Part shown: one piece after another, positions 1-64,000 of the stretch
Numbering within the stretch: position 1 is the stretch's first letter
Layout: every line of letters begins with the position of its first letter
Assembly (NCBI GenBank): GCA_040222015.1
Contig: JAVJWO010000040.1
Location: 32,001 to 96,000, forward strand
From: Coleofasciculus chthonoplastes F2-STO-03
Lineage (GTDB): Bacteria > Cyanobacteriota > Cyanobacteriia > Cyanobacteriales > Coleofasciculaceae
Reading direction: 5' to 3'
DNA length: 64,000 nucleotides
Notes under the pieces: generated by a model
What the model was told of the DNA's origin: nothing
The model's input: only the letters and a program-made list of their open reading frames with translations
The model's database searches: none
Translations under genes and position numbers: made by a program

Positions 1-83
1 AAAAATGGTTATGGATCAGGGAGTTGGCTGCTGTTGTGCGATCGCGCATCTACTAACTGACCTTTTGGTTATATCATAATTAA

Positions 84-241
84 CCTTCGTTTTCACGGTA
101 TGTGGCACAAAGAAAGTATGTTTTGTGTGGAAGAGTGGGAGATGGTGTAGGGGCGGGTTTCACTACTATCTTGTCGGTTGCACCCTTTCTTTCACTAAAC
201 CCGCCCCGATGCAAGTGTCTAGGTTTCCCGTGAAAAGTCAG
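84..241. mobile_element. MITE-like element (CTGACTTTTCAC...GTGAAAAGTCAG family) containing a GTAGGGGCGGGTTT...AAACCCGCCCC hairpin
   Basis: Right end GTGAAAAGTCAG at ~230-241, degenerate left end, imperfect flanking repeat CATAATTAA/CACAATTAA; same architecture as 24686-24927. Confidence 0.5.
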
Positions 242-476
242 CACAATTAACCCAAGTCCTTCAATTGACTCAAGTCTGATTGGGGCATTAGGCTAGACGT
301 AGCCGGATGCTAGAAACAGGTAGATAAGTCTAGAGATTAGTAACAGTTAGCACAGAGAGAGTAAAAACCGCGATCGCGTTTTGGTTCAACGGCATTGGTT
401 CACTTTAAAACACGAGGATATGTTGATTAATGAGTGAGTATATTTTAGCACAAATTTAAGCCATCCAACAAGAATT

Positions 477-3400
477 TTACTCAATTGGAAAACTGGGAAT
501 TAATTGATCAATCTCTTCCATGAGTTCCATGGTTTTCTTGAGAGCAACCACGACTTTTTGATAGTGCAATAGTTCATCAAAGGATAAGGTACGTTTGGCT
601 TTATTGCGGTCTTTCAGCCATTTGCTTAAGACTTGATAACCACCAATCTTAAATTCCCACACATCGGGAGCGATGCCTTCAAAATAGCGGGTTTTGTTGA
701 TGTAAACTCGCTGTTCTTTGGGTTTGTAGGTGACTTCGGTAACAGCATTGTCACCATCGCCGCCTATTTTGGTAATTAGGTTGTTGAGTTTATTAGATTT
801 CATCAGGTGCAGATCGACTAATTCTTGACCTTTTGCCCCTAAGTCTTTGAAGAGTTTATCGTTGCTGGTTAAGGGGACACGGGGAAAGTCGATTTTGAGG
901 AATTCGGCATAGCGTTGGCGATAGGTGGGGCTGTGGAAAATAGCGTAGATATAGTAAAAAATGGCTTCTGGAGTGGGGATGTAGCCAAGTTTTTCTCTAA
1001 TGGCGGCAATGAAGTCTGAAGAGAAATTAGGAGATTTTTCAATAAATAAATTACCTTGATTGTTTTGAGTATCAGGATAAATATATAAAGGAGCAACATA
1101 AGCATTATCCGCAGAGGATAAAATTGTTTTGTCTACTAATCCCTGAGCTACTAAAAAATTAGAAACTACTTGCTCACGACTATTACGTATGAAACACATA
1201 GCAACATTATCACCAGCCAGTAAGTGGCTCATAACCTCTGGGCGAGGCATACAGATTAAGCCACGAGAAGTACCAGTATAGTATGTAAATCGAGTATCGA
1301 AGGGACGATAGGAGATTTGATGTATTCTTGATACATCTAGTTTAGATGACCGCACATCTTTTTGGGCTAGACTTATTTTCCAATCACGAGAGTCATTTCC
1401 CAAGCTATATTTTTTTCTTGCTGCTTCTTCTTCTAAATTAATAAAATCTCTTAATGTTTTTTCGACGTTATTTTTTTTCCAATGTATTGCGAAATCATCT
1501 CTTGCCGAGTACAAACCTACAGAGTTTACAGGCATTACTTCATTGATTTTCCACTCGCTTTCATACTCTGCCTCTGAATCAACCTTCATGGGTACAAAGC
1601 GGTATTCTGGTGAACGTGGGTTAATCGCTTCCCAGTTCACAGTTTCTATACTATTAATTGACAGCCAATAGTATTTGCCGCCAGATATTTTTTGTTTGCC
1701 ATTATCTTTTCCAATAACTTCACAAACACCCCATAAATCTGCATGATATACATCCGCTATTTTAGCGTTATTAAAATTTCTTTTTTTGACAAAAAATCCA
1801 ATTGCTACGCCTGGTTTAATCTCAAAAACGTTTTCATCTTTTGAACCATCAGGATTAATCTCAGGAGGTTTAGATCTTCCGTGTAAATCAAGAATATAAA
1901 TTTCATCAAAGGTCTGCATTAAATTTTGACGCATTCCCCGAAAAGTAGAATTCTTTAAGTATCCATGATTAGTGATGAAGGCTAATATACCGTAACCTGT
2001 TGTTTCAATTCGCCATTGAGCAAAGCGTATAAATTTCACATAATCATCTTGTAAACCTTTTGGATTTTTTTCTCTTAAATCTTTGTTGTCAACCTTGTAG
2101 TAGTCTCGCACTAGACCACTTATCCATTTTCCTGTGTTTAATGATTCATAAGAGTAAGGAGGATTGCCTAACACCACCATTACAGGTGCATCTTGCTTCA
2201 CCGTCGCGGCTTCATTGGCTTCCTGCGCCACAAACTGACCAAATAAAATCTCTGACTTTTTCAGTGCCTCATCCAGTGTATTGGTTAAATAAATCCCTAA
2301 TCGCTGTTTCCCCTTAAATTGATACCCCAATTCTTGCAGTGCCAACCCTAGCTTAAGGTGAGCAATTGCATAAGGTGCCATCAATAACTCAAAGCCAAAC
2401 AAGCGATTCAACAAGTTATCTTCCACATAGCTATCCCACTGGTTCGCCATGCCAATGTCTTCCAGATTGCGATAAATATGCTTAATTACCTCATACAAAA
2501 ACGTACCCGTACCCGTTGCCGGATCAAGAATTTGCACTCTCGGCTTCTGGGTTTTTGGATCTTTGGCATTATCGGCTAAACCTAACGGCAAATCAAACCG
2601 TTCTTTGAGAATCGCATCAACGGAACGGACAATAAACGACACCACAGGTTCCGGTGTGTAATAAACCCCGCGACTCTTTCGCAAGGCTTTATTATACGCC
2701 GCCAGAAATGTCTCGTAAAAATGCACAACTGGATCATCTTGGCGAGTGCGCTGCCCAAAATTTTCGAGAATGCTACCCATATCTACTTGAGCCAGCAATT
2801 GCACTAGATCATCAATTGCCCAATCAATCTGACTCACCGCATCAGTTTCCACAATCGTATTAAATAAGCGCTTTAAAAATGGATTTGTTGCCGGAATATA
2901 AGTGCCAGCCGTGCGACGGGTAAACCCCTCACCGCCTGGATTTTGGGCATGACCGACTCGTGCCGCAAATAGCCCATAAGATATCGTCTGAGCATACATA
3001 TCGGCAAAGTCAGGATCAGTTAATTGGGGGAGTAATACTTCACTAAATCCCTGCTTTAATTGATGTAATTCTCCCTGATTTACTTCCTGGCTCAGAGCCG
3101 TTAGAGTTGCCAACCGAATTGCCTTAGTTAACCTTGCCATCTGTTGGGCTAAGTTTTCAGGATTGCTGATAATCTCCCCTGTATAGTTGAGAAACTGCTC
3201 CAACAGGGCGGCAATCTTTTCCGTAGAGACGCGCCATGGCGCGTCTCTACAATTGTCGTTAATATCGGCTAATACCTGCTTCAGTCGGCGCTTCCCATTG
3301 ACATACCAGCGAAACTCTAGATAGTTGGTTAACACCAGATTGGGGAACGATTCGAGATAGCGCTGCAATTGCTCTGTTTTTTCAATCGAATTGAGATCTA

Positions 3401-3623
3401 ATCCAACATCTTTAGCTTCCACATAACCCACCAGCAAGTCTCGCCGCTTTACCGTAAAATCGGGAATCCCGGCTTTGTTGCCTTTTTCTTCGATAACGGC
3501 ATCAATTCCATTAGCCGGATCATCCAGTAAGGCTTTTAAGGCGGGGTAATGGCTGCGTTCACTTCCTTTTTGTCGGTTTTTTTGGATGGATTTCAGATAA
3601 GACTCAAAGGAGACAGAGGGCAT
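477..3623 (-). CDS. Type IIG/ISP-like single-chain restriction-modification enzyme (N6-adenine MTase with N-terminal nuclease and C-terminal specificity region)
   Basis: 1048 aa; PD...EAK nuclease motif (IPDF..YVEAK), GVYYTP, motif I LDPATGTGTF, motif IV GNPPY, C-terminal IGGYQVLSKWLKDR. Confidence 0.85.
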   Translation of the reverse strand: MPSVSFESYLKSIQKNRQKGSERSHYPALKALLDDPANGIDAVIEEKGNKAGIPDFTVKRRDLLVGYVEAKDVGLDLNSIEKTEQLQRYLESFPNLVLTNYLEFRWYVNGKRRLKQVLADINDNCRDAPWRVSTEKIAALLEQFLNYTGEIISNPENLAQQMARLTKAIRLATLTALSQEVNQGELHQLKQGFSEVLLPQLTDPDFADMYAQTISYGLFAARVGHAQNPGGEGFTRRTAGTYIPATNPFLKRLFNTIVETDAVSQIDWAIDDLVQLLAQVDMGSILENFGQRTRQDDPVVHFYETFLAAYNKALRKSRGVYYTPEPVVSFIVRSVDAILKERFDLPLGLADNAKDPKTQKPRVQILDPATGTGTFLYEVIKHIYRNLEDIGMANQWDSYVEDNLLNRLFGFELLMAPYAIAHLKLGLALQELGYQFKGKQRLGIYLTNTLDEALKKSEILFGQFVAQEANEAATVKQDAPVMVVLGNPPYSYESLNTGKWISGLVRDYYKVDNKDLREKNPKGLQDDYVKFIRFAQWRIETTGYGILAFITNHGYLKNSTFRGMRQNLMQTFDEIYILDLHGRSKPPEINPDGSKDENVFEIKPGVAIGFFVKKRNFNNAKIADVYHADLWGVCEVIGKDNGKQKISGGKYYWLSINSIETVNWEAINPRSPEYRFVPMKVDSEAEYESEWKINEVMPVNSVGLYSARDDFAIHWKKNNVEKTLRDFINLEEEAARKKYSLGNDSRDWKISLAQKDVRSSKLDVSRIHQISYRPFDTRFTYYTGTSRGLICMPRPEVMSHLLAGDNVAMCFIRNSREQVVSNFLVAQGLVDKTILSSADNAYVAPLYIYPDTQNNQGNLFIEKSPNFSSDFIAAIREKLGYIPTPEAIFYYIYAIFHSPTYRQRYAEFLKIDFPRVPLTSNDKLFKDLGAKGQELVDLHLMKSNKLNNLITKIGGDGDNAVTEVTYKPKEQRVYINKTRYFEGIAPDVWEFKIGGYQVLSKWLKDRNKAKRTLSFDELLHYQKVVVALKKTMELMEEIDQLIPSFPIE
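3223..3250. repeat. 28-bp perfect REP-like palindrome GTAGAGACGCGCCATGGCGCGTCTCTAC inside the RM ORF
   Basis: Read directly; related copies at ~24857, 28738, 31015, 38427, 52042. Confidence 0.9.
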
Positions 3624-3640
3624 GGTACTTTAATGTTAGT

Positions 3641-4258
3641 ATGATGGGTAAAATTTTGTATAGATGCGCTAGGGTAAGTCTTTCATACATCGTAGATTAT
3701 GTAGAGACGCAGCAGGCTAAGTCTATCATCAGTGACATGAAGCAAGTTACAGTTTATCTCAACCACGGAAAACACTGTACCGGAAGCTCGGATAACGGCA
3801 GAACCACCACCGAGAACCATATCTTGTATCCCGGTGATATGTGTATTGTTGATCCTGCCCATTCAAACAAACACAAATACAGAGGTAGAATTGGCAGACT
3901 CGATGGAACCCAACGCAAAGGAATTCCCCGACTTTGTTTCACCGACAAAAAAGGCGGGTATGGTTACATTAATCCCGTTGATCTCTCTCCGCTCCCCGCC
4001 AATCTCCCCGCCATAACCAGCATCAAATCATCGTCCCAAAAACCACATCCCACCTTTCCGGTAGACTTACCGCCAAAAGTTCCCGGCGATAAAGACAGTC
4101 TACAACGCGCCATCTGTCTCCTGGGAAATCGCACTAAATCAGAACTGAAACAGAAACAGCAAACCGAATTAAGAGAACTGATTGGCACCTATCCCAACCC
4201 CCAGAGAGCCGCCGACTGGAAGAAAGGATTAAAGCAAGTGGTTAAACAGTCGGATTGA
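3641..4258 (+). CDS. hypothetical protein (start may be ATG at 3737)
   Basis: 205-aa ORF divergent from the RM gene; no family recognised. Confidence 0.5.
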   Translation: MMGKILYRCARVSLSYIVDYVETQQAKSIISDMKQVTVYLNHGKHCTGSSDNGRTTTENHILYPGDMCIVDPAHSNKHKYRGRIGRLDGTQRKGIPRLCFTDKKGGYGYINPVDLSPLPANLPAITSIKSSSQKPHPTFPVDLPPKVPGDKDSLQRAICLLGNRTKSELKQKQQTELRELIGTYPNPQRAADWKKGLKQVVKQSD

Positions 4259-4551
4259 GAGAGATGAGGATAGTATTATTGGGTACTTAACAAGCTATTT
4301 TGTTTCGCTAACCCCATCTAAATCAAAGATTCTAGATAGGGACTGCGCTCAACTTTCGTTCAAAACTTAATCTCAATGCCCTGAAATCCCCTGTAGACGG
4401 CAACTACACCCAATAATTACGGTTCTGCCCACTGATAAAGTTCATCATACAGAGGTAAAGTGTGAGTAGAAAGTACATAAAAATTTACAAATAAGGGTAA
4501 ATCGTTTACCCCTTCAGCTAATCATAAACCGCTCGGCAAAGGAAACCAACC

Positions 4552-7035
4552 ATGTTTGAACATTTTACAGACAGAGCTATCAAATCCATTATGCTCGCCC
4601 AGGAGGAAGCCCGTCGCTTGGGACATAACCTTGTGGGAACTGAGCAAATTCTCTTGGGGTTGCTGCGAGAAGGAACCAGTGTGGCGGCGATTGTCCTGAA
4701 AGATATGGATGTCACCCTGGAATCAACCCGGAAGGTGGTTGAAAAAATTATTGGTCGCGGTTCAGGCTTCGTTCCAGCGGAAATTCCCTTCACTCCCAAA
4801 GCCAAACGCCTGTTTGAGCAATCCTTTAAAGAAGCTCGACAACTGGGGCATAATTATATTGGTCCAGAGCATTTGTTACTCGCCATTCTGCAAGACAGCG
4901 ACAGCGTTGCGGGTAAAGTGTTGCAAAGTTTAGGTGTCAACCCCTCCACCGCCCGCACCAAGCTGATTCAAGCCATTGGTGAAGTGGCGGCGGCTGCAAC
5001 CGCTAGAGGACCCGGTACTTCAATGATGGGTCGCACATCAAAGTCTGCGACTCTGGAAGAATTTGGCAGGAATCTCACCCAGTTAGCCGCAGAGGGTAAG
5101 TTAGACCCTGTGGTGGGTCGTGTCAAGGAAATCGAACGGATTATTCAGATTTTAGGACGCCGAACCAAGAATAATCCCGTATTATTGGGAGAACCGGGCG
5201 TTGGCAAAACCGCGATCGCAGAAGGATTGGCGCAACGGATTTCCGATAGTCAGGTGCCAGAACTGTTGGAAAATAAGCAGGTGATCAGCCTGGATATCGG
5301 CTCACTGATTTCCGGGACTCGTTTCCGGGGTGACTTCGAGGAACGCATCAAGCAGATTATGCAGGAAGTACGTGAATCGGGGAATATTATCCTGGTGATT
5401 GACGAACTTCATACCTTAGTCGGTGCTGGGGCGATAGAAGGCGGATTAGATGCGGCGAATATCCTCAAACCGGCTTTATCGCGAGGCGAACTCCAGTGTG
5501 TCGGGGCGACGACGTTGGATGAATATCGCAAGCATATTGAGCGTGACGCCGCCTTAGAACGCCGTTTCCAACCAATTATGGTGGGTGAACCCTCGGTTGA
5601 GGAAACCATTGAAATTTTGCAGGGGTTGCGGGATGCTTATGAGCAGCATCACCGGGTAGAAATCTCTGATCATGCGTTAGATGCAGCGGCGAAACTGTCA
5701 GATCGTTATATCAGCGATCGCTTCTTACCGGATAAAGCCATTGACTTGATTGATGAAGCTGGAAGCCGGGTGCATCTGATTCATTGTCAGCCCTCTCCAG
5801 CCACGCGAGACATCAAGCGTCAAATGCGTCAGGTGACCAAAGAAAAAGAAGAAGCCGTTCGTCTCCAGGACTTTGAGAAAGCCGCCCAATTGCGCGATCG
5901 CGAACATGAACTGGAAACTCAGCTTCAGGCGATTCTGCAAGAGGAAACCGATGAAGATAGCCCAATGCAGACACCTCTGGTGAATGAGGAAGATATTGCC
6001 CACATTGTCTCCTCTTGGACAGGTGTACCGGTCAACAAGCTAACCGAATCCGAATCAGCCCTGCTGCTACATATAGAAGATACCTTGCACCAACGCTTAA
6101 TTGGTCAAGAAGAAGCCGTTACAGCCGTCTCCAAAGCGATTCGGCGGGCGCGGGTGGGGTTAAAAGACCCGAATCGACCCATTGCTAGCTTTATCTTCTC
6201 TGGACCCACGGGAGTGGGTAAGACGGAACTGGCGAAAGCATTAGCGGCTTATTTCTTCGGGTCAGAAGAGGCGATGATTCGCTTGGATATGTCCGAATAC
6301 ATGGACCCACACACCGTCTCTAAGCTAATCGGTTCGCCTCCCGGATTTGTTGGCTACGACGAAGGCGGTCAACTCACAGAAGCCGTCCGGCGTCAACCCT
6401 ACACGGTACTCCTATTTGACGAAATTGAAAAAGCCCACCCCGATGTCTTCAATAGCCTCTTACAACTGTTGGATGATGGTCGGTTGACGGATGCTAAGGG
6501 TCGTACCGTAGACTTCAAGAACACTCTGATTATCATGACCTCGAACATCGGTTCGCGGGTAATTGAAAAAGGTGGCGGTGGTTTCGGATTTGAAGATTCA
6601 GACAATCTGGCTGAGTCCCAATACAACCGGATTCGCAGCCGAGTGAACGATGAACTCAAGAACTATTTCCGTCCAGAGTTCCTCAATCGCCTTGACGATA
6701 TTATCGTCTTCCGTCAGTTAAACCGAGATGAGATTAAGCAAATTACGGATCTCCTGTTGGTGGAAGTGTCAACGCGCTTAATGGAACAAGGAATTATCCT
6801 AGAAGTGACCGAACGGTTCAAAGAGCGTTTAGTCGAAGAAGGGTATGATCCCAGTTACGGGGCGCGACCGTTACGTCGGACGATTATGCGGCTATTAGAA
6901 GATAGTTTAGCCGAAGCGATGTTAGCGAGTCAGATCCTTGAAGGAGAAACCGCTGTGGTTGATGTGAATGAGAAGGGTGAAGTGACGGTGATACCCGGTG
7001 AATCGCCAGCGCGATTGCTACAACCGGTTGGTTAG
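4552..7035 (+). CDS. clpC: ATP-dependent Clp protease ATP-binding subunit ClpC (paralog)
   Basis: Clp-N repeats ([11 protein letters not shown]), two Walker A motifs ([16 protein letters not shown]), UVR coiled coil, GARPLRR. Confidence 0.95.
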
Positions 7036-7344
7036 AATTTAGCAACCTCTTTCAGATGTAGCATGTAATTTGTTCTAGACGTAGCATGCTACGTCTTTTT
7101 TTTACGACCAAAACCACCGAATTAGCCACATCACCAAAGCCGCAACAAAGGCGACTGTTGATACCAACTTGCAGTCAAAGAGGTAATCTGTCATGCTGAG
7201 CGAAAGGCACTGTAGCGAAGCATCTGGACTGATTCTGACGCTCGTTCCTGGCGATAGCTTCGCTCTCATAAGACATAAGACGAATGACAAATGATACTAC
7301 TCATCCCCCTATAATTGAGTAAAATCAAGAGCAACGTAGCCCAA

Positions 7345-8784
7345 ATGAGTGCAACAAATAGCGCTAAAAAAATAAAATTCGGTACAGATGGCTGGCGGGG
7401 AATCATCGCTGATGATTTTACCTTCGCCAATGTCTGTAAGGTAACTCGTGCGATCGCACGTTATCTGGATACAGCCTACGGCAAAGACCGCCCGGTATTA
7501 GTCGCTTATGATACTCGCTTCCTGGCTGATGAGTTTGCCCGCACTGCAGCTGAGGTTTTGGCAGACTTGGGCTGGACGGTGAAAATTGTCAACCGGGATT
7601 GTCCGACGCCAGTGATTGCCTATCAAGCGCGTCAACTCAACTCAGCCGGGGCGCTGATGTTTACAGCCTCCCATAACCCCGCTGCCTATTGCGGGATTAA
7701 ATATATTCCGGATTATGCCGGTCCTGCTACCCCGGAAATTACGGATACCATCGTTGCCAATATTGCTGGGGCAGATGATGCCATGCCAAGTGGTAAGTCG
7801 GGTGATAAAATTTCTACCTTTGATCCAAAACCGGATTATTTACAGTTTATTTACACGCTACTAGATGTAGAACGGATTCGGCGGGCGCAACTTAACGTAA
7901 AATACGATGCCCTCTATTCCACCTCTCGCGGTTATTTAGATGATGTCCTAGAATACTGTGGCTGTCAGACTGAGGCATTCAACACCACCCGTGATGTCTT
8001 ATTTGGTGGCGGAATGCCTGAACCGAAAGGCGAGTATCTGGTGGGGTTAAGAGAAGCCGTGACGCGAGATAATGCGGATTTAGGTCTAGCCACCGATGGG
8101 GATAGCGATCGCTTTGGTATCGTAGATGAGCAGGGGACTGTGTTAACGCCCAATACGGTGCTATTGTTACTGGCACGTCACCTGATTAAGAACAAAGGTA
8201 AAAAAGGTGCGATCGTCCGTACTGTTGCCACAACTCACCTATTGGACAACTTTGCCCTGAAAAATGGTCTAGAAACTTACGAGACAGCCGTCGGGTTTAA
8301 ATACATCGGTCAGAAAATGCGGGAAACCGAGGTGCTGATTGGGGGTGAAGAATCTGGGGGATTGAGCATTATTGGGCATATTCCCGAAAAAGATGGTATT
8401 TTAGCCAATATGCTGGTGGCTGAAGCCATTGCCTACGAAGGTAAACCCCTAAGTCAGTTAGTCGAAGAAGCGATCAAAGAAGCCGATGGTCCAGTTTACA
8501 ACCAGCGCCTGGACTTGCATTTAAACGAGGCTCACAAAGCCGCCGTTTTAGACACTTGCACCAAAAATCCCCCTAAAGAAGTGGCTGGGATTAAGGTTAA
8601 AGAAGTCGGGCGCAAAGACGGGATTAAACTCTATTTATCAGAAGGAAGTTGGGTGCTACTACGTCCCTCAGGTACAGAACCTTTGATGCGGGTGTATATG
8701 GAAGCGGATTCTCCCGAAAAGCAAAATCAAATTGCTGAGGCGATGAAGCAGATGATTCAAAAGATGGAACCTGCAACAGTATAA
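7345..8784 (+). CDS. phosphoglucomutase/phosphomannomutase family protein
   Basis: FGTDGWRG, TASHNP catalytic Ser, DGDSDR metal loop, GEESGG, RPSGTEP. Confidence 0.93.
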   Translation: MSATNSAKKIKFGTDGWRGIIADDFTFANVCKVTRAIARYLDTAYGKDRPVLVAYDTRFLADEFARTAAEVLADLGWTVKIVNRDCPTPVIAYQARQLNSAGALMFTASHNPAAYCGIKYIPDYAGPATPEITDTIVANIAGADDAMPSGKSGDKISTFDPKPDYLQFIYTLLDVERIRRAQLNVKYDALYSTSRGYLDDVLEYCGCQTEAFNTTRDVLFGGGMPEPKGEYLVGLREAVTRDNADLGLATDGDSDRFGIVDEQGTVLTPNTVLLLLARHLIKNKGKKGAIVRTVATTHLLDNFALKNGLETYETAVGFKYIGQKMRETEVLIGGEESGGLSIIGHIPEKDGILANMLVAEAIAYEGKPLSQLVEEAIKEADGPVYNQRLDLHLNEAHKAAVLDTCTKNPPKEVAGIKVKEVGRKDGIKLYLSEGSWVLLRPSGTEPLMRVYMEADSPEKQNQIAEAMKQMIQKMEPATV

Positions 8785-8806
8785 CTAAGGCTTGCTGAAT
8801 CACGGT

Positions 8807-8836
8807 TGTAGAGACGTTGCATGCAACGTCTCTACA
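8807..8836. repeat. REP-like palindrome TGTAGAGACGTTGCATGCAACGTCTCTACA (possible terminator role)
   Basis: 30-bp perfect palindrome just after the PGM stop. Confidence 0.8.
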
Positions 8837-8967
8837 CAGTGGGCGGTAGAAAGATATTCAATGCGCGAGTTTTAATCCCTGATAGGGATTCAGGGGAATT
8901 CCCCGTTAGAAGCGGTCAAACAGAGCCTAAATACACTATACTGCATCCACTGCCCTGAAGATTGAGC

Positions 8968-9195
8968 ATGAAAGCCTTAACTAATCTACTCACATCTCTA
9001 ATTGTCGCCGCGTGGATTGCTGCAATTGCTATCCTATCGGTACAAAATGCCACACTCGTCTCCCTAAGATTTCTCAACGTTGAATCTATTAAACTCCCTG
9101 TGGGAATTGTTTTGGCGTTGAGTGTGGGAATAGGATTGATTGTTGGGGCAATTATTCCGTGGGTATGGCAGATAGAAAGCAGAAGGCAGCAATAG
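8968..9195 (+). CDS. LapA/DUF1049-like small membrane protein
   Basis: Two TM segments, SVQNATLVSLRFL...LPVGIVL pattern. Confidence 0.75.
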   Translation: MKALTNLLTSLIVAAWIAAIAILSVQNATLVSLRFLNVESIKLPVGIVLALSVGIGLIVGAIIPWVWQIESRRQQ

Positions 9196-9351
9196 TGGAT
9201 TAGGGATTTGATTTTGGCGGGAACCTTCGCCCCAATACAAGTTTTCTTTAATTAAAAAGTCAAAAGTCAAAAGCATGTCCGAAGTATCTACAGGAACTGC
9301 CAGGGATAAAATTCGTTGTGATTTAATATCCAGATGCAACACACAACCATA

Positions 9352-9389
9352 GGGAATCCCCAACGCTTTCAGCCGGGGGAGGATGTCAA
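9352..9389 (+). mobile_element. IS200/IS605 right-end remnant
   Basis: GAATCCCC..CTTTCAGCCGGGGGAGGATGTCAA hairpin ending in TCAA, typical of cyanobacterial tnpB element right ends. Confidence 0.6.
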
Positions 9390-10018
9390 TGTCCCAACTG
9401 CTGCCTCAAGTCGCGAATAGCTGCGCTGGTATTGCGTTGATAGGCAATTTCTAAACATCGCGCCACTATCTGTGATAAATTCACATCTGGGAAATATTGA
9501 CTTTGCGATGCGATGCCATACTCATCACCCTGAAGTTGGTAAATCAACAGGTGTTGATTCCGAAATAACCAGACTTCCGGGACTCGATAGGGGAGATAAT
9601 CCTGCACATCGGAATAGCTGGTAATGTCAATTTCCAACACCAAATCCGGCGGTGGGTCGTTGCACCAATCAATTCGTTCCTTACCCGAAACGGTTTGCCA
9701 ATGATCAATGTAAAAGCAATAATCCGGCTCAATCCCACTTTCTTCTGGAAGTTGCATCGTTACTGGCGTAAACGAATCATACTCGCACCCGGTCGAATCA
9801 AGGAGCACCTTAATAATGTCCGCAATTAGACTGACATCTCTACCATGCTTGGGCAATGGCGACATAAGCAACACTTCTCCCGAACGATATTTGAGTCGAG
9901 GAATGGAATCATCTCCCCGCTGCTCACACAACGTTTGATACTCCTGCCAGGTAGCAGGCGATCTCACTACAGTTCCGGCTGAAAGATAAAGTTTTTCGGG
10001 CGAAATGACGGTAATCAT
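9386..10018 (-). CDS. Uma2/DUF820 family PD-(D/E)XK endonuclease-like protein
   Basis: TWQEY, MSPLPKH, IEPDYCFY, PPDLVLEID, VPEVW. Confidence 0.9.
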   Translation of the reverse strand: MITVISPEKLYLSAGTVVRSPATWQEYQTLCEQRGDDSIPRLKYRSGEVLLMSPLPKHGRDVSLIADIIKVLLDSTGCEYDSFTPVTMQLPEESGIEPDYCFYIDHWQTVSGKERIDWCNDPPPDLVLEIDITSYSDVQDYLPYRVPEVWLFRNQHLLIYQLQGDEYGIASQSQYFPDVNLSQIVARCLEIAYQRNTSAAIRDLRQQLGH

Positions 10019-10087
10019 ATCTTCATCCCCATATCCTTACTACCCCTGCTTTTCAGCTTAAGTTGACACCAATGGTTGTGCGATCGC

Positions 10088-10159
10088 CCCCATCTTCCCC
10101 ATCTTCCCCATCTTCCCCATCTTCCCCATCTTCCCCATCTTCCCCATCTTCCCCATCTT
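10088..10159. repeat. tandem repeat (CCCCATCTT)x8
   Basis: Read directly; downstream of the aminotransferase stop. Confidence 0.95.
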
Positions 10160-10161
10160 TC

Positions 10162-11373
10162 CTACCCCCCTCCAGACGCTACAGGTTCGGCTTGATAGCG
10201 AATCCCCGCTTGCTTCAGACGTCGCAACACCTCAGCCAAGCGATCGCACTCCGCAATCAAACTCACCCGCACATAGCCTTCACCGCCGACACCAAAGGCA
10301 TTTCCTGGCGTTACCACCACACCCGTTTGCTGGAGAACATCCAGAGCGAAATCCGTTGAATTTTGACCCGGTGGACAAGGAACCCACAAATACATCGTCG
10401 CCTTTGACTTGGGAATCCGCCACCCCAATTCAGCTAACCCTTGAATCAAAAAATCTCGGCGGCGACAGTAACGTTCTTGCACCTGATACACATAACTATC
10501 GGGTAAGTTTAATGCCGTTTCTGCGGCGGTTTGTAATACGGCAAAAATCCCGTAATCTAAATTCGTTTTTAACGTCCGTAATCCTTGAATAATATGGCGA
10601 TTTCCGACAACAAATCCAACCCGCCACCCTGCCATATTATAGGTTTTTGATAAAGTATGAAATTCTACGCCAATCTCCTTTGCACCCGGAATTTCTAATA
10701 AACTCGTGGGTTGATAGCCATCAAATGCTAGTTCGGCGTAACATAAATCATGCACCAACAGAATTGAGTAACGACGCGCAAAAGCCACAATTTCTTCAAA
10801 AAACTCACGGGGAGCCGTCGCTGTTGTTGGATTATTCGGATAGTTAAAATAGAGAATCTTTGCCCGTTGCGCCACATCCTCAGGAATAGCGGCTAAATCA
10901 ATCAGCCAATCATTTTCCGGCTTAAGGATCATGCTATGAATTTCAGCCCCAGCAATCAAGGGACCTCGGAAATGAGCCGGATACGCCGGACTCGGAACTA
11001 ATACCAAATCCCCTGGATTGACGTAAGCTAGAGCAAGGTGAGTCAATCCTTCTTTAGAACCCAACAGGGGTAGGGCTTCGCTATCGGGATCGAGAGTAAC
11101 TTGATAGCGGCGGTGATACCAACTGGTAATCCCATGGCGAAAATTTGCCGTTCCTTCAAACGGGGGATAGCCGTGATTAATCGGATAATTCAGGGCGTTG
11201 ATGGCTGCTTCAATCACTGGTGCAGGTGCTGAACCGTCAGGATTCCCCATGCCTAAATCAATTAAATCCAACCCTTGCTCACGGGCACGGGCTTTGAGTT
11301 CATCCAAACGAGCAAACACATAGGGGGGCAAGGCACTTAAGCGCTTGGCTGGGGTAATCCAATCTAAGTTCAT
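10162..11373 (-). CDS. class I/II PLP aminotransferase (aspartate/LL-diaminopimelate aminotransferase-like)
   Basis: DLGMGNPD, NYPNNPT, HDLCY, SKTYNMAGWRVG PLP-lysine motif. Confidence 0.9.
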   Translation of the reverse strand: MNLDWITPAKRLSALPPYVFARLDELKARAREQGLDLIDLGMGNPDGSAPAPVIEAAINALNYPINHGYPPFEGTANFRHGITSWYHRRYQVTLDPDSEALPLLGSKEGLTHLALAYVNPGDLVLVPSPAYPAHFRGPLIAGAEIHSMILKPENDWLIDLAAIPEDVAQRAKILYFNYPNNPTTATAPREFFEEIVAFARRYSILLVHDLCYAELAFDGYQPTSLLEIPGAKEIGVEFHTLSKTYNMAGWRVGFVVGNRHIIQGLRTLKTNLDYGIFAVLQTAAETALNLPDSYVYQVQERYCRRRDFLIQGLAELGWRIPKSKATMYLWVPCPPGQNSTDFALDVLQQTGVVVTPGNAFGVGGEGYVRVSLIAECDRLAEVLRRLKQAGIRYQAEPVASGGG

Positions 11374-11472
11374 TTAAAAATGCAGCGTTCCTCAACTAGA
11401 AAATTATATCGGCATTGCCGGAAAATCGCTGAAGTCGGTGGGAAAATTTAAAGTCGGGCAGTGGAGAGCATT

Positions 11473-11570
11473 ATTCGTCATTTGTCATTTGTCATTTGTC
11501 ATTTGTCATTCGTCATTCGTCATTCGTCATTCGTTATTTGTCATTTGTCATTTGTCATTCGTCATTTGTC
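11473..11570. repeat. STRR heptamer array (TCATTTG/TCATTCG)n
   Basis: Read directly; intergenic. Confidence 0.9.
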
Positions 11571-11707
11571 CAAAAATTCTCGCATTGGATTAGGGCGGGT
11601 TTTGTTGATAGATTATCGGTGGGTATCCCAATTAAATCCCTAAACCCGCCCCTACAATTGACCGTGCAACCCTGAGCTGATCATTTCTGGAAAAACTTAA
11701 TATATTT

Positions 11708-12865
11708 TTAATCTTCTGTATCGTTTATCGCTGTGGATAAAACTGGACTGCAATTTTTTTCCACCAATGTTGTTGTCGAAACCATCGCTGCCATAAGTTG
11801 TTCAGGTGTCACATCAAACGGTAATCTGTGGATATCCGATTGCGGCTGACAAGCAATATCTGCCCCCTGGCGCAACTGTGCCAACGTGATATTCCCTAAC
11901 CCCAAATCATCAAGAGTTTGGGGTAAACCGATTTCGCGATAAAACTTTAATAACTGTTGTCGTGCAGATGCGGCAAGTTGATTCCCCTGTACCATTTCTT
12001 CTAAGCGCAATTGCACCAGAATCCCATAAGCGACTTTCTCCCCATGTAAAGCGCTGTGAGAACCAGGAAGATGGGTTAAACCATTATGCACCGCATGAGC
12101 CGCCACAGTACGACATTGCGCCCCACCTAAACCCCCAATCACACCCGCCAGCAAGACTGAAGCATCAACCACCTCTCGCCAAACCTCGCTCCCTGGCGTT
12201 TTTAGAGCGTCTGCTGACTTTTGAAACAGGATATCCCGTAACACCCTCGCCTGTTGCACCGCCGCAATAATTAAGGTTTGAGCCGAATCCCCACTACTCA
12301 CGGATGCCTCATACCATTTTGCTAAGGCGTCTCCAATTCCAGCGACTAAGGTACGTTGGGGGGCAGTTTCAATCAAGCTATAATCCAGAATCAGCAAATC
12401 TGGACAACGATTCAGACTTACATCGTACAGGAAAGCCCCTTCATTTGAGTAAATATTAGAAAGTGCTGTCCAAGCGGCACAAGTAGCGGCAGAGGTGGGA
12501 ATGGTTACAACTCGAAGGTGACATTGATGGGCTAAGAGTTTAGCGGTGTCTAAGGCTTTGCCACCCCCCACACCAATAATTAAGTCGGCTTGATGGCAGG
12601 TTGCTGCTTCTTTGAGGGATGCGAGGGAGACTTCACTGCAATCCGGACTATAAGATGCCGTAGCACAGTTTAACGACGGCTGTTTCAAAATCGGCTGTAG
12701 CTGCGGTGATAACGTCGCCAAGGTATGATTACCGCCAACAATCAGCGGACGATGACCCAAAGACGCGATCGCATCTCCAGATTGTGCTAATGCCGGGACA
12801 CCGCGCAACACCTGCGCTGGGGCAACTGTGAGCGACAGCAATGAGGGAGGAGCAGGGTTAGTCAT
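11708..12865 (-). CDS. iron-containing alcohol dehydrogenase / glycerol dehydrogenase-like
   Basis: GVGGGKALDTAK, IPTSAATCA, AGIGDALAKWYE, AHAVHNG, HGEKVAYG. Confidence 0.9.
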   Translation of the reverse strand: MTNPAPPSLLSLTVAPAQVLRGVPALAQSGDAIASLGHRPLIVGGNHTLATLSPQLQPILKQPSLNCATASYSPDCSEVSLASLKEAATCHQADLIIGVGGGKALDTAKLLAHQCHLRVVTIPTSAATCAAWTALSNIYSNEGAFLYDVSLNRCPDLLILDYSLIETAPQRTLVAGIGDALAKWYEASVSSGDSAQTLIIAAVQQARVLRDILFQKSADALKTPGSEVWREVVDASVLLAGVIGGLGGAQCRTVAAHAVHNGLTHLPGSHSALHGEKVAYGILVQLRLEEMVQGNQLAASARQQLLKFYREIGLPQTLDDLGLGNITLAQLRQGADIACQPQSDIHRLPFDVTPEQLMAAMVSTTTLVEKNCSPVLSTAINDTED

Positions 12866-13041
12866 TTTTAGCAGAGGATTCAGCTAATTGATTTTTTATC
12901 TTACCTCATCTCCCCTATCTCCCCTAGCAACTCAGATGACGGCTTAGTTGCCTCCGTTGTCGTAGACTAAGGAAAAAGTAGACTAAGGAAAAAGGCACAG
13001 CACCAGGAATCACTGTACGGGTAAACGGGACAAATTGCTAG

Positions 13042-13842
13042 TTATCCAAATTGCCAAATTGCCAATTCTTTACCTACATTTAACTGTGCATTGTCACCGA
13101 ACGTGAACGTTCTTTCTGGATGCGGTTGATCCTTCATCGTACAAACAACTTGGCGAATTCGATACCTTGGAGCAACATTCTGGGATACTTGTACCGTAAA
13201 ACCATCAGAACGATAGATGGTAATATCTCCGACGCCAGATGAGTGATAGCCAAAAGATCGAAGCAGTAATCCGAGTTCCTCATGTTCCGATACAGTCAAT
13301 TCAAGATGAACCTCTGATATATCTTCAAATAAAGACGTTTCGCAAGTATCCAATGTTTTCAGATACGCCCCACGGTCAAAGCAACCCCCAGGGGTAAGTT
13401 TGATGTTTTTATACTCTAAATAATCCTGATCAAATTCCATTAACCACGCAGCGAAGGCTTCTCTCTCTGATGGGTTGAGTGTCAAGTAATGAAACCAGGG
13501 AACTTTGCCATTTTCGGTTTGACGAACTTGCAAATCACAAAACGTTTCTTTGGCGCCGAAGGCTCTTAGTTGTTCCGCTACACTATCAATTTGTCCGGCT
13601 TGTTGAGTATTGAACCCAATACCCGAAAACCCTTCCTTCAATCCTTCAGCACCTCCTGGAGGAAAAAGTTCAAGATAGGCATAGTTGCCCCTGAGATAAA
13701 TTCCCGACCAACTCTCTGTATCCGTTTCTACGGTATCTCTGGATATTGTGCAGAATGATTGGTTAATGAACTCGGATTGGGCGATTGATTCTAGGGTGTC
13801 TGTGTCGAGCGTCACATATAAATGGTTAAATTCTATTCCCAT
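13042..13842 (-). CDS. hypothetical protein, DUF5829-like (glyoxalase/VOC-like features)
   Basis: FNHLYVTLD...WSGIYLRG..YLELF pattern recalled for this family. Confidence 0.55.
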   Translation of the reverse strand: MGIEFNHLYVTLDTDTLESIAQSEFINQSFCTISRDTVETDTESWSGIYLRGNYAYLELFPPGGAEGLKEGFSGIGFNTQQAGQIDSVAEQLRAFGAKETFCDLQVRQTENGKVPWFHYLTLNPSEREAFAAWLMEFDQDYLEYKNIKLTPGGCFDRGAYLKTLDTCETSLFEDISEVHLELTVSEHEELGLLLRSFGYHSSGVGDITIYRSDGFTVQVSQNVAPRYRIRQVVCTMKDQPHPERTFTFGDNAQLNVGKELAIWQFG

Positions 13843-14167
13843 AGTCTTACTTATTGATCTCAAACCAAGTTGCATTCTATTATGTCTAGGAAGAGCGAAG
13901 CCTAGTTACCCATAACCTTTATCTGTAGGGTGCGTTAGCGGAGCGTAACGCACCATCTTAGCGAAGCGTAACGCACCATCAAGACCTCTAAAATTGTGGG
14001 ATAGATTTGACGGTTTGATGGTCGCACGTCGGTGCGCCCCTACAATTCTAATCTACCATTTTAGGTGTGCCGAGCCAGTCGAGTAACCCAACAGGCTAAC
14101 GATGGTGTTGGGTTTCGCTTACGCTCTACCCAACCTACGAGAACTCTGGCAATCTTGTTATGACTGT

Positions 14168-14223
14168 TGACAAATGACAAATGACAAATGACAAATGACA
14201 AATGACAAATGACAAATGACAAA
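14168..14223. repeat. STRR heptamer array (GACAAAT)n
   Basis: Read directly, just after the patG stop. Confidence 0.9.
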
Positions 14224-14226
14224 GAA

Positions 14227-17200
14227 TCAACTGTGAGACTTTCCAGGGATTGACCAGCGCTTGATCCGACCAATGGTGACGGGCATATTCAGCGCCACAT
14301 CTAGGGTAAACCGGAAGACTCGCCGCGATCGCCGACCGTTTTCCGGGTCAAAGAAGATTAGTAATACATCCCAGCAATCGCTATTAATCCGGCAGTAGGG
14401 GCTTTTCTTCACCTCAATGGTGTCCAGTTGACGCTCAGAGGCGATCGCTTCGGCAAAGACGGAGGCGGATTGGAAGATGTTGGTGGCGGCGAAGTTGAGG
14501 GCGCGATCGCGTGAGGTTTGTCCCAGGTTACGCAAGTCGTGGTAGACGCGGTTCAGGAAGGCGCTCAAGGCTTCCCGGATTAGGGGTTCTTGGTCGGGGT
14601 CAAATCGGTTACTAATGGCGGCTAGGGCAGCGTTTACTAGGGCGTTGACGGTCCAACCATACATCCCGCGCACGTTATTTACGGTTACAACAGGCACGAC
14701 TTCCCCGGAAAAGAGTTCCACAGTGCGGGTGGTGCGGCGAGCGGGTAGACTGATCCGCTCCACAAAGCCATCGCTGGTGTCTGGCTCTAATTGCCCTGCT
14801 AACATCAGCAGGAAAACTTCGTAAATGTCGTCGGCAAAGGGTCCTTTGGGTTCTAAGACATAGATGGTGTTTTGATCCAGGTTGAGTGTCCAGATTAGGG
14901 AGCGCCGTTCGTCGGGGTAGCGATCTAGGTGTTCCAGCATTTGGCGCGGATCGTAGGGGTCTGGCGGTACCATGATGCCATCAATTTCGGCAGGTGCCAT
15001 TAGTTGCTTGAATGTATCGCGGCGGGCTTCGTCGCCAAAGTCGTAGCCCAGGGTGCCAAGGGCGTAAACGTTACCGGAAAAGGCGGTGCTGGCTTCAACA
15101 GTGGCGGGGTTGGCTAGTGCAGCATCGGAGTCAGCCGCCGCGATAACCGAGGCTTCTGTGGGTGTAGCGGGTTGTACGGCGGGGCTGGCGGGGGTGGGCA
15201 TGGCATAGCCAGGGCGTTGGGTGCGGGTTACTTGGTCGCCAGCAAAGGAAATCGTGACCGAGGGTTGACCAAATAGCACCTTCATCGCGCCAGAGATATT
15301 CACAAAGCCGCGTAAACAGCGATCGGGTTCTTCGACAACATCGGGGTCACAAGGAATGGCGGTGTTGAGGAGTGCCATGCGGACGGCTTCGGCATCGACG
15401 GGTTTGCCTTCTTGCAGTTGCAGACTCATCAGCAGGGCAGAAATCCCGGTCATTACTGGTGCAGCAATACTTGTACCCTTTTGGCGTACAGGTTCATCTG
15501 TGGCGGGTTGTGCACACAGAACATCCTCACCCGGAGTCATGATGCCCTCTTCTGCATAGTTACCACCCCAATTGCTATAGGGTTGGGGCATACCATCTTT
15601 TTTCATCGCTCCCACAGCCAGGGTTCCTGGTAGCACAGCGGGAATACACCAGCATTCGCCTTTATCGTTGCCAGCGGGAGCCACAATCAAGATGTTGTTG
15701 TCTTGACACTTTTTCACAGTTTGGACTAGGAGTTCTTCCCCTTTACCTGTTTGGGTAGGACGACAAGCGGCACAGTGAATAATGTTTGCCCCCAAATCCA
15801 GGGCTAACTCGAAGCTACGGGCAAGATTCAAAGGAGACATCATTTCCGAGCTGCCCATGCTGTTGATTGGTACATTAATCACTCGACAGTTGGGTGCCAA
15901 ACCGGGAGCTGGGGTGTGTTCCTGACCCACAATTACGCTGGTGACATGACAAGCATGGCGATCCATATAAATGCGGTCGGCAAGCGAGTCGGACAGAGCC
16001 GCTTCTAAAGCCGCCAGTTTAGCTTTGCCTTTCAAATCACTGTTATCGATTTCCCGGTATGTTGCGTGGTCTTCTGGAGAAATCGGCTCTGGAGTCTCAT
16101 GCCAATAGGGAAAAACCTTAGAGACTTCAGCACCCTCAAAACACGACAATGTATGGTCGGGGCTACCGTCCAAAATTACGATCGTGATGCGAGGATCACC
16201 CAGAGTTTGGTTGCGTAGGTTTACCAGTCCGGGAATGGAATTATCCAGGTCATGGGGGTGGAGTGCCACCGATATTTGGGTTGCAGAACTCTCAACCTCA
16301 CTTGCTAAGATAGCTGCCAATTCAATTTTATCTTCCCCACTATCTGATTCAATTTTATTCGCAAAAACATCTGAATTTATTGTTTCCACCGATTCTTCTA
16401 AAGCATCTATCTCAAAAGCCTGAGTGACAATTTCCTCAACTTGAATTAATGCCTTGTCAGACGCGCACACAGACTCTGTAGTATCTGTAGGTTGAGTTAA
16501 GGAGCGACACTCAACATCAGCAGGCTCAGGTTCCACTTCATCCTTATCAAATGCCTCTTCATTCACTGAATTTGACACCTCTGATGAGTCTACAGAAATA
16601 TCAAACTTAGTGTATGACTTAACCCTACTTGCGGCAACATCCCAGTTCAGTCTTGATCCCAACATAAACTCACCCACCGCCGACTCTTGCACATAGTCCA
16701 ACCTAGCTGCTCGCCCAAAACCATCACTATCTCCACTTCCCAGAGCACAGGGAGCCAGCCCCATATTCGTCGCGACTAAGTAAAGGTTGTACTGCAACAC
16801 CCCAACGTGTTTGAGTACTAACGCATAGGCAACGGAGCGATACTTGCGGAATAGCCGTCCAAACCGCGCCGTAATCACTAGAAGTACTTGTGGTTTTGGT
16901 TCATAGTAAACATAAGGTTCCAGAGCCAAGACATTCTCCGACTCAGCAATCTGCTCTAGTTGGTGATTCAGTGGGTCGTAATGATATAGCCCTTTGAGCA
17001 AACCTTCGCAATGTCGCACTACCAGATAAATCTCTAGCTCGTACATTGCTCCGGCACTAGGGTAGGGACGGCGTCTCGACTCACCATATTCAAAGTCAAG
17101 CTCCAAACCTGCTTGCCGTTTCCAATCATCACCAAACTTATCTTCAGGTCGGTAAATTTCTTTGACACGCGCCGTACGATAAAGCAGTTCACCTAATTGC

Positions 17201-18069
17201 TCAATCCTAATTGGATGCATTTCATCGTATTCTCGAATCGATTCCCTTGCTTCGATTGCTTCCGTTAGCTTGGCATCGTTGCACATCAACCCCTCTAGGC
17301 TCGGACGTGGCAGTGGTGTAATTTTGTGGCTCATGGGCGGCTTGATCACCGGAAAATCCGACCATTGGTCAATACAACGCTGGATATCCTCTCCTGGGTA
17401 GTCATGGCGACCCAAGCGGCTGCGGCTGTGGAAAAGCAAGTTATGGAAGTCCCAAAGCTGAAGCGAGGGGGATTCAGAGTCAACGCTTAGGAAGCCCGAT
17501 GCCCATAACAGGTCGAGAAACTGATAGGCTGTTTCCGGTCCCAGATAGGGAGGAGGAGTTAATCTGGCTAGAAACTGGGGCTGGGCGAGTTGGGCTATTA
17601 GCGCACTAGCCCGCCAGTCGAGAAGTTTTACCCGAAACGGCGAAAGTGGGGATTCCAGCACCATCGCATTTTCGTAGGAATGCTGGTAGGCAAAGCGCGA
17701 GAGGCTCACACTTGAATGTGTCCAAGCAGGTTCGATCAGGTTAAGCTTGGCAGTTTGTACCATCGGGATCGCTACGGCTAGCGGCAATACCGCATAACAT
17801 AGCCAACCTCGTTCTTCTAGCTGTTGCAACGTCACTGCGAACTGCTCCCCAGCAGCCTTACCTTCTCGTTCTGCTAGGGCTTGCACCAGTGCTTCGGCAG
17901 TGGTACGACCTTCCTGAAGGTGTTTGAGAGCGTTGCTAAGTCCAGGGGTTGTGGCAAGGTTCAGCAAGGCAGTCGAAGTTAGCCCTCTCGCCGCTAGGGT
18001 ATATTGGTCTTCAGACGTTGTGATTTCAATAGCAGGGTTGAGAGAAATGGCAAAGGGGTAGATGATCAT
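14227..18069 (-). CDS. patG: cyanobactin PatG: FMN-dependent azoline oxidase + subtilisin-like macrocyclase + PatA/G C-terminal domain
   Basis: Oxidase motifs RESIREY, RPYPSAGAMYELE; protease triad ILDG / HACH / GTSIAAP; helical insert YWHETPEPISPED...LEAA; C-terminal YALGTLGYDFGDEARRD, KSPYCRINSDCW. Confidence 0.95.
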   Translation of the reverse strand: MIIYPFAISLNPAIEITTSEDQYTLAARGLTSTALLNLATTPGLSNALKHLQEGRTTAEALVQALAEREGKAAGEQFAVTLQQLEERGWLCYAVLPLAVAIPMVQTAKLNLIEPAWTHSSVSLSRFAYQHSYENAMVLESPLSPFRVKLLDWRASALIAQLAQPQFLARLTPPPYLGPETAYQFLDLLWASGFLSVDSESPSLQLWDFHNLLFHSRSRLGRHDYPGEDIQRCIDQWSDFPVIKPPMSHKITPLPRPSLEGLMCNDAKLTEAIEARESIREYDEMHPIRIEQLGELLYRTARVKEIYRPEDKFGDDWKRQAGLELDFEYGESRRRPYPSAGAMYELEIYLVVRHCEGLLKGLYHYDPLNHQLEQIAESENVLALEPYVYYEPKPQVLLVITARFGRLFRKYRSVAYALVLKHVGVLQYNLYLVATNMGLAPCALGSGDSDGFGRAARLDYVQESAVGEFMLGSRLNWDVAASRVKSYTKFDISVDSSEVSNSVNEEAFDKDEVEPEPADVECRSLTQPTDTTESVCASDKALIQVEEIVTQAFEIDALEESVETINSDVFANKIESDSGEDKIELAAILASEVESSATQISVALHPHDLDNSIPGLVNLRNQTLGDPRITIVILDGSPDHTLSCFEGAEVSKVFPYWHETPEPISPEDHATYREIDNSDLKGKAKLAALEAALSDSLADRIYMDRHACHVTSVIVGQEHTPAPGLAPNCRVINVPINSMGSSEMMSPLNLARSFELALDLGANIIHCAACRPTQTGKGEELLVQTVKKCQDNNILIVAPAGNDKGECWCIPAVLPGTLAVGAMKKDGMPQPYSNWGGNYAEEGIMTPGEDVLCAQPATDEPVRQKGTSIAAPVMTGISALLMSLQLQEGKPVDAEAVRMALLNTAIPCDPDVVEEPDRCLRGFVNISGAMKVLFGQPSVTISFAGDQVTRTQRPGYAMPTPASPAVQPATPTEASVIAAADSDAALANPATVEASTAFSGNVYALGTLGYDFGDEARRDTFKQLMAPAEIDGIMVPPDPYDPRQMLEHLDRYPDERRSLIWTLNLDQNTIYVLEPKGPFADDIYEVFLLMLAGQLEPDTSDGFVERISLPARRTTRTVELFSGEVVPVVTVNNVRGMYGWTVNALVNAALAAISNRFDPDQEPLIREALSAFLNRVYHDLRNLGQTSRDRALNFAATNIFQSASVFAEAIASERQLDTIEVKKSPYCRINSDCWDVLLIFFDPENGRRSRRVFRFTLDVALNMPVTIGRIKRWSIPGKSHS

Positions 18070-18125
18070 AGTTATGAATTTTGTTAAATCAATTCCTCAT
18101 TTGCATAACATTTCGTTAAATTTTT

Positions 18126-19073
18126 TCACAAAATCTTGATGCTATGCCTTGATTTATCTAGTTGGGTGTAGTAAAATCTAAATTCATTTAAGCAATTGTT
18201 CTCCGTTTCTCGCTCAGTAACACCTACCCAAGTGAATGCATTAGCCTCTTGATTTTTGCAAAAGGAATAGATTCTGTTACCCAAATCGTTAAAGGAAAAA
18301 TAATTAGGAATATATTCGATTTCCTTAAAACCAAAATATAAAACTGGCTCTAAATTTGCCTTAGAGAAGCCCACATTAAGAAGGTCTGAAGCCTCAAAGA
18401 TGGAAACAATTTTTTTTGTAAATTTTTTTCGTATGTAAGGTCTTAAGCATCTTCCCCAATTACCCCGAAGTTCATGTTTGCCTCCCGGAGTAGTAGCATA
18501 TAGCTCTATATAGCTACGACCATCCAAGAAAAAATCAAATCCGATCAGTGTTACACTTTTTAACAGAATTTCTGTCAATTCAGCTGAGTAGTGACCCCCA
18601 TCAAGAGTGAGCGCTGTCCTCACCAGCTCTTCAGGATTTTCCTCTCTATTGATATGAATGTGTATTTTTACACTGGAGTCCTCAAGTTTCGGGTGTAAAT
18701 CGATTCCTACAGTATTGCCAACAATTTTTTTAGACTCAATATGTATGGCTAAGAAACGCTGAAGCAAGTCGCGGTTAATTTCAACACCTATCCGAGTTTC
18801 GATTCGATCTAAAAACTGTAGAGCTTGTACCAAAGATTTTGGCCAGGTATGTACTAGCTCACCACGAGCTGCAAAACGCCCTGCGAATAACCGATTGCCT
18901 TCAACTTTGCAAGAGGCTTCAATACCACAAGGGTATTCTATTTCAAGAACTACTTCCTCAAAAATCTTGATAGGAAATGTTGGTTCTACATCAAAAACAT
19001 TTTGATGGGTACGCATAAACTGGAGACGACGCTCTCGCAGCTGATGATATTGTAGTATGGAAGTTATGGTCAC
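18126..19073 (-). CDS. cyanobactin PatF/TruF/LynF-family ABBA prenyltransferase
   Basis: RLQFMRTHQNVFDVEP, IEASCK, GIDL...SSVKIH, IGFDFFLDGRSYIELY, FRFYY. Confidence 0.9.
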   Translation of the reverse strand: MTITSILQYHQLRERRLQFMRTHQNVFDVEPTFPIKIFEEVVLEIEYPCGIEASCKVEGNRLFAGRFAARGELVHTWPKSLVQALQFLDRIETRIGVEINRDLLQRFLAIHIESKKIVGNTVGIDLHPKLEDSSVKIHIHINREENPEELVRTALTLDGGHYSAELTEILLKSVTLIGFDFFLDGRSYIELYATTPGGKHELRGNWGRCLRPYIRKKFTKKIVSIFEASDLLNVGFSKANLEPVLYFGFKEIEYIPNYFSFNDLGNRIYSFCKNQEANAFTWVGVTERETENNCLNEFRFYYTQLDKSRHSIKIL

Positions 19074-19182
19074 AATTTCATTTCCTCACGAGAAATATAT
19101 TCACATTAATTTGATGAAGTATAAAAAACCGTGGTTAGGTTGTTACGGCTGATTCCTGCTTGAAATTCTTTTGAAATATAAA

Positions 19183-20124
19183 CTATCCCACATAATGTTG
19201 ACATTGATCGCGTTTATTATATGAAAAACTGAAATTTTCCAATCTATAACTGTTTAACTCTCGCTCCTTGAAAGTTAAGGCAGCGTAATTCACACAATCC
19301 TGACTTATAACAAAATCGTAAATTCTATTTCCCAAGCTGTTGAACAAAACATATTTTTTCAGGTCTCTAATATTTCTAACATGGACAGATAAACTTGGTT
19401 CCACTTTTGTCCTAGGAAAATGAATGATCAAAAATAAGGAAGCTTCAAATAGGGATATGACTTTTTTAGAAAAGTGTTTCTGAATATAAGGCGTCAAATA
19501 TATTCCTCGATTTCTGGGGAAATCTTTCCCTTGACCTCCTGGAGAGCCAGACCAAAGTTCCACATCGCTGCGACCATTCAAAAAAAGATTGAATCCAATC
19601 AAAACCGTATCTTTAAGCAGTACCTGTAATAATTCAGGCGAGTAGCTACCACCATCAAGTGTGAGGGCTGTCCTTACTAACTCTTCCGGATCTTCTGCCA
19701 ATTCAAGATGCATATATATTTTAATGCAAGAATTCTCAATTTTTGGTCGCAAGTCAATTCCTATTGTGTTATTTGTAATTTTGTGAGAGCCAATATGAAC
19801 TTCTACAAACTGCTGTAGCAAATCACGATTAAGTTTAATGCCCACTCTACTTTCAACTTTATTCAATAATTTTACAGCATCGTTTAAGGAACTAGGCCAG
19901 GTATGCTCTTCATGAGAAACCTGATAATCTGTAGCAAAAAGCTGATCGCCTTCAACATGGCAAGTCGGTTCAACACCACAAGCGCCTTCCATACTTTGAA
20001 CGGCTTCTTCAAAGAGAGAGAGAATAAAGATTGGTTCTAAATCGAAAGCATCTTGATGGATACGCATAAACTGGAGACGATGCTCTCGCAAATTGTTTTG
20101 TTTAAATATACGAGTTAGATTCAT
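19183..20124 (-). CDS. second PatF/TruF-family prenyltransferase-like protein (divergent active-site motifs)
   Basis: RLQFMRIHQDAFDLEP, GIDLRPKIENSCIKIY, IGFNLFLNGRSDVELW; clear paralog of the neighbouring ORF. Confidence 0.88.
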   Translation of the reverse strand: MNLTRIFKQNNLREHRLQFMRIHQDAFDLEPIFILSLFEEAVQSMEGACGVEPTCHVEGDQLFATDYQVSHEEHTWPSSLNDAVKLLNKVESRVGIKLNRDLLQQFVEVHIGSHKITNNTIGIDLRPKIENSCIKIYMHLELAEDPEELVRTALTLDGGSYSPELLQVLLKDTVLIGFNLFLNGRSDVELWSGSPGGQGKDFPRNRGIYLTPYIQKHFSKKVISLFEASLFLIIHFPRTKVEPSLSVHVRNIRDLKKYVLFNSLGNRIYDFVISQDCVNYAALTFKERELNSYRLENFSFSYNKRDQCQHYVG

Positions 20125-20585
20125 AAGATATTCTTGTTTCAAAGAGTAAGTTGAATTTACGCGATCTAGTGGGAACTATTTTATTGAGTTACAGTTTATA
20201 GTCACAGAAAATTCTCGCTAAAGGCATGAGATACATTTTTAACCTAAAGAAGGCGAGGTAGATGAGATAACTGCATAGTTTTATGTATGTTTTAGTTTAC
20301 CTCAAGCCTCGCCTTTAGAGTAAAGCCTAGATAAAACTTCAGTGTTCAGACAGTTAACCACTGTGCAACCGAGACAAATAGACTTCACCTACAGCAAATA
20401 TACTGCACGAAGGCATCAACTGAGTTTTTTCACCAGCTTGCTTTTTTACGTTTTATTTTCCAGCACTCTGTTTGAGTTTTTTCCGTCTAGAAATTAAGGA
20501 AAACGCCAAAGCGCACCTCACGCAGTATAAGTATATTAGAGTGCAGATGCTTCTACACCTAATCGTCAGATGCTTCTACACCTAA

Positions 20586-20801
20586 TCAATCATCATAGGA
20601 GCAGGCACAAGTAGGAGCACACATGGATGCACCTACGCCATCATCATAGGAGCAGGCACAAGTAGGAGCACAAATAGATGCACCTACACCACTACCACCT
20701 AGAGCTTCCTCACAGAGTTCAGCCAAGTGGCTGGGGAGTTTACCATTGGTGCTGCGGATCACGGGTTTGCCTTGTTGGGGCAGAATGTTTTTCTTGTCCA
20801 T
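20586..20801 (-). CDS. patE: cyanobactin precursor PatE-type (71 aa) with cores ICAPTCAC and MCAPTCAC
   Basis: Leader MDKKNILPQQGKPVIR...LAELCEEAL, RSII GVGAS, RSIII SYDD, GAGG RBS upstream of the ATG at 20801. Confidence 0.95.
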   Translation of the reverse strand: MDKKNILPQQGKPVIRSTNGKLPSHLAELCEEALGGSGVGASICAPTCACSYDDGVGASMCAPTCACSYDD

Positions 20802-20929
20802 TGGACTAATCCTCATATTGTTGTTTACTTTGTTAACCCGTTGGGGTGGGTTAGTCCCCTTCCACCTTGCGGCGAAGCTTGTTAGTTGGCACCTGGTTTG
20901 AAGAGAATTATGAGTTGCCAATCAAATTC

Positions 20930-21352
20930 TTAAATATCTGGTGGATGCCAATTTTCAGCCACCCAAATTTGGCGTGATCCGATCGCATAGTCGTTGTTGA
21001 CTTTTAGAGCAGAGACAGTGGCTCGACCAACTGCGGTCAATCCCTTAATTTGTGTACCTTCCTCTATCCAGGCAAAATGTTCAGCCCAAACCTGTTTCCG
21101 GGGATGAAACAGGGTGACAAGTTTTCCTGTTTGGGGGTCAATCCCTTGAGTCTTGGCTCCTTTAAACAGATTGCAGCGATAGCATGAAGCCGCCAGATTA
21201 GCGCGATCGCTACTTCCGCCTAGAGCGCGAGGAATAATGTGGTCAATCACAAGTGGCATTCCGATTAAACATTGTTGGGTTTGACAATATTCGCAACATT
21301 CCTGGGCTTGCGAAATCACCTGTTGACGAATCCCTGGAGAGACAAAGGACAT
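20930..21352 (-). CDS. HNH endonuclease
   Basis: CCEYC, IDHIIPRALGG, NLAASCYRCN, LFHPR...W.EHF. Confidence 0.9.
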   Translation of the reverse strand: MSFVSPGIRQQVISQAQECCEYCQTQQCLIGMPLVIDHIIPRALGGSSDRANLAASCYRCNLFKGAKTQGIDPQTGKLVTLFHPRKQVWAEHFAWIEEGTQIKGLTAVGRATVSALKVNNDYAIGSRQIWVAENWHPPDI

Positions 21353-21355
21353 GGG

Positions 21356-21769
21356 TTAGTTGCCAGAGAGTTGGCTCAAATCGCGGATGGGCTGCCCTCG
21401 CCACCGTAAGATGGCACAGGCATGAGCTTTTTTGAGCATGAATCGATCCGCAGCTTGGGAGAGTTCCTGCAATTCTTGATGCTCGGCTTCTGAGAGTAAG
21501 CCCTCCTGATTGCGTTCTAGCAGGGTGATATGGCGTTCCTGTTGCTCCACAGGAATCTGGCTTTGGGCAATTTGCCGCAGAGCTTCAACGCTCAGAGTTG
21601 GCAGGGTTAACAGTTCACTCCGAGCTTCAACCGGAGCCGTTTCAATCGCCGGGGGTAAATTGCCGGTGATACTTTGAATCACCAGATAGGACAACGGTTG
21701 GTTGGTCAGTTCTGCCAGTCGAGATAGGCGTTCAAAGGCAGATTCAGGCAGGTCGATGGTAAGTTGCAT
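21356..21769 (-). CDS. RHH/CopG-like protein, putative antitoxin partner of the HNH gene
   Basis: N-terminal MQLTIDLPESAFERLSRLAELTNQP; ends 3 nt upstream of the HNH start. Confidence 0.65.
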   Translation of the reverse strand: MQLTIDLPESAFERLSRLAELTNQPLSYLVIQSITGNLPPAIETAPVEARSELLTLPTLSVEALRQIAQSQIPVEQQERHITLLERNQEGLLSEAEHQELQELSQAADRFMLKKAHACAILRWRGQPIRDLSQLSGN

Positions 21770-21781
21770 GATGATGTTGAT

Positions 21782-22274
21782 TTATGTCAAAGACAACTTA
21801 TTAGACAACTTGTAAAATTTCTGGAGTTGGCAGAGGCTTTCCTGTTTGCCTGTAGCCATTGGCTTTGGCAATAGTGGATGTATCCAAGATGTATCCAATA
21901 GGAATCTTACTTTTGGTCGGGATCTGGAAAACCTCTCTCCAAACCTCTCTCCTGCAAGGAGAGAGGCTTTGAATTCTCCCCCTTCCGTGGAACAAAAGCG
22001 AAGCATCCTCTGTCCTCCCCCCGTGCAAAAAAAGCGAAGCATCCTCTGTCCTCCCCCCTCTTGTAGGGGGGAATGAGGGGGGTTGGGGGGAATGAGGGGG
22101 GTTGGGGGGAATGAGGGGGGTTGGGAAGGGGGCTGGGGGGAAAGGGTTTGATATCGATTTTTCTAGATGGCGTGAAAAGTCAGAATAGGAATGGCTACCT
22201 TTACCACGTTTTGGTAAGAGTGTAAACCCAGCTTGTTGAAACATTTGCTTTAGCTCCCTGATTGTCTTAGGCAT
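21782..22274 (-). pseudogene. hicA: HicA-type toxin pseudogene interrupted by a MITE
   Basis: MPKTIRELKQMFQQAGFTLLPKRGKGSHSY | WIHPLLPKP once the insertion and an 11-bp duplication are removed; GKGSH motif. Confidence 0.8.
21906..22183. mobile_element. 278-bp MITE with 9-bp target-site duplication AATAGGAAT
   Basis: Ends CTTACTTTT...AAAAGTCAG; AATAGGAAT at 21897-21905 and 22184-22192; internal G-rich and AAAAGCGAAGCATCCTCTGTCCTCCCCC repeats. Confidence 0.85.
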
Positions 22275-22289
22275 TTCACAAACTAGCTC

Positions 22290-24620
22290 TTAAAATGGCA
22301 TCGGTGTCGGGTTCATCTGCGCCTCAGTGAGCGGTTCATCCCGCCACCCCAGCTTCACTGGCACATCATAGAGCCGCCCTGCCCCAAACCGTGACCAAAA
22401 ATGGCGCATCTCTGGCACAATCACCTTAACCACATTTAAACCAATGTCTGGTCGGGTTTGATCCAGCACCAAGGTTTCTAGCCCCGCTTGCTGGGCAATC
22501 TCCACACAGGCGAGTACCTCGGCGTAAATATCATCTCCCCAAAGCTTGGGGTAATCCTGGGCAGTCTTCAGGGGTTGCTTGGCATCAGGAACCAGATAGG
22601 GATGATCCGCCAACTTCGCATTCAGTAACCAATCCGCTGCATCGCTTTTCAGGTTCTCATCTGGCACCTTGTCCAGTTCCAAACCCAGTTGATTCACCTC
22701 TGTCAGGGCGCGAAGGATGGCAATCGTGGGGTCAAGGTGCGCTCCAAAGCCGAGAATCAGCCGTTCCGAGGTTCCAGTCTGCCGATTCGACACGCCGACA
22801 AACGCGGGAATGCCTAAATCTGCCGTCAAATCCAGCACCCACAACTCTCGGTCATGGTCCCGGTAGTACCGCTGCAACGCCTGGAAATACGGCTCATCAA
22901 AGCTGCTCAAATCCACCGCTGGACGGCTCAGGCGGTTGTACCACCACAGCGCCACACTGTCGCGCTCCACCAGTTCCAGAAACCCTTGCAGGATTGCCTC
23001 TTCCAAGGTGTTCCCCGCCGCATTACCGTTGGAGTCACCTCGGCAGAAGCGGTGTGCTGGGGGCAAGGGGTAATGGTAGTAGCACATTGCCGTGGGTAAA
23101 TACTTATGCGTCTGCTGCGTGAGGGACCACATTGGCGTCCAATCAATCGCCTGACTCGGAGCAAACCGTTGAGGAATCCAATCATGAGCCACCGTTGCCT
23201 GCTCATTCAGGGTGTCCCGATTGGCATATTGCGCTTCACTAAAGCACAAACACCGCTGCGGATGAATCGCCAAGTCTTCCAGTTCCGCCAAGGTAGCCCG
23301 TCTCCGGGGTTCATCCCCCTGAAAGATACCGGAATAGCGCTCCACCGCCTCACACAACCCACTCGCCCGGGATTGGCTATCGGTTTTGCCTTTACCGGAA
23401 CTCTTGTGTTTCAAGGTATTCCGTAGCCCCCGCAGGGAGGTGGAACTACCAAAACTATGCCCCGCTTTGTAGGTATGCACCAAGGGATTCGCGGGGTCAG
23501 AAATCCGCACCAGTTCCGTTACCACCCCCGTCACTGGACTAATGAGATGCTGATATTTCTGCACCGTCTGTTCTGGGGTAGTAGCACGATGACCGCCATC
23601 CTGGGTGAACTGCTTGGGACGCGACTCCAGGTTCAGCCGCTCAAACCCCCGCCGTTGCAAGAGTTGCGGGTTACCACAGGTGGGACATTGAGGACGCCGG
23701 ATCAGGGCATGGGTTTTCAAATCCGGGAGCATCTGGTTGAACGTGATAATCTTGCCCTCTAGGGTGGGGAAAAACACTGTTCCCGATGTCGTGGTATTGA
23801 TATAGTGCTTAACCACCCACTTAGCAATCTCCGTCGCCGCCAACTGTAACCCGGTTTGCTGAGTTGAGGGCAGCGTCGCCCGTGCTGTGGGAAAGCAACC
23901 CAGCATCCCCTGCCCATTCTCACCATTGCGCTGCTGCTGTTCCTGTTTTTGCCGCAACACCGACGACTCCACTTCCCGGTTCCCCCGGAGGGGATGGGCA
24001 AGACAGTGCCAACACCCCGTCTTCCCCGGCACAAATACCGGACCCAGCCACAGCACACTACCCACCGGCTTCACCAGTAACCAAGGTTGCTGACGCTCTA
24101 AAGCTTGCTGGTTAATCGTCGCCAGTTCCGGTTGCAAATAGTCATCGGTTAAGACAACATTCAGCGCCGTTGGCGAATCCGCGTCGGGAGGTGCCACGGA
24201 AATGCCCACGTCCCCCAGAGCAGCTTTCAGGGCTGCCACCGTCACCTCACTAATCCCCTGACCCACCGTTGTCAGCGTCACCGACTGCTGTAGCCCCTGG
24301 GCTGCCACGGGGGGGGCAATCCCTAACTCACTCCAGAATGCCGCCACGTCTGAAGATAGCTCTGGCGCCGCTTCGGTGAGATACCCCTTCTCTGCCAAGC
24401 GATTTAGCACATAGTCGATGTAGTCTGGGGGGACTTCCCCATCCAGCTTTTCGACAATCTGCTCTAGGGTGTATTGCCCATTTAACAGGGGCAGAATCTG
24501 GCAGTAGAGTTGTCCGGTGAGGGCGTGGTTGCCCTGTTCACCCAGGAGATACACCTGCTTCGGCTCGATGATCTCCACATGGAAGTGGGGCTTAATTTGG
24601 GGCAGTGTCGTGGATTCCAT
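22290..24620 (-). CDS. patD: cyanobactin heterocyclase (RRE + E1-like + YcaO), PatD/TruD/LynD family
   Basis: QIKPHFHVEIIEPKQVYLLGE, SSGKGKTDSQSRASGLCEAVER, SNGNAAGNTLEEA, C-terminal PTPMPF. Confidence 0.97.
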   Translation of the reverse strand: MESTTLPQIKPHFHVEIIEPKQVYLLGEQGNHALTGQLYCQILPLLNGQYTLEQIVEKLDGEVPPDYIDYVLNRLAEKGYLTEAAPELSSDVAAFWSELGIAPPVAAQGLQQSVTLTTVGQGISEVTVAALKAALGDVGISVAPPDADSPTALNVVLTDDYLQPELATINQQALERQQPWLLVKPVGSVLWLGPVFVPGKTGCWHCLAHPLRGNREVESSVLRQKQEQQQRNGENGQGMLGCFPTARATLPSTQQTGLQLAATEIAKWVVKHYINTTTSGTVFFPTLEGKIITFNQMLPDLKTHALIRRPQCPTCGNPQLLQRRGFERLNLESRPKQFTQDGGHRATTPEQTVQKYQHLISPVTGVVTELVRISDPANPLVHTYKAGHSFGSSTSLRGLRNTLKHKSSGKGKTDSQSRASGLCEAVERYSGIFQGDEPRRRATLAELEDLAIHPQRCLCFSEAQYANRDTLNEQATVAHDWIPQRFAPSQAIDWTPMWSLTQQTHKYLPTAMCYYHYPLPPAHRFCRGDSNGNAAGNTLEEAILQGFLELVERDSVALWWYNRLSRPAVDLSSFDEPYFQALQRYYRDHDRELWVLDLTADLGIPAFVGVSNRQTGTSERLILGFGAHLDPTIAILRALTEVNQLGLELDKVPDENLKSDAADWLLNAKLADHPYLVPDAKQPLKTAQDYPKLWGDDIYAEVLACVEIAQQAGLETLVLDQTRPDIGLNVVKVIVPEMRHFWSRFGAGRLYDVPVKLGWRDEPLTEAQMNPTPMPF

Positions 24621-24652
24621 AGCGCGAACAGTCGGTGATTAAGTGTGAGTGC

Positions 24653-24679
24653 AAGAAGGCAGAAGGCAGAAGGCAGAAG
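24653..24679. repeat. STRR (AGAAGGC)n
   Basis: Read directly. Confidence 0.8.
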
Positions 24680-24685
24680 GTGGGG

Positions 24686-24927
24686 CGGACTTTTCACAGT
24701 ATGTAGCCCAATGTGAGTGTGAATTGTGTAGGGGCGGGTTTCACCACTCTCTTTTCGGTTGCAACTAGATGTAACTAAACCCGCCCCGACTCAGGTTTTG
24801 AGTCTCTATCTGTAGGGTGTGTTAGCGTAACGCACCATTGCCACTAAACCCGCCCCGACGCGCCATGGCGCGTCTCTACAGATGCCGCGTCTCTACAATA
24901 GTTTTTAGGCGTCCCGTGAAAAGTCAA
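24686..24927. mobile_element. MITE-like element between patC and patD carrying nested REP palindromes
   Basis: Ends CGGACTTTTCAC...GTGAAAAGTCAA; interior similar to 84-241. Confidence 0.65.
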
Positions 24928-24932
24928 GACGA

Positions 24933-25148
24933 TTAAGCCCAGATACGCCCCCGACGGAAAGACTTGGATTTGCTCCCAGATTTTTTTGCCTCCTCCCGGG
25001 CGTAGTCCCACCAATAGGAGTAGTCTTGTAGCCCAGTCATCGACGTCGGCACGTAGGACTTTGGGGGTTCAGGCGTAGGCGTCTCGTTAGCTGGAGGGGC
25101 GTCTGACGCCTTATCTTCAGAGTTTTGGCTGCTCGATTTCTTGCTCAT
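24933..25148 (-). CDS. patC: PatC-type protein from an internal start (71 aa)
   Basis: AAGGAG-N6-ATG directly before MSKKSS; PatC motifs. Confidence 0.75.
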   Translation of the reverse strand: MSKKSSSQNSEDKASDAPPANETPTPEPPKSYVPTSMTGLQDYSYWWDYAREEAKKSGSKSKSFRRGRIWA

Positions 25149-25808
25149 GTTAATCTCCTTATAATAAATAGGGGTCTGGCTACCACAAATAATTTGCTCA
25201 AGAACTGCCGCAAAATTTGTTGGCGCATCCACAGCGGCGAAAAACTGTCCCTGGGTTTCAGCCGCAACTCTGGCATATTCTGGCTGAATAGTGTCACGGT
25301 GCTTGCTTTTGGACATACCCAAATAGGTATGAACTCGAACGTGAGAAGCTTGGGCGCTTTGAATTGCTAAATTCGCCGCCTCAATATCCGCTGCCTCAGT
25401 TTTGCCACCACCGCCTTCCAGGGCTTCATCACCCAGATAAAATAGGGAACGATAAGCTTGCTCTCGCCAATCGAAATGGTTTGAGACATCTTCAATAGCA
25501 CGAGCAGCATCTTCTTGAGCACCCGCTGAGGGAAGTTCACCTCGCTTGCGCCCCCGCAGTTTAGCCTCAGCCACTCCACAGTCTTTTGTGAGGTAAGTTC
25601 GCAGCGTGCGCTTAAATGCCGTCCCGCGCCATCGCCCCTCAATCCCCAGCCAAACCACCCGCAAATCCGCCGGACAGTTCGCCTCGGCTGCGGTAATCGC
25701 GGCTGCCACCGCATCACTGACGGCATTGGCAACATCTTTCATCGAAGGACTTGTATCCATCAGGATCACCAAATCAACGAGTGGTATTGTGCTAGCAGAA
25801 TTACTCAT
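24933..25808 (-). CDS. vWA (MIDAS) domain protein fused in frame to cyanobactin PatC
   Basis: DLVILMDTSPSM (DxSxS), EDAARAI, FYLGDEA; C-terminal TGLQDYSYWW...FRRGRIWA is PatC/TenC/TruC-like; no stop between the two parts. Confidence 0.85.
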   Translation of the reverse strand: MSNSASTIPLVDLVILMDTSPSMKDVANAVSDAVAAAITAAEANCPADLRVVWLGIEGRWRGTAFKRTLRTYLTKDCGVAEAKLRGRKRGELPSAGAQEDAARAIEDVSNHFDWREQAYRSLFYLGDEALEGGGGKTEAADIEAANLAIQSAQASHVRVHTYLGMSKSKHRDTIQPEYARVAAETQGQFFAAVDAPTNFAAVLEQIICGSQTPIYYKEINMSKKSSSQNSEDKASDAPPANETPTPEPPKSYVPTSMTGLQDYSYWWDYAREEAKKSGSKSKSFRRGRIWA

Positions 25809-25851
25809 AGGGATACTGACGTCACCTTTACTTCTCAAACCATTGACCGAA

Positions 25852-26088
25852 TTAAAAGAAGCTTCCCATGCCGCCAAAGCCACCCCAACCCTGGCTAGCA
25901 CTTGAGTGCATCACTTGGTTAAAACTGCGGTTGGCATAGGCGGACGGATCGTTATAGTTAGCGCCATGGAGCAAATCCATGCGAATATGCACCAAATCTT
26001 CGAGCCGACCATTTTCCACATCCACGCATAGTGCTGGCTGGACGAAATGGGGTCGTTTGACCGGGGGAGACAATACAGGTAGTCGCAT
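25852..26088 (-). CDS. patB: cyanobactin PatB/AcyB family protein
   Basis: MRLPVLSPPVKRPHFVQP...LVHIRMDLLHGANYNDP. Confidence 0.92.
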   Translation of the reverse strand: MRLPVLSPPVKRPHFVQPALCVDVENGRLEDLVHIRMDLLHGANYNDPSAYANRSFNQVMHSSASQGWGGFGGMGSFF

Positions 26089-26214
26089 TGTTGAAAATCC
26101 TCCACAATTAACGTATAGAGTGAACAGGGGTGTCGGGTTAGGTGTTCATTGTCGGGACACAGCACTACCGTGCCTGTACAACTATCCCAACCCTGACCCC
26201 AATTTGGCTGTCCC

Positions 26215-28212
26215 TTAGTAAGGGGAAGACCAGGAACGGACTTCGCCCAAGGTAACCGGAACCAGGTCACTCACATCAATCGTAAATCGGAAAATCTTCT
26301 TGGCACGACGATTATTTTCCGGGTCGAAGAATTTCAGCTTCACATCCCAACAGTCGCTATCCATACGACAGAAGGGACTTTTCTCCACGGTGATGCTATC
26401 GAGTTCCATCCCCACCGCAACCGCTTGGCTGAAGGTTTGCGCCGCTTGGAAGGCGTTGGTAACCGCGAAGTTAAGGGCGCGGTCTTGAGACGTAGTACCC
26501 AAGTTGCGGAGGTCGTAGTAGATGCGGTTGAGGAATCCATCCAACGTCTGACGGATACGACCTTCATCCGCTGTTGTTTCCTCAGTTTGTACGGCTTCCA
26601 TCGCCGCACTCACCAAGTTGTTCACCTTCCAGCCGTAGATGCCCCGGGTTCCCAGGGGTTCAATCACGGGGATAACTTGACCGGAGAAGAGCTTAACCGT
26701 GCGCTTGGTTAAAATACCCGGAATACTGACGCGCTCCACGTATTCAGCATCATTTTCGGCTTGGATTTGACCCGCCAAAAGTTCCTGCAGGGCGCGGTAG
26801 GCATCGACGGCAAAGGGACCCGTGGGCGCGATCGCATAAACTGGAGTCAGTTCAACATTGAGCGTCCAAATCAGCGATCGCGATTCCGACATATTATCTC
26901 CCAGATAGTCCACCATCTGGCGGGCATCATAGGGGTTTGCCGGCACCATCGTCCCCTGAAAGTCAAAGGGCGGCATCAGTTGCTTAAACGAGTCCCGACG
27001 GGCTTCTGAGCCGAAATCATAACCCAGAGTTCCCAAAACATAGACAATTTCACCGAGAGAGGGGATCTCGCTGGGGGCTTCGCTGGCGGTAACGGAATGA
27101 GCAGTAAGATTGGGCATAGTGGGCATAGCAGGGGGTTGGGGTACAGAATTCATCAGGTTTTGCAGGTTGGGACTGTTCGTGGGCATTGCCCCTGGGGGTG
27201 AAGACGGGGCGGACTCAGCGCTTGGCGCTTCTGTCCCACTGGTCAACCCCCCCACACACCCGCAACCTGCGCCTTCCACGCCTGCTTCATCAACGGTGGC
27301 TGCATCAACGGCTGATGCAAGTTCCTCTGACATAGTTCCTCCTGTTAGTAACGTTACAGCTCCAGATATGTTGAGTTTGCCCGCCAGACACCGCTGGGCA
27401 TCAGCGGGCAGGTCAAAGTCACAGGGCAATGCACTCTGCAACAACACTTGACGCACTCTTTGGGGGTCAGGGATTTCCCCCCGTTCCCGTTGCAGACTCA
27501 GCAGCAGCGCCGCCACCCCCGACACAATCGGCGTGGCAAAGCTCGTACCACTCAGCGTCTGAGTTCCCCCACCGGGTTTTGCCCCCAAGACATCCTTGCC
27601 GAGGGCAAGAATGCCTTGAGTCTTATAGGTGTCACCCCAGTTACTAAAGTCCAAGGGCTTGCCGTTGGCATCCATGGCGCCAACAGCCAGGGCAGCGGGC
27701 AGGGCAGCCGGGACATGGAGACATTCGCAGCCATTGTTACCCGCCGCCGCAATCAGCAAAACATTCTGCTGCTCACATAAGCGCACCGCATTCTCCAGCC
27801 AGCCGTCGGCTTCCCCAAAATCCGTGAGTTGACCGCCACTGATGTTGATAACGTGCGCTCCGGCGTTCACTGCCCGCTCAATGCCCCGCGCCAAGTCTAA
27901 CTGGGATACACGGCGGCGATTATCGGAAAAGATGGGAACAATCACCCCTTGGCATTGCGGTGCAATCCCCGTCACCGGACTCCCCGGTTGACCCAAAATA
28001 ATGCTGGAAACATGGGTGCCGTGAACCGACATATTACCATCCGGACGAGCCTCCTCATTCACCAGAGACGGCAAGCGCGTCAGGGTTTTGCCGACAAAGC
28101 AAGGATGGGTTTGGTCAACCGGTCCATCCAACACGGCAATGCAAATATCCTTGTCACCCTGGGTCATCGCCATCAACTCCGGCAATGCAGGTATCGCCAA
28201 AACAGCAGACAT
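26215..28212 (-). CDS. patA: cyanobactin N-terminal protease PatA (S8) with C-terminal domain
   Basis: IAVLDG, HGTHV, GTSFATP; C-terminal LGYDFGSEARRD, KSPFCRMDSDCW. Confidence 0.96.
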   Translation of the reverse strand: MSAVLAIPALPELMAMTQGDKDICIAVLDGPVDQTHPCFVGKTLTRLPSLVNEEARPDGNMSVHGTHVSSIILGQPGSPVTGIAPQCQGVIVPIFSDNRRRVSQLDLARGIERAVNAGAHVINISGGQLTDFGEADGWLENAVRLCEQQNVLLIAAAGNNGCECLHVPAALPAALAVGAMDANGKPLDFSNWGDTYKTQGILALGKDVLGAKPGGGTQTLSGTSFATPIVSGVAALLLSLQRERGEIPDPQRVRQVLLQSALPCDFDLPADAQRCLAGKLNISGAVTLLTGGTMSEELASAVDAATVDEAGVEGAGCGCVGGLTSGTEAPSAESAPSSPPGAMPTNSPNLQNLMNSVPQPPAMPTMPNLTAHSVTASEAPSEIPSLGEIVYVLGTLGYDFGSEARRDSFKQLMPPFDFQGTMVPANPYDARQMVDYLGDNMSESRSLIWTLNVELTPVYAIAPTGPFAVDAYRALQELLAGQIQAENDAEYVERVSIPGILTKRTVKLFSGQVIPVIEPLGTRGIYGWKVNNLVSAAMEAVQTEETTADEGRIRQTLDGFLNRIYYDLRNLGTTSQDRALNFAVTNAFQAAQTFSQAVAVGMELDSITVEKSPFCRMDSDCWDVKLKFFDPENNRRAKKIFRFTIDVSDLVPVTLGEVRSWSSPY

Positions 28213-28694
28213 AAATTAGTTCGTCCTGTCGCCCTAAAAATAGCTAAACTACTCGAATTAATTGGATATAAAGTGACCCTGCTATGGGTATTACAAGATA
28301 TACCTATAGCTCCGGTTTTGACCGATTAATACCAATATAGATATGGGTATTACTGTCTGATCGAAAATTCATTTTCAAATCTCTTTTTGTTTATAGCATA
28401 CTGATTTTTTTTTTTACAAGTGATTTTGTATTTTTTTAAAAGTCTATTTGATTTGTACCAATAATTTAGACAAAGCCATAGTAATAAGTGTGGGATGCAC
28501 AAATTGCCAGGTTTAATGCCTGTTTTATTGTTTATTCTTTTGAGCTAGAAACACTGTTTAGGGGTTTGGTGACCAAGCCCCTACGGTGGCTTGCTCGCCT
28601 CTTGAACGATGGGTTCAGATCGCGTTGGCGAAGCCTGTTCCTTCAGAACGTATGGCACTCAAACCCAAAAAAGACCAACTTGCCAGGTAAGATA

Positions 28695-28799
28695 TAGCAA
28701 TCGCCATAGCGGTTAGGACGCATCATTTAGTTGTTCCAGACGCGCCATGGCGCGTCTGGAACAACAGTTCGTTTGTCCTAATCGATGTGTCTACTGCTA
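28695..28799. mobile_element. TA-flanked MITE (TAGCA...TGCTA ends; IS630/Tc1-mariner-like) with central palindrome
   Basis: TA on both sides; inverted relative of the element at 52004-52105. Confidence 0.75.
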
Positions 28800-28932
28800 T
28801 ACTTGTTCTCCTTGTTAGTGATATTCACGAATTGTTTCACAAGTCGGTTCACTTGACAAATACAACCGTCCATTTTTGTAATAAAACATTACAATCTCTG
28901 GAACAGACTGTTTCAATACTTCCCCTGAAAAG

Positions 28933-29451
28933 TCACGTGGAGGTGTCTGGTAATTGAGCCAAGCGTTCTTTGTAAATATTGATCGTCATCTGTTCATCAT
29001 CACGCTTAGCCAGCGAGCGGCTGATTTTACCTACAACTAGGGGTTTAGATACACCGGGTTCTGGGTGGATCACAGTGCGGGCGCGAATAGTCAGTTGGTT
29101 ATTTTCTCCACCCAAACGCCCATAAGAAAAGAAGTCGCTGGCGGCTTGGCGCAGACTGGCTTCCAGTTGAGATTCGTTGATCTTTGTGGGTAAAGCGATA
29201 ACAGCTTGGTTGCCTCCGTTGTCGTAGACTAAGGTAAAGTGGACTGCACCAGGAATTACTGTATGGCTAAATGGGACGATACTCAGGGCAAATAAGCCGC
29301 CCGTCAGCACCCCCATAAAGCCCGTAATTCCCACCAGCCGAAATCGGATGCCCCATTTAAAGATAAAACCTAAGAGGCTAAGAACTCCGCAAACTAGGGT
29401 GAGAATGCCTATCCATTGGGTATAGGAGAGAAAGTCGGTCGTTGTTGGCAT
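28933..29451 (-). CDS. ycf51: Ycf51/DUF2518 family protein
   Basis: WGIRFRLVGITGF, VYDNGGNQAVI, LTIRARTVIHPEPGVS. Confidence 0.8.
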   Translation of the reverse strand: MPTTTDFLSYTQWIGILTLVCGVLSLLGFIFKWGIRFRLVGITGFMGVLTGGLFALSIVPFSHTVIPGAVHFTLVYDNGGNQAVIALPTKINESQLEASLRQAASDFFSYGRLGGENNQLTIRARTVIHPEPGVSKPLVVGKISRSLAKRDDEQMTINIYKERLAQLPDTST

Positions 29452-29760
29452 AGAAGATAACGTGTGTTGACTCGATAAACGCCAATGGCTACATCGTTGC
29501 AATTTGGTAACTTTTTTATCCTATCAGCGTTGCTTCATCCATGAATACCTTCCCTCAGATCAAAGCGGAAGATTTAGCGATGTCGGCGAAAAGCCTCTCA
29601 GTAGATTGGTGGAAATAAACCGAACTATATTAAATTCTGTAAATGCTCCTTGTCCAACTTATCCTCTCCTGCATCACTTTATTTTTAGCTTATTTTTATC
29701 CACGAATTAAAACCCAAAGCCTTACTTGCGCTGTTCCCTGTTGCCCGTTCCCCGTTCTCT

Positions 29761-30267
29761 TTAATGACCCACTCTAATTTCCTGCCGAGCTTTCTGAGTC
29801 CAAGCCTCATTAACTAGCAAATTGCCAGTAGACATTTTAAAATCAAATGGATGAGGAGGTTCAGGGACATCCAGAACACCACCTTGCCGATGAAATTTAA
29901 TTAACCTAACGATCCAAGTACAAAAGTCTAAAATTTCCTCAGGTAATAGCGTTAGATCAAAGTACCAGCTTTGATTAATTCCCCGACAATCTCGTCCCCA
30001 CAGCCTCGATTGAATGATACCTGCTCCTTTATTAATAGACACACGCAAAATAAAGGGTCGTTCCGGGAGTAATTCATCAGGGGCTGTGTGAACATAAATA
30101 CACAAATAATTCATGCGTTGCCGATCATCGATCCAAGATGCCATTGGCAAATTACCCGTTGATGAATTGCGGGTTGTAATCTTCACTGGCACGTTCATCT
30201 TTGCGGCAAATCGATCGTAGAACTCTTGCCTTAGCTGAGAAACCGTGCGTATAGCTTCTGGAGTCAT
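29761..30267 (-). CDS. hypothetical protein
   Basis: 168-aa ORF co-oriented downstream of rpsU. Confidence 0.6.
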   Translation of the reverse strand: MTPEAIRTVSQLRQEFYDRFAAKMNVPVKITTRNSSTGNLPMASWIDDRQRMNYLCIYVHTAPDELLPERPFILRVSINKGAGIIQSRLWGRDCRGINQSWYFDLTLLPEEILDFCTWIVRLIKFHRQGGVLDVPEPPHPFDFKMSTGNLLVNEAWTQKARQEIRVGH

Positions 30268-30297
30268 GATTATTGCATAAGAGTGAACACGTGAATG

Positions 30298-30501
30298 TTA
30301 AAACCGTTTTTTGCGATAGCGAGAAAGCCGCCGCAGTTGCTTATGCCTAGCAATGGCTTTACGTTTACGTTTTTGAATCGGCGTTTCAAAGTGGCGATGT
30401 TTTTTCATATCAGGAAAAATTCCCGCCTTGGAGACAGCTTGTTTAAATCGGCGGAGGGCTGACTCGATCCCTTCATGTTCACCGACAGTCACCTGTGCCA
30501 T
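30298..30501 (-). CDS. rpsU: 30S ribosomal protein S21
   Basis: [11 protein letters not shown]...HFETP..KRKRK; AAGGAGG RBS. Confidence 0.95.
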
Positions 30502-30859
30502 TTTATTTCCTCCTTAGCTTGAGTGAATTGCTCAATACCTGACAACATCTAGCAGAAATGCCTAAACTCCTACTCCAATCTTCAAGTTTGAATCTTATTC
30601 TTCCAAGCTGCCGCTTCAACTCTCGTAAGCGGCAGTCATTGACTATGAACGTAGAATTTAAAATATGAATGTAGAAGAGGAACGCAAGACAAAACCGATT
30701 GCTTCTATTGAGCCAAAGAAAATTGGAAAATCCCTACTGCCTTAGACTTGTTAACGACGGGAAGACATATTGTCTTCGCCTTTCATCGGTGCAGTTGCAG
30801 ACTCGTGCTTTTAGCCTGTACGCTTATGGGTCGGCTTGCGCCTAAACTTAAACTCGAAT

Positions 30860-31138
30860 TATTCCGGTGAAAGTGAGCCTTGAAGTTGTTATCGAGCGCT
30901 ACTTTCCCAATATCATGCTTCTTAACCCGCTCTTTACCTGTTTAGTTTAACTGTTCAGTTTCCGCCGATTGGAACTACCTCTTAACTGGTCAATTCCAGC
31001 GCATTCCCAGGTACGTACAGACGCGCCGTGGCGCGTCTCTACTTCTCGATAAAGGCTGCTAAGCAAAACCTAGCCGGGTCAACACAGACTTTTCTAAGCC
31101 CTCGCTACAACCCTTAGACTTAGCGACGGGTTGTTGAC
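30860..31138 (-). ncRNA. HEARO/omegaRNA-like structured RNA (IscB/IsrB type), degenerate, no cognate ORF
   Basis: Minus strand starts GTCAACAACCCGTCGCTAAG...GCGAGGGCTT...GTTGACC, then CCTGGGAATGCG, TAAACAGG, GGGTTAAG, GATAACA..AGGCTCAC; similarity judged from recall. Confidence 0.55.
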
Positions 31139-31212
31139 TCGATAGTCCAGCATCTAGGAGACATTGAGAAACACCACCATGAATTAGCTGATTGCACCCA
31201 CATTATTCTGGT

Positions 31213-31524
31213 TTAGTAACGTCGAGAGAATCCATCCCGGTTGCCGCCGCCGCGACGACCACCGCCTCCTTGACCCCGAGGTTCACGAGGTTTCGCTTTA
31301 TTGACTTTCAAATCCCGACCCATCCATTCAGCGCCGTCTAGAGCATCAATAGCGGCAGATTCTTCAGCTTCTGAGTCCATTTCCACAAAACCGAAGCCGC
31401 GCATCCGACCTGTTTCCCGATCCGTGGGTAACTGAACCCGCTTTACTGTCCCGTATTCAGCAAAAATACTGGTGATGTCTTCTTCCGTAGCATCATAGGA
31501 CAGGTTACCAATGTAAATTGACAT
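31213..31524 (-). CDS. rbp: RRM RNA-binding protein (cyanobacterial Rbp, Gly-rich tail)
   Basis: MSIYIGNL (RNP2), RGFGFVEM (RNP1). Confidence 0.95.
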   Translation of the reverse strand: MSIYIGNLSYDATEEDITSIFAEYGTVKRVQLPTDRETGRMRGFGFVEMDSEAEESAAIDALDGAEWMGRDLKVNKAKPREPRGQGGGGRRGGGNRDGFSRRY

Positions 31525-31562
31525 AGAGTATCTCCAAAACCAATGAATGTAGAGACTTATGA

Positions 31563-31570
31563 TTCGGAGA
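31563..31570 (-). promoter_or_regulatory. TCTCCGAA 5'-UTR element conserved in cyanobacterial cold-inducible rbp genes
   Basis: TCTCCGAA ~40 nt upstream of the rbp ATG. Confidence 0.65.
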
Positions 31571-31677
31571 CATGCCTGTCCGTAAATCAAAACAAACGAT
31601 ACAGCCGAATATAAACCTCGCTGATTATAATAACATCATTTATACACGACCCGGCTGACATTCTTCCAATCTAAAAT

Positions 31678-33117
31678 CTAAGCCACCCAAAGGTGCTGGG
31701 AAAATCGAACGGCGAAGCTGAGCAATACTAGAGTGAAAAATAGGAGTGTTGCCCATCCACATCGGGGATAACGAGCCAGCAGCAGACCTAAGGCGATCGC
31801 AAGGGATACAATCCCATAAGCATGGCGTTCAGCCGAAATGGTGCGACCTGGGCTTAAAATCACGGCTAAACTGCACAAGCCATAGGTGACGGCAACAGGT
31901 CTGAGTTTTGTCCGCTGTCGCACGAGTAAATAGCCACCCCCCCAAACCATAATCATATTAATTAACGGATCGCCGGCTAAAAGCCACAGGAGAATTCCCA
32001 GAAGGTAGAAGCCATACCCTTTATCCACACACAGCCGTTTCAGGTGCGATCGCGAGGAGGGTTGAAGAGTGTGTAAGACAGGGTGTCGGATGGGGGGTGT
32101 CGGGTGTGGGGTGTAGTGCGGAATACAGTCTTCGGCACGACTCTGTGAATTCTCCCCAGGACTACGCGATCGCCATAATAAATAACCTAATGCACAAATC
32201 GTGACAAAAATCAAGGGATGCCACGGATCATGAAGCCAACCCCGATTCCAGTTTGCAGTTCCGGCTGAAATTTGCACCAGCATCTTCAACCAGCCCTGTC
32301 CGTAAAACGCTTGTTCAGGTTGCCATGCCTGTTGCACCCGTAAAAAGGCTAGCATGTCCCCAAAACGAATTCCGCAGTAGAGGCTATAGAGTCCTAATCC
32401 CCAGGCAGTGGCTAAACTAGGAAGATACGCGATCGCAGGTCTTTTCTCTCGCCAAGCCACCAGCCAAAATGCTCCCGATAGAGCGATTCCTGGTAATCGT
32501 GTCGCACTGGCTAATCCTCCCCATAACCCTGACCAACCGTAGTGTTTGCGGTCATAAGCTCGCAAAGCGGCTGTACTCAACAACAGAAATAACCCCTCCG
32601 TATAGATTACCGTGCCAAATAGAGAGAAAGGACACCAGGCTAAAACTGCTGTTGTCCAGCGAGCAACTTTTTGTCCATGACTCTCTTGTACCCAAGCATA
32701 GAGAAGAGTTAGCGCCCCCCAAAATGCCAGATTATTGACAACCGTCCCCGCTACGTTAAAGGGCAATCCCCCACTCATTACCGCCCGAACGAATAACGGA
32801 AACAAGGGAAAGAATGCCACATTATGTCCCTGACCATCATTAACATAGTCATACCCTGAGAGCGTTATCGCCTGATAAAAATAACTATCCCAAGCGGAAA
32901 AGACATCCCAACTTACCGTCGGTTGAATGCCCCCAGGTGGCGCAGGCAATAAGGGCGCAATCCCCAGCATTGCGATCGCGATAACCATTCGGCTGAGTAG
33001 CCACATTACCGTAGCAAAAATAACCCCATTCACGTAGATGCCTTTCCCTGATGCCAAACCTACTGATTCAGTTATACAGCCACCCGTCGTCCTTTTTTGA
33101 TTGGGTAGTCGATGCAT
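31678..33117 (-). CDS. GT-C fold mannosyltransferase-like membrane protein (PIG-V/PMT-like)
   Basis: AWDSYFY, VAFFPLFP, YTEGLFLLL; many TM helices. Confidence 0.85.
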   Translation of the reverse strand: MHRLPNQKRTTGGCITESVGLASGKGIYVNGVIFATVMWLLSRMVIAIAMLGIAPLLPAPPGGIQPTVSWDVFSAWDSYFYQAITLSGYDYVNDGQGHNVAFFPLFPLFVRAVMSGGLPFNVAGTVVNNLAFWGALTLLYAWVQESHGQKVARWTTAVLAWCPFSLFGTVIYTEGLFLLLSTAALRAYDRKHYGWSGLWGGLASATRLPGIALSGAFWLVAWREKRPAIAYLPSLATAWGLGLYSLYCGIRFGDMLAFLRVQQAWQPEQAFYGQGWLKMLVQISAGTANWNRGWLHDPWHPLIFVTICALGYLLWRSRSPGENSQSRAEDCIPHYTPHPTPPIRHPVLHTLQPSSRSHLKRLCVDKGYGFYLLGILLWLLAGDPLINMIMVWGGGYLLVRQRTKLRPVAVTYGLCSLAVILSPGRTISAERHAYGIVSLAIALGLLLARYPRCGWATLLFFTLVLLSFAVRFSQHLWVA

Positions 33118-33129
33118 TAATATTAAGGG

Positions 33130-35238
33130 TTAAATTCCGATAACTAATTCCCAGCTTTTAAGTTTCCCGGTATCCGTCGGCACAGAATCGATAACCCTCA
33201 ACTGCCAATTCCCAAAACTATCCTGATTCAGCAACGACTTGAGTGCAGGGGTATTGTCTACGGAATAAGTGTATTGGAGTTGAGTATTGACACCCAATGT
33301 CCGGCTTTGTAACAACGCCGCCTGACCATTGGGTGATGTTAACTCCACGTCCAAATCTCCCAAAAACTCATGTTCAATATCCACCGTCACCTGAATATCT
33401 TGCACTAAACCAGATTCTGTAATTTGAATCGTGCTAGTCACACCACGGGGATTATCATCGGGAATAGCTAAAGTGTTATCATTTCGTCGTTTAATGACTT
33501 GGGTGACTTTAGCCGTTTGCACTCGTTGTTTTTGGGCAGCTTGTACAGCCTTAAATGCATTGACCTTACCATAACCAAACCATTGGGAATACCCATTCGT
33601 ATCATAGGTTCCCAATCGCATCCCCAGTTGGGGGTCAGCATCACGGTCTACAATTTTATCAGCGGTATCTTGCAAGATGCGTTTCACTTGTGCCGCCGTC
33701 AGATCTGGATTAGCGGAGAGAACCAGTGCAGCAACACCTGCAACAACGGGACAGGCACTTGATGTGCCACCAAAACTCTGCACAAAATCCCCAACTTCAT
33801 ATCCCGCCGCTCCCAGTAAATCTGTGGTAAAGATACCATGACCTGGTGTGGGGGCATTCAATTGGGGAGCCGTACCAATAAAGCCTGTTTTCTCAAACCA
33901 TATTCCTGGCGGCGCATTGTTGCTGGGGGCGCAAACTGCGACATTCGTCCCCCAATTACTGTATGCCGCTTTTTTCCTCAGGCTGGTGCAAGCCGAAACC
34001 GCAATCAAATCTGGATGTACGGCGAAACCACTGAGCCAGTTGGTGGGTCCGTGCAGTAACTCATTTGTCCAACCACGCTCAAAGATGGTGCCATGGATTG
34101 GGCGATTGGCATTTCCGGCGGCAAAGACGATCACACAGCCTTTCCCGCCGCGCCCCTCAGTCGCCGCACGGGTTAGGGCAGCCCGTTGCCGTAGGGAGAG
34201 GGGGAAGTAAACGGTTGCCGCACCCCAGCTACAAGAAACGACGCTGGCGTCATTTTCAATTGCCCAGTCAAATAATTCTTCAACACTCGTGTCATCCAGA
34301 AACCCACTGGTGCGAATGGGCATTAGCGCACATCCGGGTGCGACACCGACAATACCCTGACCATTTTCTTCAGCCACGGCAATCCCTGCACAAGCGGTGC
34401 CATGACTTTCACCAGAACCACTGGGTAGCGGAATGAAGTCTTTGTCTTTAAAGTCTTTGGGCGCGACAATTTTTCCGGTGCCTTGAAAATCAGGATGATT
34501 GACATCAATGGCATCATCGGCTATGGCGACAACAATAGAACGATCGCCTCGGGTAATATCCCAGGCTTTTTCGATGTCGATATGAGAATTGGGGGCTAAT
34601 TTTGTACCGCCGCTATGGTTGAGATACCACTGTTGAGGGTATAAGGAGTCTTGGGGATGGTAGCTCGGCTGTTTGGGGACAATGATCTGGGGTTCTGCGG
34701 TTAAGACTTGGGGACGTGTGATCAGTCGATTGGCTATTTTGAGCGGATTCTCTGGGGAATTCGGGGTGAGTTGAAAGATAAAGGTGTTGGGAATACCAAT
34801 GAGCGATCGCACGGATTTTAAGCCAAATTCGGTCTCAATGGCGGAGATTGTGGCGTCATCGGTGTCTGGGTGAAATTGAATCGTCAGTTGATCGCCCAGG
34901 TAAATTAAGGTGGCTGGATTGTCCTTGAGTTGGTAAACATGACTAGCAAAGACAACCTCTTCGCGATCGCGTGCCGCTTGCATCACCTCATCCCGTTGTT
35001 CGGCGTCAACCGTAAATTCAACGAGCTGGGTGCGGGCAATTTGGCGCTGGTGTTGAACCCTTAAAGTTTGTTCGAGTTGCTCGACGGGGATTTCAGGGGA
35101 GCGCATAGTGAAGCGATCGCGCACCTTGAGTAATCCTAGTTCTTCACCGCCCCGTTGCAAGAGCAGACCCATGCTTTCTTCGGGAATCGGCGTGGTTTGA
35201 GGAGAATCATCTGGCACAGAATCAGGATGCGGGATCAT
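33130..35238 (-). CDS. S8 subtilisin/kexin-like serine peptidase with proprotein convertase P-domain
   Basis: AIADD, HGTACAG, AAGN, GGTSSACP; C-terminal IEHEFLGDL...GNWQLRVID. Confidence 0.92.
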   Translation of the reverse strand: MIPHPDSVPDDSPQTTPIPEESMGLLLQRGGEELGLLKVRDRFTMRSPEIPVEQLEQTLRVQHQRQIARTQLVEFTVDAEQRDEVMQAARDREEVVFASHVYQLKDNPATLIYLGDQLTIQFHPDTDDATISAIETEFGLKSVRSLIGIPNTFIFQLTPNSPENPLKIANRLITRPQVLTAEPQIIVPKQPSYHPQDSLYPQQWYLNHSGGTKLAPNSHIDIEKAWDITRGDRSIVVAIADDAIDVNHPDFQGTGKIVAPKDFKDKDFIPLPSGSGESHGTACAGIAVAEENGQGIVGVAPGCALMPIRTSGFLDDTSVEELFDWAIENDASVVSCSWGAATVYFPLSLRQRAALTRAATEGRGGKGCVIVFAAGNANRPIHGTIFERGWTNELLHGPTNWLSGFAVHPDLIAVSACTSLRKKAAYSNWGTNVAVCAPSNNAPPGIWFEKTGFIGTAPQLNAPTPGHGIFTTDLLGAAGYEVGDFVQSFGGTSSACPVVAGVAALVLSANPDLTAAQVKRILQDTADKIVDRDADPQLGMRLGTYDTNGYSQWFGYGKVNAFKAVQAAQKQRVQTAKVTQVIKRRNDNTLAIPDDNPRGVTSTIQITESGLVQDIQVTVDIEHEFLGDLDVELTSPNGQAALLQSRTLGVNTQLQYTYSVDNTPALKSLLNQDSFGNWQLRVIDSVPTDTGKLKSWELVIGI

Positions 35239-35527
35239 GGTTTAGAATAGACTATTCGTCAATCGTACAGGATCATTAAATGATGAATATTTTTCTTTAT
35301 CCTACTTACTCCGGATTTCTAAGAAACCTTCCGGGTATTGTTTCAGTCTACCTGGTTTAGACAGCAGAACTGCCTTGGAATCGGGTCATCGCTGATGGTT
35401 AGTGATGGACGGCAAATTCCCTGCCCTCAAGTTTAGCGATCGTCATCTGACTCCCCTTGCCGCATCTGGCGATGGTAAGATACCCGAAGGTTTCTGTGTT
35501 TGTTAAAATATTATCCCTATTTTTTAC

Positions 35528-36154
35528 ATGGTCTCTTCTGGAACGATTCATAGCCTTGGCTTTACCTGCCTTGTTGCCTTTCCCTTCACGACGAGTGTGG
35601 CGCTCTTATCCCCCGCCCACGCTCAAACTCAAGTGGCTGCGCTTCCAGAAGAGGTCAGCCAAATGCAGCCTGAGCCAGATGATTCTACTGAGCTACGCCC
35701 CTTAACTCAGGAAGATAGCCTGCTGAGTTTACAGGGGGGAGAGCGGTTAATGGTAGAGGCAAATCAAGCCATTGAAGCTCAAGACTATACGTTAGCCTCT
35801 CAAAAACTTCAACAAGCGCGTCAAGTTTTCAACCAATTGTCTAATTTCTATCAGCAGTTGGCTGAAAGTTTTTCGGGAATTGATAACCGGATTTTCAATG
35901 AACATCGGCAAAACGCACTCAAGACAGCAGAAATGCGGGACGAAGCCACTTATCAGTTAGCGTTGGTGCATCGCGCCCAAGATCAACCGGAATTAGCGGT
36001 TCCCTTGCTGATTCAGATCATTCGTTCTCAGAATCCCACCCGTGATTTGGGCAAAAAAGCTTACCAGCAGCTTTTTGAATTGGGATTCGTTGGTTCTCCC
36101 TTCCCCCCCTCTGGCAATAGCGAACCGACTTCATCCGTGACTCCAGAACGTTAA
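35528..36154 (+). CDS. conserved cyanobacterial exported helical hypothetical protein
   Basis: Signal-like N-terminus ending PAHAQ; RDEATYQLALVHRAQDQPELAVPLL. Confidence 0.75.
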   Translation: MVSSGTIHSLGFTCLVAFPFTTSVALLSPAHAQTQVAALPEEVSQMQPEPDDSTELRPLTQEDSLLSLQGGERLMVEANQAIEAQDYTLASQKLQQARQVFNQLSNFYQQLAESFSGIDNRIFNEHRQNALKTAEMRDEATYQLALVHRAQDQPELAVPLLIQIIRSQNPTRDLGKKAYQQLFELGFVGSPFPPSGNSEPTSSVTPER

Positions 36155-36160
36155 ATTAAC

Positions 36161-37569
36161 GTAGCCGCGAAAGTCCTCACCCTCAACGAAGTAGGGTGAG
36201 GATGGACAGCGGGAACCCTTCGACTCCGCTCAGGGTTAAATTGAGGAACGAAATTTCCCATCTTCCGGAAGAACTTACCCTAAATAGTATATACTGGTAA
36301 GAGGATGTGAAAACAATGCGACATCAAGCCGTCAAAGTGAGGCTATACCCGACAACTGAACAGCAAGTAATATTAGCCCAACACTTTGGTTGTAGCCGTT
36401 GGTGGTGGAATTATGCACTTAATTTGTGTATTGAAACTTACCAGGCAACGAATAAAGGTTTGACTCGTTCCGCATTGAATGCACTCTTGCCTAAGCTCAA
36501 GAAACAGGAGGAAACCGAGTGGTTATCTGAATGTTATTCTCAAGTCTTGCAATCTACCACACTAAATCTAGTAACTGCCTATAAAAATTTCTTTGAAGGT
36601 AGAGCTAGATACCCAAGGTTTAAGGCTAAAAGGAATAGGCAATCTATTCAGTATCCCCAATCGGTTAAGATTGCTGATGGTTGCCTTAAGTTTCCCGGTC
36701 GTGTTGGCGTAGTTAAAGCTAAAATACATCGATCAATTGAAGGAACTATCAAGACGGTAACAGTCAGCATGACCCCATCGGGTAAATATTTTGCTTCTGT
36801 GTTGATGGAACTAGAAGGAGATAATCCACCGACTAACACCGATGGCAAGGTAGCGGGAATTGATTTGGGGTTAAAGGATTTCGCTATCGTTAACGATGGG
36901 GTCAAGACCTCTAAGTTTGCTAACCCTAATCATTTAGCCAAACATGAACGCAACTTAGCCAACAAACAACGGAGATTAGCCAGAAAGGAGAAAGGAAGTA
37001 ACTCAAGAAATAAAGCCAGAAAACTGGTAGCTAGGGTTCACGAACGAGTTAGTAATGTCCGCCAAGACTACTTGCATAAGCTATCCAGAAAGCTGGTTGA
37101 CGAAAACCAAGTTATCGTAGTCGAAAGTCTAAATACTAAGGGCATGGTTCGTAACCACAAACTAGCCAAAGCAATTTCTGATGTAGGCTGGGGAATGTTT
37201 GTCAATTTCCTATCATACAAGCTCGAAAAAGAAGGCAAGGTATTGGTAGAGATTGATCGCTGGTTTCCTAGTTCTAAACTCTGCTCAAACTGCCATTATC
37301 AGGTAGCTGAAATGCCGCTAGAGGTTAGGGAATGGACTTGCCCTAGCTGTGGTATACATCATGATAGAGACGGCAACGCCTCAGCAAACATTAGAGCAGA
37401 AGGCATCAGAATGCTTCGACAGGCTCAGCAACATCTATCGGTCTCAGGGACTGGGACTGCTGCTGATGGAGGGGATGTGAGACCGAAGCTTGGACGTAAG
37501 TCTAAGTTGACGCAATCCCCTGTGAAATCAGAAGCTCAGGCTTCTACGAAGTAAGCCTGAGTAGTTCAC
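36161..37569 (+). mobile_element. IS200/IS605-family (IS1341-type, tnpB-only) element
   Basis: Left hairpin CTCACCCTCAACGAAGTAGGGTGAG and right hairpin CTCAGGCTTCTACGAAGTAAGCCTGAG share an ACGAAGTA loop; right end ...GTAGTTCAC; left boundary approximate. Confidence 0.8.
36307..37554 (+). CDS. tnpB: RNA-guided endonuclease TnpB
   Basis: HTH KVRLYPT, RuvC GIDLG / VVESL / HDRDGNA, zinc finger CSNC...CPSC. Confidence 0.95.
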
Positions 37570-37601
37570 TATGTAGAACGTTGAAGAAAAATGGAGTGGG
37601 T

Positions 37602-37862
37602 ATGATTAGTCCAGAGCAAGTTGAGACAATGATCAAAGCAGAACTTCCTGATGCTCAGGTACAGGTACAAGACTTAACCGGCGGTGGTGATCATCTGCAA
37701 GCGATCGTGGTATCCTCCCAGTTTGAAGGCAAAAGCTTGGTAAAACAGCACCAGCTTGTCTACGGCGCTCTCCAGCAAGCAATGGCAAGCGAAGCCATTC
37801 ACGCCCTAGCGCTGAAAACCTATACCCCTGCATCGTGGCAAGCTACCCGTCAGGCTGTATAA
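37602..37862 (+). CDS. bolA: BolA family protein
   Basis: [22 protein letters not shown]. Confidence 0.93.
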
Positions 37863-37915
37863 ACTCTCGCTACACTAGACCCATACAAAACTACACAAGA
37901 CATTGCAGCAAAGCT

Positions 37916-38239
37916 ATGACGCCAGCAGTTAAAGAACGGATTGACCAGCTCATCAACCAGGACAAAATTGTGGTGTTTATGAAAGGCACCAAACTGATGC
38001 CCCAATGTGGTTTTTCCAACAATGTTGTCCAAATCCTGAATACCTTGGGTGTTTCCTACGCAACCGTGAATGTTCTCGATGATCCGGAAGTGCGTCAAGG
38101 CATTAAGGACTATTCCAATTGGCCCACGATTCCCCAAGTTTACGTGAATGGCGAGTTCATTGGTGGCTCAGATGTGATGATCGAGCTTTATCAGAACGGC
38201 GAATTACAGCAGATGGTTGAAGTAGCATTGGCATCTTGA
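37916..38239 (+). CDS. grxD: monothiol glutaredoxin Grx4
   Basis: PQCGFS, WPTIPQ, GGSD. Confidence 0.95.
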
Positions 38240-38278
38240 TATATTCCCCGTTCTAAGCTAGAAAGCGTAAAATTAACC

Positions 38279-38304
38279 AAAAAGCCTGCTTAAGCAGGCT
38301 TTTT
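38279..38304. terminator. bidirectional intrinsic terminator
   Basis: AAAAAGCCTGCTTAAGCAGGCTTTTT between convergent genes. Confidence 0.8.
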
Positions 38305-38313
38305 CAATCTATT

Positions 38314-38403
38314 AGGACTTACGCAAAGGCTCTATTTGTAGGGTGTGTTAGCGTAGCGTAACGCACCGCAAGCCGCTATCAGTGGTGTGTCTGCGTAAGT
38401 CCT
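38314..38403. mobile_element. short MITE with AGGACTTACGCA...TGCGTAAGTCCT terminal inverted repeats (Nezha-like)
   Basis: 12-bp perfect TIR; internal GTAGGGTGTGTTAGCG..TAACGCACC palindrome. Confidence 0.75.
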
Positions 38404-38537
38404 GTCTATGCTTAACCTAAGAACAATGTAGAGACGTGCCATGGCGCGTCTGGGAGCTACCGGAGATTGGCAAGGATTGTGGCTTAAGTTGACACAGGTG
38501 AAGGGAGAGCGCCCACACCGAAGTCCCTCATCCAGGT

Positions 38538-38789
38538 TTAATAGTAGTCAGTTTCGGGTTCTGGTAAAGGTACGGCTTCAAAGTTGGAGGGATCGCGTAG
38601 ATAACGAACAGCATCTTCCTCCAAGCGATGAATCAAATAAACTTCTATAGCATTACTATGTCGAAGAGCATCAAGATAGCCATCAATGTATAACCGCAGT
38701 TCGTCAAAGCGATATCCCCGGTTCCACATAAAAACTAGAGCATCTGTAAGTTGCTGATAGTAGCGTATGGTTCGAGTGTCTTGAAGCAT
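38538..38789 (-). CDS. conserved cyanobacterial small protein (DUF6761-like)
   Basis: MLQDTRTIRYYQQLTDA...IHRLEE...DPSNF. Confidence 0.75.
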   Translation of the reverse strand: MLQDTRTIRYYQQLTDALVFMWNRGYRFDELRLYIDGYLDALRHSNAIEVYLIHRLEEDAVRYLRDPSNFEAVPLPEPETDYY

Positions 38790-39010
38790 GGTCTAAAGCA
38801 GTGTGAATTCGGTATTTTAGCGTTAGAGTTACTAATTGTCAATTTTTTCAAGTTGACCCCTAGCAACTCTAGCTAGCCCTTACTACTATTGTGCCTTAGA
38901 TCAGTTGACAATGTGGTCACCTGATTGACAGAAATGAACGACTCCGCTCATACTGCGATTTCCATAATGAATCAGCCAACGAAATTTTATATCATAACAA
39001 AGCGATTTAG

Positions 39011-39712
39011 TCAATCCACTAAATGATTTTCCAGGGCAAAACGCACAATTTCGGCTCGGTTGCTGGTTTCGGTTTTTCTCAGAAGACTGCTGACGTATTT
39101 TTCAATCGTTCGAGGACTCAGGTGTAGCTTGTTCCCAATTTCGCTATTGGATAACCCTGTGGTCAGTAACTCTAAAACCTGTTGTTCCCGCTGAGTTAGA
39201 CGCAGTACATTGGATGGGGAGGTGGGGGAGGCGATCGCACGGGGAGTTGATTCGGATTTTGGCAGAGTATCCGGAGTCTCCGGCGATGGGGGTGATTGTC
39301 CTGTATCAGTGGAAGAGAATCGCAATTCGGCTTGCATCATCTGAGACCGTTCCAGCAGATTCCGAATTACAGCACTCAATTCCTTCATTTCAAAGGGTTT
39401 GGGCAAATACAAGTCACATCCTAACTGGTAGCCCTTAATCCGCTCATCAGTACTACTGCGCTCCGTTAAAAAAACCACAGGTAACAAGCGGAAAGCTGGT
39501 CGTTTCCGAACTTGTTGCACAAGTTCATAGCCATTCAATTTCGGCATATTGATATCGGTGACGATTAGGTGAGGATGATACTTGTCAATCAGAGACAGAG
39601 CCTCTTGACCATCTTCTGCCGTTACAACTGAATAGCCTGACATTTCCAGGTAATCGCTCACAGAAAGACGAGTACCTAGGTTGTCATCTACAACCAGGAT
39701 TATCAATGGCAT
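39011..39712 (-). CDS. NarL/LuxR-family response regulator
   Basis: Receiver VVDD...TDINMP...KPF; HTH LTQREQQVL...SPRTIEKYVS. Confidence 0.93.
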   Translation of the reverse strand: MPLIILVVDDNLGTRLSVSDYLEMSGYSVVTAEDGQEALSLIDKYHPHLIVTDINMPKLNGYELVQQVRKRPAFRLLPVVFLTERSSTDERIKGYQLGCDLYLPKPFEMKELSAVIRNLLERSQMMQAELRFSSTDTGQSPPSPETPDTLPKSESTPRAIASPTSPSNVLRLTQREQQVLELLTTGLSNSEIGNKLHLSPRTIEKYVSSLLRKTETSNRAEIVRFALENHLVD

Positions 39713-39764
39713 GAGAATAACTGCAATACAAGCCTATATAATAGTGGAGACATCTAGGGATTTT

Positions 39765-39941
39765 CTAGAGCATCGGTGCGCCCCCCACAGTGGCAACGAA
39801 ATAGGAGTTTGTCCACAGTGTCGGAATTCGACTTTTGAGCCACGAGAATTCTTGCCTGAGGTATCGAGAAGAACGCCCTTTCATAATTCTCACCAGCTTA
39901 GTGATGCCGTACTGCGGATCTATCTCAACGAGAACATGAAC
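39765..39941 (-). pseudogene. tnpA: IS200/IS605 TnpA (Y1 transposase) internal fragment
   Basis: Manual translation VHVLVEIDPQYGITKLVRIMKGRSSRYLRQEFSWLKSRIPTLWTNSYFVATVGGAPML*; no start and no catalytic Tyr helix. Confidence 0.85.
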
Positions 39942-39989
39942 TTGTAGGAATGACCGGCTCTCCTTGCGTCCGCTTGTAAAAGTTAGTTC

Positions 39990-40175
39990 CTATTGACCAA
40001 ACTCAATCCTAGCTTGCTCAACAATATCTACGGTAACGACATCCAAATCCGCTTCACGAGCTAAATGCTCAATCCGTTGTCGAGCTTGAGTACGCACAAA
40101 ATAAGGTATTTTTTTGAGTTTCGCCTTAGCTTCGGGTGTCCAGTCTAAGGTATCTGTATAATTAGCGCTGTTCAT
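39990..40175 (-). CDS. PCP_red (protochlorophyllide reductase C-terminal-like) small protein
   Basis: [19 protein letters not shown]. Confidence 0.8.
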
Positions 40176-40241
40176 AGTTCAATGCAAGCGGGAGACTTTT
40201 CTCATTCCGCTTTGATCTTAACCCAGAGGGGCAGGAGGCGG

Positions 40242-40355
40242 GGAGCTGGGGGAGCTGGGGGAGCTGGGGAAGCTGGGGGAGCTGGGGAAGAGGATTACCG
40301 ATGAACCATGAACAATCAACAAATGACGAATGACAAATGACAAATGACAAATGAC
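40242..40355. repeat. tandem repeats (GGGAGCTGG)n and (GACAAAT)n
   Basis: Read directly. Confidence 0.85.
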
Positions 40356-40394
40356 GATCAGAGCCATTAACTTTTATTGTGCCTATCTACTTAA

Positions 40395-41318
40395 CTAAAT
40401 CCCAGCTAACCAATCGAGTAACATCTGATTAAACTGTTCTGGGCATTCATCATGAGGACAATGACCCGCATTATCCAACTCGATCAACTTGATATTCGGG
40501 TTGAGAGCGGCAAACTGCTGGGCTAACTGGGAAGGAATCATCCGGTCTTGACGCCCCCAAATTAACAGTATAGGACTATCCAAAGTCGGCAAAACTGATT
40601 TGACCGGAGGACCAAATTTAGATGAAGTCATCGCTTTAAACAGCGCACTAAATGTAGCCGCCGCCCCGCGATCGCGAGCAGGGTGGGTGAGAATGTCCAC
40701 TAATTCTGCATCAATAGCGCTAGGGTTGGCATAAGCAAGTCCTGCCCATTTCTGGACAATTGATGGGCGTCGCAGCAGATAAAAAAGACTTTGGAGCACC
40801 ACAGGAGACGCGACTAGACCCTCAACTGTTGATACCACAGGTCTCAGCCAAGTCGGAAGTGCCTCTTCTCGGAGGGAAAAATCTGGCAAATTAACCAAGG
40901 CAAGTCCCTTAACCATCTCCGGGTGAGTGGCGGCTGCGCTCAGAGCCACCAGTGAACCGATTGAGTTCCCCACTAACACTACGGGGTGTTGAATCAAGGT
41001 TCGCCAGAATTCATAAACTTGATTGACCCACAACTCAATCGTATACCTTGTCACAGCTTTGCGCGAACTGCCAAACCCCAACAGATCTAGCGCATAAACC
41101 GGGTAGTTCTGACCCAGTACAGGTAGGTTATGACGCCAATGTCCGATGGAAGTACCAAATCCATGCAGCAGCAGAACGGGAGGAGTCAATGTTGAGTGAG
41201 ACTGCGGTGGACGAATATAAGTATAACGAGTCTGCCAACCTTGCCAAACCCAGTCTCGTTGATTGCCGACTCGTTGCTGCCACGATACCGATGGATTCAC
41301 ACCATGCCTCAACTTCAA
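40395..41318 (-). CDS. alpha/beta fold hydrolase
   Basis: LLHGFG, GNSIG nucleophile elbow, GHCPHDE. Confidence 0.93.
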   Translation of the reverse strand: MKLRHGVNPSVSWQQRVGNQRDWVWQGWQTRYTYIRPPQSHSTLTPPVLLLHGFGTSIGHWRHNLPVLGQNYPVYALDLLGFGSSRKAVTRYTIELWVNQVYEFWRTLIQHPVVLVGNSIGSLVALSAAATHPEMVKGLALVNLPDFSLREEALPTWLRPVVSTVEGLVASPVVLQSLFYLLRRPSIVQKWAGLAYANPSAIDAELVDILTHPARDRGAAATFSALFKAMTSSKFGPPVKSVLPTLDSPILLIWGRQDRMIPSQLAQQFAALNPNIKLIELDNAGHCPHDECPEQFNQMLLDWLAGI

Positions 41319-41437
41319 AAACGTTTACAACTCCTTACCTATTATGGACAGAAACTGGATCAGAGTCAGTAAAATGGCAAGTAAAATCCGCTTACTTTTA
41401 TCCAACCCTTAACAACTAGAAATTCAAGCAGACACCC

Positions 41438-41965
41438 GTGAGTGATAGAAGACGCCAACGCGATCTACCCCAAATCAACGAAAGAATCCGCTATCCTAAG
41501 ATTCGTGCGATTGATACCGATGGCACACAGCTAGGAATCATTGCCCCTCAAGAGGCTTTATGCATCGCTGAGGAAAAAGAGTTGGATCTTGTCTTGGTTA
41601 GCGATAAGGCAGATCCGCCCGTGTGCCGGATCATGGACTACGGCAAATACAAATTTGAACAGGAGAAGAAAGCCCGCGAAGCCCGGAAGAAGCAACACAC
41701 GGCGGACGTTAAAGAAGTCAAGATGCGCTATAAGATTGATGATCATGACTACCAGGTGCGTGTCAACGCCGCTAGGCGCTTTCTGAAATCAGGAGATAAA
41801 GTTAAAGCCACGATTACCTTTCGGGGGCGAGAAATTCAGCACGCTAACTTAGCCGAAGACTTGCTCAAGCGCATGGCAACGGATTTACATGACGTTGCCG
41901 AAGTGCAGCAAGCCCCCAAACGGGAAGGTCGTAATATGATGATGCTACTCTCTTCCAAAAAATAA
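41438..41965 (+). CDS. infC: translation initiation factor IF-3
   Basis: [37 protein letters not shown] start. Confidence 0.96.
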
Positions 41966-41973
41966 GACTTGGG

Positions 41974-44900
41974 ATGAAACTACAAACTCGTACTCGCATT
42001 CAAAATGAATGGGTACGGCGAATCCTAGAATGGGTCAATCTTCGCCCAGAAGAAGGCGAGCGCACCTTTTTGATGTTCGCCTTCTACACCGCTACCTCAG
42101 TTGGGCTGCTTTGGTTTGAGTATAGTGCGACAGCACTGTTCTTGGACGAATACGGTGCGAGGTGGTTACCCGCCATTTATATCGCCAGCTCCCTGATGGT
42201 GTCTGGACTAGGGGTCTTATACTCTTGGCTACAAGAACGGGTACCGATGAGGCGTGTCTTGGTCACAGTCGCTTTCCTAACGGGCGTACCCTTGTTGATC
42301 TTACGGTTGACCTTAGGCTTTAGCTATTTAAACGGTTTAATCGCCTTGGGTACCGTTTTTCTGTTGCGATTGTGGATGGATGCGGTCGAAGTTCTCAATG
42401 ATCTCAACTCTCAAGTTGCCGCGAATCAATTATTCAATATTCGGGAAATTAAGCGCACTTATCCGATTGTGTCATCAGGACTCTTAGTGGCTGATGTTAT
42501 CTCCGGCTTTTCTTTACCCCTGCTGCTGTTGGTTGTCGGCACAATTCAAAACGTTCTCGTGGTGGCGGCGTTGATGATGATGGTTGGCGCTGGCACCTTG
42601 TTTTATTTAACCCAACGCTACCAGCAAGCCTTTCCTAACTTACCCACAAGGGATTGGGAAGACGATGACCAGAAATTTGTGGTTCGCCGCACGACCGGAC
42701 ATCTACAACGCTATATTGTGCCGTTATTTGCCTTTTTTATTCTCGGTGAAGCCCTGTATCTGCTGGTAGAGTTCCAATATCTGGGTCAATTAGAGGCAAA
42801 TTTAGAAGCCTCAGATATTGCTGGGTTTTTGGGGTTATTCAGTGGGATTGTCGGCATATTTGAACTCACCTCTCAGTGGTTCCTATCCAGTCGCGCCGTG
42901 GAACGTCTGGGCGTCTTTGTCGCGGCGATGATGCTACCTGCGTCCTTAGCGATTATGGGCTTAATCACATTGAGTGGTTTACTGGATGTGGTGATTAAGC
43001 TATTCGGTGCCGTCATTACCATCCCCGGATTCGTGACCGGATTATTTGTCGGTCTAATTTTCCTGCGGTTTATTGACGAACTCCTGCGCTATACCTTAAT
43101 TGCTGGCATTGAACCGTTCTTGTTCCAACCGATACCTGAAGGAATTCGTAATGCCCTGCAAACCCGAGTACAGGGAATTGCAGAACCCATAACCACGGGT
43201 ATTACGGGCATTAGTATGCTCGCTGGGATCTGGCTGTTGCATCACCTATTCCCAGGACAGCCGGAAGCTCAAATTCAACAATGGCAGAGTGGTATGTTTA
43301 TTCTTGCCATTGTGTTTTTCTCCCTAATCTGGTTGCTGAGTGCTTGGTCGATGCGCTCGACTTACGTTACCTTGCTGGTTGATAGCGCTGAACAAGGACG
43401 CTTAGGGTTTTCTGATGTTGACTTAAAGGCGTTCAAGCGAACGGTGATAGAAACCTTAGAACAACCGGGTACGGAAGCTGATAAACGCTCTTGTATTCAA
43501 CTGTTATCCCAGATTGACCCCACGAATGTGGGTGAGGTACTCGCTCCCCTTTTGCCTCGCCTTTCTATTGCGCTTCAGTGTCAGAGTCTAGAGGCGATGT
43601 TGGAGTATCCCAACCCAGCCTATTGTCAGGATGTGCAAGTCTTGATTGAGCAAAAACCGCCGCCAGAAGTTTTGGCGTTGGCGCTGCGTTATGTTTGGCT
43701 GACTCAACCGGAATTGGATATTGACACGATTAAACCTTATCTCCATGGGACAGTTGATCCGATGGTGCGAGCCACAGCCGCTGCGATTATCTTGCGTCGG
43801 GGAACCTCGCAAGAGAAGGCGGAAGCGACAGAGATCCTGCGGCGAATGGTGATCTCAAAACGGGAACGAGAACGGGTGATGGGGACGCGGGCTTTAGGAG
43901 AGGCAGAGTATTTGCAAGCCTTGAGAGTTCATATTCCTCATCTGTTAAAAGATGAATCGTTGCGTGTTCGTTGCGCTTTATTAGAGGTGATTGCGTCAAC
44001 CCATTTGGATGAGTTCTACCCATCGCTAGTACGAGGACTTTATTACAAATCGACTCGTGAAGCGGCTCGCATGGCGTTGGTACGTCTGGGGAATGAAGCA
44101 ATTCCGTTGCTGCTGGAGTTGGCAGAAGATATCCATAAACCGGATTTAGTTCGGGTACAAGCTTGGACGGCGTTGGCGGAGATTGGCACACCCGAAACCC
44201 TGAACTATCTGGTGCAACAGCTAATGACGAGTTGGGGGATCAGCCGTCGTAATATTCTCCGCAGCTTATTGAAAATTCCTAATGAGGAAGGAATCGATGT
44301 GGTGCTAGATCAGTTGGGACGGAGTGGGATTGAGACGTTAATTGAGCAAGAACTGCTGTTTTTGGGTCAGATTTATGCCGCTCTGGTGGATTTGAAGCCA
44401 GAACTGATCAGTGGACAGGAGGCAGATTTGCTGCGACGGGCGTTAAATGATCAGCAAAAGGATTTGCTGGAGAATTGTTTTTTGCTGATGAAGTTTCTTT
44501 ATCCCGTTGGTGCAATTCAAGCGGCATCCTTTAATCTGGAATCTGAGTCTCGCTCCAATATTGCGATGGGATTGGAAATATTGGATAATACCATAGATAT
44601 TCCCCAAAAGCAAGCCTTTTTAACTCTGTTTGATCGCCGTTCCTTTGGCGAAAAGCTGGAATGTTTGCAAGAACTGGTGTCTTATCAACCGATGAATCCC
44701 AGCGATCGCGTGCGACGATTGATTGAGTTTCGTCATTTTCTCTCGGATTGGACTCTGGCTTGTTGTTTCCATTTAGCGCGGGGGGCTTATATGAGTTTGA
44801 CACCGGCAGCAACGTTAGTCTGTCTGCGTCATCCCACGGGTTTTGTCCGAGAAGCGGTTTTAACCTATTTGAAAGCTGCATCGCCCCGTGCTTGTATCGA

Positions 44901-44988
44901 ATTACTACCGATGCTTAAACATGATTCCGATCGGTTGGTGGCGGCGGTAGCTCAACAGATGAGTAACGAATTTGGTCTGGTGAGTTAA
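41974..44988 (+). CDS. MFS/NTT-like transporter fused to HEAT repeats
   Basis: N-terminal ~12 TM segments (FNIREIKRTYP) followed by HEAT-like repeats. Confidence 0.8.
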   Translation: MKLQTRTRIQNEWVRRILEWVNLRPEEGERTFLMFAFYTATSVGLLWFEYSATALFLDEYGARWLPAIYIASSLMVSGLGVLYSWLQERVPMRRVLVTVAFLTGVPLLILRLTLGFSYLNGLIALGTVFLLRLWMDAVEVLNDLNSQVAANQLFNIREIKRTYPIVSSGLLVADVISGFSLPLLLLVVGTIQNVLVVAALMMMVGAGTLFYLTQRYQQAFPNLPTRDWEDDDQKFVVRRTTGHLQRYIVPLFAFFILGEALYLLVEFQYLGQLEANLEASDIAGFLGLFSGIVGIFELTSQWFLSSRAVERLGVFVAAMMLPASLAIMGLITLSGLLDVVIKLFGAVITIPGFVTGLFVGLIFLRFIDELLRYTLIAGIEPFLFQPIPEGIRNALQTRVQGIAEPITTGITGISMLAGIWLLHHLFPGQPEAQIQQWQSGMFILAIVFFSLIWLLSAWSMRSTYVTLLVDSAEQGRLGFSDVDLKAFKRTVIETLEQPGTEADKRSCIQLLSQIDPTNVGEVLAPLLPRLSIALQCQSLEAMLEYPNPAYCQDVQVLIEQKPPPEVLALALRYVWLTQPELDIDTIKPYLHGTVDPMVRATAAAIILRRGTSQEKAEATEILRRMVISKRERERVMGTRALGEAEYLQALRVHIPHLLKDESLRVRCALLEVIASTHLDEFYPSLVRGLYYKSTREAARMALVRLGNEAIPLLLELAEDIHKPDLVRVQAWTALAEIGTPETLNYLVQQLMTSWGISRRNILRSLLKIPNEEGIDVVLDQLGRSGIETLIEQELLFLGQIYAALVDLKPELISGQEADLLRRALNDQQKDLLENCFLLMKFLYPVGAIQAASFNLESESRSNIAMGLEILDNTIDIPQKQAFLTLFDRRSFGEKLECLQELVSYQPMNPSDRVRRLIEFRHFLSDWTLACCFHLARGAYMSLTPAATLVCLRHPTGFVREAVLTYLKAASPRACIELLPMLKHDSDRLVAAVAQQMSNEFGLVS

Positions 44989-45112
44989 CCTTGTTACCGA
45001 CCGAAGCCGAGATATGTCCACCTACTTATTTTGCGTCAAAGTGGGATAGAGTAAACTAGACCTTTGTTCAGCTATATTTAGCACCAATCTCCAGCAGCTA
45101 CCCGCTAACCCC

Positions 45113-45595
45113 ATGTTAACCAGCGTTGAGCGTTTACTTTTTGTCAGGGGCGTCCCCATTTTTCAGGAATTGCGGGACGATTTTCTGGTGCGCGTTGCTT
45201 CGGTTATGGATGAGCTATCATTTCCGAGTGATCATACGATTGTTACCCAAGGGGAAGAAGGGCGATCGCTATACATTGTGGTGTCCGGTTCCGTGCGGGT
45301 TCACATTGGCGATCGCGATTTGGCATATCTGAAGCAAGGTGCTTGTTTTGGCGAGATGTCACTTTTTGATGCTGAACCGCGTTCGGCTTCGGTGACAACA
45401 TTGGAAACCTGCGAATGTCTGATGCTGACTCAACTGCAATTGTATGACGCTATTGATGAGACGCCAGGAATTGCGATTAATATTATCCGCTTACTCTCCC
45501 GCCGCATTCGAGAACTGAATAATAAGTTGAATGCTTACGAAGTGAAACATCCGGCGTCTGATTTCAGTAAAACCAGCAGTAATTTTACGAGGTAG
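45113..45595 (+). CDS. cyclic nucleotide-binding domain protein
   Basis: QGEEG.SLYIVVSG.V, FGEMSLFDAEPRSASV. Confidence 0.9.
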   Translation: MLTSVERLLFVRGVPIFQELRDDFLVRVASVMDELSFPSDHTIVTQGEEGRSLYIVVSGSVRVHIGDRDLAYLKQGACFGEMSLFDAEPRSASVTTLETCECLMLTQLQLYDAIDETPGIAINIIRLLSRRIRELNNKLNAYEVKHPASDFSKTSSNFTR

Positions 45596-45602
45596 TTAAG
45601 GA

Positions 45603-47039
45603 TTACAGCTTTAGAGCTTTGTGCCTATAGTGATTCCCAGTTTCTTGGAGATCTAGAGCGATTCGTTCTCGCAATTTCCAAGGTAGCAAGACTTCTACTT
45701 CTGCACCTAAAGCCCGTAAGCGCCGGATTACGTGATAATCGTTAACCCGGTATTGATCTTGGTAGTAGCCATCATCGGGAGAGCGATGTTGAAGAATGTC
45801 TAGCCGAGTATTTTTGTGTTCGGGATTGGGCGTATGTTGTTTGATTAAACGGGTGGCTTGCTGATAGTTAATCGGGGCAAAGGTGTGATGCAAGAACGTA
45901 CCTCGAATATAGTGATCATGAAACTGTTGGTTAAACCGTAGTACCATCAACGCCGATGGTTTATAGAAATCAAATCCCCAGGCTTGTTTCAGCTTCGTGT
46001 GAACCGTTGTGGGTGTGGGCAATTGGTTCTTCTTGTATTGCTCCTGCAACAACTGGGGGACGCGAGTATCTGTCCAGTTTAATGGCATCAACCGCTCAGA
46101 GCAAATTCGGTCGAGGCGATAATTGTGCCAGTTGATTTCGCTTTTGGGAGTGCTGCCATAGGCACATAAGTATTTTGCCCGTTCCATATAATAGATACAA
46201 ACCGGATAGACAACGCATTCTTTGATTAAACCCAAATGAGCGCTGTGATAAGTCATGAGTAGGGGAGACATTTGTCCAGAGTCCCAAATGTCCTGCAATT
46301 GTCCCTGAAGTTGATCCACCTGATCTTGTTTTTGGGTGGATTCGGGGACTAAGTAATCAATGTATAAAAAGACACGATGAGTATCGTCTTGGGGATGGGG
46401 AGAGATTTGCTCAGTTAAGAATGGGATATTGGGGTCGAGAAAACTTACCATTTCCAAGGTTTCTGCCAAATAAACCTGCTCTTGAGGCGTCAGATTGCTG
46501 TTAGAGATTCGGTTTTCTGGTTGTTGAGAAATGGGCAAGACTTGGACGCGACGGTAGTTCTTGCTTCTCCCGGTTGAGTGAGGAACTCGTTGCAGCCAGT
46601 TGAGATCAACCAGTAAGTCTAAGTCACTCTGAAGGGATTTACGAACTTGAGCAAATAGCCGTTCGTGGAGTAAGTTTTTCAGGTCAGAATCAGAAATTGA
46701 CAGGTGTTGTTGTAGGGATTCTTGCCATTTATCAATGGCTATATTCACTTCTTTGAGCCATGTTCTGGTGGTTTTCGTGCAGGCACAGTTAGGTTCGTGG
46801 TGCTGGAGAATATCGTTTTGTTTCTCATCCTGGTGCGTTGGGCTGAAGAAGGCTTGACGCCAATCCGCGTAGGTGAATCTGTCGGGCAAAGCCGCGTATC
46901 CCTGATCCCCATACAGCCAGCGCAGCCAAACCCATAATCTCACCGCCCGGGTGAGATGGTGATTTTGTTGCAAAAGTCCTTTGGCTAATCGTTGCAGGAG
47001 TTCAGGTTGGGGGGGATGGCGAAAGAATAGATCAGACAT
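45603..47039 (-). CDS. WYL-domain CRISPR-associated protein (TIGR03985-like, cyanobacterial type III-D loci)
   Basis: RAVRLWVWLRWLYG, YPVCIYYMERAKYLCAYG, WHNYRLDRI, AWGFDFY, RLRALGAEVEVLLPW.LR. Confidence 0.8.
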   Translation of the reverse strand: MSDLFFRHPPQPELLQRLAKGLLQQNHHLTRAVRLWVWLRWLYGDQGYAALPDRFTYADWRQAFFSPTHQDEKQNDILQHHEPNCACTKTTRTWLKEVNIAIDKWQESLQQHLSISDSDLKNLLHERLFAQVRKSLQSDLDLLVDLNWLQRVPHSTGRSKNYRRVQVLPISQQPENRISNSNLTPQEQVYLAETLEMVSFLDPNIPFLTEQISPHPQDDTHRVFLYIDYLVPESTQKQDQVDQLQGQLQDIWDSGQMSPLLMTYHSAHLGLIKECVVYPVCIYYMERAKYLCAYGSTPKSEINWHNYRLDRICSERLMPLNWTDTRVPQLLQEQYKKNQLPTPTTVHTKLKQAWGFDFYKPSALMVLRFNQQFHDHYIRGTFLHHTFAPINYQQATRLIKQHTPNPEHKNTRLDILQHRSPDDGYYQDQYRVNDYHVIRRLRALGAEVEVLLPWKLRERIALDLQETGNHYRHKALKL

Positions 47040-47248
47040 CAGTTTTGGTTTTGTTGAGTGTGGCTTATAGGTTATCAAGTATCGGAAGGGGGTGCTTCCG
47101 CAGGGGTGGCATAATTTTGGGTACAGAGGCGATCGCGCCCTCGACTCGTCCCCCTCTCAATCCCATGGAGATAAGTTGGATTAGAGTGTTAAGGAAGAGC
47201 GATCGCCTATCTCACTCCAGCAGCGACGTCATACACAGGTTAGCCACT

Positions 47249-48283
47249 ATGAACACATCTGAGTTGGATAAGTACAAAGTCGATCATCTGTTCTTGCTCA
47301 TTGGGGAAAATCCTTTGCCTAATTATGTAGCTGCCAGACTCTTGTTAAACAAGGGAGGTATGCCCTATCTGGTTTACTCAAAGGGTACAAAAGATCCAGC
47401 GGAGCGTTTACAAACAATATTGAGTAACGAGTCAATTGGCTTAGAAACAGCTCAACTTGTGCCACTTAATGATTACGAATCCGATGCTTATCACATTAAA
47501 AATGCGATTCGTCTAAGACTAGAATCTATCAAAGTGGGAAACATTGGATTGAATTACACGGGTGGTACGAAGGCGATGGCTGTACACGCTTACAGAGCCG
47601 TTTTCAGCAAAGAGCGTCCCGACACTGTTTTTAGCTATCTTGATCCACGCAAGCTAGAGATATGTATTGATCGAGAAGATTCTCCCTGCATCGGCATTAA
47701 AGTGAAGCCAGAATTGTTGGAAGTCAAACTTGTAGAGTTTTTTAATCTTCACGGTTTGAAGTTAAACGGAAAACCTACTCAAGAAGTGCAATTACCTGAA
47801 TTAGCAGCAGCACTTACCCAAGTATTTAATAATGAGGATAAAGCAAAACGGTGGTTTGATTGGTACTGCAATGTTTTCTGTAAAGAGGCTCGTAAGAAGA
47901 AAAATGGCAATTGGGGTGATTGGAACAGCAAGACAAAATTAGCTGCATTATCAATATCAGTCGAAAAATTACCGCCAGAAGTTGAGGCTGAGTTTAAGGG
48001 AGAAAACTTAATTGATTCAACTGGCAAACTCTCGTTGCAAGCAGTACAACAATTAAAGACCATAAAACAGGAGCCTGTCTTTAAAGAAATCAAGGATTTT
48101 TGTAAATACCTGGACGGCTTGTGGTTAGAGCATTATGTTTTGAAAAAAGTCAAAAATATTGCTGATAAAAACTATATCAAAGATTGCGGACTTAATTTTA
48201 AAGTATCTCTCCCAGGAACTCAACAGGGATTTGAATTTGATGTGTTGGTGAATACTTCTGGGCAAAGGAAGGAGGGATTGTAA
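47249..48283 (+). pseudogene. CARF-domain nuclease (Card1/Can2/DUF1887-like), truncated within the nuclease motif
   Basis: LFLLIGENPLPNY, LNYTGGTKAM, G.WLEHYV, GFEFDV followed by unrelated sequence and a stop; no following D/ExK. Confidence 0.75.
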
Positions 48284-49440
48284 AGTTATACAAAGAAAAG
48301 CGACGGATTAATATTCATAATTTTCGCGATCGCAAAAAAGGGAGAGCGACAGATAATCAAGGTGAACTCTTCCGCTACGAGGCTTTAGATGCAGGACAAA
48401 CCTTTCAATCTATCATCCTTTGTGAAGATGACGATGTAGAAACCATTCAGAATTTATTAGCCGAACCAAATATCTGGTTAGGAGGTTCTCAAAGTGCGGG
48501 ATACGGACATACTAAAATTATTGAAACCCAACCATCTAGCACGAATTGGAGTGAAATAGGAATTTCAGCAGAAGACCGAGAAAATGATGACGTTTTGAGT
48601 ATCACCCTTCTCAGTGACACGCTGTTAAGAAACGATCAGGGTCAACCTGTAGCTGATCCAAGTTTAATTAAACAAGCGATCGAGGATGTTTTAAATATAA
48701 CCTTGCCTCAACCTAAACCAGGAGGTATTTTCACTAGCAGTACGTTAATCGGTGGCTTTAACCGGAAATGGGGATTGCCTTTACCTCAAGTTCCAGCCTT
48801 AACAGCAGGGAGTGTGATTGTTTTTGAAAGTGAAGATATTGCAATTACTACAGAACAAATTAAGCTACTTGAAGTTTGCGGAATTGGAGAGATAAGAGAA
48901 GACGGTTTTGGGAGGATTGCTGTAAATTGGCTAAACGATGAATATATTCAAGTAAAATTAGCCAAGTTATCTAGTACCTCCAGCTTACCGCCGTTAAGAA
49001 GCGAAGACTCGCGGCTTTTGGCTGAACAAATGGCACAAAGACTGTTGGAACAAAAGCTAGAACAATATCTTCAAAAACAGCTTGGATATTTAAGTTTGGA
49101 TGAGGGCATGAGTAACAGCCAATTATCACGACTGCAATCTGTTGCCCGACAAGCACTTCCCAACGGAGATTGTAATTTAGTTATCTCGCTGCTAAATAAC
49201 TTACCCTCTAATGCTAAGAATCAGTTTGAGCGCATAAAATTAGGAAACAAATCGTTCAGAAAACAGCTAGACGAGTGGCTAGAAAATCCGACAAATTGGA
49301 TTAATGGTATAGAATTAAAAATTGCTGATGTAGAGCGCAAATTTGATGACGATCGCGCTCGACAAGATAAGCTAGCTGAAAAGTACACGCTACGCCTAAT
49401 TATGGCAGTAGCCAAGAAGGCAACTAAGGAGAAAAACTAA
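48244..49440 (+). pseudogene. csx10: Csx10 RAMP protein, 5'-truncated
   Basis: Open frame from ~48241 without a start: KRRINIHNFRDRKKGRA, FRYEALDAGQTF, LGGSQSAGYG, GGFNRKWGLPLPQ, GIGEIREDGFG. Confidence 0.8.
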
Positions 49441-50216
49441 TGATTCTTGAACGCCTGAACCGCCACCAACGCCCTATTGCTAAACGCATCATTGTACGAG
49501 GCAGATTAATTTTAGATACTCCGACTTGTCTAGGAAGTGGTGATGCAGATAGTCCAACTGATTTAGCATTACTCAGAGATAGTATTAGTGACCATGCTAT
49601 TTTAACAGGTTCATCTATTGCAGGTGCTTTGAGAAATTACTTACGTGAGTATGAGCATGGGTATGTGACAGGTGAACAAGAGTGCGATCGCGCTACTTCC
49701 CTATTTGGTGGAACCCGTCGTGATGATGATGGTGAACAAAGTCCATTAATTGTGAATGATGCCATCAGTAGCAAGATACCGACTGTGGAATTGAGAGATG
49801 GAGTAGAAATTGAAGGAAAAACTGGTACAGCCAAAAAAGGTCAGAAATACGACTTAGAGCTATTAGCCGCCGGAACTGAATTTTCTCTATGTTTTGAATT
49901 ACTGATAGAGCAGAAACAAGACCCCAGAGAACAGCAAAATTATGAAGATAGGCTAGTAAAATCACTAGCATTAGCTTTACGAGGCTTAGAGCTTGGTGAA
50001 ATTAGCATTGGCATGAAAAAGCGACGGGGCTTTGGTCGCTGTAAAGTGAAAACGTGGCAAGTTTGGCAATTTGACCTCACTCAAGATGATAAAAGATTAG
50101 AATGGCTACTATTTGAGCATTGGTGTACAGAATTATTACCAGAACACGAAACGTATTCGTCAATTGCTACTGCTCTTGGGCTGTCTTTGGATGAAGAGGA
50201 AGACAAACGCGAATGA
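49440..50216 (+). pseudogene. Cas7/Csm3-group RAMP; probably the first domain of a truncated double-Cas7 subunit
   Basis: LILDTPTCLGSG, GSSIAGALRNYL, RDGV.I, IGMKKRRGFG; ends abruptly at EEEDKRE. Confidence 0.7.
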
Positions 50217-50745
50217 AACGCTTAGAACTTGGTTAGAGGAACAAGCGAGAACCTGTAACCTAAATTATCTGCTAGCTCATGCTGAAGACGGTGTAATTTG
50301 GGGTCGCTTTGATTCAGGCAAATTAACCACAGCGGAACAGATATTTCACCAGCCTGAGTTTAACGTAGATTTTCCATCCCTACGAGTCTTCACCCTTCAA
50401 CAATGCCGTATCTTTGGCAAAAATACTGAAGTGATGCTCTGGAAAGTGGGTCAAGACGACTGGAAAGCACGTTCCATTGAGGATAAATATCTGTCAGAAG
50501 AGGACTATATTTCCGAAAATCAAATCCTTTGGGGAACTAAAGCCGAGAAGGAATCCAATGGATTTACTTTAGTGTCAGATGGCTCTCAAGGTTTAAAACA
50601 CGCTGTACCTTTAAGTGGGAGTTTTAAAGGTAAAGATTCTCGATTCTTACGTTTAAAAGTACATCATTATATTCATTATGATGATGGAGTAGCTCGTATC
50701 TATTTGAGTCGTCTGGTTAATTTATATTTTGATAGCAATACTTAG
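50212..50745 (+). pseudogene. csx19: Csx19 (TIGR03984-like), lacking its native start
   Basis: WLEEQA..YLLAHAEDGVIWG, TLQQCRIFG, QILWGT, QGLKHAVP, RLKVHHYI.YD.GVARI..SRLV. Confidence 0.75.
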
Positions 50746-50816
50746 ATTTTAATTATTTGTCTCAATAGCATCGAACTCACATTAAAATAAGAATAGATTG
50801 CATTAAGGAGCAAATT

Positions 50817-51404
50817 ATGATTACCACTCGCGAACACTATCAAAAAATGACGGCTGAAGAATACTTAGAATGGGAAGCCAAGCAAGAATTTCGCCATGAA
50901 TATATTGACGGCGAAATTCTTGCTATGACAGGAGGAACTCTTCCTCATAATGACATTGCCCTTAACTTGTACAGGACTTTATATCCTCATATACGTCAGA
51001 GGGGCTGTCGAGTTAATGTGTCAGATGCGAAAGTTCAGGCTCGTAAAAATAGTCGCTATTTCTATCCCGATTTAGTTATCAGTTGCGATCCTGATGATTT
51101 GAAAGCTCGCGATTTTATTCAAAATCCGAAAGTTATTGTTGAGGTTCTTTCTCCAGGTACAGCCAATTACGATCGCACGAAAAAACTCAAGTATTATCGC
51201 CAGATTCCGAGTTTGCAAGAATACGTCTTAGTGGATTCAGAAGAAATAGTAGTTGAGGTTTATCGTAGAGGAGAAGGTAAGATGTGGCTTTATTATGAGT
51301 ATGAAGCTGGGGAAGCGATCGCTTTAGAAAGTATTGAGTTTGAGTGTGCGATCGACCTGCTGTATGAAGGTGTTAGTTTTGAACAAGAGTTAGAGGATAA
51401 ATAG
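50817..51404 (+). CDS. Uma2/DUF820 family endonuclease-like protein
   Basis: MTAEEYLEWE, RHEYIDG, YPDLVISC, VEVLSPGT, PSLQEYVLV; AAGGAG RBS. Confidence 0.92.
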   Translation: MITTREHYQKMTAEEYLEWEAKQEFRHEYIDGEILAMTGGTLPHNDIALNLYRTLYPHIRQRGCRVNVSDAKVQARKNSRYFYPDLVISCDPDDLKARDFIQNPKVIVEVLSPGTANYDRTKKLKYYRQIPSLQEYVLVDSEEIVVEVYRRGEGKMWLYYEYEAGEAIALESIEFECAIDLLYEGVSFEQELEDK

Positions 51405-51443
51405 AGATTAAGTTAATTCACTGAATCATAAGGAAACTGAACT

Positions 51444-53378
<1,935 letters not shown>

Positions 53379-53556
53379 AGGTAGCACCAGATCCGGTGAA
53401 AAGTAAGAGCAACATGGGGGTAGTTAACCCGGATTTAGTCTGAGCCATAGGCAGGGGAATTTTTTATTTGGCACAGATTGCCGTTTTTTCCAAATCAACG
53501 TTATAATCTGATTTGTGTAAGTATGTTTCCTTGGAAACGCCGCTACACACAAGGAA

Positions 53557-53629
53557 GGGCGCGTAGCTCAGTGGATAGAGCACCAGATTCCGGTTCTGGG
53601 TGTCGGGGGTTCAAATCCCTCCGTGCTCG
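53557..53629 (+). tRNA. trnR: tRNA-Arg(CCG)
   Basis: GGGCGCGTAGCTCAGTGGATAGAGC, anticodon arm CCAGA-TTCCGGT-TCTGG, GGTTCAAATCC T-loop; no encoded CCA. Confidence 0.95.
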
Positions 53630-54077
53630 TTAAACTGTCGATTGACACATTATTTGTCATCGTTGTCAGATTAGTGTCATCGGCTCTCCAGTAGGACGAG
53701 GGTAGGGGTTATTGATACGGTCGAGGGTAGTATTTTTCCGTTTGATGAAGGCTTGTTGTTGGTTATTGAGGTCGCCTTTTTCGTTCATCTTAGTTAAAGT
53801 TTTGGCGATGTCTGCTGCTTTTTCGGCACGAACTTCCTCATGCTGCGATATTATGCAGTTTCCTTGATCCCGAATAAGTCATGTCACAATCCTGGTGCTG
53901 ACTTTTGGCATCCCATCCGATAATAAGGCGATGTTGAGTTTCGTGTAGGTACAGCCCGCCGTAGGCATCGCGTCTCTCGATTCAGGTCAATTTGGTAATC
54001 TTCTATAATGTATAGTTTCGGAGGCAGATTGTAATAACTCTTGCCTTAGAATCCAATAGATTTTGCTCAGGTTATCG

Positions 54078-56807
54078 ATGAAACTAACGCTTTCTCGCTT
54101 GTACAATCTGTTGCTTACTGCTTGCGACGATCTGCGCGGTAGTATGGATGCTAGTGAGTACAAAGAGTATGTCTTTGGCATGTTGTTCTTGAAGCGGGCA
54201 AGCGATCTCTTTGACCAACGCCGTGCTGAGTTACAAGCAGAGTTAGCAGCTAGAGGCATGGCTGAAGAAGACATCGAGGTAGAGTTAGAAGACCCCGATA
54301 ATTACTCTAGCAAATACTTCTATGTGCCACCTCGCGCCCGCTGGAATGAGGGCTGGCAAGAAGAAGTGATTGATGATAATGGTCAGCGTCAAATCGTCAA
54401 GCATCCGGCTCTCAAGCATGTTAAAAATAATGTCGGTACGACTCTCAATAAAGCTCTAGAGGCAATTGAAGATGCTAACCCGGATGTACTAGAAGATGTA
54501 CTCAAGGGCATTAACTTTAACCGCAAAATCGGGCAGCGAACGCTGGACGACGATACATTGTCTGATTTTTTGCAGAACTTCGAGAAGATTCCTTTAAAAG
54601 ACAGCGATTTTGAGTTTCCCGATCTGTTGGGGGCAGCTTACGAGTGGCTAATCAAATACTTTGCTGACTCGGCGGGCAAAAAAGCGGGAGAATTTTATAC
54701 CCCAGCGGAGGTGGTGCGGGTTTGCGTCGAAATTTGTGACCCAGAGGAGGGGATGCGGGTATATGACCCTACTGTCGGCTCAGGTGGGATGCTGATTCAA
54801 ATGCGGGACTATCTGCGGGAAAAGGGGAGAAATGCAGAGGAACTGGCTCTGTTTGGACAGGAGAAAATGGGGACAACCTGGTCTATCTGCAAGATGAATA
54901 TGCTGCTGCATGGCATCTCCCATGCGGATATTCGTCAAGCGGATACCATCCGCGAACCCCAGCACTTAGACGAAAATAACGAACTCAAACGCTTCGATCG
55001 CGTCTTAGCCAATCCCCCCTTTAGCCAGAACTATATTAAAAAAGATCTGGTATTCACCGGACGGTTTCCGGTGATGATGCCGGAAAAGGGTAAGAAGGCT
55101 GACCTGATGTTTGTGCAGCACATGCTGGCGGTGTTGAAGCACGATGGTCGCTCGGCAACAGTAATGCCCCACGGTGTGCTATTTCGAGGGGGAGAGGAGC
55201 ATGAAGCCCGCAAATACTTTATCAATCACGGTTATCTAGAAGCGATTATTGGTCTGCCTAGTAACCTGTTTTATGGCACTGGGATTCCGGCGTGCATTCT
55301 CGTGCTGAATAAGATGGGGGCGACGACTCGCGATCGCGTGCTGTTTATCAATGCCGATCGCGAATACCGTGAGGGCAAAGCGCAGAACTTCCTGCGCCCC
55401 GAAGATGTTGATAAAATTGTCTATGCCTATCGCACCAAGGAAAACATTCCCGCCTATGCGCGGTTAGTGCCCAGGGCGGAGATTGCTGAGGAGGACTACA
55501 ACTGCAATATCCGGCGTTATGTGGACAATGCCCCACCGCCCGAACCCCATGATGTGCGTGCCCATCTGCATGGGGGTGTGCCCAAGGTGGAAGTCGATAG
55601 CCTCGAACACTTTTGGCAGAACTATGGGCAGTTGCGAGAGGATGCCTTTGTGCCCCGTGATCAGACTTATCTTGACTTTGCCCCAGTGCTGACGAGTAAG
55701 CGCGACATTGCCGACTTTGTGGCGACTCACCAAAGTGCGATCGCTCGTCACCAGCAGTTTATGGGAACGCTAGAGGAGTGGTGGCAGGAAAATCTACCCA
55801 TTGTGGAGGCTCTAGCCCCCGATGCAGCGAATCAGGAAGCTCGCCCCCGGAATGTCTATATTATGCGGAGTCGTTTGCTCAGGAGCATTGAAGAGAAATT
55901 AGCCAACCAGCAGTTACTTACCTCCTTTCAGGTGCGGGGGGCATTTGCTAACTATGTGGACACATTGAAGGCAGATTTTAAGTCCATTGCAGCCAGTGGT
56001 TGGGGGGCAGAACTGATTCCCGATGAGGATATTTTGCAGAGCCAGTTCCCGGAAGTTTTGGAGGAATTGGAGCAAGCGCAGACTCGTCTGGCGGAGTTAC
56101 AGGCACTATTTGCTGCTGCTGATGCGGAAGATTTTGAGGATACCGACGACACGGGGGTATTGCCTAGTGAGGAGGTGAAAAGTCAAAAAGAGGAGTTGAA
56201 GACTTGGACGACGGAGTGGAAGGCGCAGATCAAACAGGTTAAAGCTTTGGCTGGCAATATCTTCACTGAAATTAAGGCAGCGAATTTGTTACCCCCAGGT
56301 GCTAAGAAAGGCTTTTATTGCACTGAAGGATTTACCCAAAAAGAGGTGCTGTTTACTAACGGTAATCGTATTCTGGAGCTTGCTGCTGATGTGGGTCATA
56401 TCAGTGAGTATGCTATTCCTTTGAAAGAGGCAATGGAACGGGGACAACACGCCTATAATCAGGCAGCAAGGATTACCGCCAGCTTGGAGCGTCACAAGGC
56501 TTTAGAAGATGAAGTGAGAACGCTCCGGGCTAATATTAGGAGTATTGAGCATAATCGCGATGAACTGGTGCAAAGTGCCCGTGAAAAGATTTCTACGGAT
56601 GAAGCTCGCACGGTGATTATTGAGCGTCTGCGGAAGACGCTGATGGAGATTTATGAAACTTATTTACGGGCGGATCAGCGGGCTTGTGTGCGGGCGGTTG
56701 AGAATTTGTGGGAGAAGTATGCGGTGACAGCGAAGGAGATTGAAGCAGCAAGGGATGCAGCAGCGCAGGAGTTACAGGCGTTTTTGGTGGAGTTGGGATA
56801 TGAGTGA
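54078..56807 (+). CDS. hsdM: Type I RM methyltransferase subunit M with long C-terminal extension
   Basis: [41 protein letters not shown]. Confidence 0.95.
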
Positions 56808-58089
56808 GGATATATACATTTCCCTTGGTGATGTAGCTCATATCATTGACCCTCATCCAAGTCATCGAGCACCTGAGGAAGTTAAGGAAGGAATACCGTT
56901 TGCGGGAATAGGAGATATTAGTGAGACAGGTAATCTTATTCATGGAAGAGGAAGGACTGTACCAAAAAGAATACTGTCTGAACACTCACTTAGATATCAG
57001 CTTTCGGGAAACACTATCGGTTTTGGACGAGTCGCAACCATTGGAAAGGTCATCGACTTTCAGGAAGGAATCAGAGATTTAGTTCTGTCTCCTACTATGG
57101 CTGTAATCGAACCTCACACAATTGATCGTGATTATCTGTTAGCAGTTCTTGGGAGTCAAAAAGTAAAGAAGACTATAGATAAATGGCTTACAGGCTCTAC
57201 TCGGTCATCCTTAGGTATAGAGTTGCTTCGTGATATCCCAGTACCAGATCTTCCCAGGAGAAAGCAGGAAAAGATCGGGAGAGTGTATAGAACCTTAAGT
57301 AACGCGATCGCACATACAGAAGCCCTGATCGAGAAATACCAGCAGATTAAGGCAGGGCTGATGCACGACTTGTTTACCCGTGGCATTGGTGCGGATGGCA
57401 AGCTGCGCCCTCCCCGTGACGAAGCGCCGGAGTTGTATCAGGAGAGTGCGATCGGTTGGATTCCTAAGGATTGGAATTGGGAAATCGTTGCTGATTTATG
57501 TTCCCAAGTAGTTGACTGTCCTCACTCAACACCTATATATCGTGACTCAGGGATTCCATGCATTAGAACTGCTGACATGGAACCGGGAGAATTGATTCTA
57601 GAGCAAGCATATTGCGTGGATGAAAAGGACTATAAGATCCGAACTCAAAGGCTAGTTCCAAAAGAAGGAGATATTATATACTCCCGAGAAGGTGAACGAC
57701 TTGGCATTGCATCACCTGTAGGCATTAAAAAGGTCTGCCTTGGACAAAGGGTTATGTTATTACGCCCAGATTCAAATACAGATCCAAGCTTTTTACTTTG
57801 GAGTATGAATCATATTGATTTTTACAGAAGAGTCGTTAGAGGTTTAGGTGCAACGACTTCACCTCATGTGAATGTTGGAGACATTAAAGCAATACCAATA
57901 TCAGTGCCAACATATAGAGAGCAGGTTCTCATTGGAGAGAAAATAAACGCAGTTCAAGGTGTTTTAAACCGAGAAAAAAAATTCAGAGCGAAGCTACAGC
58001 AGAAGAAAAACGGTCTGATGCATGATCTCCTCACTGGCAAAGTTCCCGTCAAAGTCCATTCTGATGAAGTGGATCATATCTCAAACTAG
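56800..58089 (+). CDS. hsdS: Type I RM specificity subunit S
   Basis: Two TRDs separated by repeated K.GLMHDL(F/L)T helices; IGWIPKDW. Confidence 0.93.
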
Positions 58090-58155
58090 CCCCATCGCCT
58101 GTCCTGATAGCAATGCTATCATCAGCATAAGTAATTCCTTCAAAACCCCATCGCT

Positions 58156-58416
58156 ATGGCTAATCTAATTGTTCGTAACATCGACGATGCCATTGTCAAA
58201 GCACTGAAACAACGGGCTAGTCGCCACGGCATTAGTACCGAAGCCGAACATCGCAAAATCCTAGAGCAAGTCCTATTGCATCCGCCCCAAAAATCCTTTG
58301 CTGAAGTGCTTCGCCTCATTCCCAATGTTGGCAAAGATACCGACTTTGAACGATCTTTGACAGTCTCATACCCCCCAAATCCCCCAAATCCCCCAAATCA
58401 TGAAAACCAATATTGA
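58156..58416 (+). CDS. FitA/Arc-like RHH antitoxin (C-terminus extended through a CCCCCAAAT repeat)
   Basis: MANLIVRNIDD..VKALKQRA.RHG.S.EAEHR.IL. Confidence 0.8.
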   Translation: MANLIVRNIDDAIVKALKQRASRHGISTEAEHRKILEQVLLHPPQKSFAEVLRLIPNVGKDTDFERSLTVSYPPNPPNPPNHENQY

Positions 58417-58594
58417 AATAGACGAAGCCTTAATTGCCGATGCCCTGCAAACCACTGGGCTAACCACCACCGATCAAGTAATCGAGTTGGCTCTAAAAAC
58501 GCTATTACAGCTCAAGCACCAAGAAAAAATCAAAGCTTTTCGAGGCAAGTTGTCCTGGGAGGGCGACCTCGACCTGATGAGGACAGATACATGA
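58400..58594 (+). CDS. vapB: VapB-type antitoxin (DUF2191-like)
   Basis: MKTNIEIDEALI...RGKLSWEGDLDLMR. Confidence 0.85.
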   Translation: MKTNIEIDEALIADALQTTGLTTTDQVIELALKTLLQLKHQEKIKAFRGKLSWEGDLDLMRTDT

Positions 58595-58623
58595 TTTTAG
58601 TCGATTCCAGCCTTATCAGGTAG
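58591..58623 (+). pseudogene. vapC: VapC PIN toxin stub (MILVDSSLIR*)
   Basis: ATGA overlap with the vapB stop; MILVDSS is the canonical PIN N-terminus; the remainder is missing. Confidence 0.65.
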
Positions 58624-58626
58624 CTT

Positions 58627-61600
58627 ATGTCTGAATATACCGAAGTCGAACAGCCATTTCTACAGCAGTTACAAACCCTCGGTTGGCAAATTATCGACCA
58701 GGGCGCACAAATCCCCAGTGACCCCACCAAAAGCCTACGGGCTAACTTTCGGCAGTGGCTGCTTCCCCAGGTCTTTAACCAAGCCGTCGCAGCCCTCAAC
58801 ACTAACGCCGACGGCACTTCCTGGCTCACCCCCAAACAACTCCAAGACCTGCAAGACCAAATCCTGCGCCAGCCCAACCGCACCCTCCTCGAAGCCAACG
58901 AAGCCATTCAAAAACTGCTGTTCAAGTCCCAAGTCGATGTCAACGAACAAACCGGGGAAGAAGACCCTGTAGTAAAACTGATCGACTTTGCAAATCCCAA
59001 GAACAACCAGTTTCACGCCATCAACCAGTTCCGCATCGATACACCGGGCTGCGTGAAGCAATACATCATTCCCGACATTGTGCTATTCGTGAACGGCATC
59101 CCCTTGGTGGTGGTCGAGTGCAAAAAAGGTAGTGCCACCTGCGCCAACCCCATGTCCGCAGCCTTTGAGCAGCTCCAGCGTTACATGAACCAGCGAGAGG
59201 AGACCACCCGGCATGGTTTACGGGAAGGAGAACCGCGCCTGTTTCATCCCAATCTGTTCGTAGTTCGCAGCACAGGCGTTGAGGCTGACTATGGTACGAT
59301 CACCTCCGAAGCAGAGCATTTCTATCCCTGGAAAACCCAGTATCCTCAACCAGAGAGTACCGCCGAAGGGCTGAACCAACAACAGCAACTCATCAACGGT
59401 ATGCTCAATAAAACCAACCTACTGAGCATCTTGCGGACTTCTAGCGTCTTTATGGACAGCGATAGCGGTCCCCGCATTAAAGTGGTGTGCCGTTACCAAC
59501 AGTTTCGAGCAGCCAACAAAATTATCGAACGTCTACGCCAAGGTCAAACCGCAGCCGAAAAAAGTGGTGTTGTTTGGCATACCCAAGGATCGGGCAAAAG
59601 CCTGACAATGGTATTTATGGCGCGGATGCTGCGGGCATCGTCAGACCTGAGCGACTACAAAATCGTGCTGATTAACGATCGCGTCGATCTCGAAAAGCAG
59701 TTGTCTAAAACCGCCACCCTGATTGGCGGGCGGGTTTATCCTATCGAAAGCACCCAAGCCCTCCGAGACCACCTATCAACAGATGCCTCCGATATCAATA
59801 TGGTGATGGTGCATAAGTTTCAGCAGCGCGATCGGGTCATGCCCCTGAAAGTTGCCGAAGCCCTGGGGACTTATCGCCCTATTCCTAGCAACCAGACCTT
59901 TGGCGTAGTCAATCACTCCTCCCGCATCGTGCTGATGATTGACGAGGCTCACCGCACCCAAAGCTCCGACCTGGGCGATAACGTCTTTGAAGCCTTTCCC
60001 AACGCTGCCCGTCTTGCCTTCACTGGCACCCCACTGATTACAGAGCGACACGGTGAAAAGAAAACCCATAAACGCTTTGGCAGCTACATCGACACCTATC
60101 GGCTCATGGATGCCGTACCCGACGGCACTACGCTACAAATTTTGTACGAAGGTCGTACCTCCGACGATGCCCTCAACGATAAACACGGCTTTGAAACCCG
60201 CTTTGAAAATCTCTTTCGCGATCGCAGTGACGAAGAGTTACTAGCAATCAAGAAAAAATACGGAGCGACAGGCGACTTGTTAGAAGCCGAGCAACGGATT
60301 GGCGCGATCGCCCAAGACCTAGTGAAACACTACCTAGAAAATATTTTCCCTAACGGCTTTAAAGCCCAAGTCGTGTGCCATTCTAAACTCGCTGCTGTGC
60401 GTTATCAAAAAGCAATCCATCAAGCCTTAGCCGACACCGTAGCCCGCTTAAAGGCGCAACCTAACCCCGACCTCGAACTGATCCGCAAAGTACGCTTCCT
60501 CAAGGCAGCAGTGGTAATCTCCGGCAGTGGCACTAATGAGCCTACCTACGTCACCGAAGCCCGCCAGCAAGTCCGAGCTTGGAATGCCGTCGATAACTTT
60601 TGCCGTCCCTTCGACTTTGACGATCCCGATAAGCCTCATACTGGCATTGCCTTTTTGGTTGTGTGTGACATGCTACTCACGGGCTTTGATGCCCCCATTG
60701 AGCAGGTGATGTATCTCGACAAAAAAATGAAAGAGCATACATTGCTACAAGCGATCGCCCGCACCAACCGAGTCAAGAAAGGCAAACAGCGGGGCTACAT
60801 CGTCGATTACATCGGTCTCACCGAAAATCTGACGGAGGCTCTGACTCTGTATGCAGCCACTAATGAACAACAGGAATTGGCTCAGGGCTTAAAAAGCATT
60901 GCCTCTGAGATGCCCGTGTTAGAGGAGCGATATCAACGCCTGCTACAGCTATTTGCAGAGCATAAGGTCGCCAAAGTACGGGAATATGCCGAAGGGAACC
61001 TAGAGACCATCCAAGCAGATGCTGCTGTGGTTCATGAGGCGGTTAAGCTACTCAAAAACGAGAAAATCCGGGCTGACTTTGAGGTCTATCTAAAAAAATT
61101 CCTGGCGAGTCTGGATATTATCCTGCCCAACTCCATTGCTCAAAAATACCGAGTGCCTGCCAAACGGTTGGGCTATATCCTCCAAGTCACCAAAGAGCGT
61201 TACAAAGACACTAGCCTCAACCTGGGCGATGCTGGCAAAAAAGTCCGGGATCTAATCAACGAGCATTTGATTAGTCTGGGCATCAACCCCAAAGTGCCTC
61301 CCGTAGAGCTGCTATCGCCAGACTTTATGGCGCAACTTAACCAGCACGCGGGTAACAACGACGAAGCCAAGGCTAGTGAAATGGAGCATGCCATCCGCAA
61401 GCACTGCACTGTCCACCACGATGAAGACCCAGCCTTTTATCAAAGCCTATCGGAGAAAGTCGAGTACCTAATCGAAGAATATCACGACCGCTGGGACAAG
61501 CTCGCCAAAGAGTTAGAGAAAATCCGCGAAGAGGCGATCGCGGGTCGTCAGCAGGGTGAAGAGGGCATGAGCAAAGAAGCAACAACCTTCTACGAACACA

Positions 61601-61887
61601 TCGCCAACCAGGTCTTTGAAAATGGAGAGATACCCCCAGATGCCAAACCCAAGATCAAGGTGCTGATGGAAGCAGTTGTCGAAACCTTACAAGATAGTAT
61701 TGGCAGCATCGATTTCTGGAATAATAGCGATAAGCAAAAGCGAACCCGCAGTGAAATCAAGACTGCACTTACCCTTACTGGCATTGTCGAGTTGAAAGTA
61801 AATCGTGAACGGATCGCCGTTGAAATTATGAAACTCGCCAAAAACCGCCACAACGAACTATTGAAAGGTACGACTGACAACCCATGA
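58627..61887 (+). CDS. hsdR: Type I RM restriction subunit R
   Basis: IPDIVLFVNGIPLVVVECK, HTQGSGKS, DEAHR, FTGTP, MLLTGFDAP, QAIARTNR. Confidence 0.96.
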   Translation: MSEYTEVEQPFLQQLQTLGWQIIDQGAQIPSDPTKSLRANFRQWLLPQVFNQAVAALNTNADGTSWLTPKQLQDLQDQILRQPNRTLLEANEAIQKLLFKSQVDVNEQTGEEDPVVKLIDFANPKNNQFHAINQFRIDTPGCVKQYIIPDIVLFVNGIPLVVVECKKGSATCANPMSAAFEQLQRYMNQREETTRHGLREGEPRLFHPNLFVVRSTGVEADYGTITSEAEHFYPWKTQYPQPESTAEGLNQQQQLINGMLNKTNLLSILRTSSVFMDSDSGPRIKVVCRYQQFRAANKIIERLRQGQTAAEKSGVVWHTQGSGKSLTMVFMARMLRASSDLSDYKIVLINDRVDLEKQLSKTATLIGGRVYPIESTQALRDHLSTDASDINMVMVHKFQQRDRVMPLKVAEALGTYRPIPSNQTFGVVNHSSRIVLMIDEAHRTQSSDLGDNVFEAFPNAARLAFTGTPLITERHGEKKTHKRFGSYIDTYRLMDAVPDGTTLQILYEGRTSDDALNDKHGFETRFENLFRDRSDEELLAIKKKYGATGDLLEAEQRIGAIAQDLVKHYLENIFPNGFKAQVVCHSKLAAVRYQKAIHQALADTVARLKAQPNPDLELIRKVRFLKAAVVISGSGTNEPTYVTEARQQVRAWNAVDNFCRPFDFDDPDKPHTGIAFLVVCDMLLTGFDAPIEQVMYLDKKMKEHTLLQAIARTNRVKKGKQRGYIVDYIGLTENLTEALTLYAATNEQQELAQGLKSIASEMPVLEERYQRLLQLFAEHKVAKVREYAEGNLETIQADAAVVHEAVKLLKNEKIRADFEVYLKKFLASLDIILPNSIAQKYRVPAKRLGYILQVTKERYKDTSLNLGDAGKKVRDLINEHLISLGINPKVPPVELLSPDFMAQLNQHAGNNDEAKASEMEHAIRKHCTVHHDEDPAFYQSLSEKVEYLIEEYHDRWDKLAKELEKIREEAIAGRQQGEEGMSKEATTFYEHIANQVFENGEIPPDAKPKIKVLMEAVVETLQDSIGSIDFWNNSDKQKRTRSEIKTALTLTGIVELKVNRERIAVEIMKLAKNRHNELLKGTTDNP

Positions 61888-62591
61888 ATATCCGCTGTGT
61901 CAGAGATATAGAATACCAGTTACTACCTGGTAGCCCGCGTAAAACCACCGATATTGTGATTGAGCGTGATGGCAGAGTAACTTTGCGCCCACCGATTGAT
62001 TACACCCCCGAACAAGCCGATGCAGTAGTAGAAAGCAAGCGTCTATGGATCTACCGCAACTTGGCTGAATGGAAAGACCTCAATGCCAGTGCTGTAGTGC
62101 GCGAGTGGGTCAACGGTGAAACCTTTCTGTACCTGGGTCGTACCTATCGTTTGGCACTCGTATCAAATCAAGACCGTGCCCTCAAGCTCAAAGAAGGCTA
62201 CTTTTGCTTAGATCGTAGAATTGTTGAGCAAGGCGGTAATGCAGCAGCAAAACAAGCATTTATATCGTATTTCATCGAGAAGGGTCAGCAACGTTTTCGC
62301 GATCGGGTTAAATATTTTGCTCCTAAAGTCGGCGTTCAGCCTGTGGGAGTCAAAGTCAAAGACATGGGCTACCGCTGGGCTAGTTGTGGCACAAGTGGCT
62401 GGCTTAATTTTCATTGGAAAGGCATGATGGCATCACCCAGAATTATTGATTACATTGTGGTTCATGAGCTATGCCATTTCCACCACCGTAATCATAGCGA
62501 TCTCTTCTGGAACGAAGTAGATAAGGTGATGCCCGACTACCGGGAGAGAAAAGAGTGGCTTAGAAAAAATGGTGCCAGTTTGACCGTATAG
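61884..62591 (+). CDS. M48-family / YgjP-like (DUF45) metallohydrolase
   Basis: RWASC, IDYIVVHELCH..H.NHS..FW. Confidence 0.9.
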   Translation: MNIRCVRDIEYQLLPGSPRKTTDIVIERDGRVTLRPPIDYTPEQADAVVESKRLWIYRNLAEWKDLNASAVVREWVNGETFLYLGRTYRLALVSNQDRALKLKEGYFCLDRRIVEQGGNAAAKQAFISYFIEKGQQRFRDRVKYFAPKVGVQPVGVKVKDMGYRWASCGTSGWLNFHWKGMMASPRIIDYIVVHELCHFHHRNHSDLFWNEVDKVMPDYRERKEWLRKNGASLTV

Positions 62592-62637
62592 GCAACTTAG
62601 ACCATCGCATCGACAATTTGAGAATACTGTTGTTTTA

Positions 62638-63237
62638 TCAAAAACCTAGAAATTCATCGATGAGATTGTTTCGCTCATCTTCAGATAACTGATAGAATAC
62701 CTTTTTAGCCAGCTCTGGAGAGGCATTTTTGGAAAACCAGTCACTATTAGGGTTATCTTGTATTACCAAAAAATATTGTAATCGTTTCTCTATCGCCTCT
62801 TTGTCTGATTTGTCTAACTGTCCTATGCGCTTCAACCAATGATGGTTAGAATCTTTAAAACAGTTACCATCAACAGTGTATATTTGATGTATTAAAGCAT
62901 AATATTCAGTATCAAGCTCATTCCTTTGAGTTGGATTAATCGGGTAAACCGTTGGTAAACCCTTGTATATCTCTCGTGAACTCAATGGGATAATTGCAAA
63001 TGTCTGCATGTCATCCGAGTTATTTCTAAATTGCTCACTTGTCCAAACAAGGTGAGGATGACTGCCTCTCAAAACTCGACTAGCATTAAGCTTTTCTGTA
63101 CAATCTTTATGATTACACTCGATCTGACTGGGTTCTTGTAAATCATAAATATGAACATGACCCTGCTTACAGCGCAAAGAAACACGATCAGGATTAATCA
63201 AGTAGATCCATCCTTGCCGAGGTTTTTGTCCAGCCAT
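62638..63237 (-). CDS. PemK/MazF-like toxin with a Cys/His-rich insertion
   Basis: PRQGWIYLIN, HPHLVW, IIPLSS, ALIHQIYTVD, RIGQL. Confidence 0.7.
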   Translation of the reverse strand: MAGQKPRQGWIYLINPDRVSLRCKQGHVHIYDLQEPSQIECNHKDCTEKLNASRVLRGSHPHLVWTSEQFRNNSDDMQTFAIIPLSSREIYKGLPTVYPINPTQRNELDTEYYALIHQIYTVDGNCFKDSNHHWLKRIGQLDKSDKEAIEKRLQYFLVIQDNPNSDWFSKNASPELAKKVFYQLSEDERNNLIDEFLGF

Positions 63238-63238
63238 T

Positions 63239-63721
63239 TTACAAACCTAACTCACTCACCAATTTTTCTCGTTCGGCGTTTAAATTGAGCTTAACTGTTT
63301 CTTCAGCTTGATGAATTTGCCTCATTTCCAGCATTGGAGCCGTATTCTGTACATAATCTAATAACTGTTCAAATTTTGCGGCACTAGCCCACTCTCTTCT
63401 AATGTTATCAAGCATTAGTTTTAGACCCAAAGGTAAATTTATATCAGTTGTGATATCTGCTTCTATGCCTAGTCTAATAAAGGTAATCCTGCCTTCAGCT
63501 TCCTGGGCAATCTCTTTCCCGTCCATTTGACTGAGAGCGGCGTCTATATCTTCATTCCAGGGACTACGATGGTAGTAACACCAGTTTAATTCAGTAAGCT
63601 GCTTTCCTGTCCATTTAACCGTATAAAGATCAGCCAAATATAAAAAATTAATTAGCTGTGTTTTCGTGATATGCCCTTTTGTCTTATAGACAAAATATTT
63701 GATGAGTTGCTCCAACATCAT
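63239..63721 (-). CDS. Panacea/DUF4065 (SocA/GepA-like) antitoxin
   Basis: ITKTQLINFLYLADL...W.YYHRSPW; ends 1 nt upstream of the toxin start. Confidence 0.72.
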   Translation of the reverse strand: MMLEQLIKYFVYKTKGHITKTQLINFLYLADLYTVKWTGKQLTELNWCYYHRSPWNEDIDAALSQMDGKEIAQEAEGRITFIRLGIEADITTDINLPLGLKLMLDNIRREWASAAKFEQLLDYVQNTAPMLEMRQIHQAEETVKLNLNAEREKLVSELGL

Positions 63722-63790
63722 TACTTTTAATGCTGATACCTAGATCGTCGAGTATTATGAGAAACCGGGTTTCTCGCGAAGATGACAGAA

Positions 63791-63920
63791 ATAAGCTGTT
63801 CGGCATTTAAACCTTAATGTCAATAATGGCAAAATCCTTGTAGTGCGTTAAGCGAAGCCATGCCGCAGGCTTTGCATCTTGCTCGCTACCTATTCCCAAT
63901 TTAAATGCATGACAGCTTAT
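63791..63920. mobile_element. MITE with ATAAGCTGT..GCATTTAAA inverted ends, nested between AGAAACCGGGTTTCT-type repeats
   Basis: ATAAGCTGTTCGGCATTTAAA / TTTAAATGCATGACAGCTTAT; flanking palindromes at ~63760 and ~63936. Confidence 0.65.
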
Positions 63921-64000
63921 CAAGCTTTCACCCAAAGAAACCCGGTTTCTTGACCGAGGCATCCATTACATACCCATGATTTCATATCCAGCATCGACAT

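Follow-up and report, generated by a model that had tools for sequence, protein, structure and literature searches.

A complete cyanobactin gene cluster predicted to direct two cyclic octapeptides of the tawicyclamide ring type

Tawicyclamides A and B of Lissoclinum patella (VCFCICVP and VCLCICVP; PMC2854353 Table 1) are eight-residue rings of the form x-C-x-C-x-C-x-P. Every second position holds one of three Cys-derived rings, two thiazoles and one thiazoline in this class, or the single Pro, and oxazolines are absent; neither compound was marked as genetically confirmed in that 2010 table. The aestuaramide (lyn) pathway of Lyngbya sp. PCC 8106 has a fused oxidase and yields heptapeptides with a Pro end and a prenylated Tyr (cores ACMPCYP and VCMPCYP). 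In the trunkamide/patellin (tru) pathway there are two adjacent F genes, a Cys-preferring D protein and a TruG without an oxidase domain. Among its products, patellins 3 and 6 are octapeptides containing Pro-Thr, and patellins retain one thiazoline. Tolypamide (tol), from Tolypothrix sp. PCC 7601, is a cyclic hexapeptide with Cys-derived thiazolines and a Thr that is reported to be O-prenylated by an F enzyme (PMC10304443, PMC10496146). Clusters for linear cyanobactins (aeruginosamide/viridisamide) contain a fused methyltransferase-prenyltransferase gene.

The locus considered here occupies 14227-28212 of a 64-kb window, the whole stretch of DNA that was analysed. All 8 of the 8 pat-type genes are open and lie on the minus strand (Table 1); no frameshift or stop was found in any core pat gene when the open reading frames of the window were read, and each gene scores above the curated family cut-offs in Pfam/NCBIfam profile searches. 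The original prediction of a complete patA-G set with two F genes is thereby borne out, and the A, B, C, E and G genes that define a cyanobactin cluster are each present, with the expected features, at gene level. A promoter scan was uninformative (22 sites, against 18.0 +/- 3.9 in shuffles). Judged from its sequence, the cluster appears to be an intact, fairly ordinary cyanobactin locus for two peptides whose exact sequences are apparently uncharacterised. Clusters with patB were found in 72 of 401 genomes of the order, most having cores of their own.

Table 1. Features of the cyanobactin locus and its flank, in window coordinates
Feature	Position	Strand	Basis
patA, subtilisin protease with C-terminal DUF	26215-28212	-	TIGR03895, 926 bits
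patB, 78 aa	25852-26088	-	TIGR04220, 124.9 bits
vWA-PatC fusion, 291 aa	24933-25808	-	TIGR04447 on last 34 aa; predicted vWA fold
patD, fused RRE/E1-like/YcaO heterocyclase, LynD/TruD type	22290-24620	-	PDB matches, YcaO tree, motifs
HicA-like relic, broken by short repeats	22176-22274	-	weak Pfam HicA match, E 0.026, below cut-off
RHH-like protein, 137 aa	21356-21769	-	weak N-terminal Pfam match, E 0.06, below cut-off
HNH endonuclease	20930-21352	-	PF01844
patE precursor, 71 aa	20586-20801	-	TIGR03678, 77 bits; leader, RSI, two GVGAS-core-SYDD cassettes
RSI LAELCEEAL in patE leader	20700-20726	-	sequence
core 1, ICAPTCAC	20652-20675	-	sequence; no second occurrence among 174 precursor records gathered
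core 2, MCAPTCAC	20601-20624	-	sequence; also in P0001, P0122, P0123
upstream F, degenerate prenyltransferase homologue	19183-20124	-	TIGR04445; ATG start at 20124 inferred, TTG at 20142
downstream F, prenyltransferase	18126-19073	-	TIGR04445; active-site residues intact
patG, 1280 aa	14227-18069	-	TIGR03895; Pfam/NCBIfam; alignment to PatGmac and ThcOx structures
patG azoline oxidase domain, RLFRKY motif	16654-18069	-	full length
patG macrocyclase domain	15265-16272	-	triad Asp634, His705, Ser867; helical insert
patG DUF	14242-15102	-	Pfam/NCBIfam
DUF5829 protein	13042-13842	-	PF19147; follows patG, outside 14227-28212

A genome search returned a single cyanobactin precursor leader, that of patE. 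In both of its cassettes the core is bounded by GVGAS and SYDD, and both cores have three Cys, one Thr and one Pro with Cys last, all as had been predicted. In the window, C-x-P-x-C-x-C-(S/A)(Y/F)D is matched twice, compared with 0.00 times on average across 100 shuffles. Combined with RSIII, the ring pattern was seen in 2 of 331 genomes of the phylum, the present one and one with an 11-residue core, and was not found in the others of the 331; a search of metagenome DNA for the core pattern (0 precursors among 119 stretches in the matches listed) is uninformative on absence. Short GVEASDD-like repeats after the patE stop were considered as a third cassette and rejected, as they contain stops and have no core.

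No compound with exactly the sequence ICAPTCAC or MCAPTCAC was found in the literature searched, and MCAPTCAC is unnamed in the three other database precursors that contain it. When ICAPTCAC is rotated to TCACICAP, however, it matches the tawicyclamides at 5 of 8 positions and has the form x-C-x-C-I-C-x-P, with Thr, Ala and Ala where they have Val, Phe/Leu and Val; the Thr offers a potential prenyl site. Since the rotated core fits the tawicyclamide A/B ring, the scaffold is known chemistry, and the cores, described at the outset as unfamiliar, are so in their exact sequences but not in their ring pattern. The initial proposal of a pair of cyclic octapeptides, each with at most three thiazol(in)es, is still the best reading. 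The x-C-x-P start of the cores is shared with lyn and the octapeptide length and Pro-Thr motif with the patellins, but the present cores end in Cys, contain no Tyr, and have three Cys each. Ala-Pro is also found in the hexapeptide core TAPCYC of the Tolypothrix precursor P0025, which is presumably linked to tolypamide.

The number of heterocycles would be set by PatD. Its best PDB matches are LynD (1534 bits), the closest solved heterocyclase, TruD (1416) and MusD (1005), and in the tree its YcaO domain belongs to a 7-row clade (99/95) whose VAHDW- or AAHDW- and PMPF-type motifs resemble those of LynD and TruD. A separate 5-row clade (100/99) includes one cluster with Ser-ending cores; we presume this clade to be Ser/Thr-competent, in part from its cores, those of two of its five rows being without an obvious cyclised Ser or Thr. 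The tree left out the sequences of the patellamide PatD and of MicD. TruD itself is less effective on Ser/Thr than the patellamide PatD (PMC3995012). Placement of the heterocyclase with LynD/TruD makes three dehydrations much more probable than four, both numbers having been allowed for in the original prediction; each core would thus receive three thiazolines, with Thr spared.

PatA, which is 94-97% identical to the PatA of two same-genus clusters, has its triad (Asp29, His64, Ser224) and no helical insert. Alignment to PatGmac indicates that PatG keeps both triad and insert, as anticipated, together with HACH and both insert Lys residues; as in the lyn pathway and in contrast to TruG, it has a full oxidase. 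The 1280-aa length of PatG raised the idea of a kinase or methyltransferase insert, which was dropped because an acidic linker, without any Pfam match, accounts for the added length.

Two adjacent F genes are present, as predicted and as in tru, but only the downstream one looks catalytically intact. The upstream F keeps 4 of 11 chosen active-site positions, lies in a 13-row clade (100/98) with TruF2 (the comparison with tru left out TruF1), and is probably inactive. At all 11 positions the downstream F agrees with LynF, OcyF and the Tolypothrix F; this set is our own choice, drawn from one paper and from PagF residues whose numbers we presume to be correct. The downstream protein has the catalytic Glu and the diphosphate-binding Arg, Asp, Lys, His and Tyr residues, and thus the Asp and Lys that PatF has lost, a loss that accounts for its lack of activity (PMC3668578). 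Nevertheless, near-twin P0125 excepted, its identity to any other F is at most 57%: only 52% to LynF and 52% to the Tolypothrix F P0134 (TolF by inference), and it lies outside both the 7-row LynF clade and the Tolypothrix F clade. The closest solved F is OcyF, the printed sequence of which is matched by P0132, a protein that groups with LynF; no paper on OcyF was found in the literature searched. At position 127 a usually conserved Arg is His (2 of 22 rows). There is Asn at the donor gate, and Trp282 is kept as in LynF, OcyF and PagF, whereas P0134 has Met and Cys at these positions. Neither core offers a Tyr acceptor, Thr5 being the only hydroxyl. Since the intact F retains the Trp found in Tyr-accepting enzymes, O-prenylation of Thr5 by this protein is given close to even odds, if slightly under.

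The reading preferred here, and held with considerable confidence, is that a complete mosaic pathway would produce two octapeptides, each cyclised head to tail, with the ring type of the tawicyclamides. Genes, domains, catalytic motifs and the layout of the cassettes were observed in the sequence, and the reaction steps are taken from known pathways. In this scheme, PatD would bind the leader and convert Cys2, Cys6 and Cys8 of each core to thiazolines, leaving Thr5. PatA would then cleave after GVGAS, and PatG would cleave before SYDD, after the C-terminal thiazoline, and close the ring. The PatG oxidase would convert two or three thiazolines to thiazoles, and the downstream F may O-prenylate Thr5, the upstream F having no catalytic role. 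PatB, the vWA-PatC fusion and the DUF5829 protein would be accessory. The predicted [M+H]+ values with three thiazoles are 703.2149 (Ile core) and 721.1713 (Met core), or 771.2775 and 789.2339 with C5H8, and each unoxidised ring would add 2.0157.

Several other outcomes have been weighed against macrocyclization by this route. PatG might only hydrolyse its substrate, releasing linear thiazole peptides whose terminus the intact F prenylates, as in the muscoride/aeruginosamide pathways. The insert positions of the patellamide PatG are, in the numbering that we take to apply, Arg589, Lys594 and Lys598. The present PatG has Asp at the first of these, a position that is also acidic in the putative linear-type G proteins of fused-prenyltransferase clusters, and trichamide G likewise has no Arg there. 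In addition, the macrocyclase domain is a lone branch that does not fall within the PatG-like clade, and the upstream F groups (94/94) with F genes of three fused-prenyltransferase clusters. Yet no open reading frame for a fused methyltransferase-prenyltransferase is found in the window, and such proteins match the F genes at only 26-31% in a comparison that left out MusF. Furthermore, the G proteins of clusters with the ~570-aa fused gene form a 5-row clade (100/100) that does not include the present PatG; in those five, Glu stands in place of the triad Asp and Thr in place of the first insert Lys, whereas PatG keeps the Asp, both Lys and HACH. Linear products are consequently considered improbable. 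Cyclisation of Thr5 as well, to a methyloxazoline, giving a patellamide-like product with four waters lost and no prenyl group, is very improbable given the placement of PatD with LynD/TruD. Thr also stands at an odd position beside Cys6, the Cys and Pro residues occupying the even ones, and this is unlike the alternation in the patellamides (PMC2854353 Table 1). In its favor, TruD-type enzymes act on Ser/Thr less readily, which is not to say never (PMC3995012), and F genes are also carried by non-prenylated pathways.

The leader bears on another possibility. In its RSI, Cys30 replaces the usual Ser, a feature of 1 of 124 leaders compared, and defects in the leader halt TruD after the terminal Cys (PMC3995012). 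If Cys8 alone were cyclised, Cys2 and Cys6, which face each other across the ring, could form a disulfide as in ulithiacyclamide. However, the disulfide Cys residues of ulithiacyclamide are at odd positions, and here every Cys is at an even, heterocycle position; moreover, the leader change S30F had no effect in the same source, so Cys30 should be tolerated. This outcome has the slimmest chance of those considered. Finally, the cluster could be intact but silent or decaying, with no product. A repeat-broken HicA relic and the HNH pair lie within it, and cyanothecamides went undetected for two years in normal culture (PMC4663559). The RNA runs X5 and X6 cover the cluster, only as contigs, and this cover has been rejected as evidence of transcription because the longest records of these libraries, 57-109 kb, make DNA likely. 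Silence or decay is nonetheless doubtful, to nearly the same degree as linear products: the core genes have no frameshift or stop, the RHH-like gene has this same location, with D and E on either side, in 5 of the 22 clusters compared and so is not a fresh disruption, and the G-F-F-E block and core are conserved in a relative at ~95% identity, seen in one contig of the independent run X7 (15409-20622; 270 differences in 5192). Run X1 closely covers A, B, C, D and the leader but leaves portions of F and G uncovered, which proves nothing and was not used.

The leader Cys, the genes between patD and patE, the gene that follows patG and the vWA domain on PatC were all absent from the original prediction. 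The RHH-like/HNH pair and the HicA-like relic all sit between patD and patE; PF01844 has 15 matches across the genome, and the HNH endonuclease is probably a passenger paired with the RHH-like gene. The DUF5829 protein is glyoxalase/VOC-like according to a language-model lead; of the 13 genomes with this gene, 9 have it within 13 kb of patB, and it probably belongs to the cluster.

PatC/TenC/TruC proteins are described as short, non-essential and of unknown function (PMC4663559). The present PatC shares the conserved C-terminal 34 residues of this family (TIGR04447), but here they form a tail on a vWA domain. The predicted vWA fold, at residues ~10-210 with a DTSPS (MIDAS-like) motif, is followed by a flexible linker and the PatC tail. 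The model from the alignment has a pLDDT of 78 overall and mostly >90 in the vWA domain (44 for a single-sequence fold), and its top Foldseek matches are vWA domains (E 5e-6). At E 0.01 there was no match to Pfam VWA, relatives matching weakly with one above the cut-off, and no PDB sequence match was found for the vWA part. The PatC motif is at the C-terminal end in 29 of 120 homologues among the matches listed; by sequence, this is a recurring fusion. In other clusters PatC tails are fused to CBM-like, laminin-G or transthyretin-like domains. An internal in-frame ATG at 25148, with AAGGAG upstream, could give a 71-aa short PatC. These features have led to a speculative idea, rather unlikely to prove both right and new to the literature, that PatC is, instead of a small stand-alone protein, a portable C-terminal address tag (TGLxDY...FRRGRIW) that recruits interchangeable binding domains to the cyanobactin machinery. 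If so, the recruit in this cluster would be a vWA domain with a metal site, those elsewhere being CBM-like, laminin-G or transthyretin-like domains, and the internal start would yield long and short forms of PatC. The fusion and its sister fusions offer a way into the conserved PatB and PatC.

Two new thiazole macrocycles, with exact masses, are thus predicted from a compact cluster, and clusters of this kind have been expressed in E. coli. For the tawicyclamides, a precursor register that starts at Ile and ends at Cys is suggested. The downstream F is a divergent prenyltransferase for which Thr is the only likely acceptor. If the preferred reading is true, the tawicyclamide ring would have a free-living genetic source in this cluster, with a Thr decorated by an F enzyme whose pocket (Trp282, the Asn gate and His127) is undescribed.

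The pat genes on the minus strand make up a complete, genuine cyanobactin cluster. The open gene set that the original prediction had described was borne out, since every ORF is open and each scores above the curated cut-off of its family (table); the order is patA, patB, the PatC ORF, patD, two passenger genes, patE, two F genes, and patG. Across the whole genome there is a single precursor leader and a single full PatG. The two cores had also been read correctly: PatE holds the cassettes GVGAS-ICAPTCAC-SYDD and GVGAS-MCAPTCAC-SYDD, and the pattern of core plus RSIII occurs twice in the window vs. 0.00 times in shuffles (n = 100). Leader position 30 is Cys; in 123 of 124 precursors it is Ser. 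As the change S30F has been described as leaving TruD processing unaffected (PMC3995012, in part), Cys30 is, by analogy, probably harmless. Immediately 3' of the patE stop (20540-20585) lie two short, imperfect repeats of RSII/RSIII coding sequence, which contain stops and no core and are possibly relics of cassette duplication.

Genes of the cyanobactin cluster and loci of other PatC-tail fusions
Feature	Position	Strand	State
patA	26215-28212	minus	open ORF; above curated family cut-off
patB	25852-26088	minus	open ORF; above curated family cut-off
291-aa ORF with PatC at its end	24933-25808	minus	open; above curated family cut-off
patD	22290-24620	minus	open ORF; above curated family cut-off
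patE	20586-20801	minus	open ORF; above curated family cut-off
F gene, upstream	19183-20124	minus	open ORF; above curated family cut-off
F gene, downstream	18126-19073	minus	open ORF; above curated family cut-off
patG	14227-18069	minus	open ORF; above curated family cut-off
Other PatC-tail fusions	long patC genes of L171, L173, L175, L177, L178, L179; L186:5855-6358; L190:6565-8214		

Records titled Coleofasciculus contain the nearest named clusters, whose PatA proteins share 94-97% identity with the window's. Compared with two same-genus clusters that carry other cores (L183 and L184), PatA (94-97%), PatD (83-92%), and the PatG DUF (94-97%) are closely similar, but identity drops to 38-50% for the F proteins and to 55-72% for the macrocyclase and oxidase domains. 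The F genes have a GC content of 37-38% vs. 51-56% for A, D, and G. From these sequence comparisons, it looks as if everything from the cores through the macrocyclase had been exchanged as one unit. In an independent DNA run, whose record gives a hypersaline lake metagenome as source, one contig covers 15409-20622 at about 95% identity.

The cores had been called unfamiliar, and this holds for the literature covered, mainly open-access main text, to which they are likely new. Looked for in full text, CAPTCAC or APTCAC gave, in the matches covered, a sole hit, on an unrelated subject judging by title and abstract; by eye, neither core appears in any rotation in Tables 1-3 of PMC2854353, as far as these were covered, nor does a predicted product formula appear in the covered part of Table 1 in PMC7345825. 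Among 174 precursor records with 152 distinct cores (the best 120 of 147 homologue matches, 4 cluster members, and locus translations), ICAPTCAC occurs in the window's own record only. MCAPTCAC, however, is shared with P0001, P0122, and P0123, none of them named, and 7-residue sisters (x-C-x-P-C-x-C) are common, with 9 such cores among those gathered. Furthermore, the ring scaffold of the predicted products is known chemistry. Written as a ring, ICAPTCAC becomes TCACICAP, and tawicyclamides A and B, given as VCFCICVP and VCLCICVP (two thiazoles plus a single thiazoline each; PMC2854353, in part), have the same x-C-x-C-I-C-x-P ring, with 5 of 8 positions identical. Only the window's two cores, among 7 octamer cores gathered, fit the tawicyclamide-type x-C-x-C-x-C-x-P ring. 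Nevertheless, this likeness may be convergent because Pro and azoles often alternate in the family; in the portion of the 2010 table covered, the tawicyclamides carry no mark as confirmed Prochloron products (PMC2854353).

Among solved structures, the window's PatD is nearest to LynD (1534 bits), followed by TruD (1416) and MusD (1005). When 22 YcaO domains were placed in a tree, with split D genes, PatD, and MicD outside it, the window's domain joined a clade of 7 rows (99/95) whose VAHDW/AAHDW and PMPF motifs resemble the ones that LynD and TruD show in their alignments. Another clade, of 5 rows (100/99), has AAYRW and NIPF and includes clusters with Ser/Thr-rich cores, one core ending in Ser. 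Given the LynD/TruD-type clade, and given that TruD is reported to handle Ser and Thr more poorly than PatD does (PMC3995012, in part), we infer that the three Cys of each core would be cyclised and Thr5 spared.

PatA keeps the catalytic triad and lacks the helical insert. PatG has both the triad (Asp634, His705, and Ser867) and the insert, and it aligns with the PatG macrocyclase structure from one end to the other. The oxidase has its full length and contains RLFRKY, a motif whose Lys-Tyr pair presumably has a role in the oxidase; in three related clusters half of the oxidase has been lost. Five clusters with a fused prenyltransferase gene of ~570 aa (L171, L174, L176, L178, and L179), taken as the linear aeruginosamide type, have G proteins that form a 100/100 clade in which Glu replaces the triad Asp and Thr the first insert Lys, with GTSG at the catalytic Ser and an altered insert. 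These changes are a possible sequence marker of linear-product pathways. The window's G lies outside this 5-row clade and keeps the triad Asp and both insert Lys. It is also outside the PatG-like clade, with Asp at the position of PatG's insert Arg (Arg589). The trichamide G likewise lacks this Arg, and trichamide is placed among cyclic peptides (PMC2854353, in part). The cluster probably yields cyclo-ICAPTCAC and cyclo-MCAPTCAC, each carrying three thiazol(in)es and perhaps an O-prenyl group. Computed [M+H]+ values are 703.2149 and 721.1713, respectively, when fully oxidised and 771.2775 and 789.2339 when prenylated.

Thr5 provides the only hydroxyl in the cores. At 11 active-site positions, chosen from PagF residues and the part of PMC3668578 covered, the downstream F agrees with 21 of 35 other rows, including LynF, OcyF, and Tolypothrix F; the upstream F keeps 4 of the 11 and falls in a 13-row clade (100/98) with TruF2. 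The downstream F, the intact one of the two, retains Trp282, as do LynF, OcyF, and PagF, at a position occupied by Cys or Ser in the F genes of clusters with Thr/Ser cores. It is outside the clade of Tolypothrix F (P0134, which we take as TolF), and its donor gate is Asn vs. Met231 in P0134; a review, in the part covered, gives the TolF residue as Met232. Prenylation of Thr5 by the downstream F could occur, a prospect that we place slightly below even.

In the 291-aa ORF, residues 1-210 are predicted to fold as a vWA domain (pLDDT mostly >90; best Foldseek matches the vWA domains of integrin, CMG2, and BatB, E from 5e-6), with the PatC tail at the C-terminal end. The PatC motif ends 29 of the best 120 of 212 homologues, and in three named loci the fusion lies between patB and patD. 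The vWA domain is under purifying selection (pN 0.24-0.25 vs. a pS of about 0.75, which is saturated; an omega of 0.14 for one pair of relatives). It is dispensable, because it is truncated in one same-genus cluster and missing from another, and because most copies of its family are elsewhere: among 401 genomes of the order, 72 have patB and 27 the vWA family, which is ≤2 kb from patB in just 8. Elsewhere the PatC tail is fused to CBM-like beta-sandwich (weak leads), transthyretin-like, or two laminin-G domains. An internal Met with an upstream Shine-Dalgarno-like run is present at the DNA level in the window's ORF and 7 of 10 other long PatC genes, and the matching peptide motif is in only 13 of 29 protein fusions; such runs arise by chance in Lys/Glu-rich linkers. 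Published descriptions class PatB and PatC as non-essential proteins whose function is unknown (PMC4663559, PMC4259220, both in part). No description of the vWA-PatC fusion was found among the best 20 of 3441 loose literature matches, as far as these were covered, and the domain's name is absent from two cyanobactin papers; this tests the published record only weakly. At two loci (L181:161-1804 and L182:4609-6255), a short patC is directly followed by a separate gene that carries this vWA domain twice, in tandem. Three clusters with the fusion (L003, L004, and L007) have several precursor genes, each with a single core; their leaders are identical and their cores unrelated.

Between patD and patE (20930-21769) lie RHH-like and HNH genes, perhaps a toxin-antitoxin pair. 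The RHH-like gene occupies this position in 5 of 22 clusters, across genera, with an intact HNH gene adjoining in 2, which suggests a long-lived passenger. Directly after patG is a DUF5829 gene, of a family found in 13 of 401 genomes and ≤13 kb from patB in 9 of the 13, these genomes being partly kin; one patB-linked copy is broken, and a language-model search ties the family, as a lead only, to glyoxalase/VOC proteins. Elsewhere in the genome, G000:C193:26714-29389 is a further fused YcaO gene, unrelated (46% to PatD), which lies between a 110-aa ORF, an amidohydrolase-like gene, and a large kinase-like gene (names read from the sequences), a possible other peptide pathway; G000:C182:5103-5435, close to a contig end, is a lone fragment of the PatA/PatG C-terminal DUF. 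By eye, the window also has several ORFs like the type III CRISPR (RAMP) group at 47045-53378 (read from ORF starts; some apparently broken) by a WYL-like gene, and at 54063-62591 a type I restriction-modification set of M, R, and then a metalloprotease-like gene, the M or S region apparently interrupted.

In its predicted working, the cluster resembles a hybrid of the lyn and tru pathways: it shares a LynD-type D and a fused oxidase with lyn and two F genes and Thr as a possible acceptor with tru, but departs from each in a defining feature. Clusters of this kind routinely bring new cores; what sets this one slightly apart is its link to the tawicyclamides, its divergent F, and its vWA-PatC fusion.

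Follow-up and report, generated by a model that had tools for sequence, protein, structure and literature searches.

Judged by sequence comparison, the conserved part of the cyanobactin protein PatC is a C-terminal tag of 31-35 residues that is carried on interchangeable sugar- or protein-binding domains. The example described here lies in a 64,000-nucleotide stretch of Coleofasciculus chthonoplastes F2-STO-03 DNA (the window, to which coordinates without a prefix refer), where a domain with a von Willebrand factor A (vWA) fold runs in frame into PatC. Since vWA is one minority passenger among several, the finding concerns PatC more than the vWA domain. We propose that through the tag a variable binding module docks on orphan proteins of the pathway, namely PatB and/or the C-terminal domain of PatA and PatG, and we give this reading a probability of roughly 0.45. 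Our grounds are a motif that is short and strictly terminal, comes after a linker, sits on binding folds unrelated to one another, is copied along with each passenger and is all but limited to the pathway.

The fused reading frame and its vWA domain

As the original prediction stated, the patB-patD interval holds a single minus-strand frame without a stop (25808-24933, 291 codons) that encodes a vWA-fold domain, a linker and PatC, the last matched by NCBIfam TIGR04447 at residues 258-291 (57.2 bits against a cut-off of 30). A GTG inside patB is an alternative upstream start that would give 322 residues, and the starts of homologues align with the ATG at 25808. The cluster is complete, in the order patA-B-C-D, three unrelated ORFs, E-F-F-G (Table 1). 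The same open frame and the same junction are found in a metagenome contig that is 95% identical (L093). Contigs from two sequencing runs also cross the fusion free of gaps, one spanning 24851-26600 with 26 differing letters (X1, possibly related to the source sample) and the other 24933-26042 with 55 (X2; 40 of the X1 and X2 differences are listed), so that no stop or frameshift precedes position 25148. Contigs from RNA libraries span patB, the vWA part and patC as well, and as contigs are uninformative on transcription, its level and its starts. A promoter and terminator scan found sites no commoner than in shuffled sequence and none within the fusion ORF, and neither the vWA domain nor the tag has a paralogue elsewhere in this genome.

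Table 1. Features of the fused gene and its cluster in the window
Feature	Position	Strand	Basis
vWA-linker-PatC fusion ORF, 291 aa	24933..25808	-	same open frame in L093; fusion in 28 other homologue clusters
Predicted vWA-fold domain, integrin beta I-like type, residues 10-212	25173..25781	-	AlphaFold pLDDT >90; VIA-align; Foldseek
MIDAS motif D18-x-S20-x-S22	25743..25757	-	D18 and S20 invariant in 29/29 fusions
Low-complexity disordered linker, residues 213-257	25038..25172	-	pLDDT 49-56
Internal Shine-Dalgarno AAGGAG, in frame (Lys-Glu), 6 nt before ATG 25148	25155..25160	-	background 0.14%; kept in same-genus vWA-less relatives
Possible free PatC, 71 aa, from internal start (putative translation)	24933..25148	-	sequence comparison
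PatC tag: TGL-x-DY-xx-W, predicted helix 261-276, FRRGRIW end	24933..25037	-	TIGR04447; alignment of 73 tags
patB, 78 aa; candidate tag partner	25852..26088	-	TIGR04220
patA, protease with C-terminal PatG_D/PatG_C domain; candidate tag partner	26215..28212	-	family profile matches
patD, heterocyclase (YcaO)	22290..24620	-	family profile matches
Remaining cluster: patE precursor, two patF, patG (oxidase-protease-C-terminal domain)	14227..20921	-	family profile matches

One of the two origins first offered for the fusion was an inserted vWA gene that had lost its stop. The strong ribosome-binding site and ATG that survive at the PatC start would fit such a recent accident, or an error in the sequence, but the fusion recurs in 28 other homologue clusters down to 45% identity, the frame is open in L093 and in the X1 and X2 contigs, and a free patC from the same genus still has the last vWA codons upstream of it and hence derives from a fusion. 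On these grounds we rule out accident and sequence error alike, and their chance is negligible. A run of 124 nt without substitutions across the junction in the comparison with L093 (P about 0.003 under random placement) was discounted as evidence, because a run of 102 nt occurs elsewhere and the substitutions are clustered.

The AlphaFold model of the fusion, built from 97 sequences, is confident for residues 10-212 (pLDDT >90), disordered for 213-257 and ends in one helix at 261-276. In this model the N-terminal domain is of the vWA (Rossmann-like) fold: VIA-align superposes it on 4fx5 with Z 12.6 and rmsd 3.6 over 163 aligned residues (3ibs and 6fpy tied), the best Foldseek matches are integrin beta I-like domains, integrin beta3 first, and its neighbours in the Atlas structures are vWA. 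The fold was thus predicted rightly and the length of about 220 residues was not, the domain taking up about 203 (10-212) and the larger figure including the beginning of the linker. With the vWA superfamily (4fx5, 3ibs BatB, Mfa5, integrin beta3 and beta8) the domain shares fold and DxSxS motif; unlike those comparators it has neither signal peptide nor anchor and falls below the Pfam vWA cut-offs. No Pfam family matched the N-terminal domain at E<=0.001, nor at E<=0.1, every Pfam vWA cut-off included, and its relatives have sub-threshold Pfam vWA matches only. A sequence search of solved structures returned no match at E<=1 with the fusion profile and only non-significant matches with a deeper one. 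The domain belongs instead to a family of its own, with 212 representatives at 50% clustering and no solved member detectable by sequence.

Across the 29 fusions, MIDAS position 22 is split between Ser (14 fusions) and Thr (14), with Gly in the remaining one, while E99 is kept in 29/29 and D127 in 27/29. E99 and D127 may be the two distal metal-site ligands, as suggested by a non-significant alignment with integrin beta8, whose WR..A.R....D segment aligns with the vWA domain. Measured against L093, the vWA part has a dN/dS of 0.19 and the tag one of 0.18 (0.76 for the linker, which has few sites); by this comparison the vWA part is under purifying selection.

Several features of the neighbouring DNA may be set beside these results. 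The precursor encoded at 20586-20801 (minus strand) has a pair of cores (ICAPTCAC and MCAPTCAC), SYDD coming after each, and the cluster has two PatF prenyltransferases. The patD-patE interval (20930-22274, minus strand) holds a repeat-broken short start, presumably HicA-like but without a family match, followed by an ORF of 137 aa and one for an HNH nuclease. At least one of these last two ORFs adjoins patE in L093, L145, L151 and L165 as well. Palindromic repeats of the GTAGGGGCGGGTTT / AAACCCGCCCC type and short heptamer repeats occupy the patC-patD interval (24650-24930). The patA-patB spacer (26092-26186) is swapped for another sequence of similar length in L093 and in runs X2 and X5, both genes being 95% alike. 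Upstream of the cluster lie a further subtilase with a P-domain (33130-35238, minus strand) and an IS200/IS605 TnpB gene (36307-37554, plus strand).

The PatC tag and its passengers

At 291 residues the frame lacks the shortness associated with PatC, but shortness is no true feature of the family, because the deposited TenC (ACA04482.1, 241 aa) is also long and itself consists of a CBM-like domain and the tag. TIGR04447 models 34 positions only, and is labelled a domain. A PatC profile retrieved 271 proteins of 141-2000 residues, of which 120 are listed. Among these 120 of the 271, the passengers are of the TenC type in 49, LamG alone in 51 (40 with one LamG, 11 with two) and vWA in 11, the rarer ones being transthyretin-like (3), jacalin (1) and mixed stacks (5); CVNH is present in some of the LamG stacks. 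The TenC-type domain resembles a carbohydrate-binding jelly roll, aligning with domain III of rhamnogalacturonan lyase at Z 13.9 and rmsd 2.4 over 134 residues (next Z 9.7), and a Lyngbya PCC 8106 protein of 279 aa (EAW34314.1) is LamG-PatC. In 119 of the 120 listed long proteins the motif starts 31-35 residues from the C-terminus; its invariant residues are G, W, R and R. The suggestion that PatC is a tag is thereby borne out in so far as it behaves like one, staying C-terminal on unrelated modules. All passengers among the 120 are binding folds, and none is catalytic.

The tag keeps close to the genes of its pathway. Among 82 tag ORFs from loci that were fetched (less four duplicate loci, although a few duplicates remain), a pat gene is found within 4 kb of 76, and in 60 the gene immediately before is patB. 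This bears on a different reading of the tag, as a localisation or export signal read outside the pathway, at the membrane, the envelope or a transporter, that would bring leaderless passengers of lectin or adhesin type to the surface, made together with the cyanobactin. All the passengers are binding folds typical of surface proteins, yet a crude hydropathy scan found no signal-peptide-like N-terminus in the 120 listed proteins (a hydrophobic stretch within the first 40 residues of seven belongs to vWA strand 1 or to a PatA fragment), and a strictly C-terminal, basic-aromatic end would suit membrane binding. The near confinement of the tag to cyanobactin loci, with a single copy in this genome, speaks against export because a general sorting signal would be expected on many unrelated genes; moreover, the stretch from patA to patG in this cluster has no recognisable transporter gene. 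The fusion matched no Pfam or NCBIfam sorting-signal domain (PEP-CTERM, LPXTG, T9SS tail). We consider an export signal unlikely.

Within the clusters, tagged genes may be multiplied. One locus has three LamG-tag genes in a row (L141), another two (L142), and a third a free tag beside a transthyretin-like fusion (L150). In four loci a tagged gene stands right after a second protease gene (L094, L153, L154, L155), and two of these (L154, L155) have three PatA/G-type protease genes and two PatC-tag genes per cluster. One further protein (P0315) carries the first 76 residues of a PatA protease in frame with LamG-PatC and is probably a deletion product.

The vWA-PatC combination recurs. The PatC motif ends 29 of the best 120 of the 212 homologue clusters, this fusion included, at 45-65% identity. 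Such fusions are deposited for Phormidium FACHB-1136, Rivularia PCC 7116 and Microcystis, and where DNA context is available they follow patB (L002, L055, L063, L093, L100, L105) or, in L094, directly follow a patG-type gene. With the dN/dS of the vWA part, this recurrence favours the other origin offered at the outset, an accessory component, and shows it to be conserved. The expectation that vWA genes would be linked to other cyanobactin clusters was likewise upheld, linkage being repeated both as fusions and as an unfused tandem vWA-vWA gene (about 550 aa; L047:7182-8879) that directly follows a free patC in L047, L050, L051, L068, L069, L166 and L168. In a quick tree of 119 vWA domains the tagged ones form three starred clades and one singleton, each with its own tag subtype; we claim no convergent origin, because an AU test (LG+G4) does not reject a single tagged clade (p 0.479).

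Most of the vWA family lies away from these clusters. At 99 of 119 loci (duplicates included; flanks of 1.5-8 kb) there is no pat gene, and outside cyanobactin loci the fusion partners are propellers, patatin, Tle1-like, OmpA, PA-IL, CBM6, RCC1, PKD and DUF697 domains. The vWA domain may for this reason be merely a promiscuous module, or may itself be a targeting module. This unnamed, leaderless family (L003-L062; P0121-P0256) has varied C-terminal fusions in cyanobacteria, myxobacteria and enterobacteria, its partners including beta-propellers, in proteins of 1,100-1,900 aa, and a nuclease/phosphatase-like domain. A plasmid search for the vWA domain found two distant Proteus matches only.

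Possible internal start and passenger loss

The original prediction further proposed two isoforms, vWA-PatC and free PatC, the latter from an AAGGAG (25160-25155) six nucleotides ahead of the ATG at 25148, a signal that we find as described. In this genome AAGGAG lies 4-12 nt upstream of 0.14% of 21,931 internal in-frame ATGs, and of 1.9% of the 3,163 first ATGs of long ORFs. Two relatives of the same genus retain PatC with the vWA part gone. In one (G481) a deletion of 325 nt frameshifts the vWA part and leaves the ribosome-binding site and PatC intact. In the other (G454) repeat DNA, of the type found in the patC-patD interval of the window, takes the place of the vWA body, while the last vWA codons, the ribosome-binding site and an intact PatC of 73 residues remain; because those codons persist upstream, this free PatC derives from a fusion. 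Run X5 skips the same 325 nt as G481, beside an intact allele (24 letters on the short side). An internal start in this lineage, read from such comparisons, is credible.

As a general design, two isoforms fare less well. Among 33 fused genes with DNA (the window and L093 left out), the linker Met is preceded by GGAG or better in 7, by AGGA only in 5 and by neither in 9, and 12 have no Met. GGAG or better is found in 4/6 vWA fusions, against a background of 2.1%, and in 30/43 free genes. At the protein level, 22 of the 29 vWA fusions keep an aligned Met, one is unclear and six have none, and because of these six we regard the second isoform as optional. In three loci a Met-less fused gene is the only PatC found (L144, L145, L146).

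Free tags are common and passengers can be lost. In a sample of 401 genomes from the order, with at most six tag candidates scored per genome, we found 81 tag matches in 69 genomes. Of these matches 31 lie in frames of at least 170 aa, one of them broken, and 50 in short passenger-free frames; three intact long frames carry vWA, this genome included. We count at least five losses of the passenger (L151, L165, L169, L172, L176), and in the last three of these a decayed TenC-type or LamG passenger precedes an intact PatC. Some loci are simply decaying, because there are also broken tags (L157, L081, L170 and the second copy in L175) and, in L183, a LamG-tag remnant with no pat genes in 18 kb.

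Such losses, with the tag left intact, invite the view that free PatC alone matters and that promiscuous binding domains land in frame upstream of it, act independently of the tag, and come and go. The deleted allele beside the intact one in X5, the unfused tandem-vWA gene after free patC in seven loci and the predominance of free tags in the 401-genome sample would all agree with this. Met-less fusions, on the other hand, cannot make free PatC, every tandem copy retains its own tag, and only binding folds occur on the tag among the 120 listed proteins, though the vWA family is often fused to enzymes elsewhere. We therefore think mere hitch-hiking of the passengers quite improbable.

Candidate partners and the possible role of the tag

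In the docking reading that we prefer, the functional unit of PatC would be its last 31-35 residues, a helix and the basic-aromatic FRRGRIW end, which would attach whatever lies upstream to PatB and/or to the C-terminal domain common to PatA and PatG. The upstream part would be a swappable, non-catalytic binding module (vWA, CBM-like, LamG, jacalin, CVNH or transthyretin-like) through which the cyanobactin machinery, or else its product, would be anchored to a target, either protein or glycan, a vWA passenger adding metal-dependent binding to a protein or surface ligand. Where the internal ribosome-binding site is used, as it may be in this lineage, the tag would also be made without its passenger, whose loss would then be tolerated. 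We weigh against docking that 50/81 tags are passenger-free, that passengers were lost at least five times, that the vWA family lies mostly outside pat loci, and that patellamide is made in E. coli without PatB and PatC (PMC2854353).

Over 24 loci, similarity between tags follows that between PatB proteins (rho 0.63, partial 0.39) and between PatA C-terminal domains (0.57, partial 0.24), and to a lesser degree that between protease domains (0.49, partial -0.02), a weak sign, the pairs being non-independent and the genes linked. Published work reports that the PatG domain binds neither the precursor nor the heterocyclised precursor (PMC4259220), which leaves room for another ligand. Additional information comes from one genus (g157), in which an intact patB-patC pair stands with no patA or patG within about 9 kb (L184:9096-9811, L185:9082-9656); PatG_C genes occur elsewhere in four of its five genomes, and the fifth (G647, 98% complete) has no PatG_C match. 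This arrangement fits PatB as a partner, and does not fit an obligate PatA/G partner, as far as gene content can tell.

The protease domains themselves enter in a further alternative, by which PatC and PatB are substrates or regulators of the PatA and PatG proteases, the tag occupying the active site or being cut so as to free the passenger. That each protease gene often comes with one tagged gene, and that a long unstructured linker precedes the tag, would suit a substrate; the linker, however, has no conserved cleavage-site motif and shrinks to 9-18 aa in some cases (its range across the fusions runs from 9 aa to more than 80), and in the weak test above tag similarity has no partial correlation with the protease domain. 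The odds of this reading are in our estimate low.

Docking by a terminal peptide has a precedent in encapsulins: their cargo proteins, unrelated to one another and encoded next to the receptor, carry a short conserved cargo-loading peptide at one terminus, beyond a flexible linker. By analogy, the PatC tag is likewise short, terminal, placed after a linker and found on unrelated passengers beside a presumed receptor. Unlike encapsulin cargo, the passengers of PatC are binding modules and not enzymes, and the receptor is here only presumed; no encapsulin shell gene is present among the 26 ORFs scanned around the cluster, from 9.4 to 39.7 kb.

With PatC, TenC and TruC (TIGR04447) the fusion shares the tag sequence and the place after patB in a patA-G cluster. 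The accessible text of reviews treats B and C as conserved short proteins with no function assigned (PMC4663559) that are non-essential (PMC4663559, PMC2854353), PirC of PCC 7005 having 73 aa (PMC3428304); the function is elsewhere called unknown (PMC6162287), and a short form has been termed a 'truncated' tenC (PMC4558948). N-terminal domains, their interchange and an internal start are absent from the descriptions of PatC, TenC and TruC that we found, within their accessible parts. Searches of the open literature gave nothing related, by listing, for cyanobactin with von Willebrand and nothing for cyanobactin with LamG. No description of PatC passenger domains was found in the open literature, and supplements, subscription papers and the original cluster descriptions may mention long forms. 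LamG-PatC and VWFA-PatC already appear in database names, so that as far as we searched these architectures are on record and seemingly uninterpreted within the open literature.

PatB, PatC and the C-terminal domain of PatA and PatG occur in nearly all cyanobactin pathways and have been without a function for about 20 years (PMC4663559, PMC4259220), and, as noted, E. coli can produce patellamide without PatB and PatC (PMC2854353). We can speculate that PatB and the PatA/PatG C-terminal domains form the receptor or assembly part of a targeting arm, onto which lectin- or adhesin-like heads would be loaded interchangeably by the PatC tag; the internal start would determine what proportion of tags is loaded and what proportion empty. 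We hold this larger picture to be tentative and on balance doubtful; if true, it would explain three conserved orphans together with their dispensability for peptide synthesis in E. coli. With PatC seen as a tag of 34 residues, a long-open question of function becomes testable with a short peptide and three candidate partners, and if the tag docks, those who engineer this widely used biosynthetic system would gain a portable handle. Moreover, a variable glycan- or protein-recognition module suggests that cyanobactin clusters do more than make peptides, which bears on their ecological role.
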